A DNA stretch of 64,000 bases from an uncultured Nitrososphaerota archaeon (lineage in GTDB: Archaea > Thermoproteota > Nitrososphaeria > Nitrososphaerales > Gagatemarchaeaceae). The position numbers and the translations under genes were made by a program. The notes beneath the pieces are model-generated. The model ran no database searches, was not told where the DNA came from, and worked only from the letters and a program-made list of their open reading frames with translations. Numbering within the stretch: position 1 is the stretch's first letter; the number at the start of each line of letters is the position of its first letter. The stretch covers positions 64,001-128,000 of the forward strand of contig CAWISW010000002.1 in assembly GCA_963838925.1 (NCBI GenBank). The letters run 5' to 3'. Shown piece by piece: positions 1 to 64,000 of the stretch.

Positions 1-294
1 TGGAGCGGCCCCCCGTTGCTGGCTCACACGAAGGCTGCCGTCGAGAGAATCAGGAGCGTAGCGAGCCCTCTCTTCGAGATCAACGCCTGCGGGGGCATCA
101 GCAGCGCGGCCGACGCCGCGGCGCTGCTCGAGCTTGGTGCCACCACAGTCCAGGTATTCACAGGGCTCGTCTACCAAGGACCTGCGCTGGTGAAGGGCAT
201 ACTCACCGACCAAAGGGTCAGGCGGGCTGTCGAGGCGAGGAAGACCGCGATGTGGTCAGGGCCTGCCGCACATCCTCCAAGCGAGAAGAGCTAG
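1..294 (+). CDS. pyrD: Dihydroorotate dehydrogenase, C-terminal part (gene starts before the window)
   Basis: Frame is open from base 1. Reads SGPPL...CGGISSAADA...GATTVQVFTGLVYQGP, the DHODH C-terminal FMN-binding signature. Confidence 0.85.
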   Translation, partial: WSGPPLLAHTKAAVERIRSVASPLFEINACGGISSAADAAALLELGATTVQVFTGLVYQGPALVKGILTDQRVRRAVEARKTAMWSGPAAHPPSEKS

Positions 295-309
295 CTGCGG
301 CCGCCCGTG

Positions 310-888
310 TCATGCTAGCACTGTGATGACGCCCCTCATCCAGTCGGGGTGCCACATGCAGTAGTAGTGATAGACTCCGGGGACGGTGAAGGTCACCGTG
401 TACGTCTCGTTGGTCCCGAGTATCAGGTCGACCTGCGTCCCGCCGGTCGGTACGACGTCCGTCACAACCGTGTGCTGGCTGAGGTTGTCCTGGTTGATCC
501 AGGTCACCGAGTTGTTCACCCCTACCACGACCTTGACGTTCGCCGGGACGTAGTTCAAGCTCTGGTTGTCTGCTATCCCCTTGGGGATGATGATGAGCGT
601 GTCGTTGAAGAACAGGCCGAGCTTGTATCCCGGGGTGGTCGAAGTCACCGTCACAGTTTGGAAGGACGTGACGCCCGATCCCGAAGTGACCAGCGTCTGT
701 GTGGTGGTGATCGTCGAATCGCTCGTCGCGGTTATCGTCGTCGGGGAGATGAGCTGCGAAACGATGGTGGTAAGGCTGTTCTGCTGGCTGCTCAGGTCCG
801 TGTAGAAGTAGATCCCTTCAGAGAGGGCCGCGACCAGGAGGACAAGGACGGTGCCCGCGAATATCCTGGAGGAGACTCCTCGTCTCAA
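310..888 (-). CDS. Membrane-anchored plastocyanin/halocyanin-like blue copper protein
   Basis: N-terminal TM segment, Thr/Ser-rich linker, and type-1 Cu ligands HTV...YYCMWHPDWM. Confidence 0.85.
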   Translation of the reverse strand: MRRGVSSRIFAGTVLVLLVAALSEGIYFYTDLSSQQNSLTTIVSQLISPTTITATSDSTITTTQTLVTSGSGVTSFQTVTVTSTTPGYKLGLFFNDTLIIIPKGIADNQSLNYVPANVKVVVGVNNSVTWINQDNLSQHTVVTDVVPTGGTQVDLILGTNETYTVTFTVPGVYHYYCMWHPDWMRGVITVLA

Positions 889-996
889 GGTAGCCGAACG
901 AGTCGTTTGTTATATTAAAGACTATTTCCAATTCCCCGGCCGGCCGGGCGCACAGTGAACTACGGTTGAGCCACAAGACTTAATCAACAACTCGCC

Positions 997-1815
997 TTGC
1001 TTGGGGGCATGCTGGGTTTCGCTGAGACCTTCGGCGCGATCATCGGCTCATTCCTCGTCCCAGCATTCGTCGGGCTCCTAATCATCACGGCGGCCTCTCG
1101 TTCTGTGAGCCCAAAGTACCTGGCCGCGTTCGCGGTGGGCCTCTACCTGTGGTTCTTCTCCGACACCATCGGCGACGCTTCGCTCCTCGGGGTGAGCGAA
1201 GGGTTCACGGGGGGTTTCTGGCACGTCGCCCTCTGGGTGCTTTTCGCGATAGGTGTCATCGCCCTATTCGCGATCGACGGCAAGATGTTCGCCGAGGGCT
1301 CCCCAGGCGAGAGCCTGGGCTTCGCGATTCCGCTCCTAGTGGCTGTCGCCGTAGGCATCCACGGGTTCGGAGAGGGCGCCGCCATCGGTGCCACCGCGGC
1401 CACCACTCCCAGCACGAACCTCCTCGACGCGTTCGGCGGGCTGTCCGCGGCCGCCGCGTTCATCCTACACAAGGGCCTCGAGCCGATGATGGTAGGCGCC
1501 GCATACATCGCCTACGCCAAGGACCACGCGAGGGACATGGCCGGGCGCCTGAAGGACGTGTCAGTGCTGACGCTCGCCTTCACCCTCCCCGGGATCGTGG
1601 GCGGGGCGACAGCCTACTACTTGGTCCAGGCGTATCCGAGCGCGGACTTCACGTACGTCTTCGCCCTCGGACTAGGGACTTCGATCTATGCCGCCGTGAG
1701 GCTCGCAAGGCCGATGTTCCAAGGGACGGGGTCGAACTCAGAGTCAACGAAGACCGCCCTGGCGTTGATAATCGGCTTCACATGCCTTTATCTGGCGGCC
1801 TCGCTTCATTCATGA
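997..1815 (+). CDS. ZIP-family divalent metal transporter
   Basis: About 8 hydrophobic segments with ZIP-like motifs IHGFGEG and LHKGLE. Confidence 0.65.
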   Translation: MLGGMLGFAETFGAIIGSFLVPAFVGLLIITAASRSVSPKYLAAFAVGLYLWFFSDTIGDASLLGVSEGFTGGFWHVALWVLFAIGVIALFAIDGKMFAEGSPGESLGFAIPLLVAVAVGIHGFGEGAAIGATAATTPSTNLLDAFGGLSAAAAFILHKGLEPMMVGAAYIAYAKDHARDMAGRLKDVSVLTLAFTLPGIVGGATAYYLVQAYPSADFTYVFALGLGTSIYAAVRLARPMFQGTGSNSESTKTALALIIGFTCLYLAASLHS

Positions 1816-2303
1816 CGCAGGCCCACCTCGGAATGAATCCTAACCAACGCATAGTCCTCGTAGTGTTAGTTGTGGCGCTCATCGGTGCCAGCGCGACCAT
1901 CGGGCTGTACCTTGTCAGCAGGGGCGGAGGGGGGGGCTCGAGGCAGCTCCCTGCGGGCTGCGTCAAGCCGCCCGGCGGTTTCCTGATAATCGCCAGCAAC
2001 CTGGGCTACAACGACAGCGTTACCCACGGCGCGCCCGCGAAGTCGTGGCCGGTAATCACGGTCAAGCAGGGCCAGACCGTGAACATAACCGTGTGCAACA
2101 TCGACGTCCAGGCCCACGGCTTCCAGATAGGGCACTACTACGACGTCTCGACGGTCGGGGTGGTCACCATCGTCCCCGGCCAGGTGCTCAAGGTCCCCGC
2201 CTTCGTGGCCAACGAGACGGGATCGTTCCAGATCTATTGCGACATCTTCTGCTCGATTCACATCTACATGCAGAGCGGGCTGCTGAACGTGACTTCAGCA
2301 TAG
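1812..2303 (+). CDS. Membrane-anchored cupredoxin with a CuA-like motif
   Basis: ATG 1812 overlaps the ZIP stop (ATGA). TM anchor, then HGF...CDIFCSIHIYM. This is the 3' part of track ORF 1149..2303. Confidence 0.75.
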   Translation: MTQAHLGMNPNQRIVLVVLVVALIGASATIGLYLVSRGGGGGSRQLPAGCVKPPGGFLIIASNLGYNDSVTHGAPAKSWPVITVKQGQTVNITVCNIDVQAHGFQIGHYYDVSTVGVVTIVPGQVLKVPAFVANETGSFQIYCDIFCSIHIYMQSGLLNVTSA

Positions 2304-2350
2304 GCGACCCTGCCCTACGTCCGCCAGGCTAAACCTTCATATTTCGAAAC

Positions 2351-2680
2351 GTGGTGTTTGACTCATTGTTCCTGATCACCTCTGACCCCGACGACGCGAT
2401 GCACCTGCTCTTGGCGGTGCTATCTGTGCTCTTGATGATAGTGTCGGTGAACGCCTACAGAAAGAGGCCAGAGAGCAGGTACTTCCTCCTCATGCTCGCC
2501 TTCGTCTTCCTCTGCCTTGACCAAGTGGTCACCGCGTATCAGGAGTTCTTCCTCGGCGGCGAGCTCATCGGGCTGCCATTCGTCGACCTTCACCTCATCC
2601 ACTTCCTAGAGCTCTTGATGATACTCAGCTTTCTCGCAGCGATCGTGAAGCCCTCGAAGAGAGGCGAGGTCATGCCTTGA
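2351..2680 (+). CDS. Small 3-TM membrane protein coupled to a wHTH regulator
   Basis: Three hydrophobic helices. Paralogous to 53566..53895 (AYRK..R..LL...AF). Confidence 0.7.
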   Translation: MVFDSLFLITSDPDDAMHLLLAVLSVLLMIVSVNAYRKRPESRYFLLMLAFVFLCLDQVVTAYQEFFLGGELIGLPFVDLHLIHFLELLMILSFLAAIVKPSKRGEVMP

Positions 2681-3192
2681 ACGAGGATGTCAACTTCAAC
2701 AAGATGAGAGCCAAGTCCCTGGTGGGTCTCTTCCCCGGGATCCATCTGAGGAAGCTCCAGAGGCTCCTCGGCACATCGTTCAGCACGACGCGGTACCACG
2801 TCGACCATCTCTTGCGGGAGGGCGACATTGTCTCTGAGCACGAGAGGGGGTACACCCGGCTCTTCCCTAGCGGGATCGATGAGCAAGACCGGAGGATCTA
2901 CGCCGGCCTGCAGAACAAGAGTACGCGTTCGGTCCTCCATGCACTGATCAGCTCCCAGCCACTGAACAAGGCAGAGATGGCCGACGCAACCCGGCTCAGC
3001 AAGTCGACGGTAGCAAGACAGGTGGAGTCGCTGAAGCTCTTGGAGATGATCGAGCAGGCAGGGTCCCGCGGTGGTCAGCCCGGCTATAGGGTCGTCGACG
3101 CCAAGAAGGTGGCCCTCATCCTGTCGGCCCTGGAGAGGAGCCCCCTGAGAGCGGCCACGGACAACTTCATCGACCTTTGGGGCGGGTACTGA
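2677..3192 (+). CDS. Tandem winged-helix transcriptional regulator
   Basis: PGIHLRKLQRLLG..FSTTRYHV plus a second HTH (KAEMADATRLSKSTVARQV). Overlaps the upstream stop codon. Confidence 0.8.
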   Translation: MNEDVNFNKMRAKSLVGLFPGIHLRKLQRLLGTSFSTTRYHVDHLLREGDIVSEHERGYTRLFPSGIDEQDRRIYAGLQNKSTRSVLHALISSQPLNKAEMADATRLSKSTVARQVESLKLLEMIEQAGSRGGQPGYRVVDAKKVALILSALERSPLRAATDNFIDLWGGY

Positions 3193-3337
3193 GCGGCAAG
3201 CTCCGCCCTCGTCAGCGGCTTCCTGGGTCTGCTCCGATTCTGTCAGTGCGCGGTCCGGAGGCAAGAAGAGCTGTCTGTGCTCAGAGCTCTTCGACCCGGG
3301 TCTGCCTTATCAATGGGCGGCCGCCCAGTATCTCGCC

Positions 3338-4171
3338 TTGGGCGAAGTCATCCTCGGCACATCGGGGTGGTCGTACAAGGAGTGGGAGGGTCCCTTCTAT
3401 CCCAAGGGAGAGAAGAAGAAGCTCACCTTCTACTCCAAGTTCTTCAAGACCGTGGAGATCGACTCCACCTTCTACGCCTACCCAAGCCAGGGAATGATCA
3501 TCGGAGCCGCCAGGAGCACTCCGGCCGGGTTCGTCTTCAGCGCCAAGCTCCCGAAGCTGATCACCCACGAGAAGACCGTCGACGTCGAGCGAGGAGTCAA
3601 GGAGGACCTCTTCAGGTTCATGCATCTGATGAAGCCGCTCATAGATGACGGCAAGCTCGGCCCGCTCCTCATCCAGCTCCCTCCGAGCTTCTCTTACTCC
3701 GCTGGGATGAGGAAGCTCCGGGGCTTCCTCGACGTTCTCCCATCTGACGTGTCCTTCGCAGCCGAGTTCCGGAACAGGTCTTGGTTGGGGAAGGGGGACG
3801 CACTCGACATTCTGAGGGCTCACAATGTCGCCGTGACCACCGTCGACGAGCCCCTGCTCCCTCCTAACACCATGACGACCGCTGACTTTGCGTTCGTGCG
3901 TTGGCACGGCCGCGGGGAAAGGCCATGGTACAACTACCGATATCGGCAGGAGGAGCTCAAGGGCTGGGAGAAGAAGGTCAAGGAAATCGCGACCAAGACA
4001 AAGAAGGTCTACGGCTACTTCAACAACCACTTCCACGGATTCGCCGTCGAGAACGGCCTGCAGATGATGGGGCTGCTGGGCTCGGCCGACGCAGAGCAGC
4101 GGAAGCTCCTCGCTCAGGTGACAAAGAGGATCGACGCCGGGTTCAACAGAGAGCAGGTCACCTTGATGTAA
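3338..4171 (+). CDS. DUF72 (YecE-like) TIM-barrel protein
   Basis: GTSGWSY..W...FYP, VEIDSTFY, QLPPSF, EFRN, VRWHGR and YFNNH motifs. Confidence 0.9.
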   Translation: MGEVILGTSGWSYKEWEGPFYPKGEKKKLTFYSKFFKTVEIDSTFYAYPSQGMIIGAARSTPAGFVFSAKLPKLITHEKTVDVERGVKEDLFRFMHLMKPLIDDGKLGPLLIQLPPSFSYSAGMRKLRGFLDVLPSDVSFAAEFRNRSWLGKGDALDILRAHNVAVTTVDEPLLPPNTMTTADFAFVRWHGRGERPWYNYRYRQEELKGWEKKVKEIATKTKKVYGYFNNHFHGFAVENGLQMMGLLGSADAEQRKLLAQVTKRIDAGFNREQVTLM

Positions 4172-4275
4172 GGGACCTCTATGACACCGCAGCGTCGTAG
4201 AGGGGTCAGATGGGTGCACCAACAGGGTTCGCGAGGTTTTATCTACGTTCGAGGAGGAAGAACAGGGAGGACCTC

Positions 4276-6321
4276 TTGCAAGAAGACGGCTCGACGATTC
4301 GTGATTCCCTGGGGGCGCTCTTCAATCCTAGGAGCATCGCCGTCGTAGGCGCGTCAAGGAATAGGGACAAGATAGGCAACCTGGTCTTCCGGAACCTCGC
4401 GTCCACCTTCAAGGGGAAGCTCTACCCTGTCAACTCAAGCGGGGCGGACGTGGAGGGAGTAAAGTCGTACGCCTCTCTGTCCATGATCGAGGAGGACGTC
4501 GACCTCGTCGTGGTCGCTGTCCCGAGGGACGCAGTGCCTGACGTGATGCTGGATGCGGCGAAGAAGCGGGTCCGCGGTGCGGTAGTAATCACGTCAGGGT
4601 TCAGGGAGGTCGACGAGCACGGGGCTTGGCTCGAGCAGAGGATCAAAGAGATTGCCGCCGCGGCGGGGATCAGGCTCTTCGGGCCCAACACCCTCGGTCT
4701 GGTGACCCCCTCGTTCAACGCAACGTTCACGTTCTCTGACGTCCCCCGGGGGAAGGTCGCGCTGGTCGCGCAGAGCGGCGGGCTCGGCGTCTACATGCTT
4801 GAGTGGGCCCAGCGCAGCAGGACCGGGATCAGCTACTTCGTGAGCCTCGGCAACCAGGCGGACGTCTCAGAGTCCGACGCGATGGAGTTCCTCGCCGCCG
4901 ACCCCTCGACAAGCGTGATTTTCGTCTACTTGGAGAGCGTCAGCGACGGGAAGAAGTTCCTCGAGCTCGTCCCGGAGGCCACGAAACGGAAGCCCGTGAT
5001 CTTTCTGAAGGGCGGCCTAGGAAAGAAGGCCTCCGAGGCGGCCAGGACTCACACCGGAAGCCTCGCGGGATCCGCGGACGTGTTCAAGGCGGCCGTCAAC
5101 GCCGTTGGCGGGATGCTTGTCGAGAACTTGGAGGACTCGCTCAACCTCGCGAGGCTGCTCATTGGCGAAGAGGAGATCAAGCCTGACATCCTGGTGGTCA
5201 CCAACTCCGGCGGGCACGGCGTGATAACCGCCGACGAGATAGAGCGCCGCTCACTCAGACTGGCATCGCTCCCCGAGGAGGCGGTCTCGCGCCTGGCCGG
5301 GATCCTCCCACCCCAGATCCGTCCTAGGAACCCGCTCGACCTCTCGGGAGACGCGACGGCCCAGAGGTACGCGGAGTCGCTGTCGCAAGTCCAGGACCTT
5401 GGGTGCACGAAGCTCGTGCTCGTGCAATCCCTTCCCCTCCTGAGCTGCGTCGAGGTCGCGGACACGATCATGCGGTTCAAGGGGAAGAGCATGGTCGGGG
5501 TAATGATGGGGACTGACGAGGACGCGGCCACGAAGGTCCTGGACGTCGGCGGCATCCCGAGCTTCAAGTTCCCCGAGGACGCCGTCCGGGCAATCAGCTA
5601 CTTCGTGAACCGGCCCACGCCGAGGAATAAGACTAGGACTCCGAATCCGAGCGAGGCCGCGAGGAACCTCGTCTCTGGCAAGCGGTTCCTGACAGACAGC
5701 GAAGGATTGCGGCTAATGGAGCTCTACGGGATAAAATTGCCTCGCTACGGGGTGGCCTCCACCATCGAAGAAGCCCAGAGGCTCGCCGAGAGCGTCGGGT
5801 ATCCGGTCGTGATGAAGATATCCCCAGACGAGCCGGTCCACAAGACCGAGCTCAAGGGAGTCGTCATGAACGTCGCCGGTTCAGAGCGGGTCAAGAGCGT
5901 CTTCTCCGACCTGTCGAAGATCACGAGGCGTGTCATGATCCAGCAGCAGGTCAGCGGGCTCGAGGTGTTCGTCGGGGGGATAGACGATTCCACCTTCGGC
6001 CAGACCGCACTCGTCTCGGCAGGAGGCATCTACGTGGAGGTGATGGGCCGCCCCTCCCACAGGCTGGCTCCGGTCGAGGAGGACGAGGCGGTGGAGATGC
6101 TGCACGAGAGCAGGGTTCACGACATGTTGAACGCGAGGAACCGGGGCTACGACGAGCGTGCCCTGCTGAGGACGATCGAGCAGGTCTCGCGGATGACCGT
6201 CGACCTTCAGATCGGCGAGTTGGACCTGAATCCGGTAATCGTCAACGAGGAAGGTGCGTTCGTCGTGGACATCCGCGTCGTCTTGGGAGGGAGAGGCGAC
6301 GGCTCCGCGGCCTCTGTGTGA
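4276..6321 (+). CDS. ADP-forming acyl-CoA synthetase (acetate-CoA ligase), fused alpha/beta
   Basis: PRSIAVVGAS, GPNTLG, QSGG, SLGNQAD, phospho-His site HTGSLAG, NPLDL, and a C-terminal ATP-grasp (HKTE, ELDLNP). TTG 4276 follows GGAGG; the track start is 4210. Confidence 0.9.
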   Translation: MQEDGSTIRDSLGALFNPRSIAVVGASRNRDKIGNLVFRNLASTFKGKLYPVNSSGADVEGVKSYASLSMIEEDVDLVVVAVPRDAVPDVMLDAAKKRVRGAVVITSGFREVDEHGAWLEQRIKEIAAAAGIRLFGPNTLGLVTPSFNATFTFSDVPRGKVALVAQSGGLGVYMLEWAQRSRTGISYFVSLGNQADVSESDAMEFLAADPSTSVIFVYLESVSDGKKFLELVPEATKRKPVIFLKGGLGKKASEAARTHTGSLAGSADVFKAAVNAVGGMLVENLEDSLNLARLLIGEEEIKPDILVVTNSGGHGVITADEIERRSLRLASLPEEAVSRLAGILPPQIRPRNPLDLSGDATAQRYAESLSQVQDLGCTKLVLVQSLPLLSCVEVADTIMRFKGKSMVGVMMGTDEDAATKVLDVGGIPSFKFPEDAVRAISYFVNRPTPRNKTRTPNPSEAARNLVSGKRFLTDSEGLRLMELYGIKLPRYGVASTIEEAQRLAESVGYPVVMKISPDEPVHKTELKGVVMNVAGSERVKSVFSDLSKITRRVMIQQQVSGLEVFVGGIDDSTFGQTALVSAGGIYVEVMGRPSHRLAPVEEDEAVEMLHESRVHDMLNARNRGYDERALLRTIEQVSRMTVDLQIGELDLNPVIVNEEGAFVVDIRVVLGGRGDGSAASV

Positions 6322-6387
6322 CCGAGGACAGCCCGAGTCCTTGCCGTTGTCAGACTTGGGAATCGTGTCCCCTCTTTTTATCGAGAA

Positions 6388-7011
6388 ATGCCCCTCTACA
6401 TTCGAGGGAAATTGACGCCAAGCCTGAGCCAAAGAGCCGCGCTTTCAGGGTTGCTCGTTGCCGCTTCGTTGCTCTTGCTCCAGGCGCCCTCAGCCCTTGC
6501 TCAGGCTCCAGGTTCGCAGAACTCCTCGACCACAGGCCCGCATTCGATCTGGTGGGCATCATCCGTCTGGAACAACCGGATCCCCGGAGACACCGTCAGG
6601 TACCTCTTCCTAGTATACAACAACGACCCAGCCAACAAGACGATGACGCTGAAGACGCTCTCGCTCCAGACCCCTTGGGCCAACTACACCGCCACGGGGC
6701 TCCCAGCCTCGCTTTGCGTCAGCTGTAGGTACGCCTGGGCGCAGTTCCTGACCATCCCATCGACACAGCAGCCGGCCAATGTCACTTTCTACACGAGGCT
6801 CACAGGGACCTACGGTTCCGGCGCGCCTCTATGCGCTGACACAAACAACGTCTGCGAGGACGTGACTCCGGTGACCATCGGCACCAACTCGTCCTCTCTG
6901 CAGCAGACCGTAAACAACTACTCGAACTTCTACCTACCTCTTGGCGTAGGGATCCCTAGCCTCGTCGCGGTGGTTCTCTTGGTGCTGTACCTGAGGAAGC
7001 CCTCTCTCTAA
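6388..7011 (+). CDS. Secreted, C-terminally anchored hypothetical surface protein
   Basis: Signal peptide, beta-rich body with N-glycosylation sequons and Cys pairs, C-terminal TM followed by RK. Confidence 0.6.
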   Translation: MPLYIRGKLTPSLSQRAALSGLLVAASLLLLQAPSALAQAPGSQNSSTTGPHSIWWASSVWNNRIPGDTVRYLFLVYNNDPANKTMTLKTLSLQTPWANYTATGLPASLCVSCRYAWAQFLTIPSTQQPANVTFYTRLTGTYGSGAPLCADTNNVCEDVTPVTIGTNSSSLQQTVNNYSNFYLPLGVGIPSLVAVVLLVLYLRKPSL

Positions 7012-7214
7012 GCCGTAGCCTTGCGGATTCAACGTCCATCTTGCCAAAGTCCTTTCGACTTGCTCGACCACGCGGAGGGGGCGCCTCCCCATCCGCACCG
7101 AGCCGGTCATCGACTAGGGGCACAAACCGCCCTCTTTCAGGGAATCTAGGTCAGTGCTCTTCCAAGTCGTTAGGTTGTCTGGGACTTGCCTACCGGTCTT
7201 GAGGTTAACTTGCG

Positions 7215-7541
7215 CTATCGCTTTGCTGCGCCGCTGACAGCCAAGGAGATCTTCCTTCCGTCAACCTCCAAGGCAGTGAGCGCCCCCTGGGAGCTCGACG
7301 TTACCCTAAAGTCCACTAGGCGACGTTCGCCCTTGACCCCGCTTATCTTCAGGAAGCCCTCGACGGAGTTCCCGTCGACCTGCCGAATCTTGAGTCCGAC
7401 GAGCTTCTTGCCCTTGAGGTAGTTCTTCTCGAGAGCCAATCGAATCTTGCCCTCAAGCGCCGTCCCTCTGTCTTCAGCCGCCGTGGCCCGAGCGCGCTGT
7501 TGCGCGTCTGCTGCAGCCGGCTTTGCTCGCATTGACTCCAT
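7215..7541 (-). CDS. Basic hypothetical protein
   Basis: ATG at 7541 overlaps the stop of the upstream cupredoxin (TGATG). This is the 3' part of track ORF 7215..7718. Confidence 0.5.
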   Translation of the reverse strand: MESMRAKPAAADAQQRARATAAEDRGTALEGKIRLALEKNYLKGKKLVGLKIRQVDGNSVEGFLKISGVKGERRLVDFRVTSSSQGALTALEVDGRKISLAVSGAAKR

Positions 7542-8515
7542 CAACCTGATTTCACTATTACGGTCCCGACCATCCATGGGTGGTAGAGGCAGTGGTACTC
7601 GTAGGTCCCTGGCGTTGTGAAGGTGAAGGTGAACGTGCCCGTCGGCGCGATGTTCCCGGAGCCGAAGCTCCCGTCGTTCGCCGTGACCGTGTGCGGGGCG
7701 CTGTCGTCGTTCACCCACGTCACAGTGTTGTTGACTCCTATCACTACCGTCACCGGAGAGGGCGCAAAGGACTGCGCGATCGAAGCGTTGGCTCCAGATC
7801 CCTGGACCATGTCCACCGTGGTAATGTTCGGCGAGGAGCCGCCCGCCTGCCCTGGAGTCGAGGCCTTTCCTGTGTACGCCGAGTCGGGGAGAACAGTGAG
7901 GTACCCTATCATCCCGATTTCAGCGTGATAGGTGCACACGAACTCGAAGATCCCCGCGTACTTCGCGACGAAGCTGTAGGTCGCGGAGACTCCGCCGGGC
8001 TTCCCAGTCACCACAACTCCTGGGGAGCTGTTCTTCTGGGGCGTGCTGAAGGTCTGACCTGTGATGTCGTTTACCAGGCCAGGCACCGTCGCATTAACGA
8101 TTATGTTGTAAGGCGGCCCTATGACAAAGTCGTGGGCGACTGTATCGTTGTCGATTAGCGTGAGGTCCACCGTGTCGCCTTGGTTCACTACGATGGTCGA
8201 GGGGTCGAACCTATCCTGAGCGGCCGCAGGCGAGAGGTACCACGTCTCCCTGATCTGCCTTATGGTGTTCGTCTGGTTCATTACCGGTAGCGAAAGAGCG
8301 TTGACGACCGCGCTCGAGCTCGTGGTAGTGGTCGTGGCGGGGCTCTTGCTTCCCGCGGCGACTGCAGACTGCAGCGAAGATATCTGCTGCGAGTTCGTGC
8401 TCACCACGCTCAAAGATGCAAAAGCCATGGTGCCGAAGATCAGCACTAGCCCCACAAGAGCGCCCTCAACGGTCGTAACCCCTACTCGACGTGCTCTCCT
8501 CGAAACCAGTCTCAT
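7541..8515 (-). CDS. Membrane-anchored protein with two cupredoxin domains
   Basis: TM anchor. Domain 1 reads AHDF...FVCTYHAEIGM; domain 2 reads PHTV...YHCLYHPWM. Start is uncertain (8515 or 8566). Confidence 0.85.
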   Translation of the reverse strand: MRLVSRRARRVGVTTVEGALVGLVLIFGTMAFASLSVVSTNSQQISSLQSAVAAGSKSPATTTTTSSSAVVNALSLPVMNQTNTIRQIRETWYLSPAAAQDRFDPSTIVVNQGDTVDLTLIDNDTVAHDFVIGPPYNIIVNATVPGLVNDITGQTFSTPQKNSSPGVVVTGKPGGVSATYSFVAKYAGIFEFVCTYHAEIGMIGYLTVLPDSAYTGKASTPGQAGGSSPNITTVDMVQGSGANASIAQSFAPSPVTVVIGVNNTVTWVNDDSAPHTVTANDGSFGSGNIAPTGTFTFTFTTPGTYEYHCLYHPWMVGTVIVKSG

Positions 8516-8612
8516 CACGCGAATCAAGGCGTCGCGGAGTATATCTCGCCGCCTGTACGTTCTCATGCAACCCGCATAGGCTTATGTACAAATGCACACG
8601 CCGCGGGACGCC

Positions 8613-9206
8613 ATGGCGAGGACAAACATTGCCGTGGAGGAGGAGACGGCGGACCTCCTGGCCGACGAAGCCACGAGAGAGAACAAGAGCCTCTACGCGA
8701 TAACGAACGAGGCTCTAACGGCTGTCTTGAAGATCTGCAAGTATGGAGGAGCACCTGACGAGGTGTACCCGTCATGGAGGTGGAGCAGGATCCTGAAGGA
8801 CACCGACGCCATCCCGCTCCCGGGAGGACTCATGGAGAAGCTCATGCAGAGGGCCTATGCAACAGACAAGGACTGGCTCCTCAACGAGTGGTTTGACGAG
8901 GGCCGGAGGGTGGGCTCCTACCTCCACATGTACGCCCCCGACTTCCAGACGCTGGCCACCAGAGTGGGCGAGCTCGAGGGGCTTCTGCCCGTCAAGAGGG
9001 TGGAAATCGACAAGAAGGACGACCAGGGGGCGGTCACGATATCAATAAGGATAATCGGCGCGGGCTTCTCTCATGAATCGACGAGCTGCACGGAGCAGTT
9101 CCTACTGGGGCTACTTGCTGCGTACCCGTACAAGATCACTGAGAACAGGGTCACCGACGGGATGATTGAGGTCACCGCCGTGGAAGAGAAAAGACCCACG
9201 CGCTGA
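8613..9206 (+). CDS. Hypothetical regulator with an N-terminal ribbon-helix-helix-like segment
   Basis: MARTNIAVEEETADLL...KSLYAITNEAL resembles an RHH. The C-terminal alpha/beta domain has unknown function. Confidence 0.5.
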   Translation: MARTNIAVEEETADLLADEATRENKSLYAITNEALTAVLKICKYGGAPDEVYPSWRWSRILKDTDAIPLPGGLMEKLMQRAYATDKDWLLNEWFDEGRRVGSYLHMYAPDFQTLATRVGELEGLLPVKRVEIDKKDDQGAVTISIRIIGAGFSHESTSCTEQFLLGLLAAYPYKITENRVTDGMIEVTAVEEKRPTR

Positions 9207-9380
9207 AGGACCACCCAGAGCAACCCCAAAAAACGGCTGGAAGGACCATCTGAGGGCAGAAACCAGCCCTTATACTCCGGCAGGAGCGGGAACCTGTCCA
9301 CAGTTGTGCACATTCTTAGTCGAAGGGGCAACAAACGTACAAGCCGTGTCTAATACTACAAGGCTCTATCATGACGCCAG

Positions 9381-9932
9381 ATGGTTAGGATGGCACAGGA
9401 AATACAGCACGTCGACGGAGCAAGACCCCTGGCTCCGGGATTGCAAGGCAACATGCACCCTCTGCGCTTGCCGAAGTTCGACGATGTCAAGCCGCGGATT
9501 CACGCGGAGGATCCCGCGGTCCAAAACCTGCGGACCTCCAACGCGATTCTGGGAGCTCTGGGAGACGAGTCCTCGCGGAGGATACTCCTCTCGGCCATAG
9601 TTTCAGGGAAGACGGTCGAGGACATCAGCGCAGAGCAGAACCTTCCCTTGAGCACCTGCTACCGGCGGATTCGGCAGTTCGTGGATGAGGGACTCATGAT
9701 CTTGGAGAGGATAGTCGTCACCCGGACTGGAAAGAAGTACGCGCTCTACAGAACCTCGTTCTCGGAGGCTGCGCTGAAGCTCAACGGTGGGGAGGTATCC
9801 ATCGAGGTCGTCCCCAACGCCGACGTCCTCGACAAGCTTCACTCGAGGTGGATTTCGACGAATTACTCTCAGCCTGGTCAAGCTGCCGGCCTTCCGACGA
9901 AGGCCAGGGCATGCAAGAGTCCATTCGAGTGA
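9381..9932 (+). CDS. ArsR-like winged HTH regulator
   Basis: ALGDESSRRIL...KTVEDISAEQNLPLSTCYRRI...GKKYALYR. Confidence 0.8.
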   Translation: MVRMAQEIQHVDGARPLAPGLQGNMHPLRLPKFDDVKPRIHAEDPAVQNLRTSNAILGALGDESSRRILLSAIVSGKTVEDISAEQNLPLSTCYRRIRQFVDEGLMILERIVVTRTGKKYALYRTSFSEAALKLNGGEVSIEVVPNADVLDKLHSRWISTNYSQPGQAAGLPTKARACKSPFE

Positions 9933-9938
9933 GGGCCC

Positions 9939-10388
9939 GTGAAGGGAGACCTTGCCCCTCGGGGGTATAGGAGAATCCTTCTGGGGTTCGATGGCTCAGA
10001 GAACTCGAAGAGGGCGCTTGCCCGCGCGATTGGACTGGCCAAAGAGGGCGCCACTCTTCGTATCGCAGTCGTGGTTAACACCATCCTGACGGTTTACGGG
10101 CCTACCGCGCCATACTACCCGCCGGGCTACGCTGAACAGGTCATGAAGGAGGGGGAGAACATCCTAGCAACCGCAGTCAGTCAGGCTAAGGAGGCTGGCC
10201 AGAACGTCTCAGGCTCCGTGGAGGATGGTCACCCGGCCGAGGTGATACTCGATCTCGCGGAGAGCGAGGGTGCCGACCTCATCGTGCTGGGCAGGAGAGG
10301 GATTTCGGGGGTCGAGAGATTCCTCATGGGCGGCGTCTCGTCGTCTGTCGTCAATCATTCCAAGTGCGACGTATTGATAGTAAAGTGA
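9939..10388 (+). CDS. Universal stress protein (UspA family)
   Basis: ILLGFDGSENS, GHPAEVI, DLIVLGRRG...MGGVS, CDVLIVK. Confidence 0.93.
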   Translation: MKGDLAPRGYRRILLGFDGSENSKRALARAIGLAKEGATLRIAVVVNTILTVYGPTAPYYPPGYAEQVMKEGENILATAVSQAKEAGQNVSGSVEDGHPAEVILDLAESEGADLIVLGRRGISGVERFLMGGVSSSVVNHSKCDVLIVK

Positions 10389-10440
10389 GGGGAGCCTGTA
10401 AGCTTCTGCCGAAGCAGTTCAGACGAACGCCCGCGGGAAG

Positions 10441-10596
10441 ACCGCGCGGAGGAAAGAGATGGGGCCTTTGACCCTCGTCGCCCTTGGCGTAGGCGGCGTG
10501 ATTGGCTCCAGTGTCTTCGGTCTGCCGGCAACAATGGGTTTTTCAGACGAGCCTGTTACCCATGAAGGCAGTATTGCAAAGTCGCCTGTCCGATGA
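10441..10596 (+). pseudogene. Truncated remnant of an APC-family amino-acid permease (TM1 only)
   Basis: The frame from 10441 reads TARRKEMGPLTLVALGVGGVIGSSVFGLPATMG, matching the APC TM1 pattern, then degenerates to TGA at 10594-10596. Confidence 0.6.
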
Positions 10597-10612
10597 GGAA
10601 GGGGAAGCCTGA

Positions 10613-11917
10613 GTGGACACGACCGTCAGGGCAGAGTGGGACCCGCTAAATGAGGTCGTCATCCACAGGCCGGGAATCGAGATGTTCTTCGGCCTCATGG
10701 CGCCGTCCTCGTTCCTCTACGAGAGGGCCTTCAGCATGGACGAAGCCATCCACGAGCACAAAGAGCTGGAGCACGCGCTTGTCTCGTCGGGGGTGAAAGT
10801 CCATCGACTGAAGCGCCTCGCGGTGCGCCTCGCCGGCGAGAACCCGGAGCTCCTCCAGAGGGCTAGGGCGTACGCGGTCGACATAGTGAAGTTCCAGGGC
10901 CCGAGCGAGGACGTCAGAAGGGCACGGCGTGAATTCAAGAAGAGCGTGACCGACCTCGACGCTGAGACGATCTTCAACATCCTCCTGCTCAGGCCGGGCG
11001 TCGCCCTTGAGAAGAAGGGCGCGGGGGTAGTCCTTCCGCGAGTGACCCTCGACGTCCCCCTCGCGAATCTCTACTTCATGAGAGACCAGCAGGCGGTCTC
11101 TGACAGGGGCGTGCTTGTCGGTAGGATGTCGAAGCCCCAGAGGCAGATGGAGCCTCTGATCACGGCGGAGATCCTAGAGATGGCAGGCGCGAGGATCGCC
11201 TACCGCGTCAAGCCGCCAGGCACATTCGAAGGGGGCGACTTCATGCCAGCGGGCGAGTTCGCGATGCTCGGGCTCGGCGACAGGACGAACCGGAGCGGGG
11301 TCGATCAGATTCTAGGCAAGGGACTGGGGTTCGAAGAAGTTGCCGTCGTCCAGCAACCTTCCCATCCACTGATCCCCGGCGACCAGCCGGACCCCATGAT
11401 CAACATGCATCTCGACAGCTACCTGAACGTCGCTGGAAAGGGGATAGCGGTCGGGTGCGTCCCATTGCTGAAGCGCGCCAAGGTCGAGGTGTACAAGCGG
11501 ACGCCGAGGGGAGCCTACCGGCGCCAGCCTGGCGGCCCTAACATCCACGACTACCTGGTGGCCCACGGGTTCACAGTCGTGCCGATCACCACGCTCGAGC
11601 AGATGTGCTACGCCTCCAACTTCCTCTGCCTGCGAGACCGCAAGATCATGGCGGTTGAAGTGGAGAAGGTGGCGGACAAGGTCCTTAGGAACCTGGAGTT
11701 CCAATCGAGGCTCCTACCTCACCGCTACAAGAGGCTGTTCGAGGAAGCGAGGGATGAGAACGCGCGCCTCAGGGAGTCGGGCCAGTTCTTCCCCCACAAG
11801 AGAGAGTTCATCGACCTCGGCGTTGATACTACGACGCTATCGCTCGAGGAGATAACCGGAGGCTACGGCGGCGCGCATTGCATGACCTGCGTCCTGAGCA
11901 GAAAGCAGAATAGCTAG
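10613..11917 (+). CDS. arcA: Arginine deiminase
   Basis: VVIHRPG, NLYFMRDQ, FEGGD, MHLD and GGAHCMT: the catalytic Asp, His and Cys are all present. Confidence 0.9.
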   Translation: MDTTVRAEWDPLNEVVIHRPGIEMFFGLMAPSSFLYERAFSMDEAIHEHKELEHALVSSGVKVHRLKRLAVRLAGENPELLQRARAYAVDIVKFQGPSEDVRRARREFKKSVTDLDAETIFNILLLRPGVALEKKGAGVVLPRVTLDVPLANLYFMRDQQAVSDRGVLVGRMSKPQRQMEPLITAEILEMAGARIAYRVKPPGTFEGGDFMPAGEFAMLGLGDRTNRSGVDQILGKGLGFEEVAVVQQPSHPLIPGDQPDPMINMHLDSYLNVAGKGIAVGCVPLLKRAKVEVYKRTPRGAYRRQPGGPNIHDYLVAHGFTVVPITTLEQMCYASNFLCLRDRKIMAVEVEKVADKVLRNLEFQSRLLPHRYKRLFEEARDENARLRESGQFFPHKREFIDLGVDTTTLSLEEITGGYGGAHCMTCVLSRKQNS

Positions 11918-12057
11918 GATCGCGGTCAGCGACGCCGTAGGTGAGATACGGGCATCTCTCACACCGCGGTTGGACCCACCGAATGGCGAGCTTTCTCAAG
12001 GATGAGAAACGACAGAGCGGCTTATATTGCGACCGTGCCGCTAGAATCGGAAGACAA

Positions 12058-13311
12058 TTGCCGAGGTCGCTCGGGTCTGACATTGACGAAGCCAACAAGA
12101 AGGCGGTTGCCCGGATTATAGCCGCTGAGGCGGTTCTTGTAGACCTCAAGCCCGCCATAAAGGCCATCCCTGGATACAAGAGCGACCTGATCACTCACGC
12201 GGGCCCCCCGATCGAGTGGGGCAAGATGATCAGGGTGCAGAAGGTTGCGGTGATGAACGCCATCAGGGCCGAGGGCCTTGCCGACACGCCTGATCGAGCA
12301 GAGCGCCTGGTCAAGACCGGAGAGGTCAGACTGGAGCCCAACCACAACTATGGGAACGTCAGCGGGATGTGCGGAGTGACCTCGGCGTCCAGCCCCGTGC
12401 TCGTGTTCAAGGACAAGGTCCACGGGAACACCTCCACCGATTGGATGCAGACAGACCTCACGTCATTCGCCGACAAGTACGAGAGGGGCATCAAGGAGGT
12501 CGAGTTCGTCAAGAAGACCCTTGCCCCGGTGATGGCAGCCACCATCAAGCAAGCGGGGGGTTTCAACATCAAGGAGCTCTTGGCGAAGGGGTTGACCATG
12601 GGGGATGAGCTTCACGGCTCGTTTGACGCCACCCGGGGCGTGTTCATGAACTGGATTCTCCCGCACATAGTCAGGACGGGGTTCCCGAAGGAGACGCTCG
12701 GGAAGGTCGGAGACTACTTCATGGGGAACGGGGGCAGGTGGTACTGCGGCAACCTGATGATGGGGGCGTGCAAGGTGATGATGGACGCCGCCAAGGGAGT
12801 AAAGTCTAGCACCATTGTGACCGCGATGGCAAGGAACGGCGTCGACTTCGGCGTCAAGGTGAGCGCCTTGGGCGACAGGTGGTTCACCGGCCCTGCGGGA
12901 GAGATCAAAGGCTTCATCTTCCCGGGGTTCAGCGCGGCCGACGCTGCGCCGGACATCGGAGACAGCGCAATCTCCGAGTCGAGAGGCCTCGGTGGGACCG
13001 CGCTCTCGGCTTCTCCGTCTCAGGCGAGGCTCTTCGGGGGGGCGCTGCAAGAGGCGGTGCAGCACACCCGCGCTATGCGAAAGGTCTCGATCATAGAGGA
13101 CCCTCTCTTCCGCATCCCCTACATGGATTTCGTGGGCGTCCCGCTGGGCATCGACATCCGCAAGGTGGTGGAGCTGAACACCGCTCCGAGAATCGACACT
13201 GGAATAGCACACAAGGACGGAGGCCACGGCATCATAGGCACGGGCATCGCGGACGCGCCGATGGCCGCGTTCAAGAAGGCGGTCGCGGCCTTCGCCTCAG
13301 AGTACGCATAG
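12058..13311 (+). CDS. YlbE/YahG (DUF1116) family protein, AllG-like carbamoyltransferase subunit
   Basis: IDEANKKAV, THAGPPI.W, GLTMGDELH, TAMARNG..FG, PDIGDSAISE..GLGG, IDTGIAHK..G.G.IG.G. TTG 12058 lies downstream of a TATA-like box near 12022; the track start is 11941. Confidence 0.85.
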   Translation: MPRSLGSDIDEANKKAVARIIAAEAVLVDLKPAIKAIPGYKSDLITHAGPPIEWGKMIRVQKVAVMNAIRAEGLADTPDRAERLVKTGEVRLEPNHNYGNVSGMCGVTSASSPVLVFKDKVHGNTSTDWMQTDLTSFADKYERGIKEVEFVKKTLAPVMAATIKQAGGFNIKELLAKGLTMGDELHGSFDATRGVFMNWILPHIVRTGFPKETLGKVGDYFMGNGGRWYCGNLMMGACKVMMDAAKGVKSSTIVTAMARNGVDFGVKVSALGDRWFTGPAGEIKGFIFPGFSAADAAPDIGDSAISESRGLGGTALSASPSQARLFGGALQEAVQHTRAMRKVSIIEDPLFRIPYMDFVGVPLGIDIRKVVELNTAPRIDTGIAHKDGGHGIIGTGIADAPMAAFKKAVAAFASEYA

Positions 13312-13321
13312 CCGCGCGAGG

Positions 13322-14365
13322 ATGGGGCATCTCATGGCGCAGGTGTCGACGGGAAAGTTACTTCCCTACCTGCTCGGAGTCATCGCGTCGCTGGCGCTTT
13401 TCTCAGTCATCCTGTCGGCTTTCGGGTACAGCCCCGTGTCGAGCATGGAGGGGCTCGTGTCGGGGTCGTTCGGAACGCCCTTCCTCGCCTCTGAGACGTT
13501 CTTCCTGATGGGGCCGCTGCTGCTCGCCGCCCTCGCGTTCCTCGTGCCGTTCAGGGCCCGGTTTTACAACATCGGGGTGGAAGGTCAGCTCTACATCGGC
13601 GCGCTCTTCGGGTACCTTGCGGCCTCACACCTCGGAGGCTTCCCCAGCGCGTTCGCAATCCCGGTGATGCTGTTGGCCGCGGTCGCTGGAGGGACGCTCT
13701 GGCTCGCGCTCCCGCTCTTTATGAGAATCAAGCTCCAGGTGAACGAGATATTCCCCACGCTCGTCATGAATTTCATCGCCCTGGACGTGGTGAATTGGCT
13801 CACGGCAGGACCGCTCAAGGACCCCCTGTCTGGGAACCTCCAGACCCCCGCCCTGCCGCAGTCGACCTGGCTCCCCGCTCTCATCAAGAGCACCCAACTC
13901 AACGTGGGGGTCATAGTCGCCCTGGCGGGGGCAATCGCGGTCTACTTTGTCCTATACAAGACGGTTCTGGGTTACGAGATCAGGGCGTCCGGAGCGAGCC
14001 CTAGAGCGGCGCAGAGCGGGGGCATAAGCGTCTCGAGGAGCATTCTCGCTGTGGGGCTGATGAGCGGGGCCCTCGCGGGCCTGGCGGGCATCGTGGTGGT
14101 GGCTGGCGTCGATCACGTGCTAGCGCAGAACTTCTCACCCGGATACGGCTATCAGGGAATCTCCGTGGCCGCCCTAGGCTCGTTCCACCCGTTGGGCATA
14201 GTCGTCGCCTCCGTGCTCTACGCGGCACTGTCAGTTGGTGGCGGGAGCCTGCAGCAAAGCGCCGCGGCGATACCGATTGACCTGATCTACGCCCTGCAGG
14301 CGATAATAGTGTTGTCTGTCCTGGTCGTCGAGAAGTGGATCGGCGACAGGGCGAGGAGGCGCTGA
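13322..14365 (+). CDS. ABC transporter permease 1 (nucleoside/BMP-type)
   Basis: YNIGVEGQLYIG, GYEIRASG..P.AA, GYGYQGISVA. Confidence 0.9.
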   Translation: MGHLMAQVSTGKLLPYLLGVIASLALFSVILSAFGYSPVSSMEGLVSGSFGTPFLASETFFLMGPLLLAALAFLVPFRARFYNIGVEGQLYIGALFGYLAASHLGGFPSAFAIPVMLLAAVAGGTLWLALPLFMRIKLQVNEIFPTLVMNFIALDVVNWLTAGPLKDPLSGNLQTPALPQSTWLPALIKSTQLNVGVIVALAGAIAVYFVLYKTVLGYEIRASGASPRAAQSGGISVSRSILAVGLMSGALAGLAGIVVVAGVDHVLAQNFSPGYGYQGISVAALGSFHPLGIVVASVLYAALSVGGGSLQQSAAAIPIDLIYALQAIIVLSVLVVEKWIGDRARRR

Positions 14366-14370
14366 CGAGG

Positions 14371-15315
14371 ATGGTTTCCTACGGCGACCTCATCATATCG
14401 ATTCTGGCAGCCAGCCTCCCCTTGACGATGCCCATTCTCTATGCATCAATCGGCGAAGTGTACGCCGAGAGGTCAGGCGTGCTAAACATGGGCATCGAGG
14501 GCGTGATGAGCCTGTCTGCGTTCGTCTCGCTTTGGGTCACCTTCTCGACGGGGTCATATCTCTATGGGCTTCTTGCAGGAGTGGCCGTCGGGGCGGCGAT
14601 GGGTCTCCTTCACTCATTCGCAACGGTCAGGATAGGAATCAACCAGCTAATCGCGGGGCTCATGATATACTTCCTGGCGCTTTCTTTGGGCGATTTCGGA
14701 TACGTGATAGTGACGAAGACCACCTATCTGCACGTACGCCCGATATCACCCGTGCAGATCCCCCTGCTGAGCGGTCTTCCTGTCGTGGGGCCTATCCTGT
14801 TCAGCCAGAACGTCCTGGTCTATGCTTCGTTCGCGTCGGCCATACTGCTGGGTTGGGTCCTCTACAAGACAACGTGGGGCCTGAAGATCAGGGCGGTGGG
14901 AGAGAACCCCGAAGCCGCCGACTCGGCGGGAGTCAACGTCAATCTTGTCAGGCACTTGTGCGTGATCCTTGGCGCTACTCTTGCCGGACTGGCGGGGGCG
15001 TCCCTCGTCCTTGGCTACCTCGGCCTCTACGCGACAGGGGACACACTCGTGGCAGGGCGTGGGTGGATTGCAATCGTCGTCGTGATCTTCGGAAGATGGA
15101 GCCCCTACAAGGCAATCGTGGGGGCGTGGGTCTTCGGGCTAGGATACTCGATAGCCGCGGTGTTCATCGGCTCGGGCCTGTTCTCCAGCCTCGGACCTGG
15201 GTCAGGGTACTTCCTGCTGGCGATACCGTACATCTTCGCGATAGTCTTCATAATCCTCTTCCACAGGGGAACCAAATCCCCCTCGTCCCTTACGGTTCCC
15301 TACAAGCGGAAGTAG
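14371..15315 (+). CDS. ABC transporter permease 2 (nucleoside/BMP-type)
   Basis: ERSGVLNMGIEG, GLKIRAVGENP.AA, GRGWIAI. Confidence 0.9.
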   Translation: MVSYGDLIISILAASLPLTMPILYASIGEVYAERSGVLNMGIEGVMSLSAFVSLWVTFSTGSYLYGLLAGVAVGAAMGLLHSFATVRIGINQLIAGLMIYFLALSLGDFGYVIVTKTTYLHVRPISPVQIPLLSGLPVVGPILFSQNVLVYASFASAILLGWVLYKTTWGLKIRAVGENPEAADSAGVNVNLVRHLCVILGATLAGLAGASLVLGYLGLYATGDTLVAGRGWIAIVVVIFGRWSPYKAIVGAWVFGLGYSIAAVFIGSGLFSSLGPGSGYFLLAIPYIFAIVFIILFHRGTKSPSSLTVPYKRK

Positions 15316-15413
15316 GGGCCGAAACATCGGTTCTCTGCGTTCTCATGGATGGAAATCGTATCCGCGGTATATATAGCGACGAGACGCTATAGCCCGCAAG
15401 GAGAAGATACCAT

Positions 15414-16517
15414 ATGCGCACAGAAGACAGGGTGGCAATCACGACGACGGCCGTGGCTGCGATAGTGATAGTAATCCTAGTAGTGGCGGTGGCCGGCACG
15501 GTGGTTCTCACAAGCAAGACAAGCACAACCACAGTTACGTCAGTCAGCACAACAACAGCGATGAGCACAAGCACAACGCCAACTTCGCACTTCAAGCTCG
15601 CGCTTCTCGTCGGTGGAGACACGACAGACGATGGCCTGAACGACCAAGGCGTCCAGGTCGCCCAATGGATCGGATCTCATTACGGCTGGAACGTCTCGAT
15701 CTCACAGGACGTCGCCTACTCTAGCCAGGGCGCACTTATGACGACCTACGCGCAGCAAGGCTACAACGTGATATGGACAGACGGAAATCAGTTCATCGGG
15801 ACCACCGAGGCAATCGCAGCTCAATTCCCCAAGGTCGACTTCATCATGACGCCGACATACGACTATGACAACATCACCAAGAACGTCGTGGCACTCGGCG
15901 CCCAAAACCAGGCCACAGGCTACTACTTGGCGGGCGTCCTTTCGGGCAAGATGACGAAGACAAACGCCGTAGGCGTCGTAATCGGCCAATGGTTCGCGGC
16001 TCTCTCGTATGAGTTCTTCGCGTATCAGGCCGGCGTGAAGGCCGCAAACCCATCAGCCCAGGTATACCTCACAGTCCCAGGAACATGGAGTGACCCAACC
16101 ATCGGCTACGAAGATGCGACTACCATGATCAACACGAATCATGTAGACATCCTCGTCCCAATAGCGGACACCACCGGACTCGGAGTGATCTCTGCAGCGA
16201 CGGTCACGAACACCACACTAATCGGCACGGTCCTTGACCAAGTCGACCTATCGCCGACCGACATGATGACGAGCGTCCTCTTGAACATGACCGCATTCAT
16301 ACAGCCAGTCATCGAGCACATCATCGACGGCACATGGAGCCAAATCGGAGGCACGATCGAGAACTTGAACCTAGGCTCGCTCGCGCCCTTCCACGCCTAC
16401 GACACCGTAATCCCGACATCTGTGAAGACTCTGCTCAACCAGACCCAAGCAGGAATCGTAGCAGGCACAATCCAGGTCCCCTTCAACAACACGTCGAGCC
16501 CTCCGACCACGCCCTAG
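15414..16517 (+). CDS. BMP-family ABC substrate-binding protein
   Basis: N-terminal anchor and Thr-rich linker, then DDGLN, GYYLAG..SGKMTKTNAVG, GVKAANP, GTWSDP. Confidence 0.88.
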   Translation: MRTEDRVAITTTAVAAIVIVILVVAVAGTVVLTSKTSTTTVTSVSTTTAMSTSTTPTSHFKLALLVGGDTTDDGLNDQGVQVAQWIGSHYGWNVSISQDVAYSSQGALMTTYAQQGYNVIWTDGNQFIGTTEAIAAQFPKVDFIMTPTYDYDNITKNVVALGAQNQATGYYLAGVLSGKMTKTNAVGVVIGQWFAALSYEFFAYQAGVKAANPSAQVYLTVPGTWSDPTIGYEDATTMINTNHVDILVPIADTTGLGVISAATVTNTTLIGTVLDQVDLSPTDMMTSVLLNMTAFIQPVIEHIIDGTWSQIGGTIENLNLGSLAPFHAYDTVIPTSVKTLLNQTQAGIVAGTIQVPFNNTSSPPTTP

Positions 16518-16529
16518 TCAGGCGTTCGC

Positions 16530-16552
16530 GGGAGGGTTCCCCTTCCTTTTTT
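16530..16552 (+). terminator. Hairpin plus U-tract after the substrate-binding protein gene
   Basis: GGGAGGG-TTC-CCCTTCC followed by TTTTTT. Confidence 0.55.
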
Positions 16553-16589
16553 ATCCGAGAGGGTTGACCAGCAGCTGAGTGCTACCTCT

Positions 16590-18122
16590 TTGCCACGAGC
16601 GTCATCAACCATCCCCTTGATCGAGATGAAGGGGATCACGAAGAGTTTCTCAGGGGTCGTGGCCAACAACTCAATCGACTTCGCCATATACGGGGGCGAG
16701 GTCCAAGCCCTACTTGGCGAAAACGGAGCCGGCAAGACCACGCTGATGAACATCCTCTATGGGCTCTACAGAGCCGACTCAGGTGAGGTCCTGGTCCGCG
16801 GAGAAAGCGTCGCGATAGAGTCTCCCAAGGACGCCATCGCATTGAAGATCGCGATGGTCCACCAGCACTTCCAGCTTATCCCGACCCTCACTGTCGCAGA
16901 GAACGTCGGGCTAGGGCTCAAGGCCAAGAGGGAGCCGCTGCTGAACCTCGACGACGTCGTCAGCAAGATAAACGAGCTCGCGAAGGAATACGGGCTCCGC
17001 GTCACTCCGAAGGCGCTGGTCGCACAACTCTCAGTGGGCGAGAGGCAGAGGGTTGAGATAATCAAGGCGCTCTACCGTGAGCCGGACACGCTGATTCTCG
17101 ACGAGCCCACCTCCGTTCTGACTCCCCAGGAGGCCGAGGGCCTCTTCCACTTCATGCGCTCAATGGCCGCCGAGGGACGGGCAGTCGTCGTGATCACGCA
17201 CAAGCTTCCGGAAGTCATGGCAGTGAGCGACAGAGTGACGGTCCTGAGGCACGGAGAGGTCGTCGCCCGGCTCATGACCAAAGAAACCAACCCCAACGAG
17301 CTCGCAGAAAAGATGGTCGGCAGGGACGTCCCGCATGTAGAGGGAGAGCCTGCGCGAGAGCGCTCAGAGGTCGCGGCCATCGAAGTCAGGCAGGTTTCTG
17401 CCTTGAACGACAAGGGCGCGCTCGCCCTTGACAAGATATCGTTCACATTGCGGGCGGGCGAGATCCTCGGGATAGCCGGCGTGGCTGGCAACGGCCAGAC
17501 GGAGCTGGCCGACGTCCTCACCGGGATGAAGAAGGTCACCGGCGGGAAGGTCCTGCTGAAGGATGCCGATGTCACGAACGCCTCGCCGCGGGAGATGATA
17601 GCGCGCGGGGTAGGTCAGATACCTGAGGACAGGATGGGCTCCGGCCTGGTGCTCGACATGTCCATTGCTGAAAACCTCGTGCTCGAGGTGAGGAACGACC
17701 CGAGATTCGAGAAGAGGTATATGCTGGACAGCGAACAGGTCCACCAGAACGCCGAGCGCCTCGTCGAGGAGTACTCGATCTCTTGCGGTGGAGTGGACGC
17801 CCCCGCCCGGACCTTGTCAGGAGGAAACATGCAGAAGCTCATTCTAGCCAAGGTCTTGTCCAGGAGCCCAAAGGTCTTGATTGCAGCGCAGCCGACTTCA
17901 GGTCTCGACGTAGGTGCGACCGAGTTCATCACCGAGAAGCTCCGGGAACAGCGGAGGCTGGGGGTGGGAATATTGCTGATCTCCAGCGACCTAAACGAGA
18001 TCATGTCGATGAGCGACAGGATTGCCTGCATATTCGAGGGGAAGATAATGGGAATCGTTCCTGCCAAGACGGCGGAGATGAAGGAGATCGGCCTGATGAT
18101 GGGGGGCGTCTTGAAGCCATGA
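16590..18122 (+). CDS. ABC transporter ATP-binding protein with two NBDs (CUT2 type)
   Basis: GENGAGKT, LSVGERQ, LILDEPT, GVAGNGQ, LSGGNMQK. Confidence 0.93.
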   Translation: MPRASSTIPLIEMKGITKSFSGVVANNSIDFAIYGGEVQALLGENGAGKTTLMNILYGLYRADSGEVLVRGESVAIESPKDAIALKIAMVHQHFQLIPTLTVAENVGLGLKAKREPLLNLDDVVSKINELAKEYGLRVTPKALVAQLSVGERQRVEIIKALYREPDTLILDEPTSVLTPQEAEGLFHFMRSMAAEGRAVVVITHKLPEVMAVSDRVTVLRHGEVVARLMTKETNPNELAEKMVGRDVPHVEGEPARERSEVAAIEVRQVSALNDKGALALDKISFTLRAGEILGIAGVAGNGQTELADVLTGMKKVTGGKVLLKDADVTNASPREMIARGVGQIPEDRMGSGLVLDMSIAENLVLEVRNDPRFEKRYMLDSEQVHQNAERLVEEYSISCGGVDAPARTLSGGNMQKLILAKVLSRSPKVLIAAQPTSGLDVGATEFITEKLREQRRLGVGILLISSDLNEIMSMSDRIACIFEGKIMGIVPAKTAEMKEIGLMMGGVLKP

Positions 18123-19114
18123 GCTCAATCTCGAAACCGCTCAGCGACATGCCAACCCATCCGATGACATCCTTGACATCAGCATCATCGGTCGGATCGA
18201 CTGCCCACTCACGCCTCTCGCTGGGGGGAAAAGGAAGCATAGTCGGCATGTTCTACCGAGCAATCAACATGGCGCTCCCGCAGGGACTTGTCTGCTTGGT
18301 TACAGAGGGGGTAGGGCGAGGCCCCCTTAACGTCGTTGTAGGGCTGCCCCCGGGAATCCCAGACATGCTCTCGCTAGGCGTGCGAGTCGGAGACGAAGTC
18401 AGTGTCCACAAGATGACTCTGGAGCTCGGAAGTCGCTACCAGATCTCGCTCGACTCCACGATCGTCTTCTCCCCCGATGCCAATCTTGGGGTGGGAGAGC
18501 TCGAGGGTAGCAAGGTCGCGGCCAACATCGAGGTGATGAGGACTATGGCGCTGGAGCAAGGGAACCTGGGAGGTCTAGGAGGGTTGCTGGCACTGCTCCA
18601 ACCGAGAGCCGGAGGAGAAGCACCCCTGCTCAACATCTTCGCCCAAGCCGCTCTCCCCTCAATCGTCAAGCTCGAGCGCGCCTTCGTCTCTTCGGACGGC
18701 AAGATGCTCACCGAGGCTGTCCGCGGGCTCGTAGGCCTGGGGCCAGGGCTGACCCCGTCCTCCGACGACGCGCTGGCAGGGATTGCACTAGTGTGCTCCC
18801 TCTGCTCCGGTTCTATCGGGGAGGCGAGATACGCCTTCAGGCTCCTATCTGACGCCGTGGTCTCGGAGTCGCGCGGCAGGACGACGACGCTCAGCGAGGA
18901 GTACCTCGCGCAGGCCGCCGTGGGAAGGGGCAACGAGCCTGCCCTGAGGCTGTGCAAAGCGCTTCTAACGGGAGGACGCGAGTCTGTCGAGCTGGAGACG
19001 GCACACGTAATGGCGATTGGCGAGACCTCAGGCACAGACACAATCCTCGGAGTCATCCTGGGCGCGATGCTCTGCACGGGCATGAAGTCGGGACTAGACC
19101 GGAGGGAGAACTGA
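18119..19114 (+). CDS. YlbF (DUF2877) family protein, AllH-like
   Basis: LVGLGPGLTPSSDD..AG, RTT.LS, IGETSGTD..LG. ATG overlaps the ATPase stop codon. Confidence 0.85.
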   Translation: MSSISKPLSDMPTHPMTSLTSASSVGSTAHSRLSLGGKGSIVGMFYRAINMALPQGLVCLVTEGVGRGPLNVVVGLPPGIPDMLSLGVRVGDEVSVHKMTLELGSRYQISLDSTIVFSPDANLGVGELEGSKVAANIEVMRTMALEQGNLGGLGGLLALLQPRAGGEAPLLNIFAQAALPSIVKLERAFVSSDGKMLTEAVRGLVGLGPGLTPSSDDALAGIALVCSLCSGSIGEARYAFRLLSDAVVSESRGRTTTLSEEYLAQAAVGRGNEPALRLCKALLTGGRESVELETAHVMAIGETSGTDTILGVILGAMLCTGMKSGLDRREN

Positions 19115-20691
19115 TGGCGAGCCGGGTGATGGTGAAGAAGGCCACCTACAGGGACTCGATCAGCCTGATGAAGATCTCGAACACCCTCGCCAAGCTCCCC
19201 GGGGTCTCACAAGCCGCCGTCGTGATGGCGACGGAGCTCAACCGGCGAGTGCTGTCCGAGGCGGGGTTCGCGGATGCTGCCATCGGCCGCGCCGCCGGCG
19301 ACGACATGATAGTAGCGATCGAGGCCAAGGACTCCCACTCGCTCGACGCGGCGTTGGGGAAGCTGGAGGCTCTCCTGTCCCCTAGCGAGAGGCCCGCGGG
19401 GGAAAGTGCGCCGCCCACGTCGTTGGGGGAAGCGCTTGAGCTGCTCCCAGACGCGAACCTTGCGGTCATCTCAGTCCCAGGCCAGTTTGCAAAGAGGGAA
19501 GCGATGCAAGCGCTGTCCAGCGGCCTCAACGTCTTCCTCTTCAGCAGCAACGTCTCTCGCGAAGAGGAGGTCGAGCTCAAGAGAGCAGCGAGCAGGAAGG
19601 GCCTTCTCGTCATGGGGCCGGACTGCGGGACCTCGATAATCAACCACAAGGTCCTAGGGTTCGGGAACGTCATCCGCGAAGGCGCGATCGGCCTCGTCTC
19701 CGCCTCTGGCACCGGCCTTCAGGAGGTCACCACCCTCATCCATAAGGCGGGCCTCGGCGTCTCGCAAGCGATCGGCACCGGGGGCGGGGACGTGTCCGAG
19801 CAAGTAGGAGGGCTCACAATGGTCCAGGGCATCGAGATGCTCGAGGCCGACAAGGACACGGACGTGATAGTGCTCATCTCCAAGCCGCCAGCCTCCGGCA
19901 CGATGGAGAAGGTCCTCGGAGTCGCGAAGCGATGCAGAAAACCCGTCCTGGTGAACTTCTTGGGCGGGGAGATCAGCTCGCGCGAGCTCGGGAAGCTCAG
20001 GAGCGCCAGCACCCTCGAAGGCGCAGCGAGGGTCGCATGCGAGCTTGCTGGCGGGAGGCGCCAGGCCGCCCCCGACCCCCTCTCGAAGGCGGCGGTCTCA
20101 GCGGCCTTGGCAGAGAACAGGAGGCTCGCCAAGGGGCAGAAGTACGTCCGCGGCCTCTTCGCCGGGGGGACGCTCTGTTACGAGTCGCAGAGCATCCTTC
20201 AGCCATTGCTGGGCGACGTGTACTCCAACGCCCCGATCAAGCCCGAGTACCACCTCCCAGGAGACGCGCCAAGCAAGAAGCACGTCTGCATCGACATGGG
20301 CTCCGAAGAATTCGTCGAGGGGCGGGCGCACCCCATGATAGACTTCAGCCTGAGGAACATGAGGATAGCGCAGGAGGCCAAAGACCCTGAGACCGCGGTA
20401 ATCTTGCTCGATGTGGAGCTGGGCTACGGCTCGAACGCCGACCCCGCCGGGCAGCTGGCCCCCGCGATCCAAAAGGCCAGAGGTCAGGCCAACGCGGCGG
20501 GCCGGAGCCTGCCGTTCGTCGCTTCGGTCGTCGGGACGGAGGGCGACTTCCAGGGCCTCGCGAGCCAACTGAAGGCCCTCTCAGCGGCCGGAGCGCTGGT
20601 GATGCCCAGCAACGCCCAGGCGACGAGGCTATCAGCGCTGATCGCATCGGGGAAGAAGATAGAAGCGGCGACACTCAGGAGGTCGGACTAG
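19114..20691 (+). CDS. fdrA: FdrA (AllF-like), SucD-related protein
   Basis: YRDSISLM, ISVPG.FA, MGPDCGT, SASGTG.QE, IGTGG.D, GLFAGGTLC.E, GRAHPMID. Confidence 0.9.
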   Translation: MASRVMVKKATYRDSISLMKISNTLAKLPGVSQAAVVMATELNRRVLSEAGFADAAIGRAAGDDMIVAIEAKDSHSLDAALGKLEALLSPSERPAGESAPPTSLGEALELLPDANLAVISVPGQFAKREAMQALSSGLNVFLFSSNVSREEEVELKRAASRKGLLVMGPDCGTSIINHKVLGFGNVIREGAIGLVSASGTGLQEVTTLIHKAGLGVSQAIGTGGGDVSEQVGGLTMVQGIEMLEADKDTDVIVLISKPPASGTMEKVLGVAKRCRKPVLVNFLGGEISSRELGKLRSASTLEGAARVACELAGGRRQAAPDPLSKAAVSAALAENRRLAKGQKYVRGLFAGGTLCYESQSILQPLLGDVYSNAPIKPEYHLPGDAPSKKHVCIDMGSEEFVEGRAHPMIDFSLRNMRIAQEAKDPETAVILLDVELGYGSNADPAGQLAPAIQKARGQANAAGRSLPFVASVVGTEGDFQGLASQLKALSAAGALVMPSNAQATRLSALIASGKKIEAATLRRSD

Positions 20692-20692
20692 G

Positions 20693-20875
20693 ATGTCCGA
20701 GAAGATCGGGAAGAAGTCCATCCTCTCGAGGAAGCTGAAGGTCGTCAACATCGGAGTCTCTACCTTCGCAGACGACCTCCGGTCCCAAGACGTCGTCGTG
20801 GTCCACGTCGACTGGAAGCCCCCCGCGGGCGGAGACGTCGACATGCTGAGGCTGCTCGAGAAGCTGGGGTCGTGA
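20693..20875 (+). CDS. Stand-alone FdrA C-terminal tail domain
   Basis: VVNIGVSTFADDL..Q...VVHVDWKPPAGG...LLEKL matches the C-terminus of enterobacterial FdrA as I recall it. Confidence 0.75.
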   Translation: MSEKIGKKSILSRKLKVVNIGVSTFADDLRSQDVVVVHVDWKPPAGGDVDMLRLLEKLGS

Positions 20876-21816
20876 CCGTGCCTGCGAAGAGGGTCCTTGT
20901 AGCTCTGGGTGGAAACGCCATCCTTCTGCGAGCCAACAAGGGGACGGCCGAGGAGCAGTTCGACAACGTTCGCAAGGCTTGCAGACACCTCGCCAGACTC
21001 ATCCAGCAAGGGCACAGCATCGTCATCACCCACGGAAACGGCCCGCAGGTAGGCGACCTACTCCTGAAGGATGAAATCGCAAAAGACGCGCTCCCGCCCA
21101 TGCCCCTCGACGTCTGCGGAGCCGAGTCTCAGGGCCTAATCGGATACATGATTCAACAGTCATTGAGGAACGAGCTCAAGAGGGTCGGACTCGACCTCCA
21201 GGTCGCCACGGTGCTCACCGAGACCGTGGTAGATGCGAAGGACCGCGCGTTCAAGAGTCCCACGAAGCCCATAGGCCCGTTCTACAGTGAGAGCGAGGCT
21301 TCCCGGCTCAAGAAGACCAAGGGCTGGTTCCTCGCAAACGACAGCGAGCGAGGCTACAGAAGGACGGTGCCCTCGCCGACTCCGCTCGAGATAGTCCAGG
21401 GGCCGACGATCCGAGAGCTCATGGACCTCGGGGTCATCGTGATCGCTGCGGGCGGCGGCGGCATTCCGATCACCGTGGAGAGCGAGGCACGCGGCGTCGA
21501 AGCCGTGATTGACAAGGACCTTGGAGCAGCGGTCTTGGCAAGCGTGGTGAAGGCTGAGGTCTTGATGATCCTGACGGACGTGGACTCGGTCTACATCGAC
21601 TACAACAAGCCCTCTCGACGTCCCATGGCCAAGTTGTCCGTCGCGGAGTGCAGGAGGCTGCTCGAGCAAGGCCAGTTCCCCTCCGGGAGCATGGGGCCGA
21701 AGGTCGAGAGCGCGGTCAAGTTCTTAGAGTCTGGGGGAGAGAGCGCCATCATCACCTCGTTGGAGTTGGCCGAAGAGGCCCTCGCCGGCAAGGCCGGGAC
21801 GACCGTGGTCCTCTGA
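20872..21816 (+). CDS. arcC: Carbamate kinase
   Basis: ALGGNA, THGNGPQVG, PTKPIG, GGGGIP, EAVIDKD, GSMGPK. Confidence 0.95.
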   Translation: MTVPAKRVLVALGGNAILLRANKGTAEEQFDNVRKACRHLARLIQQGHSIVITHGNGPQVGDLLLKDEIAKDALPPMPLDVCGAESQGLIGYMIQQSLRNELKRVGLDLQVATVLTETVVDAKDRAFKSPTKPIGPFYSESEASRLKKTKGWFLANDSERGYRRTVPSPTPLEIVQGPTIRELMDLGVIVIAAGGGGIPITVESEARGVEAVIDKDLGAAVLASVVKAEVLMILTDVDSVYIDYNKPSRRPMAKLSVAECRRLLEQGQFPSGSMGPKVESAVKFLESGGESAIITSLELAEEALAGKAGTTVVL

Positions 21817-21900
21817 CGGCCGACCTCTGGGCGTGCAGAGATGCTGGAATCCCGCTGACAAGGTCTAATAGCTGACAGAAGGCTCGAGAGAAAGGAGACG

Positions 21901-23391
21901 TTGAGACGCAGGAGCATCCTGGCGGTAGCCCTTGTCGCCCTGCTTCTCGGCGTAGGCGCATTTGCAGCCCTCCGCCCCCCTCCCGCTTCCGGTTGCCCGC
22001 CTTTCCTGCGGAGTCCCGTCGTCAAGAGCCAGCTCGCCTCGAGGACCTTCGGCGCCGTCACGACCTTCTCTCTTCCTTCTCCGGAGAGGTGGCCGAACGC
22101 GATCACGGTCGCGCCAGACGGCTCGGTCTGGTTCGGCGAGGAAGCGGTCCCGGGGCTCGCGCACCTCTACTTGACGAACGGGACCCTCGTCGAGTACTCG
22201 TTCCCTGGCAACTATCCGGCAAGCTCCCCGGAAGGATACACGTGCGCAGACAGGACTGACATCTGGGGGGTGGCGCTCTGGGACGGGAGGGTCTGGGCCT
22301 CCGACTCAGCCCAGAACAGGCTGGTCGGTCTGGACGCGTCGAACGACACTTTCGAGGTCGTCCCGCTCCTGGCCGCAGACTCGCTGCCATATACTCTCAC
22401 GCCGGGGCCCGACAACGCGCTCTGGTTCACCCAGATCCATTCTGGGCAGATCGGGACCCTCTTCGGCAATGGCACGCTCTTGGAGCACTCCGTCCAAGTC
22501 CCCGAACACCTTCCAAACTCCTCGGCCACCGTCAGCGCGCCCGGGGTCCCGGCTCAGATTGTCTTCGCCAACAGCACCACCGGGTATTATGTCGACGCCT
22601 CGCCCCTGATCAGCGGCCCTGCGGTCTTCGCCTTTGACCCGGCGCACTTCAGCCCGGAGCCCGTGGGAGGAGGAAACCAGAGCCTCTCCGACCCCGACAG
22701 CCTCTCGCTCGGGGCTGGTGGACTGTGGATCGCACAGCATGGTGACTCGAGCCTGGCGTTCAACGGCCTCGAGGGCGGAAACTGGACGCTCTATCCCACC
22801 TCGCGCGTCGTCTACGTCGATACCACGCTCCCATACTTCGTGGAGACGAACGGCTCCCTCGTCTGGTTCAACGAGCACTATGGAAACAGAATCTCTGAGC
22901 TGAACGCCCAGTCCAAGACGTTGACGGAGTACAGCATCTCCGACCCAGCGGCGGGCAACATGTCCCAGATAGACAACGCCCTGACGTTTGCCCTGGGCGG
23001 CGGGAGGGCGTGGTTCACCGAGTCGACCTCCGACGCGGTGGGGTTCGTCGACGCCTCATACCAGCCGTCCTTCTCGATTTCCGCGGCCGAGAACTCCAGC
23101 CTCACGGTCCCGAGAGGTGGAAGCGCGAGTCTTCAGGTCGAACTCCGTGGGAGCGACTCCTCCCCCATCTCGATTCAGTTGTCTTACGCCGGGACGTCCG
23201 CCTCGGCAGGGATGAACATCACGATGGGGGCTGACAAGAGCGAGATAGGCCAGCTGGCGGGCACCCAGAATCTCAAGGTCAGCATCGATGCAGGCCATGA
23301 CACGCCCTCAGGAAGTTACACTCTGCTTGTTACCGCCACGGACGGCCTGGTATCGCAGTCCGTGTACGTCAAACTCTCAGTCGTCCCGTAG
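21901..23391 (+). CDS. Secreted Vgb (virginiamycin B lyase)-like beta-propeller protein with a C-terminal Ig-like domain
   Basis: Signal peptide and repeated PDG.VWF.E / PDNALWFT / VWFNEH / AWFTE blades. Confidence 0.75.
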   Translation: MRRRSILAVALVALLLGVGAFAALRPPPASGCPPFLRSPVVKSQLASRTFGAVTTFSLPSPERWPNAITVAPDGSVWFGEEAVPGLAHLYLTNGTLVEYSFPGNYPASSPEGYTCADRTDIWGVALWDGRVWASDSAQNRLVGLDASNDTFEVVPLLAADSLPYTLTPGPDNALWFTQIHSGQIGTLFGNGTLLEHSVQVPEHLPNSSATVSAPGVPAQIVFANSTTGYYVDASPLISGPAVFAFDPAHFSPEPVGGGNQSLSDPDSLSLGAGGLWIAQHGDSSLAFNGLEGGNWTLYPTSRVVYVDTTLPYFVETNGSLVWFNEHYGNRISELNAQSKTLTEYSISDPAAGNMSQIDNALTFALGGGRAWFTESTSDAVGFVDASYQPSFSISAAENSSLTVPRGGSASLQVELRGSDSSPISIQLSYAGTSASAGMNITMGADKSEIGQLAGTQNLKVSIDAGHDTPSGSYTLLVTATDGLVSQSVYVKLSVVP

Positions 23392-23447
23392 ACGCCATCC
23401 AGGCGGCTCCCCCAAGGAGAGAGGCGTCCTCGGGGCACGGTTGCCAA

Positions 23448-23475
23448 TCGTGAGAATCGTCTTCCCCTCTTATTA
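23448..23475 (+). promoter_or_regulatory. Upstream site TCGTGAGAATCG plus TATA-like box of the ABC exporter
   Basis: The same 12-mer occurs at 26622-26633 with identical spacing to an AT-rich box. Confidence 0.55.
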
Positions 23476-23510
23476 GGGTTCGGCGAGGCGTTAGACTCGG
23501 TTCGGGGCGC

Positions 23511-24596
23511 ATGATCGAGTCTTCCGTATCACACCCGCAGGGTCAGGTGCACGCCGAAGGGGCACCAGGCATGACGGGGACGGCCACGCAAGCCATGGAG
23601 GTCTTGAAGCTCGAGAATCTCACCAAGAGCTTCGACGGGAAGACGAACGCCGTGGACCATGTCTCTTTCTCGGTGATGCAGGGGGAGATCTTCGGGTTCT
23701 TGGGCCCGAACGGGGCTGGAAAGAGCACCACGATAAACATGCTCACCACGATCCTGCGCCCGACCTCAGGAAATGCGACGGTCTGCGGCCACGATCTGAT
23801 CAAGGAGCAGAACGCGGTGCGAAGGAGCATTGGCGTCGTGCCGCAAGAGTCCACCGCCGACGAAGACCTTACCGGCATCGAGAACGTCCTGCTGTGCGCA
23901 GACTTTTACGGAATATCCAGGAAAGTTTCCAAGCCGCGCGCACAGGAGCTTCTCAATCTGGTCGAGCTCGCCAAGTACGCCGGCAACAAGGTCAGCACGT
24001 TCTCAGGGGGAATGAAGAGAAGGCTGGAGCTGGCCTCCGGCCTCATCAACCGCCCTAGGCTCCTCTTCCTCGACGAGCCCACCCTGGGCCTCGACGTCCA
24101 GACCAGGGCGGCGGTGTGGGACTACATTCGGAGGCTGAAGGAAGACTTCCACATGACGCTGTTCATGACGACCCACTATCTAGACGAAGCCGACAACCTC
24201 TGCGACAGAATCGCCCTCATCGACCACGGAAAGATACTGACCCTCGGTTCGCCGAGCGAGCTCAAGGCTAGCATCGGGGGGGACATAATCGAGGTGCAAG
24301 TCCAGGACGGTGCGGCCGACCTGTCTCCTGCGATCAAGGGGATCGCCAACGTAGTGGACGTCAGAAGGATGGAATCTGATTACAGGATCAAGTCCTTGCT
24401 GGGAGAGGAGACCGCGCCGGCCGTGCTGGAAGCGGTGAGGTTGGCTGGCGCGAAGGTCACAAAGATCTCGATATCCAAGCCCTCGCTCGACCAAGTCTAC
24501 TTGGAGTACACGGGCCGGTCGATCAGGGAAGAGCGCGCTGAGAGCGGCTCTCAAGCTCCAAGACACGGGATGATGGGGATGAGGAGAGGAAGGTAG
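23511..24596 (+). CDS. DrrA-like ABC exporter ATP-binding protein
   Basis: GPNGAGKST, FSGGMKRR, LFLDEPTLGLD, TTHYLDEAD. Confidence 0.93.
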   Translation: MIESSVSHPQGQVHAEGAPGMTGTATQAMEVLKLENLTKSFDGKTNAVDHVSFSVMQGEIFGFLGPNGAGKSTTINMLTTILRPTSGNATVCGHDLIKEQNAVRRSIGVVPQESTADEDLTGIENVLLCADFYGISRKVSKPRAQELLNLVELAKYAGNKVSTFSGGMKRRLELASGLINRPRLLFLDEPTLGLDVQTRAAVWDYIRRLKEDFHMTLFMTTHYLDEADNLCDRIALIDHGKILTLGSPSELKASIGGDIIEVQVQDGAADLSPAIKGIANVVDVRRMESDYRIKSLLGEETAPAVLEAVRLAGAKVTKISISKPSLDQVYLEYTGRSIREERAESGSQAPRHGMMGMRRGR

Positions 24597-24620
24597 AGGA
24601 GACTCTGGTGAAAGACGCGG

Positions 24621-25586
24621 ATGACTGATACAGAGACAACGACCGAGGGCCAGAGGCCGCCCGAACCTACGAGTCTACGTGGAAGCGCGAATCAGAGCTC
24701 GCTCCCGTCGTTTGACCAAGAGGCCCGGGTCAACACCAGCCCGGCGCACGGCGTTTGGGCCCTCACCAACAGAGACCTCAAGAAATGGTACAAGTCTCCC
24801 TTGATGCTCCTCCTGACGCTGATCCAGCCCGTCCTTTGGCTTGGACTCTTCGGGAAGGCAATGAACATCGGAGGGATCTTCACCGGCAGCTCCTTCAGCA
24901 TCCCCGGGCTCAACATACCAAAGGCGGAACTCAACACCATTGCGTCGCAGGTGATGCAGAGCACCTTCGGGACGACCGATTACTTCTCCTTCCTGGCGGT
25001 GGGGATGCTCTCCTTCATCGCCCTGTTCATGGCCATGAGCAGCGGAAACTCGGTCGTCTGGGACCGGAGGCTAGGGTTCCTCAACAAGGAGCTGAGCACC
25101 CCTCTCTCGCGCTTCGCCATACCTCTAGGGAAGGTGTTTGCGTCCATAGTCCGAGGACTGACCCAGGCGGCCATTGTGCTCGTCATCGCGGTGTTGCTCG
25201 GACTCGACGTCTCGCACTTCACGGTCCTCGGGATCCTGGGCAGCTTCACCGCGCTCTTCCTGATGGTGATGGGATTCTCTTCGCTCTTCGTCATGCTCGC
25301 GGTCCGCTCCTCGAACCAGGACACCCAGATCATGATAGTCAACCTCCTGAACTTGCCCCTCCTCTTCGCCAGCAACGCGATGTTTCCCTCAAAGCTGATG
25401 CCCGGCTGGCTCCAGCCGATAGTTCAGGTGAACCCCATCAGCTACGCGACCGACATCTCTCGCCAGCTTCTGCTCGGCTCTACGGGGATGGCGCGCCTTC
25501 AATTCGACTTCCTCTATCTGGGCTCCTTTGCGCTTGTGCTCACGGTCCTTGGGATGATAGTGTCGTGGAGATTCCTCTCCAAATAG
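24621..25586 (+). CDS. ABC-2 (DrrB-like) permease
   Basis: QPVLWLGLFG, WDRRLGFL..EL.TP, PLLFASNAMFP, NPISY. Confidence 0.9.
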   Translation: MTDTETTTEGQRPPEPTSLRGSANQSSLPSFDQEARVNTSPAHGVWALTNRDLKKWYKSPLMLLLTLIQPVLWLGLFGKAMNIGGIFTGSSFSIPGLNIPKAELNTIASQVMQSTFGTTDYFSFLAVGMLSFIALFMAMSSGNSVVWDRRLGFLNKELSTPLSRFAIPLGKVFASIVRGLTQAAIVLVIAVLLGLDVSHFTVLGILGSFTALFLMVMGFSSLFVMLAVRSSNQDTQIMIVNLLNLPLLFASNAMFPSKLMPGWLQPIVQVNPISYATDISRQLLLGSTGMARLQFDFLYLGSFALVLTVLGMIVSWRFLSK

Positions 25587-25681
25587 AGGAGAAGGCGTGA
25601 CCGCTGTCTTCCCCGCAGGAGGAACAACGACATAACGTCAGGAAGGGATTTCAATGACCAGGGCGATCGTGGGGTCTGACG

Positions 25682-25981
25682 ATGGCAAGAAAGCACTTCA
25701 GGCTAGTTGCCAGAGTGAGCAGCTCGAGCCCCAAGCTCATCAAACCCGTCCTTGAGGCGCTAATCCGAAGTGGATCTGTGAAGGAGGAGGGCGGCGAATA
25801 CATCATCCGGGCGGATATGGAGGGCGAGAGCGCAAAGGACCTGAACCGCTCTCTCCTTTCAGCCCTGAGGAGAGCGGAGAAGAAGACTCGGCTGCGCGCA
25901 GAATGGGTCTCGGACGACGGCGATACGCAGCGCTTTTTCGATTACGTCCTGAAGAAGACCATCAAAGCCGCCCCGACGTGA
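25682..25981 (+). CDS. Small hypothetical protein
   Basis: 99-aa ATG-initiated ORF with coding-like codon usage and no recognised motif. Confidence 0.55.
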   Translation: MARKHFRLVARVSSSSPKLIKPVLEALIRSGSVKEEGGEYIIRADMEGESAKDLNRSLLSALRRAEKKTRLRAEWVSDDGDTQRFFDYVLKKTIKAAPT

Positions 25982-26032
25982 GCCGCCTTCCAGTGTGGCG
26001 ACTTCGGCGGACGGAAAAGGCGGGGCGCCCGG

Positions 26033-26548
26033 CTACGAGTGCATGGGCTTGAGCGGAATCAGCCTGAACACGCAAGCTGCCCCTCCCGTCTTGCAGCACT
26101 CCAACTCGTCGAAGTGGAGCTTGGTCCCCAATGCGTCGCGGAACACAGTTTCGAGCAGGCTCTTCTTGAAGGTGCACGGACGTGGGGGGTAGCCAGCCCT
26201 CGTAGCGTCGCAGTCGTAGCAGTCGTACAGCTTGATCGTTTCGGGGTCAGACCTGGTGAACACTATGTTTGCCAGCCGGTTCTCGCTCCAAAATGGCGCC
26301 AGCACCTCCAGAACGGCGCTAGGGCTCCCCTTCTTCTTGGGGAAGAGAGCCTTGGCAACGTCATGGCCGAACACCATCGCCAGTCTCTCGACGGCCGTAC
26401 CCTCGGTCTGGGGACTCAGCAGGTCTAGGTCCTTCGTGGCCTGCATCGCGAACCTAATCGACCGAGCCAAGTCTCTGTCTGGTGTCATCATCGATCGCGC
26501 CAAGTTTCCCCTAGTCCTTGCAGGACGATTGTAGGGGCTTGCAGTCAT
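26033..26548 (-). CDS. V4R-domain (4-vinyl reductase) ligand-binding protein
   Basis: DCYDC...PCTF...ELECC..G..ACVF, the V4R Cys pattern. Confidence 0.75.
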   Translation of the reverse strand: MTASPYNRPARTRGNLARSMMTPDRDLARSIRFAMQATKDLDLLSPQTEGTAVERLAMVFGHDVAKALFPKKKGSPSAVLEVLAPFWSENRLANIVFTRSDPETIKLYDCYDCDATRAGYPPRPCTFKKSLLETVFRDALGTKLHFDELECCKTGGAACVFRLIPLKPMHS

Positions 26549-26558
26549 AAGGCGTTCA

Positions 26559-26572
26559 CCTAATCGCTTAGG
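26559..26572. promoter_or_regulatory. Operator-like palindrome CCTAA-N4-TTAGG (copy 1)
   Basis: CCTAATCGCTTAGG, 10 bp upstream of the V4R start codon. Confidence 0.55.
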
Positions 26573-26613
26573 CCGCCGACTGGTCCCGGCCGTATCAGCA
26601 CCGCACCAGGCCT

Positions 26614-26631
26614 ATTCTCAGTCGTGAGAAT
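26614..26631. promoter_or_regulatory. Palindrome ATTCTCA-N4-TGAGAAT upstream of the TATA box of the HTH-10 gene
   Basis: Perfect 7-bp inverted repeat; TTAAATA follows at 26644. Confidence 0.55.
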
Positions 26632-26658
26632 CGCGTCGTCGGATTAAATAGTCGGGGG

Positions 26659-26672
26659 CCTAACCGGTTAGG
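26659..26672. promoter_or_regulatory. Operator-like palindrome CCTAA-N4-TTAGG (copy 2)
   Basis: Perfect palindrome CCTAACCGGTTAGG between the TATA box and the TTG start at 26680. Confidence 0.6.
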
Positions 26673-26679
26673 GAGCAAG

Positions 26680-27369
26680 TTGCTCAGACAAGTTTCGTTG
26701 AAGCTCGAGGCGGAGACACAGGTTCAGGCCCTGGCAAGGAAGCACGAATCCACGATAACAGTGTTGGACTGCAAGGAGCTCAACAAGAAGGAGATGACGT
26801 TCCTGGTGGACATCTCGTCACCCAGCCGGAACGCAGGCGAAGTCATAGCCGACCTGAAAGAGGAGAAGGTCTTCAAGAAGGTCTACGCGGGGGAGACGTC
26901 GGGACGTCCATCCAGGAGCCTGTGCGTGGCCATCCTCGATAGGCCTGGACTGTGCCAAGCAGTCCTGGAAAGCGGGGCATTCTGCCTCAGCTGTCCATAC
27001 AGCAAGTCCGAGGCCGACGGCATGTGGAGGCTGCTCGTGAAGGACTCCGTCCAGCTCAAGACGCTGCTAGCACGTCTGGACGACCTCCACATCAGGGCTT
27101 CAATCGGAGGGGTCTCGGAGGTGAAGAGCGAGGGCCGGCTGACTTCTCGCCAAAAGGAGATCCTAGGCAAGGCGATGATGCTGGGCTACTTTGAATTCCC
27201 GCGCAGGATCAGCCTCACGGAGCTCAGCAAGCACATCGGAATCAAGCCGTCCACACTCTCTCAGGTGCTGAGGGCTGCAGAAGAGAAGGTGATGGCAAAG
27301 TATGCGTCCGAGATGAACGTCAGCAAGATCGCCTATCCTCAAAACCAGCCTTTCACGCTCGGCTCGTAG
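26680..27369 (+). CDS. Bacterio-opsin activator-type (HTH-10) transcriptional regulator
   Basis: C-terminal LTSRQKEIL..A...GYFEFPRRISLTELS..IGI..STLS..LR.AEEK. Confidence 0.9.
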   Translation: MLRQVSLKLEAETQVQALARKHESTITVLDCKELNKKEMTFLVDISSPSRNAGEVIADLKEEKVFKKVYAGETSGRPSRSLCVAILDRPGLCQAVLESGAFCLSCPYSKSEADGMWRLLVKDSVQLKTLLARLDDLHIRASIGGVSEVKSEGRLTSRQKEILGKAMMLGYFEFPRRISLTELSKHIGIKPSTLSQVLRAAEEKVMAKYASEMNVSKIAYPQNQPFTLGS

Positions 27370-27411
27370 CGAGAACGCCCCTCGCTAGGCGCGTCGCGCT
27401 GGAACAGCGTT

Positions 27412-27425
27412 CCTAACTCGTTAGG
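27412..27425. promoter_or_regulatory. Operator-like palindrome CCTAA-N4-TTAGG (copy 3)
   Basis: CCTAACTCGTTAGG upstream of ORF 27448. Confidence 0.55.
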
Positions 27426-27447
27426 TGCAACCGCTTTATCTCGTGGG

Positions 27448-27756
27448 ATGATTATTCACGACCGGAAGTTGAGCAACGAGCCTACGGGCAAACCCGGGAA
27501 GACCGGATGGTCGACCACCCAAAGGTGCTCCTGGACAGTTCTGGACAAGGATGGCAATCCTTGCTGCAGGTACGCGCCACTCAGAGAGCAGATCGGGATT
27601 CTTGAGGCCGCCCAATTCACCCTCTTCGACCAGAGCTACGTGTCAAGGGCAATCGCCTATTGGCGCGAGAACTTTCCAGAGGACTACACCTACTCCTGCA
27701 CCCCCGGGAACTGCCCAAGCAAAGTGGCCCGTTTCCTGAGCCTGCTCCCAGGCTAG
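27448..27756 (+). CDS. Small Cys-containing hypothetical protein
   Basis: 102 aa with C, CC and CxxxxC; preceded by a palindrome and TTTAT. Confidence 0.5.
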   Translation: MIIHDRKLSNEPTGKPGKTGWSTTQRCSWTVLDKDGNPCCRYAPLREQIGILEAAQFTLFDQSYVSRAIAYWRENFPEDYTYSCTPGNCPSKVARFLSLLPG

Positions 27757-27816
27757 ATCGTCTCGAACCTAAAACGCAACATCCCATAGTCTCGGGAAAG
27801 AAGGCCAATTTCTCGC

Positions 27817-27845
27817 GGTATTCCTAGGGGATTTCTAGGAATGCC
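27817..27845. repeat. Inverted repeat/hairpin GGTATTCCTAG-N7-CTAGGAATGCC
   Basis: 11-bp arms with one mismatch (G:U-compatible) in the intergenic region. Confidence 0.55.
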
Positions 27846-27917
27846 TGTTCCACGCGTGTGAGCTAGATTAACGGTCCCCGCCCCTGCACAAGTCAGGAAA
27901 GGGGGTGAAACCGAAAA

Positions 27918-28343
27918 ATGAAAATCAGCAAGCTAGAGGGAATCGCGGCCGCGCCCGCGGTGGTCGTCGCCATCGCTTCGCTCTCCGCCCCTTCATACGC
28001 CGACTCTTCCTCGACGGGGGCAGTCCCCTCGGGCTATCCTTGGATCAGCCTTGCGGGCCAGCCCTGGGTGAACTACACTACGATAGCGCCGCTGCTTACG
28101 GCGACTTTCACAAACCAATCTCCAAGTCAGATGAACGCGACAGCGTACGCAACGCTGCACGACCTCGTCGGGCAGACGGTCGCGATAGATGCAGTCGCCA
28201 TCGTCGGGGCCAACCCCGGACAGAACACGACAGTGGGGTTCTACTTCGCAGTTCCGCTCGACGCCTACACCGTCGACCTGTTCGTCCTGAGCAGCTCAGG
28301 GACGGCGAAATCCGCTGTCACCAACGGCACGAACGTGGCATGA
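27918..28343 (+). CDS. Secreted single beta-sandwich domain protein
   Basis: Signal peptide. The domain resembles the C-terminus of the phosphoesterase at 49944..51401. Confidence 0.6.
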   Translation: MKISKLEGIAAAPAVVVAIASLSAPSYADSSSTGAVPSGYPWISLAGQPWVNYTTIAPLLTATFTNQSPSQMNATAYATLHDLVGQTVAIDAVAIVGANPGQNTTVGFYFAVPLDAYTVDLFVLSSSGTAKSAVTNGTNVA

Positions 28344-28483
28344 CCGCCGTGAACTCCGAGGGAGCCAGGAAGGAGGAGGACAGAGATTTTGCCCCAAGGG
28401 CGTCTGGTCCCCTCGTCGCCCTCCTTTGCTGCAGGCTAGGACATGGGCGATCATCAATGATGGCGCGGGGCAGGTGAGGGAGT

Positions 28484-28561
28484 TGGCGGGCCCGGTGGGA
28501 TTTGAACCCTCGGCCTAACGCTTAGGAGGCGTTCGCTCTGTCCATACTGAGCTACGGGCCC
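28484..28561 (-). tRNA. tRNA-Arg(CCT), intronless, CCA encoded
   Basis: GGGCCCG acceptor stem, GCTC/GAGC D-stem, AACGC-CT CCT AA-GCGTT anticodon arm, TTCAAAT T-loop, 3' GCCA. Confidence 0.95.
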
Positions 28562-28616
28562 GAATCCAAGGGCCTCGGCATCACCAATATACTGTTTTGG
28601 TATGCCCAGGCCGACT

Positions 28617-29108
28617 TCACACAAGGTGGAACCTTAGCGTGACGACCTTCAGCGCGCCGTCATAGTAAGCGCCGTCGATCCTCATCGCGCCGATCGAGCC
28701 GGCGCTTTCGACGTGCTTCCGTGGGCAGCAACTCACGTCCCAATCGGCTATCCTCACAATGTTCAGCAGCGCACCGCCCTCCGGCGCGGGAAAGAGGTCG
28801 AAGATACCCTCGCCAAAATGCCCCTCCGCCTCCTGCCTCTCCATGCTGAACTCCAGGAACTCCGCGTCCTCGGCGATCTTGTTGTTCGAGGCGACCTCGA
28901 TCTTGGAGAGCTCCTGCACTGTCGGCGTGGCCTCCGTCCTCACGTTTAGCTGCCCAGGCGGGGACGCGGCGAACCGCCTCTGGCCGAGGACCGTGGTAAC
29001 CGCACCCTTGAGCACATGGACGGCGGAGTGGGCGCGGACGTCCGCCGAGCCCTTCTGGCTAGACGTTGACGACCTTGAGGATGTCTCTGAGGTGGGTCTC
29101 GAGGCCAT
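28617..29108 (-). CDS. AlaX-like free-standing tRNA editing (deacylase) protein
   Basis: HSAVHVLKGA (HxxxH) and CPRKHV (CxxxH) Zn motifs. Start is uncertain because it overlaps the upstream gene. Confidence 0.75.
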   Translation of the reverse strand: MASRPTSETSSRSSTSSQKGSADVRAHSAVHVLKGAVTTVLGQRRFAASPPGQLNVRTEATPTVQELSKIEVASNNKIAEDAEFLEFSMERQEAEGHFGEGIFDLFPAPEGGALLNIVRIADWDVSCCPRKHVESAGSIGAMRIDGAYYDGALKVVTLRFHLV

Positions 29109-30312
29109 ACCTTCTCTCGTTTGTCTTCATGTGCCAATACATCGACGCCATGTCGGGTAACTCCCTCAACACGGAGAAGTTGCCGTCCATCTTCGCCTTG
29201 ATGAACCTGTACACCTTGGCGTAGATGTCAAAGTGCTTCAAGACCGCCTTGGAATAAGCCTCCATGTCGTCCATGTGCTCCACGAACATATTGACGCACT
29301 GCATGCTGGGGATTATCCCTTCGCCGAGCAGCGGGTAGACAGTCCCAATGCTCTCTCCGACGCCAACCACCAGTGGCCAGTCCGGCCTTGGGCTCGAACA
29401 GTCGCAGTATCCGTGCCCGTTCATGCCAAGGGGACTTGCGCTCGGCAGGCCCACCCCGCCGTTCGAGGGGGCACCTCTCTCCGCGAATGCCGTCGTCGCG
29501 ACCTGACCGCCCGAAGAGCTCGAAATCATCGCCGCCGCGGCCTGGCCAGATCTCACCTGGTTGGCGATCTTCAGGAACTTCTTGTTGTGAATCGTCTTGT
29601 TGCAGCTCAAGCACTTGGGCTCTGTGTAGAACGGACCCATGTAGGCTGGCGCTAGGATCCTCACTGGCCTTCCGACCCTTCTCACTACCTTCCAGTCGTA
29701 CTTCTTGACCATCTCCTCTATCTCCCCTCTGTACTGAGCCTTGAAGTCCCCCGCTCCGATGTGCCCTCTGCCCTCACCTAGCGGGAAGTACCAGAAGTAA
29801 CCGCTGAGGCTGGGGTAGGGCCTGATGTAAAAGTCGTCCCAGGGGAACTTGCCTTCCACCTCCACCTCGAAGCACGGGATTGCCGCGTCGTGCTCCAGCT
29901 TGCCCAGTATCGACCTGTGGAAGCCCGTCGCGTCGATGACCACGTCGAACCCCTTGAGCTCGCTGAGGCCCTTCGGGTGAGCTCCCCAGTGGATGTTCTT
30001 CCCCTTCTTCATGTCGCCGAACAGCCTCGTCTTGTCGAACGTCACGAGCCCGTTGAGCTTGATGTTGAAGGTGTCATGTCCGTTGCCGGGGTCTACGATC
30101 ATGCTCTTGCCGCGGAAGAGGATGTAGTCCTCGAAGTTGAGCCCCACCTTGCTGACGAGGTCAGAGATGAAGGGCGCGCTCGTCCCCCAAGCGCAGACCG
30201 CCCACCACTTGTCCTTCTCGCGCATCTCGAAGGCCTCGACCTCGTGCTCCGGAGGTATCCTGTTGAGCAAGTAAGACCCCGCTACACCGCAGCCGACAAT
30301 GGCAATGCGCAT
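29059..30312 (-). CDS. Geranylgeranyl-reductase-family FAD-dependent oxidoreductase with a Cys-containing insertion
   Basis: IVGCGVAG, IDATG, GYFWYFP, VGESIG.V.PLLGEGI. Confidence 0.8.
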   Translation of the reverse strand: MRIAIVGCGVAGSYLLNRIPPEHEVEAFEMREKDKWWAVCAWGTSAPFISDLVSKVGLNFEDYILFRGKSMIVDPGNGHDTFNIKLNGLVTFDKTRLFGDMKKGKNIHWGAHPKGLSELKGFDVVIDATGFHRSILGKLEHDAAIPCFEVEVEGKFPWDDFYIRPYPSLSGYFWYFPLGEGRGHIGAGDFKAQYRGEIEEMVKKYDWKVVRRVGRPVRILAPAYMGPFYTEPKCLSCNKTIHNKKFLKIANQVRSGQAAAAMISSSSGGQVATTAFAERGAPSNGGVGLPSASPLGMNGHGYCDCSSPRPDWPLVVGVGESIGTVYPLLGEGIIPSMQCVNMFVEHMDDMEAYSKAVLKHFDIYAKVYRFIKAKMDGNFSVLRELPDMASMYWHMKTNERRYGLETHLRDILKVVNV

Positions 30313-30468
30313 ACTGCCTCAAGCCGAGCGGGGCGTTACTAAATGTGTTTCGCTTGTCGTTCCGCGCTGCGCCAAAGACACCCGAGACCGAGCGCGAGCT
30401 TGGTCGCGGCCCCGCCAAGCTTTAATATCCACTGAAGCTCGCGGAATTTCAAGAGGGCTCGCAAGGGT

Positions 30469-30840
30469 TTGGCGATCTTTGGAGACATCGGATCCGTTTT
30501 CGCAATGGGCGTCGTAGGGGTCCTCTTCACCTCGATAATGCTCATCGCCTCTAGGCTCCTCGCGCCGAAGAGCCCCAACCCGATCAAGAACGCCACGTTC
30601 GAGGCCGGGCAGGTCCCCCGCGGGAGGGGGAAGATGCACTTCATGATGCAGTACTACGCCTACCTCCTAATGTTCGTCGTCTTCGACGTGATGGCGATGT
30701 TCCTCTTCGCGTGGGCGGTCGCCTACCAGCCCCTCGCCCTCGGGCAGCTCTCCAGCTGGCTGATGGTCGTCTTCGTAGGAGCGCTCCTGATACCCATGGG
30801 CCTCACCGTCCACATGGCGGGGAAGCGAGACATATGGTAG
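30469..30840 (+). CDS. nuoA: Complex I subunit A
   Basis: K.ATFEAG, QYYAYLLMFVVFDV, 3 TM segments. Confidence 0.93.
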   Translation: MAIFGDIGSVFAMGVVGVLFTSIMLIASRLLAPKSPNPIKNATFEAGQVPRGRGKMHFMMQYYAYLLMFVVFDVMAMFLFAWAVAYQPLALGQLSSWLMVVFVGALLIPMGLTVHMAGKRDIW

Positions 30841-31364
30841 AGGCAGCCCAGGTCCCGAAGACCGGGGAGGTAAACGTCCTCGTGGGCAAGGTAAACGAGA
30901 TCCTGCAGGACGCGATCGGCGCCCCGCTCCGCTACGTCGCCAACTGGGGCCGGCTCTATAGCCTCTGGCCCGTCCATCTGGAAACGGCGTGCTGCAGCGT
31001 CGAAGTCGGGGCCGCCTCCGGTTCCAGGTTCGACGCTGAGCGCTTCGGGGTCCTGGAGGCTTTCGGCTCCCTGAGGCAGTGCGACCTCATCATAGTGATG
31101 GGCACGGTTACGCGGAAGCTCGCGCCCAGGCTTAAGCTCATCTACGACCAGATGCCAGAACCGAAGTGGGTGATCGCGATGGGCGCGTGCAGTATCACCG
31201 GCGGCCTCTACTTCGACTCTTACAACGTCCTGAGGGGGATAGACGACATCATCCCCGTCGACGTCTACGTCCCGGGGTGCCCCCCGCGGGCGGAGTCTCT
31301 CATCCAGGGCGTCGCCCTCCTCCAGGACAAGATCAGGCACTCCACGAGCCTGCGCGGGACGTAG
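30834..31364 (+). CDS. nuoB: Complex I subunit B
   Basis: TACCSVE, QMPEPKWVIAMGAC...GG, PVDVYVPGCPP. Confidence 0.95.
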   Translation: MVEAAQVPKTGEVNVLVGKVNEILQDAIGAPLRYVANWGRLYSLWPVHLETACCSVEVGAASGSRFDAERFGVLEAFGSLRQCDLIIVMGTVTRKLAPRLKLIYDQMPEPKWVIAMGACSITGGLYFDSYNVLRGIDDIIPVDVYVPGCPPRAESLIQGVALLQDKIRHSTSLRGT

Positions 31365-31403
31365 GCGCGTCGACACTCCGTGACAATAGGATAGGAACGC
31401 AAG

Positions 31404-31988
31404 ATGCAACCCGCCAATCCGGCCGACAAGGAAGCGAAGGGCCCCGTCCCAGCAAGTCCTCCGGTGACCAACGCGGGCCCTTCCGTCTCCACGATGGGCC
31501 CGATGCCCCCTGCGCCCGACACGTCCCGCACGAAGGCCCTCGCGGACAGGATGGTCGAGAGGTTCCCCTCGACGAAGGTGGACTACGTCAGGGAGAGGAG
31601 GGTCAAGGTCACCTCCACCCCCGAGCAGATAAAGTCGGTCGCCCTGTTCGTCAGGGACGTCCTCGGCTTCGACCACCTCAACGTGGTGGCCGGCACCGAC
31701 TACATGCAGCTGGGCGAGTTCGAGGTCATCTACTTCGTGGGGTCGCTCTCCAAGCCTGGACAGCAGGACCTCGTCATCCAGCTCGCCGAGCGCGTGAAGA
31801 GGGAGGACTCCCCGAAGGTCCCCTCCCTGGTGGAGGTGTGGACGGCAGCTGAATACCACGAGAGGGAGACGTTCGAGATGCTCGGGATTGTCTTCGAGGG
31901 TCACCCCGACCTGAGGCGCCTGCTGCTCCCAGAGGACTGGAACGACATCCCGCCTCTCAGGAAGGACTACACCTCTCCGGGGAGATAA
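31404..31988 (+). CDS. nuoC: Complex I subunit C
   Basis: VPSL..VW.AA.YHERETFEMLGI.FEGHPDLRRLLLP..W..PPLRKD. Confidence 0.95.
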   Translation: MQPANPADKEAKGPVPASPPVTNAGPSVSTMGPMPPAPDTSRTKALADRMVERFPSTKVDYVRERRVKVTSTPEQIKSVALFVRDVLGFDHLNVVAGTDYMQLGEFEVIYFVGSLSKPGQQDLVIQLAERVKREDSPKVPSLVEVWTAAEYHERETFEMLGIVFEGHPDLRRLLLPEDWNDIPPLRKDYTSPGR

Positions 31989-31993
31989 GAGGA

Positions 31994-33112
31994 ATGTCCA
32001 CAGCCTTCGAGTACTCCCCTGAAGCAGACAAGATCATGGCCGTGTCCCTCGGGCCGCAGCACCCGGGCGCCGGCCACTTCCGGATACGCCTCTGGCTCGA
32101 CGGCGACTACGTCGTGAGGGCGGACCCGGACCCCGGATACGTCCACAGGGGCGAGGAGAAGATGAGCGAGTACCGCAACTACATCCAGAACGTCCCGCAC
32201 CTCGAGAGGCCGGTCATCCTCGACAGCTCGGGGATACTCTTCGCTTACTCGCTGGCTGTAGACCAGCTCATGAACAACAAGATCCCGCCGAGGGCCGAAT
32301 ACCTCCGCGTGATAATGGCCGAGTTCAACAGGATCATCTCCCACGAGTACTACCTGGGCATCCTCGGGCTCTTCGTAGGCCAGACGACGATGATCACCTG
32401 GTGCATGGGCGACAGGGACCTCTTCATCGACCTCGCAGCGAGGATCGCCGGCGCCCGGGTGACCTTCGCGTACATCATCCCGGGAGGCGTGAGGAACGAC
32501 ATGCCCGAGGGCCTGGAGGTGCAGGCTTTCGAGACGCTGGACTGGTTCGACAAGAGGATGGACGAGTACGAGAAGATATTCTTCAAGAACCCGCTCTGGG
32601 AGGAGCGGTCCAAGGGCGTGGGCGTCTTGACGAGGGACGACGCCATCAAGCTGGGAGCCACAGGAACTGTCCTCAGGGCCTCCGGCGTGGCGCACGACAT
32701 CAGGAAGGCGGAGCCCTACGGCGCCTACCCTGACTTTGACTTCTCGGTGTCCTCCTTCAAAGAAGGGGACTGCTGGGCGAGGGGCTACGTCGCACTCCAG
32801 GAGATGCGCGAGTCCGTGAAGATCCTGAGGCAGGCCTTCAAGAACCTCCCCCCAGGCCCGGTGAGGCTGAAGCTCGGGCCGCAGCCGAGGGTGCCCGCGG
32901 GCGAGGTCTACGCCAGGACGGAGGCCGCCCACGGGGAGATGAGCTACTTCATAGTGAGCGACGGCAGCCCCAAGCCCTACAGGCTGAAGCTGGGCGTCCC
33001 GAGCTTCAAGAACATGAGGACGATACCGCACCTCCTCAAGGGAGTGCACGTCGCAGACATCCCTCCCGTGTATTGGGGCCTCAATTACTGGCCCGTGGAG
33101 GCCGATCACTAG
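31994..33112 (+). CDS. nuoD: Complex I subunit D
   Basis: GPQHPG..H, GYVHRGEEK, RVIMAEFNRI.SH, GTVLRASG, RTEAAHGE, PYRLK...PSF. Confidence 0.95.
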   Translation: MSTAFEYSPEADKIMAVSLGPQHPGAGHFRIRLWLDGDYVVRADPDPGYVHRGEEKMSEYRNYIQNVPHLERPVILDSSGILFAYSLAVDQLMNNKIPPRAEYLRVIMAEFNRIISHEYYLGILGLFVGQTTMITWCMGDRDLFIDLAARIAGARVTFAYIIPGGVRNDMPEGLEVQAFETLDWFDKRMDEYEKIFFKNPLWEERSKGVGVLTRDDAIKLGATGTVLRASGVAHDIRKAEPYGAYPDFDFSVSSFKEGDCWARGYVALQEMRESVKILRQAFKNLPPGPVRLKLGPQPRVPAGEVYARTEAAHGEMSYFIVSDGSPKPYRLKLGVPSFKNMRTIPHLLKGVHVADIPPVYWGLNYWPVEADH

Positions 33113-33195
33113 TGCTAATTTTCTAGTCAGCCTACTCGTCAAATTAACATGTTGGTGTAATCATCGCTCCATGCTTCATAATTTGGTCCATCACC

Positions 33196-34287
33196 CTACT
33201 GGATGAGTAGGCTTTCAGCAAGTTTGAGAAATTCGGCCTTGTCAGTTTTCAGTTCCCTCAATAACAGTTTCCATCTTTCGTGACGAAGCTCGGAATCTAT
33301 CGGTTCGAAAATAAGCTTCACCTTGGCCTTCTTCTCGGGATGCCTTAGTCTTAGCATCTTCAGCAGACTGAGAATCTCTTCTACCCTCCACAACTGGAGT
33401 TGACGAACGCCGTTCGAGTCTGGCTTGCCAAGATGGGCATGAAATCCAAGCATAGATAGCGACGATTGAACCCAGACCAGGAGTTCAAGGTTCTTATTAG
33501 TAAATGACATTCGAGGTTCGAACGCCCTATCGGCTCTTAGCCACAGTCTTCCTTCCGCGTCAAAAAGGCCTGCAAGATATCCTAACACAAATTCGACGCT
33601 CTCTACTCCAGCGGGAACTGTCAGTCTTCCTTCCAATAAGAAGCCAAAGCTCGCATCAAGTTCTGATTCAAAGGACCATTCGTATCCGGCCATTGTGGAG
33701 AGTCTTGGTCTTACCCTAACAGGACCATGCGGAACCATTAGTGATGTCAGGAGGTCAATCATTGCAGGGTGCGTCGAAGCCGTTCTTACTCTAATTGCTC
33801 TACCATGGCGCTTGACATTGAGATCACCGCGAGCTAGCCCCAGCAGGTACCCCTTCTGATAGGCGTCTCCTTCAAACGGAACCTTTTCGAACTTCCTCAC
33901 AGATTTGATTTGCGCTTCGACTTTGTCTCTCAGCGGTATTCCTCGTTTACGAAGATGGTTGAAGACAGAGACCGGGCTCACGACCTCTCCGGCGATTTGT
34001 TTCAGCGACTCTCCATTCTTGTACTTGGTTACCCAGACATCGACCATATCATCTGTGATTTTCCTGATATGCGCAGCGGGGTCGCGCCTTCTGATTCCGT
34101 TCCTCTTCAGATGATGCAATATCGTCGACTCGGCCGTCTTCTGACTCGCATACCTCAAGTCGTAGATCTTCGCAATCTTCGCAGCCGAGAGCTTCTGCTC
34201 AAGGTACAAGCGCTGGAGGTCGGCCTTTGTGGGCGGCCACTCAAGATTGGGTGAGTTGCTTGTCTTGGCGCCCTCTCCGTCAGTCAT
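33196..34287 (-). mobile_element. Free-standing LAGLIDADG homing endonuclease with N-terminal HTH motifs
   Basis: YLLGLARGD and YLAGLFDAEG motifs, FTNKN. Noticeably more AT-rich than the flanking genes; convergent with nuoD. Confidence 0.85.
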
Positions 34288-34390
34288 TCATTCGTTATTC
34301 TTGCAGACTATATGAACGGCAACGCTCGAAACCGGAATCGCCACTATTCGCACGTCGGTGGGAATTTGTCCGAAAATCCCCGGTAATACA

Positions 34391-34398
34391 TATATAAG
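34391..34398 (+). promoter_or_regulatory. TATA box of the R15P isomerase-prs operon
   Basis: TATATAAG ending about 25 bp before GTG 34424, consistent with a leaderless transcript. Confidence 0.6.
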
Positions 34399-34423
34399 CT
34401 CCTACGAAGGCGAAACGGTTCAC

Positions 34424-35416
34424 GTGGAAACCCTAAAGGACGGAAAAGAAGAATTTCCAAAGGTCTCTGTGGACGAAGCGTATGACAACCTAAAGTCGAT
34501 GCGCGTCCATGGCGCGGGGCGGATCGCGAGGTATGCGGCCCAAGCGCTGAGGGACTATGCAAAGGACGCCAAGGCGAAGACCTCCAGAGAGTACTGGGGA
34601 ATCGTCCTGAAGGCGGGGGAGAAGCTCAGGTCTGCAAGGCCCACTGCGGTCTCCCTTCCCAACGGCGTAAACTACGTCCTGTACGGCGGGAGGACCTCCT
34701 TCGAGTCCGGCGGGTCAGTGGAAGACATCAGGAACGCCACAGTTAACACCGCGAACGACTTCATCACGTCCAGCATCGAAGCCGTCAAGGAGATAGGAGA
34801 GATCGGGGCGAGGAGGGTCAAGAACGGAGACATCATAATCACACACTGCAACAGCGAGGCTGCCATGAGCATCCTGAAGAAGGCCTACGACATGGGGAAG
34901 GGCATCAAGGTCTACTGCGACGAGACCAGGCCCAAGTTCCAGGGGCACAAGACGGCAGCGACGCTCGCGGCATACGGCATCGACACCACGCTGATCTGCG
35001 ACTCTGCGTGCAGGGTGACCATGTCCGGCGCAGACAGGGCGATAGTCGGATGCGACGCCATCTCAGTCAACGGAGCCTTGGTGAACAAGATCGGCACCTC
35101 GCAGGTCGCCACGATCGCCCACGAAGCGAGGGTAAACTTCTTGGTGGCCGCTGAAACTTATAAGCTCGATTTCAAGACCTTGACGGGAGAATTGGTCGAC
35201 ATCGAGGAGCGCGACTACACGGAGATCGCCTCAAAGGAATGGATGACCCACAACCCGAAGGTAAAGTTCAGCAACCCAGTGTTCGACGTCACTCCGCCCG
35301 AGTACATCGACTTTTACGTAACGGAGAAGGGCATCGTCCCGCCCGGCGCGATATTCAGCCTGATGAAGGAGCTCTACCAGTACACAGAGGGAGCTCAGGC
35401 GAAGCCCGCCCATTAA
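34424..35416 (+). CDS. Ribose-1,5-bisphosphate isomerase (eIF2B-like family)
   Basis: M.VHGAGRIAR, RPTAVSLPN, THCNS (catalytic Cys), ETRPKFQG, GCDAI (catalytic Asp), NKIGT, NPVFDVTP. Adjacent to RuBisCO. Confidence 0.88.
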   Translation: METLKDGKEEFPKVSVDEAYDNLKSMRVHGAGRIARYAAQALRDYAKDAKAKTSREYWGIVLKAGEKLRSARPTAVSLPNGVNYVLYGGRTSFESGGSVEDIRNATVNTANDFITSSIEAVKEIGEIGARRVKNGDIIITHCNSEAAMSILKKAYDMGKGIKVYCDETRPKFQGHKTAATLAAYGIDTTLICDSACRVTMSGADRAIVGCDAISVNGALVNKIGTSQVATIAHEARVNFLVAAETYKLDFKTLTGELVDIEERDYTEIASKEWMTHNPKVKFSNPVFDVTPPEYIDFYVTEKGIVPPGAIFSLMKELYQYTEGAQAKPAH

Positions 35417-35432
35417 TCGGAGAACGAGTAAG

Positions 35433-36326
35433 ATGATAATCTTTGGCGGTTCTGCAGGCGAGACTCTAGCAGTCAGAGTGTCGCTCCTTACGGGAGCTAA
35501 GCTCGGCAAGGTCAAGAGGCAGAGGTTCCCAGACGGGGAGCAATACCTGAAGATCGAGGAGGACATCAAGGGGCAGGACATCGTATTCATCCACCCACTT
35601 GGAGGCAGGCCGGACGAGCTCATCATGGAGTACCTGCTCACGATGGACGCTTTTAAGAGCGCGAGCCCAAAGTCGATAAGCGTCGTCATCCCGTACTTCG
35701 CCTATGCCAGACAAGACGCTAGGTTCCACCCCGGAGAGCCCCTGAGCTTCCATCTGGTGGCCAAGCTGCTAGAGTCCGCAGGCCCGAGCAGGATATTCAC
35801 GATAGACGTACACCTCCAGAGGGTCCCGTCCCTGAAAGAGGTCTTCAAGGTCCCGGCCTTCAACCTGACGGCCGTCCCGTACATCGCGGAGTACATCAAC
35901 AGGATATACCAGCCGAAGAACCCGATCATCATCGGACCGGACGACGAGTCGGAGCAATGGGCGAAGGTCGCGGCAGCCAAGATCAAGACCGACTACGCGA
36001 TCCTCCAGAAGACCAGGTTCTCCTCAACGGAGGTCAAGGTCAAGGTCAAGGGCGGCGAGAGCGTCAACGTCAAGGGGAGGGACGCGATAATCATCGACGA
36101 CATCATCAGCACGGGCAACACCATCGTGGAGGCCGCGAACCTGGTGAAGAAGGCAGGCGCGCGCAAGATCTACGTAGGGTGCACGCACCCCGTCCTCAGC
36201 CTCAACGCGCTCCCGCTGATGTACAGCAACAACATAGAGGGCGTGGTAGGCACCGACACCTTCGCGGGGCCCATAAGCTTCGTGACCGTGGCGCCCGTGA
36301 TAGCCGAAGCGCTGAAGAAGAAGTAG
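35433..36326 (+). CDS. prs: Ribose-phosphate pyrophosphokinase (PRPP synthase, archaeal type)
   Basis: FPDGE, PYFAYARQD, D.H, GPD, IIDDIISTG.T, THPV. Confidence 0.92.
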   Translation: MIIFGGSAGETLAVRVSLLTGAKLGKVKRQRFPDGEQYLKIEEDIKGQDIVFIHPLGGRPDELIMEYLLTMDAFKSASPKSISVVIPYFAYARQDARFHPGEPLSFHLVAKLLESAGPSRIFTIDVHLQRVPSLKEVFKVPAFNLTAVPYIAEYINRIYQPKNPIIIGPDDESEQWAKVAAAKIKTDYAILQKTRFSSTEVKVKVKGGESVNVKGRDAIIIDDIISTGNTIVEAANLVKKAGARKIYVGCTHPVLSLNALPLMYSNNIEGVVGTDTFAGPISFVTVAPVIAEALKKK

Positions 36327-36528
36327 AGTCGGACAACCGACCCTGGATTCTCACCGCTTCGTACGGCCATGCATGGCTATGGGCACCTCTAGGGACCTTG
36401 CGGTAGCTCGATTCCTATAGATCTCTCGCCGAAGCGAGCGAGAGGAGACGCGGCCGCAGAAGTGACTTTGTGAATAATGAGGAGGGGGCCCGATTAGGGC
36501 CTGGCCGAGCCTTGGTAACTCTGCCGAC

Positions 36529-36705
36529 TCAGAAGTTCGTCGCTGGGGCGCCGGAGTTCTTCAGGTAGTGGAGCTCGTAAGGCTTCCCGGCCGTTCCCAC
36601 GCAACACGTGCACCCGTAGTCCGCGCACTGCAGGGAGTTGTCGTGGGGGCATGACCCGCACGAGCAGAAGATGTCGCCCTTGATGTGGTTCTTCACTATG
36701 AGCAC
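36529..36705 (-). CDS. 58-aa Cys-rich, probably metal-binding protein directly downstream of RuBisCO (absent from the ORF track)
   Basis: GTG 5 nt after the rbcL TAG. Reads MLIVKNHIKGDIFCSCGSCPHDNSLQCADYGCTCCVGTAGKPYELHYLKNSGAPATNF*, with strongly GC3-biased codons like the host genes. Confidence 0.75.
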   Translation of the reverse strand: MLIVKNHIKGDIFCSCGSCPHDNSLQCADYGCTCCVGTAGKPYELHYLKNSGAPATNF

Positions 36706-36710
36706 CCCTT

Positions 36711-38138
36711 CTACTCCGACCGGAACATGTGCCTGTAGTCGCTCTCCTTCTTTCCGAGCTCAGGCACTGCGGTCATCGCGGAGGCGACCGCGTACTTTTG
36801 CCCGAAGAACTGGAGAGCCGCCTGCAGCTCGGGGTGGTCCTTGGCGTAGTCGTCGACAGGGATCTTCTTCATGTAGGCATCCACTGCCTGTCTCGCAGCG
36901 GTGGCGCCCGCCTTTGTCCCCCATGGGTGCCCGTGTACGCTCCCGCCGTTCTGGAGCGAGATGTCGAGCCCCATCAGGTCGAGCGAGTAGTGGTAGTTCT
37001 GCGGAGTGAGGCCGCCTGAAGAGACGCCAAACATCGGCTTGATGTGCTCCATCGGCCCCTGGATCGCGTCCATCACCTCTGGGATCTCTACGAACTTTAT
37101 CGCGTCTCCCAGCTTCCCTCTCGCAGTGCCTACGTGGATCAAGTCTCCGCCAGCTACCCTGCTAAGCCCCGCGATCACCTTGAAGCTGATCCCGTGCCTC
37201 GGGTGGCGCGTGAGCGCCGCGTGCGACGCCCTGTGGAGGTGGATTGGGACGTTAATGCTCGGGTCCTCCGCGAGCACCCTCAGCGAGGGATACCAGCTGC
37301 ACATGATGTTGAGCATCAGGCCCCTTGCGCCGTGCGCGATCATCTTGTCCGCTACCTCGAGGGTCCTCTCGGAGTCGACCGTGACCTCAGGCGCGTACAT
37401 GTAGTCGCCCTCAGGGTGGGCGCCCTCCGACTTGGCCTTGTCGAGAGCCTCGTAGACCTTCGCGACGCGGTCTAGGAGGGGGGAGCACCACTGGTTGTGG
37501 TACGTCTCGTCGTCCTTGAACGTGTCAACGCCTCCCAACGCGGCGTCGTAGAACTGCTGAGCGGCTCCCTGGTCGGTGACGCCCATCTTCGGCTTGATCG
37601 TGATGCCGACGTGAGGCCGTCTGCTCTTCTTGGTGCCGACTATGTCCCTCAGCCCTTCGACGCCGAACTTCGGCCCCTTGAAGAGCTTCAGGACGTCCTT
37701 TGGCAGCGTGAAATCTATCCATTTGCAGTTCGGAATCGGAGTGAACCCCATCCAGTTCCCAGTGACGAAGGTGAACAGGTCGGGGATCCCCCTGTTGTCC
37801 ATGTCCAGAAGGTAGGTCGGGAAGGCCACCTTGACCCACCCCGAGTGCTTCATAGAGCCTGAGGGGTCTTCATACTTCCACGAGTAGAGCTTTGCGGCGG
37901 TCTTGGTAGAGAGGTCGGTTGCCGTGGAGACATCGGTGAAAGTCCCGACCGACTGCTCTGCAGCGATGATGACTCCCGCCTGGTCGATCGTGACCCTCGG
38001 GTCGCACGTGATGAAGAAAGTCGCCAGGACGTTCTTGTCGACGTCGACCTTCTCGGGAGTGGTGGAGAACAGGTCCCCCCTGTCGTGCTCGACGCTTGGG
38101 GCGCTCCATCTCTTCTCAGTCATCGCTTCTGTTGTCAT
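36711..38138 (-). CDS. rbcL: RuBisCO large subunit, form III-type
   Basis: AEQSVGT, GN, IKPK, DTFKDDE, HLHRASH, IHVGT..GKL, SSGG, GGSVHGHP: all canonical carboxylase active-site residues. No small subunit gene in the window. Confidence 0.93.
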   Translation of the reverse strand: MTTEAMTEKRWSAPSVEHDRGDLFSTTPEKVDVDKNVLATFFITCDPRVTIDQAGVIIAAEQSVGTFTDVSTATDLSTKTAAKLYSWKYEDPSGSMKHSGWVKVAFPTYLLDMDNRGIPDLFTFVTGNWMGFTPIPNCKWIDFTLPKDVLKLFKGPKFGVEGLRDIVGTKKSRRPHVGITIKPKMGVTDQGAAQQFYDAALGGVDTFKDDETYHNQWCSPLLDRVAKVYEALDKAKSEGAHPEGDYMYAPEVTVDSERTLEVADKMIAHGARGLMLNIMCSWYPSLRVLAEDPSINVPIHLHRASHAALTRHPRHGISFKVIAGLSRVAGGDLIHVGTARGKLGDAIKFVEIPEVMDAIQGPMEHIKPMFGVSSGGLTPQNYHYSLDLMGLDISLQNGGSVHGHPWGTKAGATAARQAVDAYMKKIPVDDYAKDHPELQAALQFFGQKYAVASAMTAVPELGKKESDYRHMFRSE

Positions 38139-38334
38139 GTGAACGAATTTTTTGGCGCCTCGGAGGTTATTTATGTTTTATCCGTTGCGTGGCGATTCGT
38201 AAGACGGTCTCGACGACAGGAGTCGAATCCTCGGAGGCCGTCCTCGAATTTGTCAACGAATTTTGGGCCGCGGTCCTCTCTAGGCATGATTCCGCCTTCG
38301 TTAAGCTTAAAACGGGGCCGCATTTTGGCGCCTC

Positions 38335-39381
38335 GTGGCTTCGGGCTTGGCGAGTCTTTCGTCGGACGGCTTGACCGGACTCCTCAAGAAATTCCAAGGA
38401 AAGCGGCTACTCGTCGTCGGTGATTTTCTGGTCAGCAGGTTTGTCGAGGTCTCAGCGAGGAAGCTAGCCCGCGAGGCGCCCGTTCCCGCAGGCGACTACG
38501 TGGGAGAGACGCTCCTCCCCGGCGGAGCCGCGAACCTCGCCAACGAGGTGGCATCCCTGGGCGGGTCGGTCTCTGTGATAGGGGCGGTGGGCGAAGACAA
38601 CTACGGGGTCTGGCTGAAGGAGGACCTCGCGAGGAACGGCGTCGGCACCGACGGGATAGTGGTCGACAAGACGAGACCAACCTCGCTCAGGACGTGGATC
38701 ATGGTAAACCGCCTGCACTACCTTCGCATAGACCAGGAGGTAAGGAAGGAGGTGCAGCTGTCGATCACAAAGTCCTTCGCTGCCTCCGCCGAGGCAAAGA
38801 TCCCAAACGTCGACACAGTGGTGTTCTCAGACTACGACAGGGGCGTGGTCACATCCTCGCTCATAAGCTCGGTCGTGGCCGCGGCTAGGAAGGCCGGCAA
38901 GATAGTCGTCGCTCAGCCCAAGGACAGGCACTACATGGACTTCAACGGGGTGACCTACGTGAAATCGAACCTGGGGGAAGCCACGCACGCGACCCAGATG
39001 GCGATGGTCAACGAGACCAGCCTGAGGAACATGGGTGTAAACCTTATGGGAAGGCTCGACTGCAAGGGGATCGTGATCACCCGCGGAGAAGAGGGCATGA
39101 CGGTCTTCGATCGCGAGCAGATAACCAGCTTCCCCCTCGCCTTCGGAAGGAAGAGCTTCTTCAACAAGGTCGGTGTGAGAGACGTCATGACGGGCGTGTT
39201 CTCCCTCGCGGTCGCAGCAGGCGGCTCGATAACCGAGGCGGCGTGCCTGAGCAACATCGCAGGGACCGTGAGGAGCGAGAAGCCGAGGACGTCCACTTTG
39301 ACGATCCAGGACCTGGAGAAGCGGTTGGGGTCGATGGACGACTTCCTGAACCGCATCTCCCAGATGCCGGTGAGGCGTTAA
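38335..39381 (+). CDS. PfkB-family sugar-phosphate kinase, HldE/RfaE kinase-domain-like
   Basis: LLVVGD, REAPVP, PGGAANLA, GAVGED, LRIDQE, FSDYDRG, ITRGEEG. The anion-hole motif is divergent (VGVRD instead of GAGD). Confidence 0.8.
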   Translation: MASGLASLSSDGLTGLLKKFQGKRLLVVGDFLVSRFVEVSARKLAREAPVPAGDYVGETLLPGGAANLANEVASLGGSVSVIGAVGEDNYGVWLKEDLARNGVGTDGIVVDKTRPTSLRTWIMVNRLHYLRIDQEVRKEVQLSITKSFAASAEAKIPNVDTVVFSDYDRGVVTSSLISSVVAAARKAGKIVVAQPKDRHYMDFNGVTYVKSNLGEATHATQMAMVNETSLRNMGVNLMGRLDCKGIVITRGEEGMTVFDREQITSFPLAFGRKSFFNKVGVRDVMTGVFSLAVAAGGSITEAACLSNIAGTVRSEKPRTSTLTIQDLEKRLGSMDDFLNRISQMPVRR

Positions 39382-39384
39382 GAT

Positions 39385-40209
39385 ATGGGCATGGCAACTT
39401 CGCAGGAGATAACGAGGCTGCAGGACATCTCGAGGAACACCAGGAAGATCATCCTCGAGACGCTGGCTGAGGCCGGGTCGGGCCACCCCGGAGGCTCGCT
39501 ATCAGCGGTCGAGCTCCTCGTCACGCTCTACTTCTACAAGCTGAGGCACGACCCCAAGAACCCGAAGTGGGCTGACAGGGACCGCTTCATTCTCAGCAAG
39601 GGGCACGGCGCCCCGCTGCTCTACTCGATCCTCGCCCAGTCCGGATACTTCCCGTTGTCAGAGCTAAAGTCCCTGAGGAAGCTTGGCGCGCTCCTCCAGG
39701 GCCACCCTGACATGGACATACCCGGCGTCGAGATGCCGGCGGGCTCGGAGGGCATCGGACTCTCGGTCGGCGTAGGCCAGGCTCTCGCCGCGAGGCTCGA
39801 CGGAAGGCCCACCAGGACGTACGTCCTGATGGGGGACGGAGAGCAAGGGGAGGGCGAGGTCTGGGAGGCTGCGATGTCGGCGTCCAAGTTCAAGCTAGAC
39901 AACCTCGTCGGCATGATCGACAGGAACGGAATCCAGCAGGACGGGCTCACCGAGCAGATCATGCCGCTCGAGCCGCTCGCAGCCAAGTGGCGCGCCTTCA
40001 ACTGGAACGTCATCGAGGTTGACGGCTACGACTACCTCCAGCTGATCGAGGCCTTCGACACGGCAGAGATGACGAAGAACAGGCCCACCATGATAATCGC
40101 CCACACCGTCAAGGGCAAGGGCATCTCCTTCATGGAGTGGTCACCGATGTATCACGGCACCGCTCCCACGAAGGAGAAGATGGAAGACATCTACAAGGAG
40201 CTAAAGTAG
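39385..40209 (+). CDS. Transketolase, N-terminal (TPP-binding) subunit
   Basis: SGHPGGSLS, RDRFILSKGH, LQGHP, GDGE..EG..WEA, DRN, TVKGKG. Confidence 0.95.
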   Translation: MGMATSQEITRLQDISRNTRKIILETLAEAGSGHPGGSLSAVELLVTLYFYKLRHDPKNPKWADRDRFILSKGHGAPLLYSILAQSGYFPLSELKSLRKLGALLQGHPDMDIPGVEMPAGSEGIGLSVGVGQALAARLDGRPTRTYVLMGDGEQGEGEVWEAAMSASKFKLDNLVGMIDRNGIQQDGLTEQIMPLEPLAAKWRAFNWNVIEVDGYDYLQLIEAFDTAEMTKNRPTMIIAHTVKGKGISFMEWSPMYHGTAPTKEKMEDIYKELK

Positions 40210-40215
40210 GAAGGG

Positions 40216-40944
40216 ATGATGGTGGAGAAGACGATGCCGCTCGCGGAAATCAAGAGAAAGATCAAGATCGCCCCATCGATACTCGGCGGGGACCAGGCAA
40301 ACTTCGCGGCGGGGCTCGACATCGCGGTGAAGGGAGGGGCGGACCAGGTCCACCTCGACGTCATCGACGGCCACTTCGCCCCAAACATCACGTTCGGCCC
40401 GGGGACGGTGAAGGCCCTGAGGAAGAGGACCGACATGAAGTTCGACACCCACCTGATGATAGACGAGCCCGAGAAGTTCGTCGACAAGTTCCTGGACGCA
40501 GGGTCAGACCTGTTCTGCTTCCACGCAGAAGCGCTTACGGGGGAGCGCTTCGACGCCCTCTACTCGAAAATCCACGCGCAAGGTAAGGTGATAGGGCTGG
40601 CCTTGAAGCCCGCCACCGAGATGCCCGCGTGGGTGGAGCAGAGGCTGGACAAGCTCGACACCCTGTGCGTCATGACGGTGAACCCCGGATTCAGCGGTCA
40701 GACGATGATCATGTCGGTCATGCCCAAGCTGGAGAAGATCACGCAGATGCTAAACGACAAGGGTCTACCGATAGACATCGAGATCGACGGCGGAGTGGAG
40801 CTCGAGACGTTGGAGCACGTAGTCCGCCGTGGGGGCAACGTCCTTGTGGCGGGCGCTGGCGTGTACTACAAGCCCGACCCGATCAAAGCGGTCGGGATAC
40901 TCCGCGAGAGGGCAAAGCAGGCGGTAGCAGCGGGGGCAGCTTGA
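40216..40944 (+). CDS. rpe: Ribulose-phosphate 3-epimerase
   Basis: IAPSIL, HLDVIDGHFAPNITFG, DTHLM, MTVNPGFSGQ, IEIDGGV, LVAG. Confidence 0.96.
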   Translation: MMVEKTMPLAEIKRKIKIAPSILGGDQANFAAGLDIAVKGGADQVHLDVIDGHFAPNITFGPGTVKALRKRTDMKFDTHLMIDEPEKFVDKFLDAGSDLFCFHAEALTGERFDALYSKIHAQGKVIGLALKPATEMPAWVEQRLDKLDTLCVMTVNPGFSGQTMIMSVMPKLEKITQMLNDKGLPIDIEIDGGVELETLEHVVRRGGNVLVAGAGVYYKPDPIKAVGILRERAKQAVAAGAA

Positions 40945-40945
40945 G

Positions 40946-41905
40946 ATGCTAGAGAAAATGGGTGCAATGCGGACTGCCTACGGCGAGGCTCTCGTCGAGC
41001 TCGGCGCGAGCAACCCGCGCATCGTGGTCCTCGGCGCCGACACCACAGAATCAATGAAGTCGGGCATGTTCGGGGCCAAGTATCCTGACCGGTTCTTCAA
41101 CCTCGGAATAGCCGAGCAGAACCTCGTGGGGGTCTCCGCTGGGCTCGCCTTCGGGGGAAAGATCGCTTACGCAGGCACTTACGCCATCTTCGTCCCCGGA
41201 AAGTGCGTCGACCAGATACGCAACATGCTCTGCTACGCCGACCTGGACGTCAAGATAGTATGCTCACACGCTGGAATCACAGTCGGGCCTGACGGGGGCT
41301 CGCACGAGCAGGTCGAGGACATCGCGCTCATGCGGTGCGTGCCTCACATGAGGGTCGTCGTTCCCGCAGACGCCGTCGCGGTCAAGGGCATAGTCAAGGC
41401 CATCGCAGACATCCCGGGCCCCTTCTACGTCAGGATAACGAGGGGAGTCGTCAAGGGCTCCAACACCCCCATCGTCTACGAGAACGGCTTCGAGTACAAG
41501 CTCGGCAAGGCCAACGTGATCCGCGAAGGCAACGACGTCACGCTATTCGGGTGCGGGATAATGCTCCCGGAGGCGCTGAGGGCGGCGGAGTCCCTCGCCA
41601 CGAAGGGAGTCCAAGCCAGCGTCATCGACATCCACACCGTGAAGCCGATCGACGCGGAGACGATAATCAAGTACGCGAAGAAGACCGGCTGCGCCGTCAG
41701 CGCGGAGGAGCACAACGTGATGGGAGGGATGGGCTCAGCCGTCGCCGAGGTGCTGAGCGACCAATACCCGATACCGCTCAAGCGGGTTGGGGTCATGGAC
41801 ACGTTCGGCGAGAGCGGAGAGGCGCAGGAGCTCCTCAACAAGTACGGCCTGACCTCCGCCCACATCGAGGAAGCGGCGCGCCAAGCCATCGCGATGAAAC
41901 GATAG
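40946..41905 (+). CDS. Transketolase, C-terminal subunit
   Basis: GIAEQN, DQIRN, GPDGGSH, TVKPID, EEH...GG.GSAV. Confidence 0.95.
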   Translation: MLEKMGAMRTAYGEALVELGASNPRIVVLGADTTESMKSGMFGAKYPDRFFNLGIAEQNLVGVSAGLAFGGKIAYAGTYAIFVPGKCVDQIRNMLCYADLDVKIVCSHAGITVGPDGGSHEQVEDIALMRCVPHMRVVVPADAVAVKGIVKAIADIPGPFYVRITRGVVKGSNTPIVYENGFEYKLGKANVIREGNDVTLFGCGIMLPEALRAAESLATKGVQASVIDIHTVKPIDAETIIKYAKKTGCAVSAEEHNVMGGMGSAVAEVLSDQYPIPLKRVGVMDTFGESGEAQELLNKYGLTSAHIEEAARQAIAMKR

Positions 41906-41930
41906 CTTTATTAGAAAAATCTCGGGAAGC

Positions 41931-42614
41931 GTGCTCGAATTGAAGTTCTATCTTGATACCGCGAACCTAGCTTCAATCAAGAAGTACCACTCGATGGGGC
42001 TGGTCGACGGAATCACCACGAATCCCTCGCTGATCGTGAAGGAGGGCGGGGACTTCGAACAGACCATCAAGGCCATCGCCAAGGAGGTCTATCCGCATCC
42101 GGTGAGCGCCGAAGTCATCGCCACCGACTACGAAGGGATGGTGGCGGAAGGAAAGCGCAACAAAGCCTGGGCAGAGAACGTGGTCGTCAAGATTCCCATG
42201 ATACCCGAGGGAATGAGAGCGACGAAGACCCTCAGCTCGATGGGGATACCAATCAACGTCACGCTGATCTTCTCGGCCGTCCAGGGACTGATCGCGATGA
42301 AGGCAGGAGCGTCGTACATCAGTCCGTTCATCGGCCGCCTGGACGACATCGGCCAAGACGGAATGGGCCTCATCAAGGACCTGGTCGAGATAAGGAACAA
42401 CCAGAACTACAAGTTCAAGACTGAGATACTGGTGGCGAGCATCAGGCACCCCATCCACGTGCTACAGGCCGCGAAGCTCGGCGCCGACATCGGCACGATG
42501 CCCGCCGAAGTCATGGAGAAGATGTTCTCGCATCCTCTCACCGACAGCGGGTTGAAGCGCTTCCTCGACGACTGGAACAAGGCGAAGAAGGAAAAGCCCT
42601 CGCTGACCGTCTGA
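41931..42614 (+). CDS. tal: Transaldolase (short TalC/FSA-type family)
   Basis: DTA, GITTNPSL, Schiff-base VKIP, NVTLIFS, SPFIGRLDD. Glu (SAEV) and Phe (SPF) occupy the positions that distinguish transaldolase from F6P aldolase. Confidence 0.9.
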   Translation: MLELKFYLDTANLASIKKYHSMGLVDGITTNPSLIVKEGGDFEQTIKAIAKEVYPHPVSAEVIATDYEGMVAEGKRNKAWAENVVVKIPMIPEGMRATKTLSSMGIPINVTLIFSAVQGLIAMKAGASYISPFIGRLDDIGQDGMGLIKDLVEIRNNQNYKFKTEILVASIRHPIHVLQAAKLGADIGTMPAEVMEKMFSHPLTDSGLKRFLDDWNKAKKEKPSLTV

Positions 42615-42700
42615 CAGACAATTCTGGACGACGATGTCGTCAGGTACGCAGCCCTAGCCTTCGTCCCTATTCGGTCCCTTGACAATGCCGAGGTCGAAGG

Positions 42701-43459
42701 TCACGGCGCGGCGGCGTCCGCACTAGAAGATCGCAAGTTTCCCGCGAGATAGACCGCCACGTAGATCGACGACAGGATCACGAGCGAGGAGAAGAGAGCT
42801 CTGTGCGAATAGTCGAACGATGACGTGAAAATGTACACGCTCTTGTATCCCACGTATTCGAGGAAGACGAATCTCAACCCAAATCCTAAGGTGCTGGCTA
42901 GGAGGAATACGTCTGCTTTCATCTTCAGCGTACCGGCCGCGAGGGAACTGACGCTATAGAAGAACGGGATGAAAGTGGATATGAAGATTGAGAAGTGGCC
43001 GTGCTCGGCTATCCATCCGTCTGACTGTTGGATGTCATTTTCAGAAATGTGGACGTAGCGCAGCCCTTTCAAGAGCAGCGGTCTGGGGACAAGCCTGCCC
43101 GCCGCGTACTCTATCGGAAATAGGGCGGCCGCCAGGCACACAAGAAACGTCGTATAGGGATTGAATATCCCTGTCGCCGACAGAAAGCCATAGGCCGGAA
43201 CGAGGACGTAATCGGGGACTGGCGAGATCCAGATGCTCATGAACATGCCCAGGTACCCTGCTATCGAAAATGGCCACGGCAGGCTCTCCTGGTTGAGACT
43301 ATAGGACGACACATTGACAAAATTGAAATCTGCGTTCAGCAACGCCAAGACGCTCACCGATAGTGCGAGGATCGAAGTTACGAAGAGATAGTGCCGGTAT
43401 TTGCCCCACCGTGCGAGCCCGTCCAGTCCTGACCCAATGGCGGCATTCGAAATCGGCAC
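42701..43459 (-). CDS. DedA/VTT-family membrane protein
   Basis: SPVPDYVLVPAYG, W...HG..SIF.STFIP....SSL.AG..KM. Confidence 0.75.
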   Translation of the reverse strand: MPISNAAIGSGLDGLARWGKYRHYLFVTSILALSVSVLALLNADFNFVNVSSYSLNQESLPWPFSIAGYLGMFMSIWISPVPDYVLVPAYGFLSATGIFNPYTTFLVCLAAALFPIEYAAGRLVPRPLLLKGLRYVHISENDIQQSDGWIAEHGHFSIFISTFIPFFYSVSSLAAGTLKMKADVFLLASTLGFGLRFVFLEYVGYKSVYIFTSSFDYSHRALFSSLVILSSIYVAVYLAGNLRSSSADAAAP

Positions 43460-43545
43460 GAATGGATTCCCATCGGAATTCTACCGCGGCGCATTTAGCC
43501 TTTGAAGGGCTCCCCGAACCCGCGCCGTGCGATTCCGCGCTCGGA

Positions 43546-44016
43546 CTATTTCGAGATGACGCTCTTGACGTCTGCGAGGTAGAGGCTGAGCCTGCTGACC
43601 TCGTACCTCAGCATCTCAAGGTCCATTGTGCTGTAGTAGTTCTGGTTGTTCCTCACGTAGCTCGAGATGGCCCCGTATCTGTCGTAGAAGTGCTTCGGGG
43701 CAAGCTCGGGCCACCTCGACTCTATCTCCCTCAGCGCGAGCCTCCTGTCGTAGCTCCCCTTTGGGACCTTGTGCAGCAGGTGCTCTACCAGGATGTCTGT
43801 CACCTGTGATAGCACTATCCATGACTTCTCGGCCGCCTCCCTGAACTGGAGGACGCCGCCGGGGCCGCCCCTAGCGTAAGTGAAAGTCCTACCCTCGTAG
43901 GATGTGTTCTCCGCCGCCTTCAGCAAGGCCGGGAGCTCGCTCATGAGCTTCTCGGAGTTCTTCCAAAGCTCCGGCATACTCACGGCGTAGTTCTGAGTGT
44001 TTAGCTTCTTGCTCAC
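43546..44016 (-). CDS. Hypothetical helical protein
   Basis: Coding-like ORF. GTG 44016 lies about 25 bp from a TATA-like box; the track start is 44112. Confidence 0.55.
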   Translation of the reverse strand: MSKKLNTQNYAVSMPELWKNSEKLMSELPALLKAAENTSYEGRTFTYARGGPGGVLQFREAAEKSWIVLSQVTDILVEHLLHKVPKGSYDRRLALREIESRWPELAPKHFYDRYGAISSYVRNNQNYYSTMDLEMLRYEVSRLSLYLADVKSVISK

Positions 44017-44146
44017 GAGAAACCTCGGTCCTTTGACGACATTTAAGAATATTGCGACGAACGAAAGGCCGCCCCGCCGACGGCTGACGAAAGGGCCGAC
44101 CGCCGCTAGCATTTAAAGCGCCAAGCCTCGGGAAGGGCGCGAAGAA

Positions 44147-44758
44147 ATGCAGACGCCGACAGGTGCGCAAGGCAAGCCAGTCGCCGACTCCATCCCGAGG
44201 TTCCTTTCGTCCCTGGGCGGGCTCCACGTCGAAGCGCGCGTCGTCAGGAACGGGCAGGAGACGACCGAGGCCCTGCGAGGGATCCTCTCGAAATCGGGCT
44301 GCAAGTCGGTCGTCGTGGCGGGGATTCCAGCCCGCTACTCGGCGGCCGTGAAGGCCGCCCTCGCCGGGGTCAAGGCCTATTTCGTGGACGACCTCCAGAA
44401 GCTCCCACAGAACGAGGCCGTCGGGGTCCTCGCGGCCGCCGACGCCGGGATCACGTGGGCGGTGAACGGAGTCGCCCTCGAAGGCGCGATGCTGGAGGTG
44501 GTCTATGACGACGCCGCGAAGCTGGCCTCCTCTCTCCCAATCGTCCACATCGCGCTACTCGAGTCCTCGAGCGTTCTGCCCGCCCTCGTGGACGCAATGC
44601 CACTCGTCGGGGGCATAGTAAGGGACGCGCCTCCGGGCCGGAAGCCGATCATCTCATTCATCTCCGGCCCGAGCAAGACGGGGGACATCGAGATGAGGCT
44701 GCTGTACGGCGTCCACGGCCCGCACACGGTCCACGCGGTCGTCCTCGACTGGCATTGA
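44147..44758 (+). CDS. lutC: LutC/YkgG (LUD domain) protein
   Basis: SSLP.VHIA, FISGPSKTGDIEM.L.YGVHGP. Confidence 0.88.
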   Translation: MQTPTGAQGKPVADSIPRFLSSLGGLHVEARVVRNGQETTEALRGILSKSGCKSVVVAGIPARYSAAVKAALAGVKAYFVDDLQKLPQNEAVGVLAAADAGITWAVNGVALEGAMLEVVYDDAAKLASSLPIVHIALLESSSVLPALVDAMPLVGGIVRDAPPGRKPIISFISGPSKTGDIEMRLLYGVHGPHTVHAVVLDWH

Positions 44759-44771
44759 ATGGAGATCACCG

Positions 44772-46886
44772 ATGACCAACAACCGCCCCGCCCTCCTCGC
44801 GAAGCTCAGGGCAGCCCTGAAGGACAGGGAGTCCTCTGACAAGTTCTGGGACGCCATGACCAAGGCGAGGGCGAACAGGACGGCCCTTCTAGAGAGGGAG
44901 AAGCTCGACATGCAAGCCATCAAGCAGTCCAACAAGGCCATCAAGACGGCGGCCGTGGCCGACAGGACCCTGGTCGACGAGTTCGCGGAAAACGTCCGTA
45001 AGAACGGCGGGAGGGTGTTCATGGCCAAGACAGGGGGCGACGCCATCCGGTACGTCGAGGGACTCTCGAAGAGGGTGGGTGCGAAGCTGATAGTGAAGGC
45101 AAAGTCGCTCACTTCGGACGAGATAGAGTTCACCCACGAGCTCGAGAAGGTCGGCGTCCGCTCGGTCGAGACCGACCTGGGGGAGCTCATCATCCAGCTC
45201 GCCGGGGAGACGCCCGTACACCTCGTCATGCCCGCCGCACACAAGTCGGTGAACGAGATCGCCCAGCTGGTCTCGGGTGCCGTCGGGAAGGACGTGCCGC
45301 CGGAGGACCAGGCGATCCTCGGGGCAGTGAGGGCATACCTGAGGGGGCTCTTCCTCACAGCCGACATAGGAGTCTCTGGGGCAAACATCGGGGTCGCCGA
45401 GACGGGCTCAATCGTCATCGAGACGAACGAAGGGAATGGGAGGCTGGTCACGAGCGTCCCGAAGATACACCTAGTGATAATCGGGATGGAGAAGATCGTC
45501 CCAAAGTGGTCGGACGCCACGTACCTGGTGAAGGGGCACAGCGCGAGCGCGACCGGCCAGAACATGACCGTCTACGTCTCGGTGATAACCCAGCACGGCC
45601 CTCTCGCGGGCTCGACGGAGGGGAGGGAGTACCACGTCATCATCCTCGACAACGGCAGGAGCAAGATGAGAGACGACCCGTGGTTCTCGGACGCGCTGAA
45701 CTGCATCAGGTGCGGCGCGTGCATGAACGTTTGCCCAACTTACGGCGTCGCCGGTGGCCACACCTTCGGCTACATCTACCCGGGGCCCATCGGCATCCCA
45801 TGGACGGCCGAGGTGCACGGCCTGGACAAGGCGACCTTCGCGCACCTCTGCGTTTCCTGCGGCCTCTGCAAGGAGATCTGCCCCGTCGACATCAACATCC
45901 CCATGATGATAGCCAAGGTCAAGGAGGAGGAGGTCCACGAGAACGGGCAGCTCGCGGTCAACGACTTCTTCATGTCGTCGGAGTCGCTCGCCAAGCTCGC
46001 GAGCGCGACCGCGCCGGCCTCCAACTGGCTCCTTCGCAGGGCGGCCACCAGGGCGGTGATGGAGTCCCTCGCTGGTGTCGACAGGAGGCGGACCCTCCCC
46101 TCATTCGCCAGGAAGAGGCTCAGGGCGAGGATATCGCCCCTGGGGACGGGGACCGGGGACGCAGGAAGGGTGGTGTTCTTCCCAGACATCTACGCCGACT
46201 TCAACGACCCGGAGCTAGGCGTCAGGGCGGTGAAGATCCTGCTCGCGCTCGGCTACAAGGTCGAGGTGCCGGGCCTGAGGTGGAGCGGGATGCCTTACAT
46301 CTCGTACGGGGACATCTCCAAGGCGACCGCCGTGGCGAAGGGCAACCTCGAGGCGCTGAAGAAGTACCTGGATCAGGGGTACTCCGTGGTGTCCACTGAG
46401 CCGACCGCCGTCTACATGCTCAGGGAGGTCTACCCGACCCTCGTGCCCGGCGAGCTCGCCGAGAAGGCGCGCACCATGAGCTTCCCGTTCTTCGGATTCA
46501 TCCAGGGCGGGCTCGGCGGCCTCGGGTTGAAGCCTGCCTTCCCCGCCGACGAGGCGATCGGGTTCCACATACCGTGCCACGACAGGTCCGTCTCCAGCGG
46601 CAAGCCCGCGATAGCATTCCTTGGGGCGGCAGGGTACAAGGTGCAGGTCGTGGAGAACGGCACCTGCTGCGGCATGGCCGGGACGTTCGGCATGAAGCAC
46701 GGCGACCTGGGCTACAACCTCTCTATGGAGGTTGGAGACCACCTCTTCCGCCTGCTGAAAGAGAGCGGACGAAAGCTGGTCGCGACCGAGAGCAGCGTCT
46801 GCTCCATGCAGATCGCCGACGGCGCCAGCCTCAGGGTAGTCCACCCGCTCCACGCTGTCGAAGAGGTCTCGCCCCAACGCCGGTGA
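44772..46886 (+). CDS. lutB: LutB/YkgF (LUD + 2x4Fe-4S) fused to CCG (GlcF/LutA-like) domains; 2-hydroxyacid dehydrogenase Fe-S subunit
   Basis: ETDLGE.I.QL, TNEGN, CIRCGAC.NVCP, CVSCGLC..ICP, HIPCH, CCGMAG.FG. Confidence 0.88.
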   Translation: MTNNRPALLAKLRAALKDRESSDKFWDAMTKARANRTALLEREKLDMQAIKQSNKAIKTAAVADRTLVDEFAENVRKNGGRVFMAKTGGDAIRYVEGLSKRVGAKLIVKAKSLTSDEIEFTHELEKVGVRSVETDLGELIIQLAGETPVHLVMPAAHKSVNEIAQLVSGAVGKDVPPEDQAILGAVRAYLRGLFLTADIGVSGANIGVAETGSIVIETNEGNGRLVTSVPKIHLVIIGMEKIVPKWSDATYLVKGHSASATGQNMTVYVSVITQHGPLAGSTEGREYHVIILDNGRSKMRDDPWFSDALNCIRCGACMNVCPTYGVAGGHTFGYIYPGPIGIPWTAEVHGLDKATFAHLCVSCGLCKEICPVDINIPMMIAKVKEEEVHENGQLAVNDFFMSSESLAKLASATAPASNWLLRRAATRAVMESLAGVDRRRTLPSFARKRLRARISPLGTGTGDAGRVVFFPDIYADFNDPELGVRAVKILLALGYKVEVPGLRWSGMPYISYGDISKATAVAKGNLEALKKYLDQGYSVVSTEPTAVYMLREVYPTLVPGELAEKARTMSFPFFGFIQGGLGGLGLKPAFPADEAIGFHIPCHDRSVSSGKPAIAFLGAAGYKVQVVENGTCCGMAGTFGMKHGDLGYNLSMEVGDHLFRLLKESGRKLVATESSVCSMQIADGASLRVVHPLHAVEEVSPQRR

Positions 46887-46942
46887 CGGACGTACGGGCG
46901 CCCTCTTGATTTAAGAGGACAGCCTGAGTCGGGGGTGGCGAC

Positions 46943-48037
46943 ATGGAAGAAAGGCTCCTCATGGTGCCCGGCCCGACCAACCTCTCCAAGCGGGTCAGGG
47001 ACGTGCTTGCCCAGCCCCAGGTGGGGCACACGGACCCAGACTTCGCGAGGAACTTCTCAGAGACCCTCCAGCTCGCGAGGAAGGTCTTCAGGAACAACGA
47101 CGGATACCAGTTCGTGTTCACGGGGACCGGAACCGTCGGGATGGAGGCGGCCGTCGCCGCCACGGTCCAGCCCGGGGACAAGGTCCTGGTCCTTAACACG
47201 GGCTACTTCGGCCAACGGATGGTCGACATCAACAAGTGCTACGGTGCCGAGGTAGAGGAGCTCGGGTCTGACTTTGGGTTCCACGCCGACCCAGACGCGG
47301 TGCGGAAGAGGCTCGCCGCGGGGCGCTTCAAGGCCCTCTACGTCACGCACGTCGACACGGGGACGACGGTGTGCAACCCGATAGCGGAGGTCGTGAAGGA
47401 GGCCAAGGCGGCCGGCGTGCTCGCAATCGTGGATGGCGTCTGCTCCGTTGGCGGCGTCGAGCTTGACTTCGACGGGATTGGTGCAGACCTTGCATTCACC
47501 GGCTCGCAGAAGGCGCTCTCGGCGCCTCCAGGCGCGGTCCTGATAGCGGTCTCGAAGGACTTCCTCGCGCAGCTGGAGGCCAAGAAGGACAAGGTCAGGA
47601 CATACTACGCCAACCTTCTCAGATGGAAGGGCGTCATGGACGACCCGAGGACCTACTTCGCCACGCCGGCGGTGCAGCTGATGCAGGCGCTGCACCAGGC
47701 CCTGACGGAGGTCGAGGAGGAAGGGCTCGAGAAGCGTTGGAGCAGGCACAAGGCGAACGCCCGGATAATCAGGGAAGGCATAGAGGCCACCAAGAGCGGG
47801 CTCGTGGTCGAGCCGGGCTACCGGGCAGACACCGTGACCGGAGTCTGGACTGTTGCTGGATCAGCACCCGCCATCCAAAAGACCCTCCGGGAGAAGCACG
47901 GCATCGACGTGGCAAGGGGGCTTGGGGAGAACAACACCAAGATGCTCAGGGTGGGGCACTTTGGAAACCTGACCGAGAAGCAGGCCCGCTACTTCGTGGA
48001 TTCCTTCGGAGAGTCGCTAAAGTCCTCCACGCCCTGA
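46943..48037 (+). CDS. Class V aminotransferase, alanine/serine-glyoxylate type
   Basis: LLMVPGP, GTGT.GMEA, HVDT.T...NP, VDGVCS.GG, GSQKAL..PPG (PLP Lys), RVGHFG. Confidence 0.9.
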   Translation: MEERLLMVPGPTNLSKRVRDVLAQPQVGHTDPDFARNFSETLQLARKVFRNNDGYQFVFTGTGTVGMEAAVAATVQPGDKVLVLNTGYFGQRMVDINKCYGAEVEELGSDFGFHADPDAVRKRLAAGRFKALYVTHVDTGTTVCNPIAEVVKEAKAAGVLAIVDGVCSVGGVELDFDGIGADLAFTGSQKALSAPPGAVLIAVSKDFLAQLEAKKDKVRTYYANLLRWKGVMDDPRTYFATPAVQLMQALHQALTEVEEEGLEKRWSRHKANARIIREGIEATKSGLVVEPGYRADTVTGVWTVAGSAPAIQKTLREKHGIDVARGLGENNTKMLRVGHFGNLTEKQARYFVDSFGESLKSSTP

Positions 48038-48143
48038 TGGAGAGCTCGAGCAGAGGGCCTTTCGTCGCGTGTCGCATCGACAGGGCAAAGGCCTTCCGAG
48101 ATGATTAGGTTTTATACACCCCGGACTCGCTCAAAAAAATCTG

Positions 48144-49941
48144 ATGTCCACTTCCCCTCCGGAGAAGATTCTGGGTATCGACCTCGGGACGACCAACTCC
48201 GCCGCCGCGGTCTACGAGGGTTCGGGCGCGATATCCATCCCTAGCCAGGACGGCGAGGCGGTCGGCGGCAAGATGTTCCCATCGGCGGTCGCGTTCTTGT
48301 CCGACGGGAGCGTGATTGTAGGCGAGAAGGCGAAGAGGCAGATGTCGGTGAACCCCCACGGCACCGTGTTGGAGATAAAGCGGAAGATGGGGACCGAGTA
48401 CAAGGTCGAGATAAACGGTCAGAAGTACACTCCCGAGCAGATATCCGCGTACATCCTGAGGAAGATAAGGTCAGACTCGGAGGCCTACCTCGGGGCGACG
48501 GCAAGGAAGGCCGTCATCACCGTCCCCGCCCACTTCAACGACAACCAGCGGCAGGCCACGATGGAGGCAGGGGCCATGGCGGGACTGGAGGTGATCAGGA
48601 TAATCAACGAGCCGACGGCGGCCTGCCTCGCCTACGGTCTCGACCGCGCGGCGGCGACCGGCCCGGGCAAGCTGAGGATCATGGTCTTCAGCTTCGGAGG
48701 GGGCACGCACGACGTCACGACGATGGAGATAGAGGGCGAGACGTACAAGGTCCTCGCGACCAGCGGCGACACCCAGACGGGCGGGGCAGACATAGACAAC
48801 GCGATCGTCGAGAGGCTCGCCAACCAGTTCTACAACGAGACGGGCGTGAACCTCAGAGAGAACCTGCCCGCGATGGTGAGGCTGAAGGAGGCGGCCGAGA
48901 AGGCGAAGATCGAGCTCTCTAGCGAACTCACCGTCGAGGTCGGGGTGCCCTTCCTAGCAAGCGTCGACGGCGTGCAGAAGCACCTGAAGTACGAGCTCAC
49001 CCAGGCTGAGCTGGAGCAGATCGCCCTCCCGATTGTCAGGAGGGTGGACGGGACGATCCGGTCTGTCCTCATCGACTCGAGGCTCGCGCCTGAGGACATC
49101 GACAGGCTCATCCTCATCGGTGGCCAGACCAAGATGCCGCTCGTCAGGAGGGTGGTCGAGCAGTACATGGGGAAGGTCGCAGAGGAGGGCGTCGACCCCA
49201 TGCAGTGCGTCGCCATCGGCGCGGCCTACCAGGGCGCGGTCCTGGCGGGGAAGCTCAATTACAGGCTGCTGGACGTCACCCCGCTCACCCTAGGCATAGA
49301 AGACGCAGCGGGGACTGTCCAGAAGATCATCTACAGGAACACGCCAATACCGGTGTCGAGGACACAGTCCTTCACGACGGCCAAGGACGACCAGACAGAG
49401 GTGAGCATACACGTTGTCCAAGGGGAGCGGCTCATGGCCGTCGATCTGCGTCTCCATCGGGCTCTTCGACCTGAAGGGCTTCAAACCCAGGCCGAGAGGC
49501 GCTGCGCAGATACAGGTGGGCTTCGAGATCGACGCGAACGGCATAATGAACGTCTCCGCGAAAGAGCTCGCGAGCGGAGTGGAGCAGAGGGTCAACATCA
49601 CGGGGAGGATGAAGATCTCCGAGGAGGAGAGAAAGCGCCTCATCGAGGAGAGCAAGATGTTCGCGGGCATCGACCGCGCCCGAAGGGAGGAGGCTCTGCT
49701 CATCAGCAACGCCGATCAGCTCGTGTATAAGGCGAGGAAGATCCAGGGGGAGCTCTTCCTCCCGCGCGAGAGGGTGGACCAGCTGAACAGGGTCTGCGCA
49801 GAGCTCAAGGCGATTGCTGAGCTGCCCCTCGACTACGACCAGGAGAACCAGAAGCTCGAGAACCTGAAGGCGAAGCTGGTCGAACTCGCGGACCTCATAA
49901 ACGACACGATCGACGTGTACGAGATGGGCGAAGCCGCCTAG
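48144..49941 (+). pseudogene. dnaK: DnaK/Hsp70 paralog with a +1 frameshift near 49445 (pseudogene or sequence error)
   Basis: GIDLGTTNS, AVITVPA.F, INEPTAA, LLDVTP and QGER lie in frame 48144. The continuation (CVSIGLFDL...IQVGFEIDANGI.NVSA) lies in frame 49414. Confidence 0.8.
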
Positions 49942-49943
49942 GG

Positions 49944-51401
49944 TCAGGCCGACCGGGCCGAGTGGCTCGTGACGGTCTGGGGGCCGGCCGCCTCCGTCGA
50001 GTTGAGGAGCAGCCTGAACGGCTGCGAGAGCGCCACGCCCTTCGTGCTCATCGCTATGACCATGATCGTGTATGCCCCGGCTGCCTGGTTATGGAAGGTG
50101 AACGGAATCTGCGCTGTCTTCCCTTGTTCCAGGGTGGTCTTCACAGTGACCATCTGGACGGTCTGGTTGATGTCGTTCCTCAGGGCCGCGAAGAAGACCG
50201 CCTGCTGCGAGTGGTCCTGGTTGTTCATGAAGGAGAAGCTTATGCTCGGGTTGTAGGAGAAGGCGTCGAGCACGGGGGCGGCCGCGAGGTTCGAGTAGGT
50301 CGGCGTCCCTTGCATCGTGAAGGAGTCGTCAGAGTACTGGCTGGCGTACGTCGGGTTCAGCGCCTCCATCAGGTCTGATGCCATTCCGTCCCTCTGGGTC
50401 ACGGGAGGCAGGTCGAAGACCCTCTCGATGAACTTCATCAGCGACGTGTGGTCGGAGAGGGTGTGGTCGATGTAGCCCTGCTTCGCGAAGGGGGAGATCA
50501 TCAGCAGCGGGACGCGGAAGCCCAGGCCGTACTTGTCGACCTGCGGGGGGACGACGTGGTCATACCACCCCCCGTAGTCGTCCCAGGTGAGGAATATCAC
50601 CGTCGAGCCCCAGTATGGGCTCGCCTGAATCGCGCTGATCAGCGACTGGACCCAAGCCTGGCCTGTAGCCAGGTCGTAGGGCGGGTGCTCGTTCTGCCCA
50701 TCCTGGGCTGTGACGTAGGATACCGCGGGAAGGTTGCCGTTCTGCACGTCGACGAGGAACTGGTTGCTCGACTTCTCGTTCGCAGCCATCGTGGCGTTGT
50801 CTGCCACCGAGGATATGAGGCCGAGGGCGTTCTCGTTTCCTACGTTGTAAGGCGAATAGTAGCTCCAGGAGACCTTCGCCGCAGAGAGCTCGCTCACGAT
50901 CGAGCCGATGTTCATCATCGCCGGACCCTGGGTTATCGAGTCGTCGACGCCGTCGTCCTGTCCAGCCACCAAGTAAAGGTGGTTGGGGAGCGACGGGCCC
51001 ATCGCGGAGGTGAAGTAGTTGTCGAAGAGCGTGTAGTTCTGCGCGAGGCTCCAGTAGTAGGGAATGTCGTTCTGGTTGTAGTAGCCGAAGGTCTCGGTGG
51101 ATCCCTCCGCCTGCAGGAAGCCGTCCATCTGCCCGTTGTCATAGGCGGCGTGCGCGCATATGGTCGAGTGGCAGAGGTCCACGATCGGCCCGGTGATGTG
51201 ATACGGGTGCACCGTCGGCGGGTCGTTCTTTATCCCGTTCGCCCCGGGGAACGTCCCAAAGTAGTTGTCGAACGTGTGGTTCTCCTGGAAGATGACCACC
51301 ACGTGCTGTATGGGGTTAGCAGCCGAGGTCGCGGCCATCGATGCCTGCGCGACGGGAGCGAGGAGCAGGAGGAGCAGCGGCGCGAGGAACAGCCTCTTCA
51401 C
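49944..51401 (-). CDS. Secreted phosphoesterase (phospholipase C/acid phosphatase family) with a C-terminal beta domain
   Basis: Signal peptide, [46 protein letters not shown]...ISP. Confidence 0.9.
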
Positions 51402-51599
51402 GAATGTCCCCTACCGGACCGCCGCGACCGTCGCGCAAGGCCAGGCCTCGCGTGAGTCACGCGCGAGACGCATGATTCTTACAGTGCTTCCCCGGAAAAT
51501 TCGGGGCCAGTGTGTTATTTATTCATTTTTTCACGGCGATTTCACACGGGTTTGCTAATTCCGGGACCCGACACAAAGGATTTAGCGCGTCCCCCGCAC

Positions 51600-52391
51600 G
51601 TGGCCAGCGTGTCCGCCGCGAGGCCTCCCTCAGACCCCCGGAGCGAGGAGAGGCTGATACCCATGATTCGGGCGCGACTCGCAGAGCGGCTCGTCAAGGA
51701 GGGGTTCAGGCCGAAAGAGGCGGCTAGGGCCCTGAACGTGACCCAGTCGGCCGTCACCCAGTATCTCAAGCAGAAGAGGGGAGGGAACGTGGCGGCCCTC
51801 ACGTCGATCGACCGCCTGATCGACCCCCTCGCCGAGAAGCTGGTCAAGAGGATGCGGTCTGGCCTCGGCGGCGTCGAGACCACCGAGCTCGTCGAGACTG
51901 CCCGCCAGGTGATGGTGATGAACAGGGGGAGGATGATCGTCCAGGAGCAGCCGAAGCGCCCTGAGCGGGACGAGGCATTGCGGGTCTTGAGGGAGCGCCT
52001 GAAGCTGGAGCTGACAGCCGCCGAGAAGTACCTCGAGCTGTCCAACCAGACGGCAGACGACTACTCGAAGATGCTCCTCCGCATGATAGCGGCCGACAGC
52101 ATAAGGCATGGCGACGTCGTCTCGCAGGTGATGTCCTGGCTGGAGGCGGGCAGGGAGTCGGACGTCGAGATGCCCGGAAAGGCGATCCTCGAGAGCCTCA
52201 TCGCGCTCGAGGACTCAGCCCACGAGGCGAGCTTGACCAAGAGCATACACATCGGCCATCCCATAGCACAGCTGCTCTTCCAGTGGATAGACGCGGACGA
52301 GGAGAAGCACGAGGCGATAGTCTCCAAGATGCTCAAGCTCGAGGTGGACCGGAACAAGCAGGCCCGCGCGAAACGCCGCCCGTCCGCCTAG
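51600..52391 (+). CDS. XRE-type HTH regulator fused to a ferritin/rubrerythrin-like domain
   Basis: IRARLA..L...G....EAA..LNVTQSAVTQYL, then LE..A...Y, ADSIRH, LEDSA, DEEKH. Confidence 0.75.
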   Translation: MASVSAARPPSDPRSEERLIPMIRARLAERLVKEGFRPKEAARALNVTQSAVTQYLKQKRGGNVAALTSIDRLIDPLAEKLVKRMRSGLGGVETTELVETARQVMVMNRGRMIVQEQPKRPERDEALRVLRERLKLELTAAEKYLELSNQTADDYSKMLLRMIAADSIRHGDVVSQVMSWLEAGRESDVEMPGKAILESLIALEDSAHEASLTKSIHIGHPIAQLLFQWIDADEEKHEAIVSKMLKLEVDRNKQARAKRRPSA

Positions 52392-52984
52392 TTTATCCTC
52401 GAGTTCGAGACGTAGACGCCGCCGTTCTGCTCGATCACCCCGTATTCGGCAAGGGAGGCCTGCGCCGGGCCGCGGGTGACGCTGCCGTTGCTAGCGTTGA
52501 AGGTCGCTCCGTGGCATGGGCAGTAGAGCTCTGAGCTCTGGAAGTCGACCGTGCACGGCCTGTGAGTGCATGTCGAGCTGAAGGCCTTCCACTGTCCGTT
52601 TAGGCTAACGAAGATGGAGCTTCCGTGCGTCGGGTGGTTGAAGTAGGCTGACGTCTTTCCTCCAAGGCTCGAGACCTGCGCGACGAGGACATATCCCGTG
52701 GGTGCTGCAGCCGAAGAGGATTGGGATGAGGATGCCGCAGACTTCGAGGACGCCGACGTCGACTGGGATGATGACGTTGCGCCCGCGGACTCGGGCGGGG
52801 CTTGGGTCGTCGACACCTGACTCGTAGCCGAGCCTATCGGAGGCAGCTGTACCTGTCGCGCCTGTTGCTGCGCGCTTGTTTGGTTCGCTCCCACCTTCGA
52901 CGCAATCTCGAAGATCCCCACCGCGCCGACCACCATGAGGGTCGTCGTCGCTATTGCCGTCCTGATGAACTCGCGCCTATTCAT
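52388..52984 (-). CDS. Tat-exported Rieske [2Fe-2S] protein
   Basis: MNRREFI Tat signal, Ser-rich linker, CTHRPC and CPCHG. Confidence 0.9.
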   Translation of the reverse strand: MNRREFIRTAIATTTLMVVGAVGIFEIASKVGANQTSAQQQARQVQLPPIGSATSQVSTTQAPPESAGATSSSQSTSASSKSAASSSQSSSAAAPTGYVLVAQVSSLGGKTSAYFNHPTHGSSIFVSLNGQWKAFSSTCTHRPCTVDFQSSELYCPCHGATFNASNGSVTRGPAQASLAEYGVIEQNGGVYVSNSRIN

Positions 52985-53035
52985 GCCGTCTAACCACTGC
53001 CTTGCCTCGTCGTAAGCGACCTTGACCGGAAGAGC

Positions 53036-53440
53036 TCACTCGTTCACTGAGTAGATGGCGCTCGTGCTGGTCGTTGTTGTGATTGTGCTGTTCCCGGTCG
53101 CCCCTCCTAGACCAGGGTACTCGGAGTGATGGTGGTGGCCGCCGTCGAACGTCCCTCCGGCCTGCGACCCGTCGTCGGACCCACTCCCCACGGGTATGGT
53201 CGCAGGGGAGGCGCCGGACGTGGCGGTGGCGGTGCCGTTGGACGATGTCACGCTGGTCGTGGCAACCGACTGAGTGACAGGCGAAGCGCTAGCGGGCGCT
53301 CCGTTGAAGGGGTTGATGACCAGAATCAGACCCGAGGCGATCGCCAGACCCACGAGAAGGAGGACCGAGTACACGGACAGCTTGTTGTGCAATCCGCCTA
53401 CGACCTCCGCTCGAACCTGCCGTGCGTCAAGGAGAAACAA
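53036..53440 (-). CDS. Membrane-anchored low-complexity protein with a His tract
   Basis: TM helix, Ser/Thr/Gly-rich tail, GHHHHSE. Confidence 0.5.
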   Translation of the reverse strand: MFLLDARQVRAEVVGGLHNKLSVYSVLLLVGLAIASGLILVINPFNGAPASASPVTQSVATTSVTSSNGTATATSGASPATIPVGSGSDDGSQAGGTFDGGHHHHSEYPGLGGATGNSTITTTTSTSAIYSVNE

Positions 53441-53565
53441 ACTGGCATGCTAGGATGAGCCTCTGGGGTTGGAGTCATTCTCGACACAGCACCTTGCTTT
53501 GAGTTCGTGCTCGGCCCTCGCCTTATAACGGGTATGGTGCATCTGTCTAACTGCTCTCGCGGCAG

Positions 53566-53895
53566 CTAGTCGCGGAACACGACCGCGAGGAAGAAGAGGA
53601 GCAATATCACGAACTCCATCGCCGCGACGACTATCTGGTCTGTCTGATATCCGACCGCGAACACAAAGTCGTCCAGCTGCCTTATCACTATCTGGACCGC
53701 GAAGAGCCCGAAGGCGCCCGAGACCAGCAGCAGCCGCCTCAGGTGCGTCTTCCTGTAAGCAGAGAGAGACAGCGCGAGGAGGACGAGCGCGAAGATGGCG
53801 ATGGCGAAGTCCAGGACCTCCTGGGTCTCGAATCCCTCGTCGAGGTCGACGAGAGGCGAGACCAGCAGGGAGTGAACCGCGCTGACCTCGATCAT
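53566..53895 (-). CDS. Small 3-TM membrane protein coupled to a wHTH regulator
   Basis: Paralog of 2351..2680. ATG overlaps the wHTH stop codon. Confidence 0.7.
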   Translation of the reverse strand: MIEVSAVHSLLVSPLVDLDEGFETQEVLDFAIAIFALVLLALSLSAYRKTHLRRLLLVSGAFGLFAVQIVIRQLDDFVFAVGYQTDQIVVAAMEFVILLLFFLAVVFRD

Positions 53896-54515
53896 CGCCT
53901 GCCCTCTCCCTCCGAATACGCGATGAATATGTCCGCCAGCCTACTTGACCATCTCTCCCAGACCGTGGGGTGGTACGTTTTGATGAACGTTGCTATTTCC
54001 CCGCCTCCGACGACGCTGTAGGTCACCGCCCTGCCTTCTTGGCGCCTGGCGACGATCCCAAGGTCCATCAGCCTCTTCAGGTGCCAGGACACGGTGGGCT
54101 GGGATACCTTGGTGGCATCCGCCAGCGCCTCTTGGGTGGACTCCGGATGTTCTATGATGTTGAGGAGAAGCTCCCTCGGCCTGTCCAAGCTCAGGACACT
54201 CAACACGTCTCGTTGCCTCTCCCCAAACAGGTCCGCAGGATAGAAGAACTTGTAGAGGCCGCGACGCACGGAGATGATGCGCCTGTCCCTTTCGAGCCTC
54301 TGGACGTGATACTGGACGTCCCCCATGGCGAGCGAGAGTGTCCGGCATATCTCCCTGAGGTGGACGCCAGGGTGGGAGGTGATGAACTCCAGTACCCTGC
54401 GCTGTGTCGCGTCGAGCGAGTCGACCGGCCGCTTGTCTGGGGACGAGCCGAACGGCGGCCTGTCCTCTGACCATTGCCGGCTCGCGCCGAGTCCCAACGT
54501 TGGCGGCCCGCCCAT
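53892..54515 (-). CDS. Tandem winged-helix transcriptional regulator
   Basis: HPGVHLREICRTL.L.MG.VQYH and TQEALA....VSQPTVSWHLKRL. Paralog of 2677..3192. Confidence 0.82.
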   Translation of the reverse strand: MGGPPTLGLGASRQWSEDRPPFGSSPDKRPVDSLDATQRRVLEFITSHPGVHLREICRTLSLAMGDVQYHVQRLERDRRIISVRRGLYKFFYPADLFGERQRDVLSVLSLDRPRELLLNIIEHPESTQEALADATKVSQPTVSWHLKRLMDLGIVARRQEGRAVTYSVVGGGEIATFIKTYHPTVWERWSSRLADIFIAYSEGEGRR

Positions 54516-54625
54516 TCGTCCCTTAAACCTCTCTCGCTGGTGGTCACGTCAGTTGGCCTTCGAGTCACTCTCGCACCGTGGGGCAAGAACCCGTCCCGTC
54601 GTCCGGAATGGGCAGCGGGTTCTCA

Positions 54626-55621
54626 TCAGCATGGGGTATACCCGCCCACCCCCGTGGGGAAGATGTTTCCTGAGCTGTCGACGTTCAAAGCGATAGCAGG
54701 AAGAGGGCTGGACGCCGGGCCGCGGAGGACCCTTCCAGAGCTGTCGAACTCCGAGCCGTGGCACCCGCAGTAGAATACGTTGGCCGAAGGCTCGTAGGTC
54801 GTCTCGCAGCAGACGTGGGTGCACAGGATGCTGAACGCTGCGAGGGTCCCGTCGCTCCTCTTGAAGAGGACGTTGGGATATCCCGATGGGTACTCGAAGT
54901 ACATGGGGGAGCCGACCTGGAGGTTGCTCGTGTTCGTGATCGGGGTGGAGGGCGAAGCGACGGTCGCTGATGCGGCGGGCGAGGAGGAGGACGAGGATGA
55001 CGGGATCTTTATCGACCCGAGCACCACGCCGAGCCCGATCAGCACCGCGAAGCCGGCAATCGTCGTGACGAACGACCTTCGCGAGTAGTTGAGCTCCTTC
55101 GCGACCCTCCTCTTCGAGACAAGGAACTGGACGTTCCCCCTGCCTAGCAGGCCGAGGACTATCACCGACCCCTGCAGGGCCAGCAGCGCGTCGAAGGCGA
55201 CCAGACCGAAGAGGTAGGACGCGAAGTAAGGTATCGTCATGTTGTACTGGGGCGCTGTCATGATGTCGCCCAGCTGGAGCACGATCCCCAGGACGGCCGC
55301 CGCGAGGCTGGCGAGGTATATGCGCTTCGACCCCAGCAGGTTCATGAGGCCAAGGGTGACGTCGAGGATCACGATTATCACGAGGCCGATCGCGTGCGAA
55401 ACGGCCAGTATCCAGAGGGAGCCGTCGGTGGCGAGGAGGTAGACGCCCGCAGCGGCAGACAGCAGCATCACGTACCCCATGTAGCGCTGCAGCTTGCGGA
55501 GGCTGTTCAGCGCGTGGTGGGTGCCGCCCTTCACCTTCTCCTGTCCCTTTTGGTAGAAGAACGGGATCATCGCCTCCTCGCCTGTCTCGAACCACTCTGG
55601 GACTGGGTCTCCGGGAGTCAT
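54626..55621 (-). CDS. Polytopic membrane protein fused to a Rieske [2Fe-2S] domain
   Basis: Four TM helices, an internal Tat-like motif SRRSFV plus TM, then CTHVCC and CGCHGS. Confidence 0.85.
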   Translation of the reverse strand: MTPGDPVPEWFETGEEAMIPFFYQKGQEKVKGGTHHALNSLRKLQRYMGYVMLLSAAAGVYLLATDGSLWILAVSHAIGLVIIVILDVTLGLMNLLGSKRIYLASLAAAVLGIVLQLGDIMTAPQYNMTIPYFASYLFGLVAFDALLALQGSVIVLGLLGRGNVQFLVSKRRVAKELNYSRRSFVTTIAGFAVLIGLGVVLGSIKIPSSSSSSSPAASATVASPSTPITNTSNLQVGSPMYFEYPSGYPNVLFKRSDGTLAAFSILCTHVCCETTYEPSANVFYCGCHGSEFDSSGRVLRGPASSPLPAIALNVDSSGNIFPTGVGGYTPC

Positions 55622-56118
55622 CTCTTGAGGCCACCCTCCCTCATCTTCCCGACGTACTGGGTCGTCTTGTAGACCGCGACCCCGGTCGTCGCGATGAGGA
55701 CGGCCTCGGCAAGGGCGAAGGGGACGTTGAGCCCCGCCGCAGCAGAGTGTATGACCATCAACGAGATCGCGCTCAACGACAGAGTCCCGTGGAAGTAGAG
55801 CGAATCCCTGAACCTCTCAAGGAAGGCCGTCCCTGTGAGCCACACCACGAGCGCTAGGGTCGCTGAGACGTATCCCAGGAGGATCTCGACGTTGAGAGGC
55901 CATGTGATGAAGTATGCGACGTGCAGCACCAGGAATAGCCCTCCCAGGGCTGCGACCGTGATGTGGGCCCGCCTCATGAGCTCCAGGTTCTTGAAGCGCT
56001 TCAGAATCCGCCGCCGGAACAGCATCAGGACGGCCGTCGCCGATATGAGCGCGAGGGCTAGGAGGCCGAAGACGTCGCCCAGCAACAGTCCAGACCCGCT
56101 TGCGCTCAACTTTCTCAC
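55618..56118 (-). CDS. Membrane protein with four His in TM helices (di-heme b/ferric-reductase-like)
   Basis: RRAH...LVLH and YFH...VIH pairs in hydrophobic helices. Stop overlaps the Rieske-fusion ATG; start is uncertain (track 56238). Confidence 0.6.
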   Translation of the reverse strand: MRKLSASGSGLLLGDVFGLLALALISATAVLMLFRRRILKRFKNLELMRRAHITVAALGGLFLVLHVAYFITWPLNVEILLGYVSATLALVVWLTGTAFLERFRDSLYFHGTLSLSAISLMVIHSAAAGLNVPFALAEAVLIATTGVAVYKTTQYVGKMREGGLKR

Positions 56119-56374
56119 CAGTGGCGTCCACCCGATTCGCGCCGCCGCTAGGTGACTCGTGGTCGCGTTGAGTTCGTAGTTGCCATGACCTCGATGTCCG
56201 GATTCTTCCTCCGTCGTTAATAATGGGTTGTGGTGCAAACCTCGATACTGGAGCGCGCCTACGGCGACGCGATGCCGCGTCGGAGTAAACCAAACTTTAC
56301 CACAGCATCAAACCTTGTTGTCTGGGCTCGGTATCACCGCATCACGGCGTATCATTGCCGAGAGATTCACCGAC

Positions 56375-57022
56375 ATGAGCAAATTCGAGAAGAACTGGAA
56401 GCCGGCAGCGTCATCCGGAAGCTTCGGACAGAAGACCAAGGAGACCATCAGAGGCCCACAGCCCCTGAAGCCGCAGATACAGAAGGCCACCGGCCAACTC
56501 AACCAAGAGATTCACCGCCTAGACGGCGCGCTGAACCGCATGAAGCAGAGGGAGACGGCAATCTTCAAGAAGACCGTGAACGCCGTCCAGCAGCACGACG
56601 AGGCGACGAGCAAGGCGTACTCGAACGAGCTCGCCGAGGTCAAGAAGATGACCAAGATCGTCACCCAGTCCAAGATAGCTCTAGAGCAGATCACGATGCG
56701 CCTGCAGACGGTCACCGAGTTCGGCGACTTCACAGCAGTCCTCGCGCCGGCGATTGGCGTCATCAAGAACGTGCGCGCGAACCTCGCGACGGCGTTGCCA
56801 GACGCTCAGGGCGCTCTCGGCGACATCGGGACCGAGCTGAGCACGATGATGAGCGACGTCGGCGGGCTCACAGGCTCGAGCTTCTTCATGGGAAGCGAGA
56901 CGAGCGAGGAAGGAGAGAAGATCATGGCGGAGGCCGCGGCCATCGCAGAGAAGCGCATGGGCGAGACCTTCCCAGAGGTCCCCTCCGCGGCGGACGAGTC
57001 CGTCTTCAGCAGTGGAAGCTAG
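56375..57022 (+). CDS. cdvB: CdvB/ESCRT-III (Snf7-domain) paralog
   Basis: Q..RLD....RMKQRE..IF.K.V.A...HD......YSNELAEVKK, ALEQI..RL.TV.E.GD, EE.EKI..EA...AE. Confidence 0.85.
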   Translation: MSKFEKNWKPAASSGSFGQKTKETIRGPQPLKPQIQKATGQLNQEIHRLDGALNRMKQRETAIFKKTVNAVQQHDEATSKAYSNELAEVKKMTKIVTQSKIALEQITMRLQTVTEFGDFTAVLAPAIGVIKNVRANLATALPDAQGALGDIGTELSTMMSDVGGLTGSSFFMGSETSEEGEKIMAEAAAIAEKRMGETFPEVPSAADESVFSSGS

Positions 57023-57117
57023 CTGCAGTTAGTAGAGCAAGCTAGAAGTGGGTCATCCGGCCGCTTTCTTAGGCGGCCGGGTGGCGCCTTCATCCTTTTC
57101 TGAAGCTGGTGTCCGAG

Positions 57118-57555
57118 TCAGCTTCTACCTGTCGAAGACTGCTTCTTGGCCAGGGCGCTTACACTCCTCTCGATCTGGTCCCGGACGAACCTGATCACCT
57201 CGATGGGTTGCCCCTGCGGGTCTGGGATGCTCCAAACTATGGCTTTCTTCCGAATCTTCTTGCGGAAGTTTCCAGGGAGTGAGTTCTCAAGCGAGCCGTC
57301 TGTAAGGACAACCAGATCCGCGTCATCTATCATCTCTCCGGTGAGTTCCTTTGGGGCGCCCCTGGATATGTCCACCCCGACCTCGCGCATGGCCTCAATT
57401 ACAAGCGGGTTCACGTGAGTCGAAGGCACTGTCCCAGCGCTCGAAGCGGTCAATCCGAACTCTCTTGCGAATCCTTCTGCCATCTGGCTTCGGCTGGAGT
57501 TCTCGATGCACACGAACAGCACGGAATCAGGGGTTCTACCCCTTCTGTCGGACAA
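57118..57555 (-). CDS. Low-molecular-weight phosphatase / arsenate reductase family protein
   Basis: VLFVCIENSSRSQMAE P-loop, SAG, W.IPDP. Confidence 0.85.
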   Translation of the reverse strand: MSDRRGRTPDSVLFVCIENSSRSQMAEGFAREFGLTASSAGTVPSTHVNPLVIEAMREVGVDISRGAPKELTGEMIDDADLVVLTDGSLENSLPGNFRKKIRKKAIVWSIPDPQGQPIEVIRFVRDQIERSVSALAKKQSSTGRS

Positions 57556-57643
57556 TGCCAGGCCTCGAGCGATTGTCGGAGGACGGATTATTATTGACTG
57601 ACTCGGGGCGCACCTCTCCCTGACTGGTTGAAGCCCCAACCGG

Positions 57644-58345
57644 TCAGCTCGACGACCCTGCTCCCCAGAGCAGCTCGAGGAACTGCATGAAGTGGCTCGC
57701 GACGGCGCTGCTCTCCACCCATCCCGCCGCCGAGAGGTCCGGGAGACCTATCAGCGCTGTGCCGTCGTCAACCAACAAGTCGAACGCGACGATGCTACCC
57801 GTCCTCGCCTCCACATTGGCAGGAAGCCCCCCGAGCTCTTTCTCGTCGGTCATGACGCGGATCTTGACGCCCCGCGAAGCTGCCTTGCGTATCTCCTCTA
57901 ACAGCGTGCCCGACCCTTGGAGCGTCTCTGCGGGAGTCACGAGCATCATGCTTGACCGCGCGCCTCTGATCATCTCCACGAGCTTCGAGAGGACCCTCTC
58001 CTTCCCGCGGAGGGTGTATACCAGCTCCGCTTGGTCGGAGGGGGTTGCCTTGTACATGGCCTCAAGCGACGCGAACGTCTCCTTGAGCCTGGCCTGTATA
58101 TCGCCCAGGACCGTAGCCGGTTCCCTCGCCCTGTAGACCGCTGGCCTCCTGGTCACGAGCTCCACCCAGCCCAGGTCTCCGAGCCGCCTGAGCGCCTCGT
58201 AGGCGCTGGGGTAGGGCATGGAGGCCTTTGCCGCGACCTTCCTCGGGTCGCTAGGCCCCAGCTTCACGAGGAAGACGTAGCACCTGGCCTCGTAGCTTGT
58301 AAGCCCAAACTTCCTCAGCTCCCTCGACAGCTCGTCTTCTTGCAC
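57644..58345 (-). CDS. TrmB-family transcriptional regulator
   Basis: GLTSYEARCY..L, P..AYEAL..L...G.V, RP..YRA, and a C-terminal effector domain. Confidence 0.88.
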   Translation of the reverse strand: MQEDELSRELRKFGLTSYEARCYVFLVKLGPSDPRKVAAKASMPYPSAYEALRRLGDLGWVELVTRRPAVYRAREPATVLGDIQARLKETFASLEAMYKATPSDQAELVYTLRGKERVLSKLVEMIRGARSSMMLVTPAETLQGSGTLLEEIRKAASRGVKIRVMTDEKELGGLPANVEARTGSIVAFDLLVDDGTALIGLPDLSAAGWVESSAVASHFMQFLELLWGAGSSS

Positions 58346-58427
58346 TAGGATTCCCTCTGATTGCTGCGAGAAGCACTTATATAGGTATTAGTAGCGTTCG
58401 CAACTAACTAATCCTTGGTGCAAATGT

Positions 58428-59900
58428 TTGGCAAAATACGACTATGATGTGATAATCGCGGGCGGCGGCATGTCCGGTCTCCTCACGGCATCCGCGATAG
58501 GCTTCTTCTCAAAGCAAAAGGCTCGGGTCCTCGTCGTGGACAGGAACACAGCAGACGAACCCGGAAAGAAGACCAACGCAGGCTGGATCTGTGGCGACGC
58601 GGCTAGCAAGAAGAGCATCGGCTTCATCGAGAAGAACATCGGGATCAAGTACGGTACGCCAGAGCTCGAGCACCCGGTGAAGGGGATCTATGTCTACTCC
58701 CCCGACCACCAGACCAAGGTCCTATTCGAGGGCGAAGGCTACATACTCAACCGGAAGCTCATGCCCAAGCGCCAGGTCAAGGACGCGAAGGGCTTCGGGG
58801 TCGAGTTCAAGTTCGGGACCACCGCGGAGAAGCTCATCGCCGAGGACGGCTACATCAGAGGGTTGGCGGGCCGCGAGTCGGATGGCAAGCCCTTCAAGGC
58901 GAGCGCGCAGATGGTCATCGACGCCTCTGGCTCCTCCTCGGTCCTGAGAAAGTTCAACCCAATCGACAGCTTCATCGAAAGGGAGATCGACATCGAGGAC
59001 ATGGAAGCGACAGGCCGCTATCTCATGGAGTTCGACCAGGGGGTCAAGGACGAGACCTACTTCACGCCGGACTATTGCCTCATACACCTTGACCAGGTCA
59101 TCGCCCCCGCCGGCTACGCCTGGGTCTTCCCCAAGGGCAAGAATAAGGTCAACATCGGGCTGGGAGTCTCGAAGCCCGGTCTCGACAGGAGGAACAAGAA
59201 GCTGGGGAAGAACGACACGCTCTCAACACTCATTGACCAGTACGTCAAGGACAACCCCTGCATCAAGAACGGCAGGCTCTCGACCAACCCCGACGACAAG
59301 GGGAACGAGAAGGGCAACTGGCAGGTGCCTGTCCGAAGGCAGAACGACTGCATGGTGGCGAACGGGTTTGCAGTCATCGGCGACGCTGCGTGGCTGCCCA
59401 GGCCTCTCGACGCGGGAGGGATGGGGCCCGCGATGTACGCCGCGATGATCCTGGGCAAGGTGGCGGCTCACGCAATCGAGGCGAACGACGTCTCCCAGGA
59501 AGGGCTCTGGCAATACAACTCCGAATACATGGCCACCCACGGCTACCAGATGGCCTCCTTCGAGGTGCTAAGGCGCTACCTCCAGACCGTAACCAACGAG
59601 CAGATCAACTTCGGGATGAAACACTTCCTCACCCAAGAGGACATCGACGCCATCACTGAGAGGCGTCACCCCAGATTCAACGCGATCAGCAAGCTGAACC
59701 CAATGCTCCTCATGAGGGTCGCGAGCCAGATGGAGCTAGCGAAGGGGCTGCGCTACACCGCGGACAAGAGCGAGGCGCTCGTCCAGCACAACCTGAAGTA
59801 TCCCGCCACCCCGAAGGGCTTCCCAGAGTGGAGGAAGCAGCTCCTCGTCGAGATCGACGACACCAAGAAGCGCTTCAACCTCTCCGGGGCGGCAGCGTAA
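58428..59900 (+). CDS. Digeranylgeranylglycerophospholipid reductase (GGR family)
   Basis: DVIIAGGG.SG, CGDA, IDASG, PAGYAWVFPKG, NIGLG, GDAA....P..AGG. Confidence 0.88.
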   Translation: MAKYDYDVIIAGGGMSGLLTASAIGFFSKQKARVLVVDRNTADEPGKKTNAGWICGDAASKKSIGFIEKNIGIKYGTPELEHPVKGIYVYSPDHQTKVLFEGEGYILNRKLMPKRQVKDAKGFGVEFKFGTTAEKLIAEDGYIRGLAGRESDGKPFKASAQMVIDASGSSSVLRKFNPIDSFIEREIDIEDMEATGRYLMEFDQGVKDETYFTPDYCLIHLDQVIAPAGYAWVFPKGKNKVNIGLGVSKPGLDRRNKKLGKNDTLSTLIDQYVKDNPCIKNGRLSTNPDDKGNEKGNWQVPVRRQNDCMVANGFAVIGDAAWLPRPLDAGGMGPAMYAAMILGKVAAHAIEANDVSQEGLWQYNSEYMATHGYQMASFEVLRRYLQTVTNEQINFGMKHFLTQEDIDAITERRHPRFNAISKLNPMLLMRVASQMELAKGLRYTADKSEALVQHNLKYPATPKGFPEWRKQLLVEIDDTKKRFNLSGAAA

Positions 59901-59919
59901 TAAGTCCGGCCGGGAAGCG

Positions 59920-61590
59920 GTGGCGAGACCAAAGATGGTCACGAAATCGCTCGACGACGAGATAATCCTCCTCTGGAAGGAGCTGAGCCCGTCCGGGGCC
60001 TACACCTGCGGCTTCGAGGAGTACGCAGGGAAGCTCTTCATCCCGAGCGAGGAGAACATCCGGCGCGCCCTCGAGCGGGTGAGGTCCCTAAGGAGGAGGG
60101 CCGAGAACGACCTTCAAGCCAGGCTGCTCGACAGCTTGGAAGTCTCGCTCTCGTTCGACGAGCCCCAGCCCGTCCTCGACGACATCGTGGGAAGCATCTT
60201 CAACCACCTCACGAAGGAGGGCGTGAACGAGAAGCACCTCGCGTCCCTGGTTTCGGACTCCATCAAGGCGATAGACGTGACCCAGAAGAGGTTCAGCAAG
60301 CGCAGCGTCCCGGCCGCCGTGAAGGCGCTGACTCTGTACAGGCTGGACGGGGTGATCGAGATCGTAGACGCCATATCCGGACAGATCAAGGGCAAGGAGC
60401 TGAAGAAGGACTGCGAGAGGCTCAAGGACAAGGCCAAGAAGTTCGTCTCCCTCTTCGCGCTACCAGGGTTCGGCAAGGGCACGTTCGAGGAGGTGGAAAA
60501 CGTCTTCAAGAGGACGAAGTTCGAGCTGGGGCGAGAGCGGTTCTACCGCGTCGCCCTCGAGAACGGCATGGACTACGGCGAGACGCCCGACGAGCTCGAG
60601 AAGAAGGCGATAGCGTGGCTCGACGAGGAGCTCCCGCGCTATAGGAACGTCACGAAGAGGCTCGCCAAGGAGTACAAGTGCGAGGCCACCCCCGAAGCGG
60701 TCGAGAAGCACCTTGTGGACAGGGCGAGGCTCAAGCCGAAGGACCTGCTGAGGGTCACCAACGCGATGAGGAAGGTCATCCAGGATTTCGTCGACGAGGA
60801 CGTAGTCAGGATAAACAAGAAGTACAAGACGAAGGTGATCGAGACCCCGGCCTTCCTCTCCGGCATGCTCCCCACGGGGGCCGCCTCCTTCTTCGACACG
60901 TTCACGAAGAAGCCCTTCCAGCTCTACTTCCTCACGACCGACCCCAAGAGGGACCCGGCGAAGTCTGTCTCCCAGCTCATGGACCTCCTGGTTCACGAGG
61001 AGTACGGGCACTGCGTCAACCACTCCAACAGCGTGCTCCACTTCGGAGGCCGCCCTAGCAAGCTCGAGCTCATCCCCACCCTGCTCCAGGGGCCCATCAC
61101 CGAGGGGCTCTCCTTCAACCGGGAGCGGGAGTTCCTCGAGGCCTCGCTGAAGCTCGAGGGCAAGGGGACGCTCACGAGGGCTGAGAAGGCCTACGTAAAG
61201 CAGCTCGAGAAGTACGGCGGGCTCCGCCTGATCAACGCCGAGCTGGAGTTCCAGACGCGCAAGTGGAGGCTCATCAGGTTCCTGCGCGTGATAGGCGACG
61301 TCCGAGTCAACACGGGAAGGCAGACCCTCTTCGAGTTCATCGACTGGGCCCACGCTCGGACGGGCGTCCCTAGGAGCAACGTCTACTACCAGCTCTTCCC
61401 CGCGCACGAGGGGATGTTCCCCGGCTACGCTACCGCCTACGCGGTCGTCGGAGAGGAGATCCACGCTATCGAGGACACGATAATGGACGACAAGGCGAGG
61501 GTGAAGTTCTCGACCTACCTCACGGGAGTGGGCTTCCCACCGCGCAGCATCTACAGGAAGATGCTTGAAGACTTCGCGGCAGGCCTGTAG
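59920..61590 (+). CDS. DUF885-like zincin metallopeptidase-fold protein
   Basis: LVHEEYGH...H, TEG...E, R..RVI.D...N, PGYATAY..G. Confidence 0.6.
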   Translation: MARPKMVTKSLDDEIILLWKELSPSGAYTCGFEEYAGKLFIPSEENIRRALERVRSLRRRAENDLQARLLDSLEVSLSFDEPQPVLDDIVGSIFNHLTKEGVNEKHLASLVSDSIKAIDVTQKRFSKRSVPAAVKALTLYRLDGVIEIVDAISGQIKGKELKKDCERLKDKAKKFVSLFALPGFGKGTFEEVENVFKRTKFELGRERFYRVALENGMDYGETPDELEKKAIAWLDEELPRYRNVTKRLAKEYKCEATPEAVEKHLVDRARLKPKDLLRVTNAMRKVIQDFVDEDVVRINKKYKTKVIETPAFLSGMLPTGAASFFDTFTKKPFQLYFLTTDPKRDPAKSVSQLMDLLVHEEYGHCVNHSNSVLHFGGRPSKLELIPTLLQGPITEGLSFNREREFLEASLKLEGKGTLTRAEKAYVKQLEKYGGLRLINAELEFQTRKWRLIRFLRVIGDVRVNTGRQTLFEFIDWAHARTGVPRSNVYYQLFPAHEGMFPGYATAYAVVGEEIHAIEDTIMDDKARVKFSTYLTGVGFPPRSIYRKMLEDFAAGL

Positions 61591-61707
61591 GCAGAGGAAC
61601 CGTCCAAACGCGTCCGAAAGTCGGCCTCGGGTCGACAATTGTCGGGACTCGTCTCGGAAGATTGAAATATCATCCGGGAAACGCGGCCAACAGAAGGCAG
61701 CGCGAGC

Positions 61708-62892
61708 GTGCCCAAACAGATCACGACTTTCGAGGATTTCATCCGGCACATCCTCAAGCTGGTGTTCTGGGTCGTCCTGCTGACGCCCTTGGTCATTCTT
61801 CCAATCTATCTCTTCTTCTACACTCTCTTGGGGCGAAGCTTCGTCAACGTCTTCACGCTCTCGACGAACCCCAGCCAGCTGACGGCCCTCATGACGCAGC
61901 TGATGACCACCGAGCCCACAAAGACGCTCTTCCAGCTCACGACCTTCCCCGGCTTCACGTTTGCAGCCGTCTTTTCGACCGTTTTCATGGTGTGGGTCGA
62001 GCGAAAGTTCATCGCAAAGGTCCAGCTGAGGGTCGGCCCCCAGTACGCTGGGAGATTCGAAGGAATACTGCAGAACTTCGCGGACCTCTTCAAGCTCCTC
62101 TTCAAGGAGATCATCGTTCCGGACGGGGTGGACAAGACCATCTTCCTTTCCATCCCCCTCGCCCTGATGTTCATCTCGGGATCGCTCCTGGCGCTCGTGC
62201 CGTTGGGACCGACGACCTATATCGCAGACCCCTCCATCGGAGCGATCTTCGTCTTCGCGATAGTGAGCTTCACGCCGCTCGTCGTCATGCTCGCCGGATG
62301 GTCGAGCAACAACAAGTACTCGCTCCTCGGGTCCTTGCGGGCGCTCCACCAGATGGTGGCATACGAGATCCCGATGATACTCTCGGTGGTCGGGGTCGTC
62401 GTGCTCTCAGGGTCACTCGACCTGGTCAAGATAGTGTATGCCCAGAGCAGCGTCTGGTTCATCCTTTTCCAGCCGCTGGGGGCTATGGTCTTCTTCATCT
62501 GCGTCCTCGCCGAGCTCGAAAGAATCCCGTTCGACCTCCCCGAGGCCGACTCGGAGCTCGTCGCCGGTTGGCAGACCGAGTATGGCGGCATGAACTTCGG
62601 AGTCTTCCAGCTCGCGACCTACATCAAGTTCTACGCACTGTCTGGCATCTTCGCGACCTTCTTCTTGGGGGGTTGGTACGGGCCGGGGTTCCTCCCGCCT
62701 GTGGGCTGGTTCCTCATCAAGACGTTCGTCGTGATGCTGGCGATGATGCTCCCCAGGGCGATCCTTCCCCGCGTGAGGATCGACGTCCTCTTGAGGGGAG
62801 GATGGACCAAGCTCATGTTCCTCTCCTTCCTCAACCTCTTCATCGCGCTCCTCGTGCTCTCCCTCGGCCTCTATCACATCGGAGGCATCTGA
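61708..62892 (+). CDS. nuoH: Complex I subunit H
   Basis: ERKFIAK.Q.RVGP, GILQ..AD..KL..KE, GWSSNNKYSLLG.LR, AELERIPFDLPEA.SELVAG..TEY.G, LPR.R.D. Confidence 0.95.
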   Translation: MPKQITTFEDFIRHILKLVFWVVLLTPLVILPIYLFFYTLLGRSFVNVFTLSTNPSQLTALMTQLMTTEPTKTLFQLTTFPGFTFAAVFSTVFMVWVERKFIAKVQLRVGPQYAGRFEGILQNFADLFKLLFKEIIVPDGVDKTIFLSIPLALMFISGSLLALVPLGPTTYIADPSIGAIFVFAIVSFTPLVVMLAGWSSNNKYSLLGSLRALHQMVAYEIPMILSVVGVVVLSGSLDLVKIVYAQSSVWFILFQPLGAMVFFICVLAELERIPFDLPEADSELVAGWQTEYGGMNFGVFQLATYIKFYALSGIFATFFLGGWYGPGFLPPVGWFLIKTFVVMLAMMLPRAILPRVRIDVLLRGGWTKLMFLSFLNLFIALLVLSLGLYHIGGI

Positions 62893-62896
62893 GCGC

Positions 62897-64000
62897 ATGG
62901 GCACTCTTTCGGAGATCAAGGGCGCCTGGATCGCAACGTGGTCGGGCATACGGCACGCCTTCAGGCCCAGGATGACCCTCCGTTACCCCGACCAGAAGCT
63001 CGACCTCCAGGGCCCTGGGTATCACTTCGACGCCAAGAACGGCGTTGGCCTCCACGGGTTCAAGGGGAGGCACGTGCTGCGCGAGGAAAAGTGCACGGGC
63101 TGCCAGCTGTGCGCGATAGCCTGCGACGGGGTCGCGGTAGCCATCGAGATGCAGACGATGGTGAGGAACCGCCCCCAGAACAAGAAGAACTACTGGCCCG
63201 CGGTTGACTACGGAAGATGTGTTTTTTGTGGGTTGTGCATAGACCCAGATACTCTTGTGGTGACAAACCCGAGCCTAAAGCGGATGAGCGCCATTTCCGT
63301 GGGAGACCTGGTCCTGACACACACGGGCGCGTACAAGCCAGTCACTAAGGTGTGGGATATGAGGTACACGGGAACCCTCTATCGGATACACGTCTACGGG
63401 AAGCCCGAACCGCTAGTGTGCACCGCTGACCACCCAATAATCGCGGTCTCTCGTCCAAAGTCCAACAGGAAGGACGGGAGGCTTTTGAGGACAACACGGC
63501 CTCTCAAATTCTTCAAACCTGGTGAGTTGAAGCCTGGGGACTATCTTGTGAGCCCCATAGTGAAAAAGGAAGTTCCAGCGACCACTTACGAGAAGGAAGT
63601 TTCGATGTATAAGTTCGGTCTGGTGAAGAGGAAACTTGTTCTTGATGCTTCGCCCGACCTCTTCAGGCTAATCGGCCTCTATCTCGCCGAGGGGTCGTGC
63701 GATGGCGGCAGGCGAGTCAATTTCGATTTCAACCTGAACGAGACCGACACTTTGGTTGCGGATTGCAACGACCTGCTACAGAAGTTCTTCGAAAAACGCG
63801 GCGTCCTAAAGAAGAACGGCAAGAACGGAATCAGGCTGTGCCTAAGCTCCGCAATAGCTGAGGACTTCTTCTCCCAGTTCGGGAAAGGCGCGCCAAACAA
63901 ACGGCTTCCGGATTGGGTCTTCTTCGCAGAGCACGAGAAAATCCTCCAAGTCATGAAAGGAGAGTGGCAAGGGGACGGGTGCAGAATCAAGCAACCTCGT
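62897..64000 (+). CDS. nuoI: Complex I subunit I precursor containing an intein (runs off the window end)
   Basis: ATG 62897. Reads TLRYP, FKGRH, CTGCQLCAIAC, DYGRCVFCGL, then continues in frame into the intein. Not in the ORF track because there is no stop in the window. Confidence 0.92.
   Translation, partial: MGTLSEIKGAWIATWSGIRHAFRPRMTLRYPDQKLDLQGPGYHFDAKNGVGLHGFKGRHVLREEKCTGCQLCAIACDGVAVAIEMQTMVRNRPQNKKNYWPAVDYGRCVFCGLCIDPDTLVVTNPSLKRMSAISVGDLVLTHTGAYKPVTKVWDMRYTGTLYRIHVYGKPEPLVCTADHPIIAVSRPKSNRKDGRLLRTTRPLKFFKPGELKPGDYLVSPIVKKEVPATTYEKEVSMYKFGLVKRKLVLDASPDLFRLIGLYLAEGSCDGGRRVNFDFNLNETDTLVADCNDLLQKFFEKRGVLKKNGKNGIRLCLSSAIAEDFFSQFGKGAPNKRLPDWVFFAEHEKILQVMKGEWQGDGCRIKQPR
63236..64000 (+). 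mobile_element. Intein with a LAGLIDADG homing endonuclease, in NuoI (partial)
   Basis: Block A CIDPDTLV, then VGDLVLTH.G...V, block B CTADHPI, and LAGLIDADG motifs LIGLYLAEG and MKGEWQGDG. Confidence 0.92.

Follow-up and report, generated by a model that had tools for sequence, protein, structure and literature searches.

A RuBisCO gene module of a soil archaeon and its probable phosphoribulokinase-independent supply from pentose phosphates through PRPP

In a Nitrososphaerales archaeon, the RuBisCO gene set probably obtains the enzyme's substrate by turning pentose phosphates into PRPP, a route that needs no phosphoribulokinase (PRK). The genes lie in a window of 64,000 nucleotides, the whole stretch of DNA that was analysed, in which a four-gene module (rbcL, e2b2, prs and orfX) stands beside a pentose-phosphate pathway (PPP) operon. 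On balance, we lean towards reading the module as a PRPP-fed, CO2-incorporating shunt from pentose to 3-PGA in a heterotroph or mixotroph, which would run without PRK and AMP phosphorylase. Net autotrophy of this archaeon is not indicated.

The initial annotation had described a locus of eight genes, all of which were confirmed at its coordinates by ORF calls, Pfam and NCBIfam. The features of the locus, with orfX, were as follows.

34358-35416, + strand: e2b2, ribose-1,5-bisphosphate (R15P) isomerase (TIGR00511, 376.6 bits, cut-off 314.1)
35433-36326, + strand: prs, ribose-phosphate diphosphokinase (Prs) paralogue (TIGR01251, 282.9 bits, cut-off 113)
36711-38138, - strand: rbcL, divergent form III RuBisCO large chain, predicted, 475 aa (PF00016, 169 bits; PF02788, 57 bits)
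38139-38334, no strand: rbcL-pfkB intergenic region with a 13-base direct repeat (exact copies at 38150-38162 and 38323-38335)
38335-39381, + strand: PfkB kinase, HldA-like sugar(-phosphate) kinase, gene 1 of the PPP operon (RfaE domain I)
39385-40209, + strand: tktN, transketolase N-terminal half (PF00456, 185 bits)
40216-40944, + strand: rpe, ribulose-phosphate 3-epimerase (PF00834, 197.8 bits; NF004076, 201.5, cut-off 165)
40946-41905, + strand: tktC, transketolase C-terminal half (PF02779, PF02780)
41931-42614, + strand: tal, small transaldolase of the Tal/FSA family (TIGR00875, 282 bits, cut-off 246)
43546-44112, - strand: orfX, putative PaREP1/HEPN-like protein, 188 aa, not annotated (conserved core 43546-43998)

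The start of e2b2 given initially, 34424, is in frame inside the longer ORF and may be the true one. The genome (G000) comprises 1.84 Mb in 3 contigs and is 87.18% complete, and the GC content of the window was ∼0.57-0.65. The host is a soil archaeon of a high-GC, non-ammonia-oxidising lineage. The two copies of the 13-base repeat are the only ones in the genome; because the repeat was missing at 12 of the 13 related loci examined, it was regarded as local and rejected as a conserved operator.

A genome-wide search yielded a single RuBisCO, and its description as an intact form III-type enzyme was borne out. Alignment to Pyrococcus horikoshii 2cwx showed that the motifs TIKPKMG, GGVDTFKDDE, HLHRASH, IHVGTARGK, SSGG and NGGSVHGHP, which hold the catalytic Lys/Asp/Glu/His/Arg/Ser/Gly set (residue numbering after the spinach convention), were retained, and the sole motif change was from Trp to Phe after GT. 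The protein scored 288, which is below the NCBI curated type III cut-off of 497. It shared 72-77% identity with homologues from marine heterotrophic Thaumarchaeota MAGs, and in the tree the soil and marine sequences formed a monophyletic clade (support 1.0) on a stem branch of 1.06. The protein is a predicted enzyme of divergent form III with intact catalytic motifs.

The four module genes were inherited together. Among the 61 genomes searched, rbcL (at least 79% identity), e2b2 (at least 80%), prs (at least 71%) and orfX co-occurred in 9/9 genomes with this RuBisCO clade (G000, G006, G008, G009, G012, G014, G018, G020 and G049). No orthologues of the four were found in the remaining genomes, except for orfX in 2/52, namely G019, which is 59% complete, and G039, where the match was weak and partial. 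At these identities e2b2 and prs were limited to the clade genomes; elsewhere only prs paralogues of 26-39% were present. Besides e2b2, the genome has one IF-2B-family gene, MtnA (C3:698478), and a second prs is located at C3:573858-574784. Over its full length the clustered Prs could be aligned to that of Methanocaldococcus jannaschii (1u9y, 203 bits); both the KTR loop and the DDIISTG motif are retained. It is a predicted Prs, an extra paralogue dedicated to the RuBisCO module. The initial annotation had left activation at C1 to either PRPP or the PfkB kinase; since the extra prs was inherited with rbcL and e2b2, the PRPP branch was favoured, whereas PfkB did not track RuBisCO. A prs-e2b2-rbcL operon was also observed in Methanomethylicota and others (4/66 non-clade loci), which makes Prs an old partner of the pathway; at one of these loci, L059, a gene for a true AMP phosphorylase (694 bits) comes after the operon. 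The arrangement varied within the clade: in G049, rbcL-orfX lies ∼875 kb away from prs-e2b2, and in G020 the orientation of rbcL is different.

No Pfam match was obtained for orfX. The gene adjoined rbcL or ended the cluster at 13/14 clade loci, and among 49 metagenome loci with orfX, rbcL was within the retrieved stretch at 25, the other 24 contigs being too short to reach it. Its AF2 model had a pLDDT of 87.3, and the best Foldseek matches were HEPN proteins, every one at E>0.001; in the Atlas it was assigned to PaREP1/HEPN at 0.91. A search of 1.84 billion cluster representatives gave just 4 matches at E<=1e-30. It is a putative RuBisCO-linked PaREP1/HEPN-like protein.

The reading of the Tkt/Tal/Rpe operon as a regeneration module specific to RuBisCO was not supported. 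The order PfkB-tktN-rpe-tktC-tal was the same in relatives that lack RuBisCO, among them ammonia oxidisers (AOA) with amoA. The operon is the housekeeping pentose-phosphate operon of the lineage and no RuBisCO-specific regeneration module, and its adjacency to rbcL could therefore be an accident of insertion. PPP genes adjoined rbcL at 13/14 clade loci, compared with 1-2/66 loci of other archaeal RuBisCOs, and RuBisCO adjoins the sole non-oxidative PPP genes of the host in two lineages of different cluster build; the cluster transketolase was the only one of the genome in 5/5 genomes with the marine-type cluster (four marine MAGs and L031).

From this synteny it also followed that the PfkB kinase is not RuBisCO-linked, which bears on whether the HldA-like enzyme phosphorylates R5P at C1 (or ribose-1-phosphate at C5) and so yields R15P directly, without PRPP. 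Its best NCBIfam match was RfaE domain I (224 bits, under the cut-off of 345), and its best PDB match, the closest characterised family by PDB title, was heptose-7-phosphate kinase 4e84 (107 bits). In heptose-7-phosphate kinases the phosphate is transferred to the anomeric hydroxyl at C1 of a sugar phosphate. The gene abuts rbcL, and the protein keeps the NxxE motif and the Asp of the GAGD motif, which reads GVRD. Nevertheless, orthologues were present regardless of RuBisCO in 19/22 same-genus and 30/36 same-family genomes and in amoA-positive AOA without e2b2 and rbcL, PfkB is missing from the cluster of the marine clade, and the co-inherited prs would be left unexplained. We regard this route as highly unlikely.

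The absence of PRK and AMP phosphorylase, first noted for the window, extended to the whole 87%-complete genome and to 22 same-genus genomes. None of 24 scored candidates in the genome matched PRK (PF00485), nor was PRK found in any of the 23 genomes of the genus including G000, 7 of the 22 congeners being RuBisCO-bearing. The single match to AMP phosphorylase (TIGR03327) scored 33.6 bits against a cut-off of 535 and was rejected, as the gene is TrpD. The phosphorylase search concerned AMP phosphorylase, which was found in 0/37 family genomes including G000. These results weigh against salvage, in which R15P would come from nucleotides or ribose-1-phosphate via an unrecognised phosphorylase or kinase, and Prs and the PPP operon would be mere neighbours. 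The characterised archaeal salvage pathway, as described in the literature, has e2b2 and rbcL as its core, and e2b2 adjoined rbcL at 32/66 loci of other archaeal RuBisCOs. AMP phosphorylase is retained in G049, so the RuBisCO clade is not uniformly free of it, and archaeal PfkB-family ribose-1-phosphate (R1P) kinases are on record, a PfkB kinase adjoining here. However, the adjoining PfkB is HldA-like, its score with the model of haloarchaeal R1P kinases was 32 bits (cut-off 330), and it also occurs in RuBisCO-less relatives. Salvage would leave the dedicated prs, co-inherited in 9/9 genomes, unexplained, and, on an argument drawn from the literature, the full non-oxidative PPP of these organisms already handles nucleoside ribose. 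Salvage thus appeared improbable.

The direction in which flux runs through the preferred PRPP-fed shunt, the place of PRPP in it and its role in physiology are our inference; the gene identities, co-inheritance and synteny are observations. Tkt/Tal/Rpe/RpiA would make or interconvert pentose phosphates to give R5P, which the dedicated Prs would convert to PRPP. A putative step from PRPP to R15P would follow; no enzyme for it was found, the 10 Nudix genes of the genome all lying outside the cluster. E2b2 would isomerise R15P to RuBP, and RuBisCO would carboxylate RuBP to two 3-PGA. This scheme would supply RuBP with neither PRK nor AMP phosphorylase.

Gluconeogenesis and the PPP could in principle close the shunt into a cycle. 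A complete PRK-independent Calvin-type cycle would turn 3-PGA into triose phosphate, regenerate hexose and pentose phosphates by gluconeogenesis and Tkt/Tal/Rpe/Rpi, and re-activate R5P via PRPP with net CO2 fixation for growth. Every argument for the PRPP route (extra co-inherited prs, catalytic motifs kept) applies to it as well. A cyclic route has been proposed for the marine clade (Reji & Francis), in whose cluster pgk is the first gene and adjoins prs, and Sheridan et al. (PMC10640624) interpret rbcL and e2b2 as 'carbon fixation'; the same source calls the family organotrophic. The further enzymes, which the initial annotation had placed elsewhere in the genome, were recovered in part. 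Both rpiA and type II GAPDH were present, but FBPase and aldolase were represented by candidates under curated cut-offs (an FBPase/IMPase-like gene at 225.7 bits, cut-off 264, and DhnA-type aldolases). PGK was not found in the assembly, but the assembly has no counterpart of the 19 kb that surround the gene in G009. Searches for FBP aldolase/phosphatase were negative in 37/37 family genomes and positive in 17/24 genomes of other families. NiFe hydrogenase was absent from G000 and patchy among congeners (3/7 RuBisCO-positive, 6/15 RuBisCO-negative), and CoxL-like genes occurred in 21/22 congeners irrespective of RuBisCO, none at the form I cut-off; no lithotrophy gene shares the distribution of RuBisCO. 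The price would be two ATP equivalents per RuBP. Such an autotrophic cycle, closed with net fixation of CO2, seemed unlikely to us.

One variant of the Calvin-Benson cycle works with transaldolase and a form III RuBisCO. With the cycle our archaeon shares RuBisCO, Tkt, Tal, Rpe, Rpi and GAPDH, whereas PRK and PGK were not found in the assembly and FBPase and aldolase are sub-threshold candidates. The reductive hexulose-phosphate pathway of methanogens likewise employs an archaeal form III-type RuBisCO in carbon metabolism, but it is described as dependent on an archaeal PRK (Kono et al. 2017, PMC5241800), which was not found here. In the AMP/pentose-bisphosphate pathway of Thermococcus kodakarensis, as outlined in PMC9700705, R15P isomerase also feeds form III RuBisCO to give 3-PGA; here an extra Prs takes the place of AMP phosphorylase and a recognisable R1P kinase, and RuBisCO coexists with the full non-oxidative PPP that the pathway is thought to replace.

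Closer systems are found within the phylum. For Gagatemarchaeaceae (Group I.1c), given as a non-AOA soil family with a GC of 54-62%, Sheridan et al. (2023, PMC10640624) reported the adjacency of rbcL, e2b2 and prs in three topsoil genomes; the three adjacent genes and their patchy presence in the family agree with our observations, and the flanking PPP operon, PfkB and orfX are not mentioned in the sections consulted. For marine heterotrophic Thaumarchaeota, Reji & Francis (bioRxiv 10.1101/2019.12.22.886556) and Aylward & Santoro (PMC7300363) propose the route PPP to R5P, PRPP, R15P, RuBP and 3-PGA, possibly cyclic; the PRPP-fed scheme is therefore not new, having been printed for the sister RuBisCO clade. 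The marine cluster (pgk-prs-e2b2-rpe-tkt-tal-SDR-rbcL-orfX) shares with ours the RuBisCO clade, e2b2, prs, orfX and adjoining tkt/tal/rpe, and that system is likewise described without PRK and AMP phosphorylase and with the same route via PRPP and R15P. It differs in its full-length tkt, pgk and SDR gene and in having no PfkB, whereas in the high-GC soil lineage the module abuts a native split-transketolase operon headed by PfkB.

The genes of the window were called from its ORF list with Pfam and NCBIfam, and every gene named in the initial annotation was confirmed at its coordinates. The RuBisCO locus is composed as follows:

34358–35416, e2b2, ribose-1,5-bisphosphate (R15P) isomerase (TIGR00511, 376.6 bits, cut-off 314.1)
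35433–36326, prs, ribose-phosphate diphosphokinase (Pfam/NCBIfam)
36711–38138, minus strand, rbcL, RuBisCO large chain, 475 aa
38335–39381, plus strand, PfkB kinase
After the PfkB kinase and ending at 42614, plus strand, transketolase N half, rpe, transketolase C half and small transaldolase
43546–44112, minus strand, orfX, unannotated, which tracks RuBisCO

The source genome G000 is 1.84 Mb in three contigs and 87% complete, and the window is its C2:64001–128000. The GC content of the window was ~0.57–0.65, in keeping with the Gagatemarchaeaceae, which are described in the pertinent passages of Sheridan et al. (2023, PMC10640624) as a non-AOA soil lineage with GC of 54–62%. No amoA was found in G000 or its congener G009 by a search that found amoA in four other genomes of the order. 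No riboswitch or other RNA was observed at the locus: over the full window, Rfam at gathering thresholds returned only a tRNA at 28487–28561. The locus was present in three DNA sequencing runs from one study, with no RNA run among them.

Several other features were observed around these genes. Upstream of e2b2 lies an ORF of 363 aa (33196–34287, minus strand) that has a LAGLIDADG_3 domain and is kept there in RuBisCO-bearing relatives at 42–65% identity; four paralogues exist elsewhere in G000. A VTT/DedA-family membrane protein gene (42701–43459, minus strand) sits between tal and orfX, is shared with the congener G012 and two metagenome contigs, and is missing in other close relatives. At 44147–46886 (plus strand), a LUD-domain gene and a LUD/4Fe-4S/CCG gene (lactate-utilisation LutC/LutB-like) are followed by a class V aminotransferase gene, and this block adjoins orfX in all close relatives. 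The rbcL–pfkB spacer contains an exact 13-base direct repeat (38150–38162 and 38323–38335), of which there are no further copies in the genome. A role as a shared rbcL–pfkB operator was rejected, because the repeat is confined to G000 and its nearest metagenome relative and is not conserved; it may be left over from the rearrangement that brought the RuBisCO and PPP gene sets together. In G012 (contig C7, locus L026), pfkB and prs are each in two adjacent pieces with one TGA within pfkB, which may reflect frameshifts or assembly errors. The RuBisCO module is not rigid, because rbcL is inverted in G020 (locus L023) compared with G000, and rbcL–orfX lies ~875 kb away from prs–e2b2 in the related genome G049.

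The RuBisCO was aligned to solved form III enzymes (2cwx), and the KPK, KDDE, HRA, H..GT..GK, SGG and GG..GHP motifs were all kept, the sole motif change relative to 2cwx being Phe for the Trp after GT. These motifs supply the catalytic and substrate-binding residues of RuBisCO, among them the carbamylated Lys in KDDE. Identity to the solved structures was ~36–40%. The protein reached 288.3 bits on the type III equivalog model TIGR03326, below its curated cut-off of 497.45, and type III was still the top-scoring form (form II, 177 bits; MtnW, 193 bits). The nearest named records were from Nitrososphaerales/Thaumarchaeota soil MAGs (90–92% identity), and the RuBisCOs of marine heterotrophic thaumarchaeal MAGs were 72–77% identical. 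In a tree built without form I, II or IV references, the divergent RuBisCO clade formed a monophyletic group (support 1.0) with a long stem branch (1.06). The marine sister sequences were placed as divergent III-a in the part of Aylward & Santoro (PMC7300363) that treats them. A sister grouping with a Methanomethylicota trio that has prs–e2b2–rbcL was dropped as evidence, its FastTree support being only 0.73. RuBisCO of the divergent clade was present in 7 of 22 congeners and in G049.

The absence of phosphoribulokinase (PRK) and AMP phosphorylase, noted by the initial annotation for the window, was found to extend to G000 and seven independent assemblies of RuBisCO-bearing congeners. PRK (PF00485) had no match in G000 and none in 22/22 same-genus genomes; as a control, the search matched in 11 of 14 known genomes. 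Elsewhere among the 61 genomes searched there were six weak PF00485 matches (≤26 bits), all in RuBisCO-less genomes. The single AMP phosphorylase match of G000 (33.6 bits) was TrpD. AMP phosphorylase was found in 0 of 37 family genomes, and among the 61 genomes genuine enzymes were encoded only in G049 and G054.

It had also been proposed that the adjacent PfkB kinase could activate pentose phosphate at C1 as part of a cycle feeding RuBisCO, and this argument fails. PfkB-type R1P kinases have been described (Sato et al. 2022); the ATP-R1P-kinase model has a cut-off of 330, and the window kinase scored 32 bits on it. Orthologues were found regardless of RuBisCO, in 19/22 same-genus, 30/36 same-family and 37/61 of all genomes (E≤1e-10). 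By tblastn, the order pfkB–tktN–rpe–tktC–(insert)–tal was present in five RuBisCO-less family members (G007, G010, G015, G030 and G027) and in G044 and G039, both of which carry amoA. The operon is thus kept with and without RuBisCO, and is the standard housekeeping non-oxidative PPP operon of the order, to which the RuBisCO genes adjoin only in a subclade. The kinase does not track RuBisCO, and its distribution across relatives rules it out as a RuBisCO-specific C1 kinase. Among characterised enzymes it is closest to heptose-7-phosphate kinases: it reached 224 bits on RfaE domain I, where the cut-off is 345, and 107 bits against PDB 4e84, with GVRD in place of GAGD. A role as the canonical ADP-heptose-pathway kinase was unsupported: GmhA-like SIS genes were found in 18/22 congeners at 93–113 bits, none above the cut-off of 209, and were not found in the kinase-carrying, amoA-positive G039 and G044. 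A second transaldolase/FSA-like domain was seen in G000 at contig C2:464753–466734; it forms the C-terminal half of a 431-aa ORF, and the gene immediately upstream of this ORF encodes a GmhA-like SIS isomerase (98 bits, below cut-off).

The genes that follow RuBisCO are different ones: rbcL, e2b2 (at least 80% identity), the clustered prs (at least 71%) and orfX occurred together in G000, G006, G008, G009, G012, G014, G018, G020 and G049. The clustered Prs is an extra copy, because G000 has a second prs at C3:573858–574784 (TIGR01251, 244 bits). The other IF-2B-family gene of G000 is MtnA. The clustered Prs aligned over its full length with M. jannaschii Prs, and the catalytic loop and the ribose-phosphate loop were kept. 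Of the 66 loci with other archaeal RuBisCOs, 4 also had a prs–e2b2–rbcL operon, and in a Methanomethylicota locus the three genes precede an AMP phosphorylase gene (694 bits). The RuBisCO-tracking Prs paralogue with its kept motifs, together with these operons elsewhere, favours PRPP as the entry to R15P; in the older arrangement with AMP phosphorylase, this entry could pass through AMP. Apart from orfX, no candidate for the conversion of PRPP to R15P was found inside the cluster, and 10 Nudix genes lie elsewhere in G000. Judging from gene content, the best-supported reading is a PRK-independent supply, in which pentose phosphate would be converted via PRPP and R15P to the RuBP used by RuBisCO. 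Of the PRK-independent cycle in the initial annotation, this PRPP branch is retained and the PfkB argument is given up.

A second arrangement was read from nine marine-type loci (seven marine MAGs, six loci complete over the stretch), in which the order was pgk, prs, e2b2 / rpe / full-length tkt / tal, SDR, rbcL, orfX. The cluster tkt was the sole transketolase in 5/5 marine-type genomes searched. Of 14 loci in the window RuBisCO clade, 13 had PPP genes next to rbcL, versus 1–2 of the 66 with other archaeal RuBisCOs. The sets differ in build: the window has a split tkt and PfkB beside rbcL, whereas the marine-type cluster has a fused tkt, pgk and SDR. Because both adjoin rbcL, they are moderate evidence for functional coupling, despite the housekeeping nature of the operon. 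The SDR (8968–9918, plus strand, in the marine locus L034; also in L162, L164 and L168) is a 316-aa NAD-dependent epimerase/dehydratase, encoded between tal and rbcL in the marine clusters. A homologue with 46–50% identity adjoins rbcL in G049-type contigs, and no close homologue was found in G000 (best 25% identity).

In marine (L034 11383–11910) and G049-type clusters, orfX is located directly after rbcL. It is confined to genomes with this RuBisCO clade, apart from two of the 52 others, one of them with only a weak partial match. Across 11 sequences, 35 positions of its ~150-residue conserved core are invariant, among them Arg, Tyr, Asn, Asp and Glu residues, the RGGPGG hairpin (YEGRTFTYARGGPGG) and the YDRY and RNNxxY motifs. 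The Rx4-6H motif of HEPN proteins was not present, RNNxxY being found instead. A Pfam scan of the window protein gave no match, and the marine homologue matched PaREP1 with an E of 0.0015, below the cut-off. The AlphaFold2 model was a helical bundle of high confidence (pLDDT 87.3, pTM 0.84); the top Foldseek matches in the PDB were HEPN proteins at E 0.03–0.2, with none at E≤0.001, and ESM Atlas pointed to clusters of PaREP1/HEPN type (0.91). When 1.84 billion cluster representatives were searched with a profile, 48 matched at E≤0.001 and only 4 at E≤1e-30, the weak ones spanning only the C-terminal two-thirds; of ten matches scanned, seven matched PaREP1, six of them above cut-off. Among 49 metagenome loci with orfX, rbcL was within the fetched stretch in 25, 22 were short contigs with the LUD–orfX–tal order of the window, two had orfX alone, and none showed a different setting. 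Thus orfX appears to be a lineage-specific, RuBisCO-linked member of the PaREP1/HEPN superfamily, which is known for nucleotide or RNA chemistry. A predicted RuBisCO–orfX complex scored 0.27 (mark, 0.32), which speaks neither for nor against binding.

It is tempting to consider orfX as the missing enzyme from PRPP to R15P, or as an obligatory partner of that conversion, and we regard this as very improbable. Such an enzyme could conceivably proceed through a 1,2-cyclic phosphate by 2'-OH transphosphorylation, the chemistry typical of HEPN nucleases. A role as replacement for AMP phosphorylase was weakened, since G049 carries both. If orfX did make R15P or take part in making it, the module could regenerate RuBP on its own, as a branch independent of PRK, and the organism could have a true Calvin-type cycle. 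No literature pairing PaREP1 with RuBisCO was found; the supplements of Sheridan et al. (2023) and of Reji & Francis may list the genes around rbcL, orfX among them.

A closed autotrophic cycle in the RuBisCO-bearing organism was judged unlikely, and the searches give it no support. Of the genes that were expected to be encoded outside the window, rpi and gap were present, and pgk and FBP aldolase/phosphatase were not found. In G000, rpiA scored 169 bits (cut-off 126) and the phosphorylating type II GAPDH 487 bits, and Tkt, Tal and Rpe were identified by Pfam/NCBIfam. FBP aldolase/phosphatase was detected in 0/37 family genomes versus 17/24 genomes from other families; an IMPase/FBPase-like candidate gene (225.7 bits, cut-off 264) and DhnA-type aldolase candidates were below their cut-offs. 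Neither a canonical nor a divergent PGK was found in G000. A PGK-family gene was present in 7/7 RuBisCO-positive congeners, six of which (G006, G008, G009, G014, G018 and G020) had only the divergent type (151–174 bits), G012 having a canonical one too; most RuBisCO-less congeners had canonical PGK (~340 bits). The missing PGK may be an assembly gap, because the 19 kb around the PGK-like copy of G009 had no counterpart in G000 by blastn and tblastn. G000 has no NiFe hydrogenase, and among its relatives this enzyme does not go with RuBisCO; CoxL-like genes were nearly universal in the genus, none reaching the form I cut-off. The cycle-gene, hydrogenase and CoxL searches therefore gave no sign of lithoautotrophy in the RuBisCO-bearing genomes.

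Should the PRPP route operate, RuBisCO could draw on the general pool of pentose phosphates with no need for PRK. It would then be a route of CO2 incorporation for widespread soil and deep-ocean heterotrophic archaea, and a natural template for PRK-free RuBisCO pathways. Beyond the printed proposals, the present analysis adds evidence for Prs as a dedicated, co-inherited paralogue. It identifies the neighbouring PPP operon with PfkB as housekeeping, so that one argument in favour of a dedicated cycle falls away; the position of RuBisCO beside the sole PPP genes in two independently organised lineages restores part of it. It also adds orfX, a small RuBisCO-linked protein that is a candidate for the PRPP to R15P step or for regulation. 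Three points merit experimental follow-up: Prs as a dedicated paralogue, the recurrence of PPP genes beside rbcL, and orfX with its link to RuBisCO.

Related systems have been published. In the sections of Reji & Francis (bioRxiv 10.1101/2019.12.22.886556) that concern them, marine MAGs were described with RuBisCO and R15P isomerase, without AMP phosphorylase or PRK. A route from R5P to PRPP to R15P, abiotic or by a Nudix enzyme, was proposed there; cyclisation via the non-oxidative PPP and gluconeogenesis was explicitly suggested, and the co-localised genes were noted. Aylward & Santoro (PMC7300363) draw the same PRPP route. Adjacent rbcL, e2b2 and prs are described in the relevant text of Sheridan et al. 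(2023, PMC10640624) for three topsoil Gagatemarchaeaceae, being absent there in the rest of the family. Form III-b RuBisCO of other non-AOA Nitrososphaeria is paired with the AMP route according to portions of a 2025 preprint. The view that the RuBisCO pathway stands in for a missing non-oxidative PPP (Sato et al. 2022) does not apply to G000, where the non-oxidative PPP is present. Compared with the Calvin–Benson cycle, Tkt, Tal, Rpe, RpiA and type II GAPDH are shared, but PRK was not found in G000. With the archaeal AMP/pentose-bisphosphate pathway, the window shares R15P isomerase, but AMP phosphorylase was not found in G000. The PRPP-fed pathway of heterotrophic Thaumarchaeota has the same RuBisCO clade, e2b2 and prs, and PRK and AMP phosphorylase were not found in G000 either; the locus is a further, tightly clustered example of this already proposed kind of pathway.

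Follow-up and report, generated by a model that had tools for sequence, protein, structure and literature searches.

In the solved structures of endonuclease-bearing inteins, namely TliVMA and PhoVMA (7qsu, 7qss, 7qst), PI-PkoII (2cw7), PI-SceI (1vde) and PI-PfuI (1dq3), the Hint domain is split by a LAGLIDADG endonuclease with two motifs. Their hosts are ATPases or polymerases, and they carry a penultimate His. An intein in an Fe-S protein is described for the radical-SAM enzyme MoaA of P. abyssi, where redox control has been demonstrated according to a review, and MoaA appears among the archaeal intein hosts in a 2016 survey supplement. Close pairs of endonuclease-bearing inteins are represented by MCM-a and MCM-d of Haloferacales, for which published work describes empty, single and double alleles mixed among close relatives, mini-inteins, and interference in homing.

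The locus presented here lies at the end of a window of 64,000 nucleotides (the whole stretch of DNA that was analysed) from an uncultured Nitrososphaerota archaeon, and consists of an intein within an Fe-S motif of the complex I subunit NuoI. As in the solved inteins, Hint is split by a two-motif LAGLIDADG module, and Cys1, TxxH, the terminal Asn, the +1 Cys and the predicted fold are shared with them. However, the host is NuoI instead of an ATPase or polymerase, the penultimate residue is Ser instead of His, sequence similarity to 2cw7 is weak (E 1.7e-7), and identity to solved structures is 12-18%. Like the MoaA intein, the NuoI intein has Cys1, an oxygen-sensitive host and a nearby N-extein Cys that could pair with Cys1; redox control is demonstrated for MoaA, whereas for NuoI it is suggested solely by the arrangement Cys(-3)-x-x-Cys1. 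The allele mixture and mini-inteins resemble those reported for MCM; unlike MCM-a and MCM-d, the two NuoI sites are only 18 bp apart, so that each occupied site alters the flank of the other.

We consider it probable that the element is a genuine class-1 homing intein in the sole nuoI of this genome, splicing to give mature NuoI and homing selfishly at the DNA level. It is a member of a well-known intein class. We could not find a paper on a NuoI intein in the literature searched, where this host protein is apparently undescribed; one supplement file of the 2016 survey lay outside that search and may list more hosts.

The interrupted nuoI gene

The window closes inside nuoI, leaving 62897..64000 as an ORF open at its 3' end. 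When the source genome is read past the window end, the ORF extends from 62897 to a stop at window-equivalent 64528 and encodes 543 amino acids. The host features are:

61708..62892, plus strand: nuoH, the gene immediately upstream (Pfam PF00146 NADHdh, E 2.8e-101; ORF)
62897..63235, plus strand: nuoI N-extein, amino acids 1-113, ending ...VDYGRCVFCGL (ORF; TIGR01971)
63092..63124, plus strand: first Fe-S motif CTGCQLCAIAC, intact, amino acids 66-76 (sequence; Pfam Fer4 at amino acids 62-76)
L001 2853-3026, plus strand, stop ending 3029: C-extein CVDACPFDAL...THG (ORF past the window)

The gene is placed between nuoH and nuoJ/nuoK, after which come four PF00361 (antiporter-like) genes; NuoB and NuoD are encoded elsewhere within the window. 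There is one copy of nuoI in the genome, which comprises three contigs and has an estimated completeness of 87%. The best NCBIfam match of the intein-bearing gene is TIGR01971 NuoI (E 2.9e-23), which scores 81.8 bits where the cut-off is 113, and the intein-free relative, at 101.3 bits, likewise falls under this cut-off. The lineage is divergent, and the score is depressed further by the intein. The intein-free relative matches Nqo9 (2fug_9, 9.8e-16), NuoI (8e9g_I and 7awt_I) and TYKY chains. Together the exteins make 171 amino acids, inside the range of the ferredoxin-like NuoI, Nqo9 and TYKY proteins (about 160-180). Both CxxCxxCxxxCP motifs are present, the first intact at amino acids 66-77 and the second whole once amino acids 114-485 are removed. 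The host gene is the NuoI gene of a Nitrososphaerota-type archaeon.

Anatomy of the intein and its junctions

The intein covers amino acids 114-485 of the precursor (372 residues), from window position 63236 to window-equivalent 64351, which lies beyond the window and corresponds to G000:C2:128351 and to L001 2852. Its features are as follows, with conservation given among 111 parsed homologues (51-88% identical):

63236..64000, plus strand: in-window part of the intein, intein residues 1-255 of 372 (Pfam LAGLIDADG_3; AF2; Foldseek)
63236..63274, plus strand: block A, CIDPDTLVVTNPS, with Cys1 as first nucleophile (Cys1 in 111/111)
63413..63442, plus strand: block B, LVCTADHPII (TxxH; T63 in 111/111, H66 in 111/111)
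63659..63700, plus strand: first LAGLIDADG motif, LFRLIGLYLAEGSC (LIGLYLAEGS), with the acidic E152 of the intein (109/111)
63941..63982, plus strand: second LAGLIDADG motif, ILQVMKGEWQGDGC (VMKGEWQGDG), with the acidic D247 of the intein (108/111)
L001 2784-2852, plus strand: blocks F/G, ...YRVMDVTVDNDHTFAPLGLATSN (ORF past the window)

Within the second CxxCxxCxxxCP motif, the insertion lies between ...GRCVFCGL and CVDACPFDAL, with the third Cys as the residue that immediately follows it. Just beyond the window end the insert terminates in ...DHTFAPLGLATSN, followed by CVDACPFDAL...; the intein C-terminus is ...HTFAPLGLATSN with C as the next residue, and the remainder of NuoI follows. Joining the exteins computationally restores CxxCxxCxxxCP as CVFCGLCVDACP, with ...GRCVFCGLCVDACPF... 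as the predicted spliced junction peptide. In the intein-free relative G299, from the same family, the sequence is GRCVFCGLCVDACPFDAL, identical to that predicted for the spliced product.

An earlier note on this DNA had read GRCVFCGL, block A, TADHP and two LAGLIDADG motifs in the ORF, and had proposed a LAGLIDADG homing-type intein in NuoI that interrupts the second 4Fe-4S motif just ahead of its third Cys, with a motif Cys as +1 nucleophile. The reading is confirmed in 62897..64000. The motifs, the Pfam LAGLIDADG_3 match, the predicted fold and the empty allele bear out the intein, while the exact junctions and G299 fix its position. The intein C-terminus (N/C, the slash marking the junction), CVDACP and the rest of NuoI, which that note had proposed to look for downstream, are found there.

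Both LAGLIDADG acids are present in the window copy and, together, in 106 of the 111 parsed homologues. In block F, VMDVTVDNDHTF, D354 occurs in all 111 and H361 in 109/111. The terminal Asn (...ATSN/C) is likewise found in 111/111, and N/C stands at 119 of 120 junctions among the matches listed, P0112 being partial. The penultimate His is absent, with Ser in its place here and in 104/111 parsed homologues (His in 3, Lys in 3); the divergent homologue P0245 retains AHN/C. This His is termed 'assisting' in a review, whose reference list cites splicing without it. It is assisting, and non-defining, for a class-1 intein.

Predicted fold

With the full gene as query, Pfam LAGLIDADG_3 (PF14528) is over its cut-off (E 1.1e-11); Intein_splicing (24 bits vs a cut-off of 35.8) and Hint_2 are both sub-threshold, and so are all Hint/intein matches of the in-window part alone. 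The putative splicing domain is assigned from its motifs and predicted fold. In the AF2 model of the precursor, pLDDT block means are mostly 82-96 across residues ~112-485, and the values of 32-52 for the exteins have no firm meaning either way. Foldseek matches the model to the TliVMA intein 7qsu (E 2.3e-20, TM-target 0.72); PI-PkoII, PI-SceI, PI-PfuI and I-DmoI are matched as well, and at least 14 intein chains fall at E<=1e-12. For the endonuclease core, I-DmoI chains are matched at E 2e-6 with TM-target 0.68-0.74. Judged by motifs and model, the element is a complete class-1 intein with a two-motif LAGLIDADG homing endonuclease, predicted both to splice and to cleave.

Allelic states and signs of homing

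The earlier note had called such an intein rare. This holds for the searched literature but not in nature: matches were obtained to 329 database proteins, most of which come from MAGs carrying a Nitrososphaerota or Thaumarchaeota label. Many of these matches are auto-annotated as NuoI/intein, and some source records name them 'hypothetical protein' or 'LAGLIDADG family homing endonuclease'. The contiguous motif is present in 103 of the 120 short homologues listed, whose N-exteins share as much as 94% identity with that of the window copy.

In many relatives a second intein (site a) precedes the first Cys of this motif, six residues (6 codons, 18 bp) upstream of the site considered so far (site b); in the window allele only site b is occupied. 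Genus g62 contains all four states (empty, a-only, b-only and a+b), of which three occur in the window's own family, and on an extein tree of 97 rows the occupancy of site a needs 24 changes. A recent duplication of the site-b intein as the source of the one at site a was rejected, the two being ~31-32% identical and no closer to each other than to inteins of other hosts. Four unusually long open frames at nuoI (G203, G117, G242 and G097) were also rejected as extra inteins, since they result from read-through upstream and every one of their sites is empty.

Two inteins are carried by SufB of the same genome, and relatives have an OFOR-beta intein at DWCPG/C...HN/CGDFGIL that is 30-34% identical to the NuoI intein. 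We take the Cys of the OFOR-beta CPGC site to be a cluster ligand. Unlike the NuoI intein, the SufB and OFOR-beta inteins occupy other host genes and sites, none of them in a complex I subunit. PorB (2-oxoacid:ferredoxin oxidoreductase beta, COG1013) is listed as an archaeal intein host in the 2016 survey supplement.

Directly abutting the intein, the tract AGA TGT GTT TTT TGT GGG TTG (R107-L113, 63215..63235, plus strand) is AT3-shifted. Within it lie Cys108 (extein position -6) and Cys111 (-3), with which the second motif begins its series of Cys. Extein GC3 is 0.86, which gives a binomial P(<=2 of 7) of 9e-4; four or fewer GC3 codons are found only in the last 7 of the 107 seven-codon windows of the N-extein, and in none of the C-extein. 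The same codons in the empty relative G299 are AGG TGC GTC TTC TGC GGG CTC. The intein differs in composition from the host gene, with GC 0.529 vs 0.619 and 0.633, and GC3 0.67 vs 0.84 and 0.88. We regard the tract as a putative co-conversion flank, as had been suggested from its T-rich codons. This reading fits the window copy, but among the 7 site-b-only loci for which DNA was at hand the AT3 flank is strong in only 3.

One extein clade (99*) unites eleven proteins, whose inteins need at least 2-3 origins. An AU test rejects keeping the inteins of those 11 proteins together (lnL -96, p 0.031), the p-value being moderate and the trees coming from 'quick' LG+G4 searches. The most divergent hosts are 46% identical in their exteins, yet their inteins are 62-63% identical. 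Much of the intein history is nevertheless vertical, because identity in the intein correlates with that in the extein (r 0.56) and conservation is usually lower in the intein (92/96 comparisons). Synonymous sites are expected to be saturated, since protein identity is 61-68%. Taken as sequence evidence, allele polymorphism, the disagreement between intein and extein trees and the AT3 flank point to homing.

Proposed route to mature NuoI and alternative readings

The 543-residue precursor would be translated with its second cluster-binding motif interrupted. Cys1 would undergo an N-S acyl shift, Cys+1 (the third motif Cys) would accept the N-extein, the terminal Asn would cyclise, and a 171-residue NuoI with a whole motif would be released. 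We infer that this splicing takes place, and that only afterwards would the second 4Fe-4S site be built and complex I joined. As nuoI is single-copy and its motif is split, complex I maturation would have to depend on splicing. In the DNA, nuoI alleles that lack the intein would be cleaved by its endonuclease, and their repair would then introduce the intein along with a short stretch of the sequence upstream of it. The data are explicable without any regulatory role.

A role of this kind, in which conditional splicing would make the intein a gate, responsive to redox state or metals, in the maturation of complex I, seems to us unlikely; a redox switch was suggested as a possibility in the earlier note. 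Insertion at this site inevitably gives C-x-x-C1 (C111-G-L-C114), and in the product Cys+1 comes next; since the flanking residues are Fe-S ligands, this Cys arrangement is conserved. The redox-pairing Cys of the P. abyssi MoaA intein is reportedly at -3. In that intein, a disulfide between an N-extein Cys and Cys1 stops splicing until it is reduced, as described in a review; active-site Cys disulfides and divalent cations are likewise listed in the review literature as natural modulators of splicing. By analogy, a Cys(-3)-Cys1 or Cys1-Cys+1 disulfide might block the first step under oxidation, which we think doubtful; it is no less doubtful that Zn/Fe or a cluster, bound by the clustered thiols (-3, -6, Cys1, Cys+1), blocks splicing instead. 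That NuoI would consequently mature only when conditions permit Fe-S assembly is a similarly long shot. However, the Cys positions are set by the host motif and their presence needs no regulation, the host can do without the intein since empty alleles are common in close relatives, and Cys1 inteins are not universally redox-sensitive, according to a review.

We also find it improbable that inteins of this archaeal group are specialised on Fe-S ligand Cys and that the NuoI gate is a respiration checkpoint acting after translation, not a purely selfish element. The sites of such specialisation, namely the two in NuoI (a and b) and perhaps OFOR-beta CPGC, carry the same low probability, and so does the sensing of redox or of metal/cluster availability by Cys-6, Cys-3, Cys1, Cys+1 and Cys+5. 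If true, complex I would be finished only when Fe-S assembly is possible, through a one- or two-intein gate within a single motif.

There is little probability that the window lineage holds an immobile relic, which still splices but has an inactive endonuclease and is inherited only vertically. The correlated identities and the lower conservation of the intein described above agree with such a history, but the catalytic acids, intact here and in most homologues, the allele polymorphism within genera, the incongruent trees and the low-GC flank at the junction all speak for a mobile element. Far less probable is a non-splicing insertion, which would make nuoI a pseudogene and complex I defective. 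The missing penultimate His and the sub-threshold Pfam intein models would fit it; against it stand 543 open codons, nucleophiles and block B/F residues invariant over 111 homologues, the same architecture in 329 database proteins, intact other nuo genes, and the splicing without penultimate His cited in the reference list of the review. An assembly or binning artefact fusing a NuoI fragment to an unrelated intein is effectively excluded, since identical junctions recur in mutually independent records, which come from several sources and include contigs as long as 1.5 Mb, and in four named MAG records.

Implications for complex I and intein biology

The homing intein that we favour extends inteins to a core respiratory enzyme. 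Metabolic reconstructions of MAGs may score complex I as incomplete in such organisms, because the intein lowers the NuoI score and record names are misleading. With their four allele states, two endonuclease-bearing inteins 18 bp apart and mini-inteins, the relatives form a compact system for studying in what way adjacent inteins favour or impede one another's homing, a question raised for haloarchaeal MCM. For the organism itself, the splice nucleophile is a Cys of the cluster motif, and splicing and Fe-S insertion would therefore occur in a fixed order.

Structure and host of the inserted gene

The window's last base falls within the nuoI gene of its source genome (1.84 Mb in three contigs, estimated 87% complete), and the frame, read on the same contig beyond the window end, stays open for 543 codons. 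From 62897 the window sequence encodes a NuoI-type ferredoxin through ...VDYGRCVFCGL, followed by CIDPDTLVVTNPS... and, up to the final base, by the insert motifs ...CTADHP..., ...LIGLYLAEGS... and ...VMKGEWQGDG.... Past the window, the insert ends in ...YRVMDVTVDNDHTFAPLGLATSN and the extein resumes with CVDACPFDALSMSNDYELSAYDK...THG. Joining the exteins yields CVFCGLCVDACP, a canonical CxxCxxCxxxCP. The earlier note had proposed an intein in this Fe-S motif; downstream, the intein's C-terminus is followed by the remainder of NuoI, so on the sequence side that proposal holds.

Features of the nuo region (window coordinates, numbering continued past the window end for the intein)
30990-31316 and 32375-33106: NuoB and NuoD, about 30 kb upstream of nuoI
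61708: start of the cluster nuoH-I-J-K plus four antiporter-like genes
63236-64351: intein, residues 114-485, 372 aa (contig translation)
Exteins: 113 + 58 = 171 aa (contig translation)

The top NCBIfam model for the product was TIGR01971 NuoI (E 2.9e-23), at 81.8 bits under the curated cut-off of 113. An intein-free relative likewise stays below it (101.3 bits), so the NuoI lineage is divergent, with the intein cutting the score further. The same relative matched solved complex I subunits, namely Nqo9 (2fug_9, 9.8e-16), NuoI (8e9g_I, 7awt_I) and mitochondrial TYKY. Upstream of nuoI lies nuoH (PF00146, 2.8e-101) and on the other side nuoJ and nuoK, beyond which are four antiporter-like PF00361 genes; nuo genes in the window form two clusters about 30 kb apart. 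The gene directly before nuoH (59920-61590) gave a weak, sub-threshold DUF885 match only. A whole-genome family search recovered a single nuoI, as two extein halves, the remaining matches being weak ferredoxin domains.

Fold and conserved residues of the intein

Pfam detected LAGLIDADG_3 in the insert above cut-off (E 1.1e-11), and Intein_splicing and Hint_2 below threshold only. An AlphaFold2 model based on an alignment of 61 precursors carrying only this intein was confident over the intein region (pLDDT block means mostly 82-96 for residues ~112-485, with a single dip at 361-368). Foldseek returned 66 PDB matches at E<=1e-3, led by the endonuclease-bearing inteins TliVMA 7qsu (E 2.3e-20, TM-target 0.72) and 7qss; PhoVMA 7qst, PI-PkoII 2cw7, PI-SceI and PI-PfuI were also matched, and I-DmoI came next through the endonuclease core. 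PI-PkoII was also the closest solved chain by sequence (1.7e-7). The exteins were modelled poorly in the precursor (pLDDT 32-52, model m1b0bb43bcbb4), which could reflect a disrupted ferredoxin fold and could equally come from absent cofactors and a shallow alignment.

A search of a large protein collection with the full precursor, covering 6435 candidates between 298 and 951 aa long, gave 329 matches at E<=1e-3; the homologue details come from the 120 listed. The ...N|CxxxCP junction was found in 119 of these 120, the exception, P0112, being marked partial. Pattern parsing of the 120 listed matches yielded 111 inteins at this position, immediately before the third Cys of the second motif (site b), with nine fragments or variant starts left out; identity to the intein studied here was 51-88% (median 67%). 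Cys1, the block B Thr and His, the block F Asp and the terminal Asn were invariant in all 111, and the block F His was kept in 109. The pattern looks like that of a selected, splicing-competent element. Both LAGLIDADG acidic residues were retained in 106 of 111 (E in 109, D in 108), and by this conservation the intein is probably nuclease-competent as well.

At the penultimate position, 104 of the 111 have Ser where His is usual (3 have His, 3 Lys). An intein review counts this His among the assisting residues and cites work on splicing in its absence. In P0245, a more divergent NuoI-like protein of 529 aa, this site is occupied by an intein of 41% identity (GRCCFCHF|CVTPDT...TAHN|CTDYCP) that retains the penultimate His, suggesting that Ser in the main clade is derived.

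Distribution, paired insertion site and probable mobility

The matches come from metagenome-assembled genomes named Nitrososphaerota, Thaumarchaeota or Nitrososphaerales. Some carry the JGI label 'NADH:ubiquinone oxidoreductase subunit I/intein/homing endonuclease', others the NCBI labels 'hypothetical protein' or 'LAGLIDADG family homing endonuclease'. Four named records hold the intein at 69-82% identity. Among 301 genomes of the same class, in tallies that take in three unpublished ones (G132, G231, G283) on which no individual claim depends, NuoI was present in 235 with the N-extein as query, and an orthologous intein (61-68% identity) was present in G164 from the window's own family and in three members of genus g62, family f7 (G060, G065, G067). 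The motif was contiguous in all 26 loci read from large ammonia-oxidiser-like families. Of the 120 short N-extein homologues listed, 103 were intein-free, some 90-94% identical to the N-extein studied here.

Many relatives also carry an intein at a second position, site a, which adjoins the first Cys of the interrupted motif on its upstream side and precedes site b by six residues. This second intein was found in 47 of the 120 matches listed, as DYGR|C(V/L)PP...(V/I)HN|CVFCGL|C..., and is absent from the window's nuoI; carriers include the loci L008 (G067), L012 (G048) and L034 (G262) and the proteins P0002, P0005, P0024 and P0034. Each of the 47 has Cys as its first residue and HN at its end. 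Full-length forms with LAGLIDADG motifs (364-371 aa) account for 21, mini-inteins of 162-182 aa for 26. In the window's own family, G299 is empty, G262 has site a only, and G164 and the source genome site b only. All four states occur within genus g62 (G097 empty, G048 site a, G060 and G065 site b, G067 both), and four further f7 genomes are empty. Site-a occupancy requires 24 changes on a 97-row extein tree. Such close spacing is known from DnaB, where sites a and c lie two residues apart; neighbouring MCM inteins are reported to hinder one another's homing into doubly empty alleles. One NuoI lineage (P0241, P0243), with the site-b intein and with or without site a, has a ~135-aa non-intein insertion between the Fe-S motifs (...VYGFNV...DEDMAHNKK...).

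After removal of 14 rows with truncated exteins, the intein was less conserved than the extein in 92 of 96 comparisons with the source protein (r 0.56). P0011 stands out with an extein 97% and an intein 72% identical, as do P0102 and P0113, with 46% identical exteins yet 62-63% identical inteins. Eleven proteins whose exteins reach 88% identity or more were fixed as a test group from the identity comparison before trees were built (97 rows, quick LG+G4 searches). They fall on one side of a branch in the extein tree (SH-aLRT 99) and need three changes in the intein tree, at least two of them forced by supported branches; a constraint uniting their inteins was rejected (AU test, lnL 96 lower, p 0.031).

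The intein has lower GC than its exteins (0.529 vs 0.619 and 0.633) and lower GC3 (0.67 vs 0.84 and 0.88). The seven codons preceding it, AGA TGT GTT TTT TGT GGG TTG, are the sole low-GC3 stretch in the exteins; an empty family member reads AGG TGC GTC TTC TGC GGG CTC. Over the six CVFCGL codons, the GC3 count is 2, 2, 3, 5, 4, 5 and 4 of 6 in the seven site-b-only alleles with DNA, 5/6 in an allele with both inteins, 4/6 and 6/6 in site-a-only alleles, and 6, 6, 4, 6, 5 and 6 of 6 in empty ones. Given this spread, the co-conversion put forward in the earlier note fits as a short one-sided tract in the source genome and two others, but is no general mark of occupied alleles.

Inteins in other host genes

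Beyond the orthologous NuoI inteins, the 301 genomes gave 18 further matches at E<=1e-30, which were ~30% identical inteins in different host genes. L013 (G212) and L030 (G164) are ~690-aa frames of 2-oxoacid:ferredoxin oxidoreductase beta with a LAGLIDADG intein at DWCPG|C...HN|CGDFGIL, once more immediately ahead of a cysteine within a Cys motif and 30-34% identical to the NuoI intein. Assignment was by Pfam for L013 (PF02775 + PF12367), by reading for L013 and L030, and by similarity for L014-L028. In the source genome, SufB (PF01458) holds two LAGLIDADG inteins, dCMP deaminase (PF00383) one, and a putative P-loop ATPase, assigned by motif reading, one in its P-loop (GPSGTGKS|...THN|T).

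Loci of these SufB, dCMP deaminase and P-loop ATPase inteins, listed together
C1:38048-42142 (L003)
C3:132373-136260 (L004)
C2:586316-589561 (L006)

Proposed splicing and its predicted consequences for complex I

With block roles as given in an intein review, splicing would follow established chemistry. Cys1 would attack the Leu113 carbonyl, the N-extein would pass by trans-thioesterification to Cys+1, the third Cys of the motif, and Asn372 cyclisation and an S-N shift would leave a peptide bond. In 2x[4Fe-4S] ferredoxins, one cluster is usually ligated by Cys one to three of a motif and the other by its fourth Cys, the corresponding clusters of Thermus Nqo9 being N6b and N6a. The precursor would thus lack a proper site for one cluster, with the other probably perturbed, and because nuoI is single-copy, we infer that complex I cannot mature until splicing has occurred.

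The earlier note went further and suggested a redox switch. The insertion site does place Cys at -3 and -6, beside Cys1 and Cys+1, recalling the Pyrococcus abyssi MoaA intein, in which, according to a review, a disulfide between an N-extein Cys and Cys1 blocks splicing until reduction. According to other work, not all Cys1 inteins are sensitive to redox conditions. Empty alleles are abundant among relatives, so the host can do without the element. We regard redox gating of splicing as improbable.

Full-text searches for inteins in NuoI, NADH dehydrogenase or complex I returned nothing relevant, several matches being judged by their listing alone, and a search on insertion at 4Fe-4S motifs found no paper; one on inteins and Nitrososphaer- found a single paper, on polymerases. 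NADH and ferredoxin are both absent from the main text of a 2016 intein-host survey, and the one supplement file searched has no NADH, NuoI or COG1143 entry, though MoaA, PorB and ComEB appear in it. The element has thus so far been catalogued by automatic annotation only, and NuoI is a new host and a new site for a well-known class of element. Its main interest lies in the use of an Fe-S-ligand Cys as the splice nucleophile and in the paired insertion site of its relatives.
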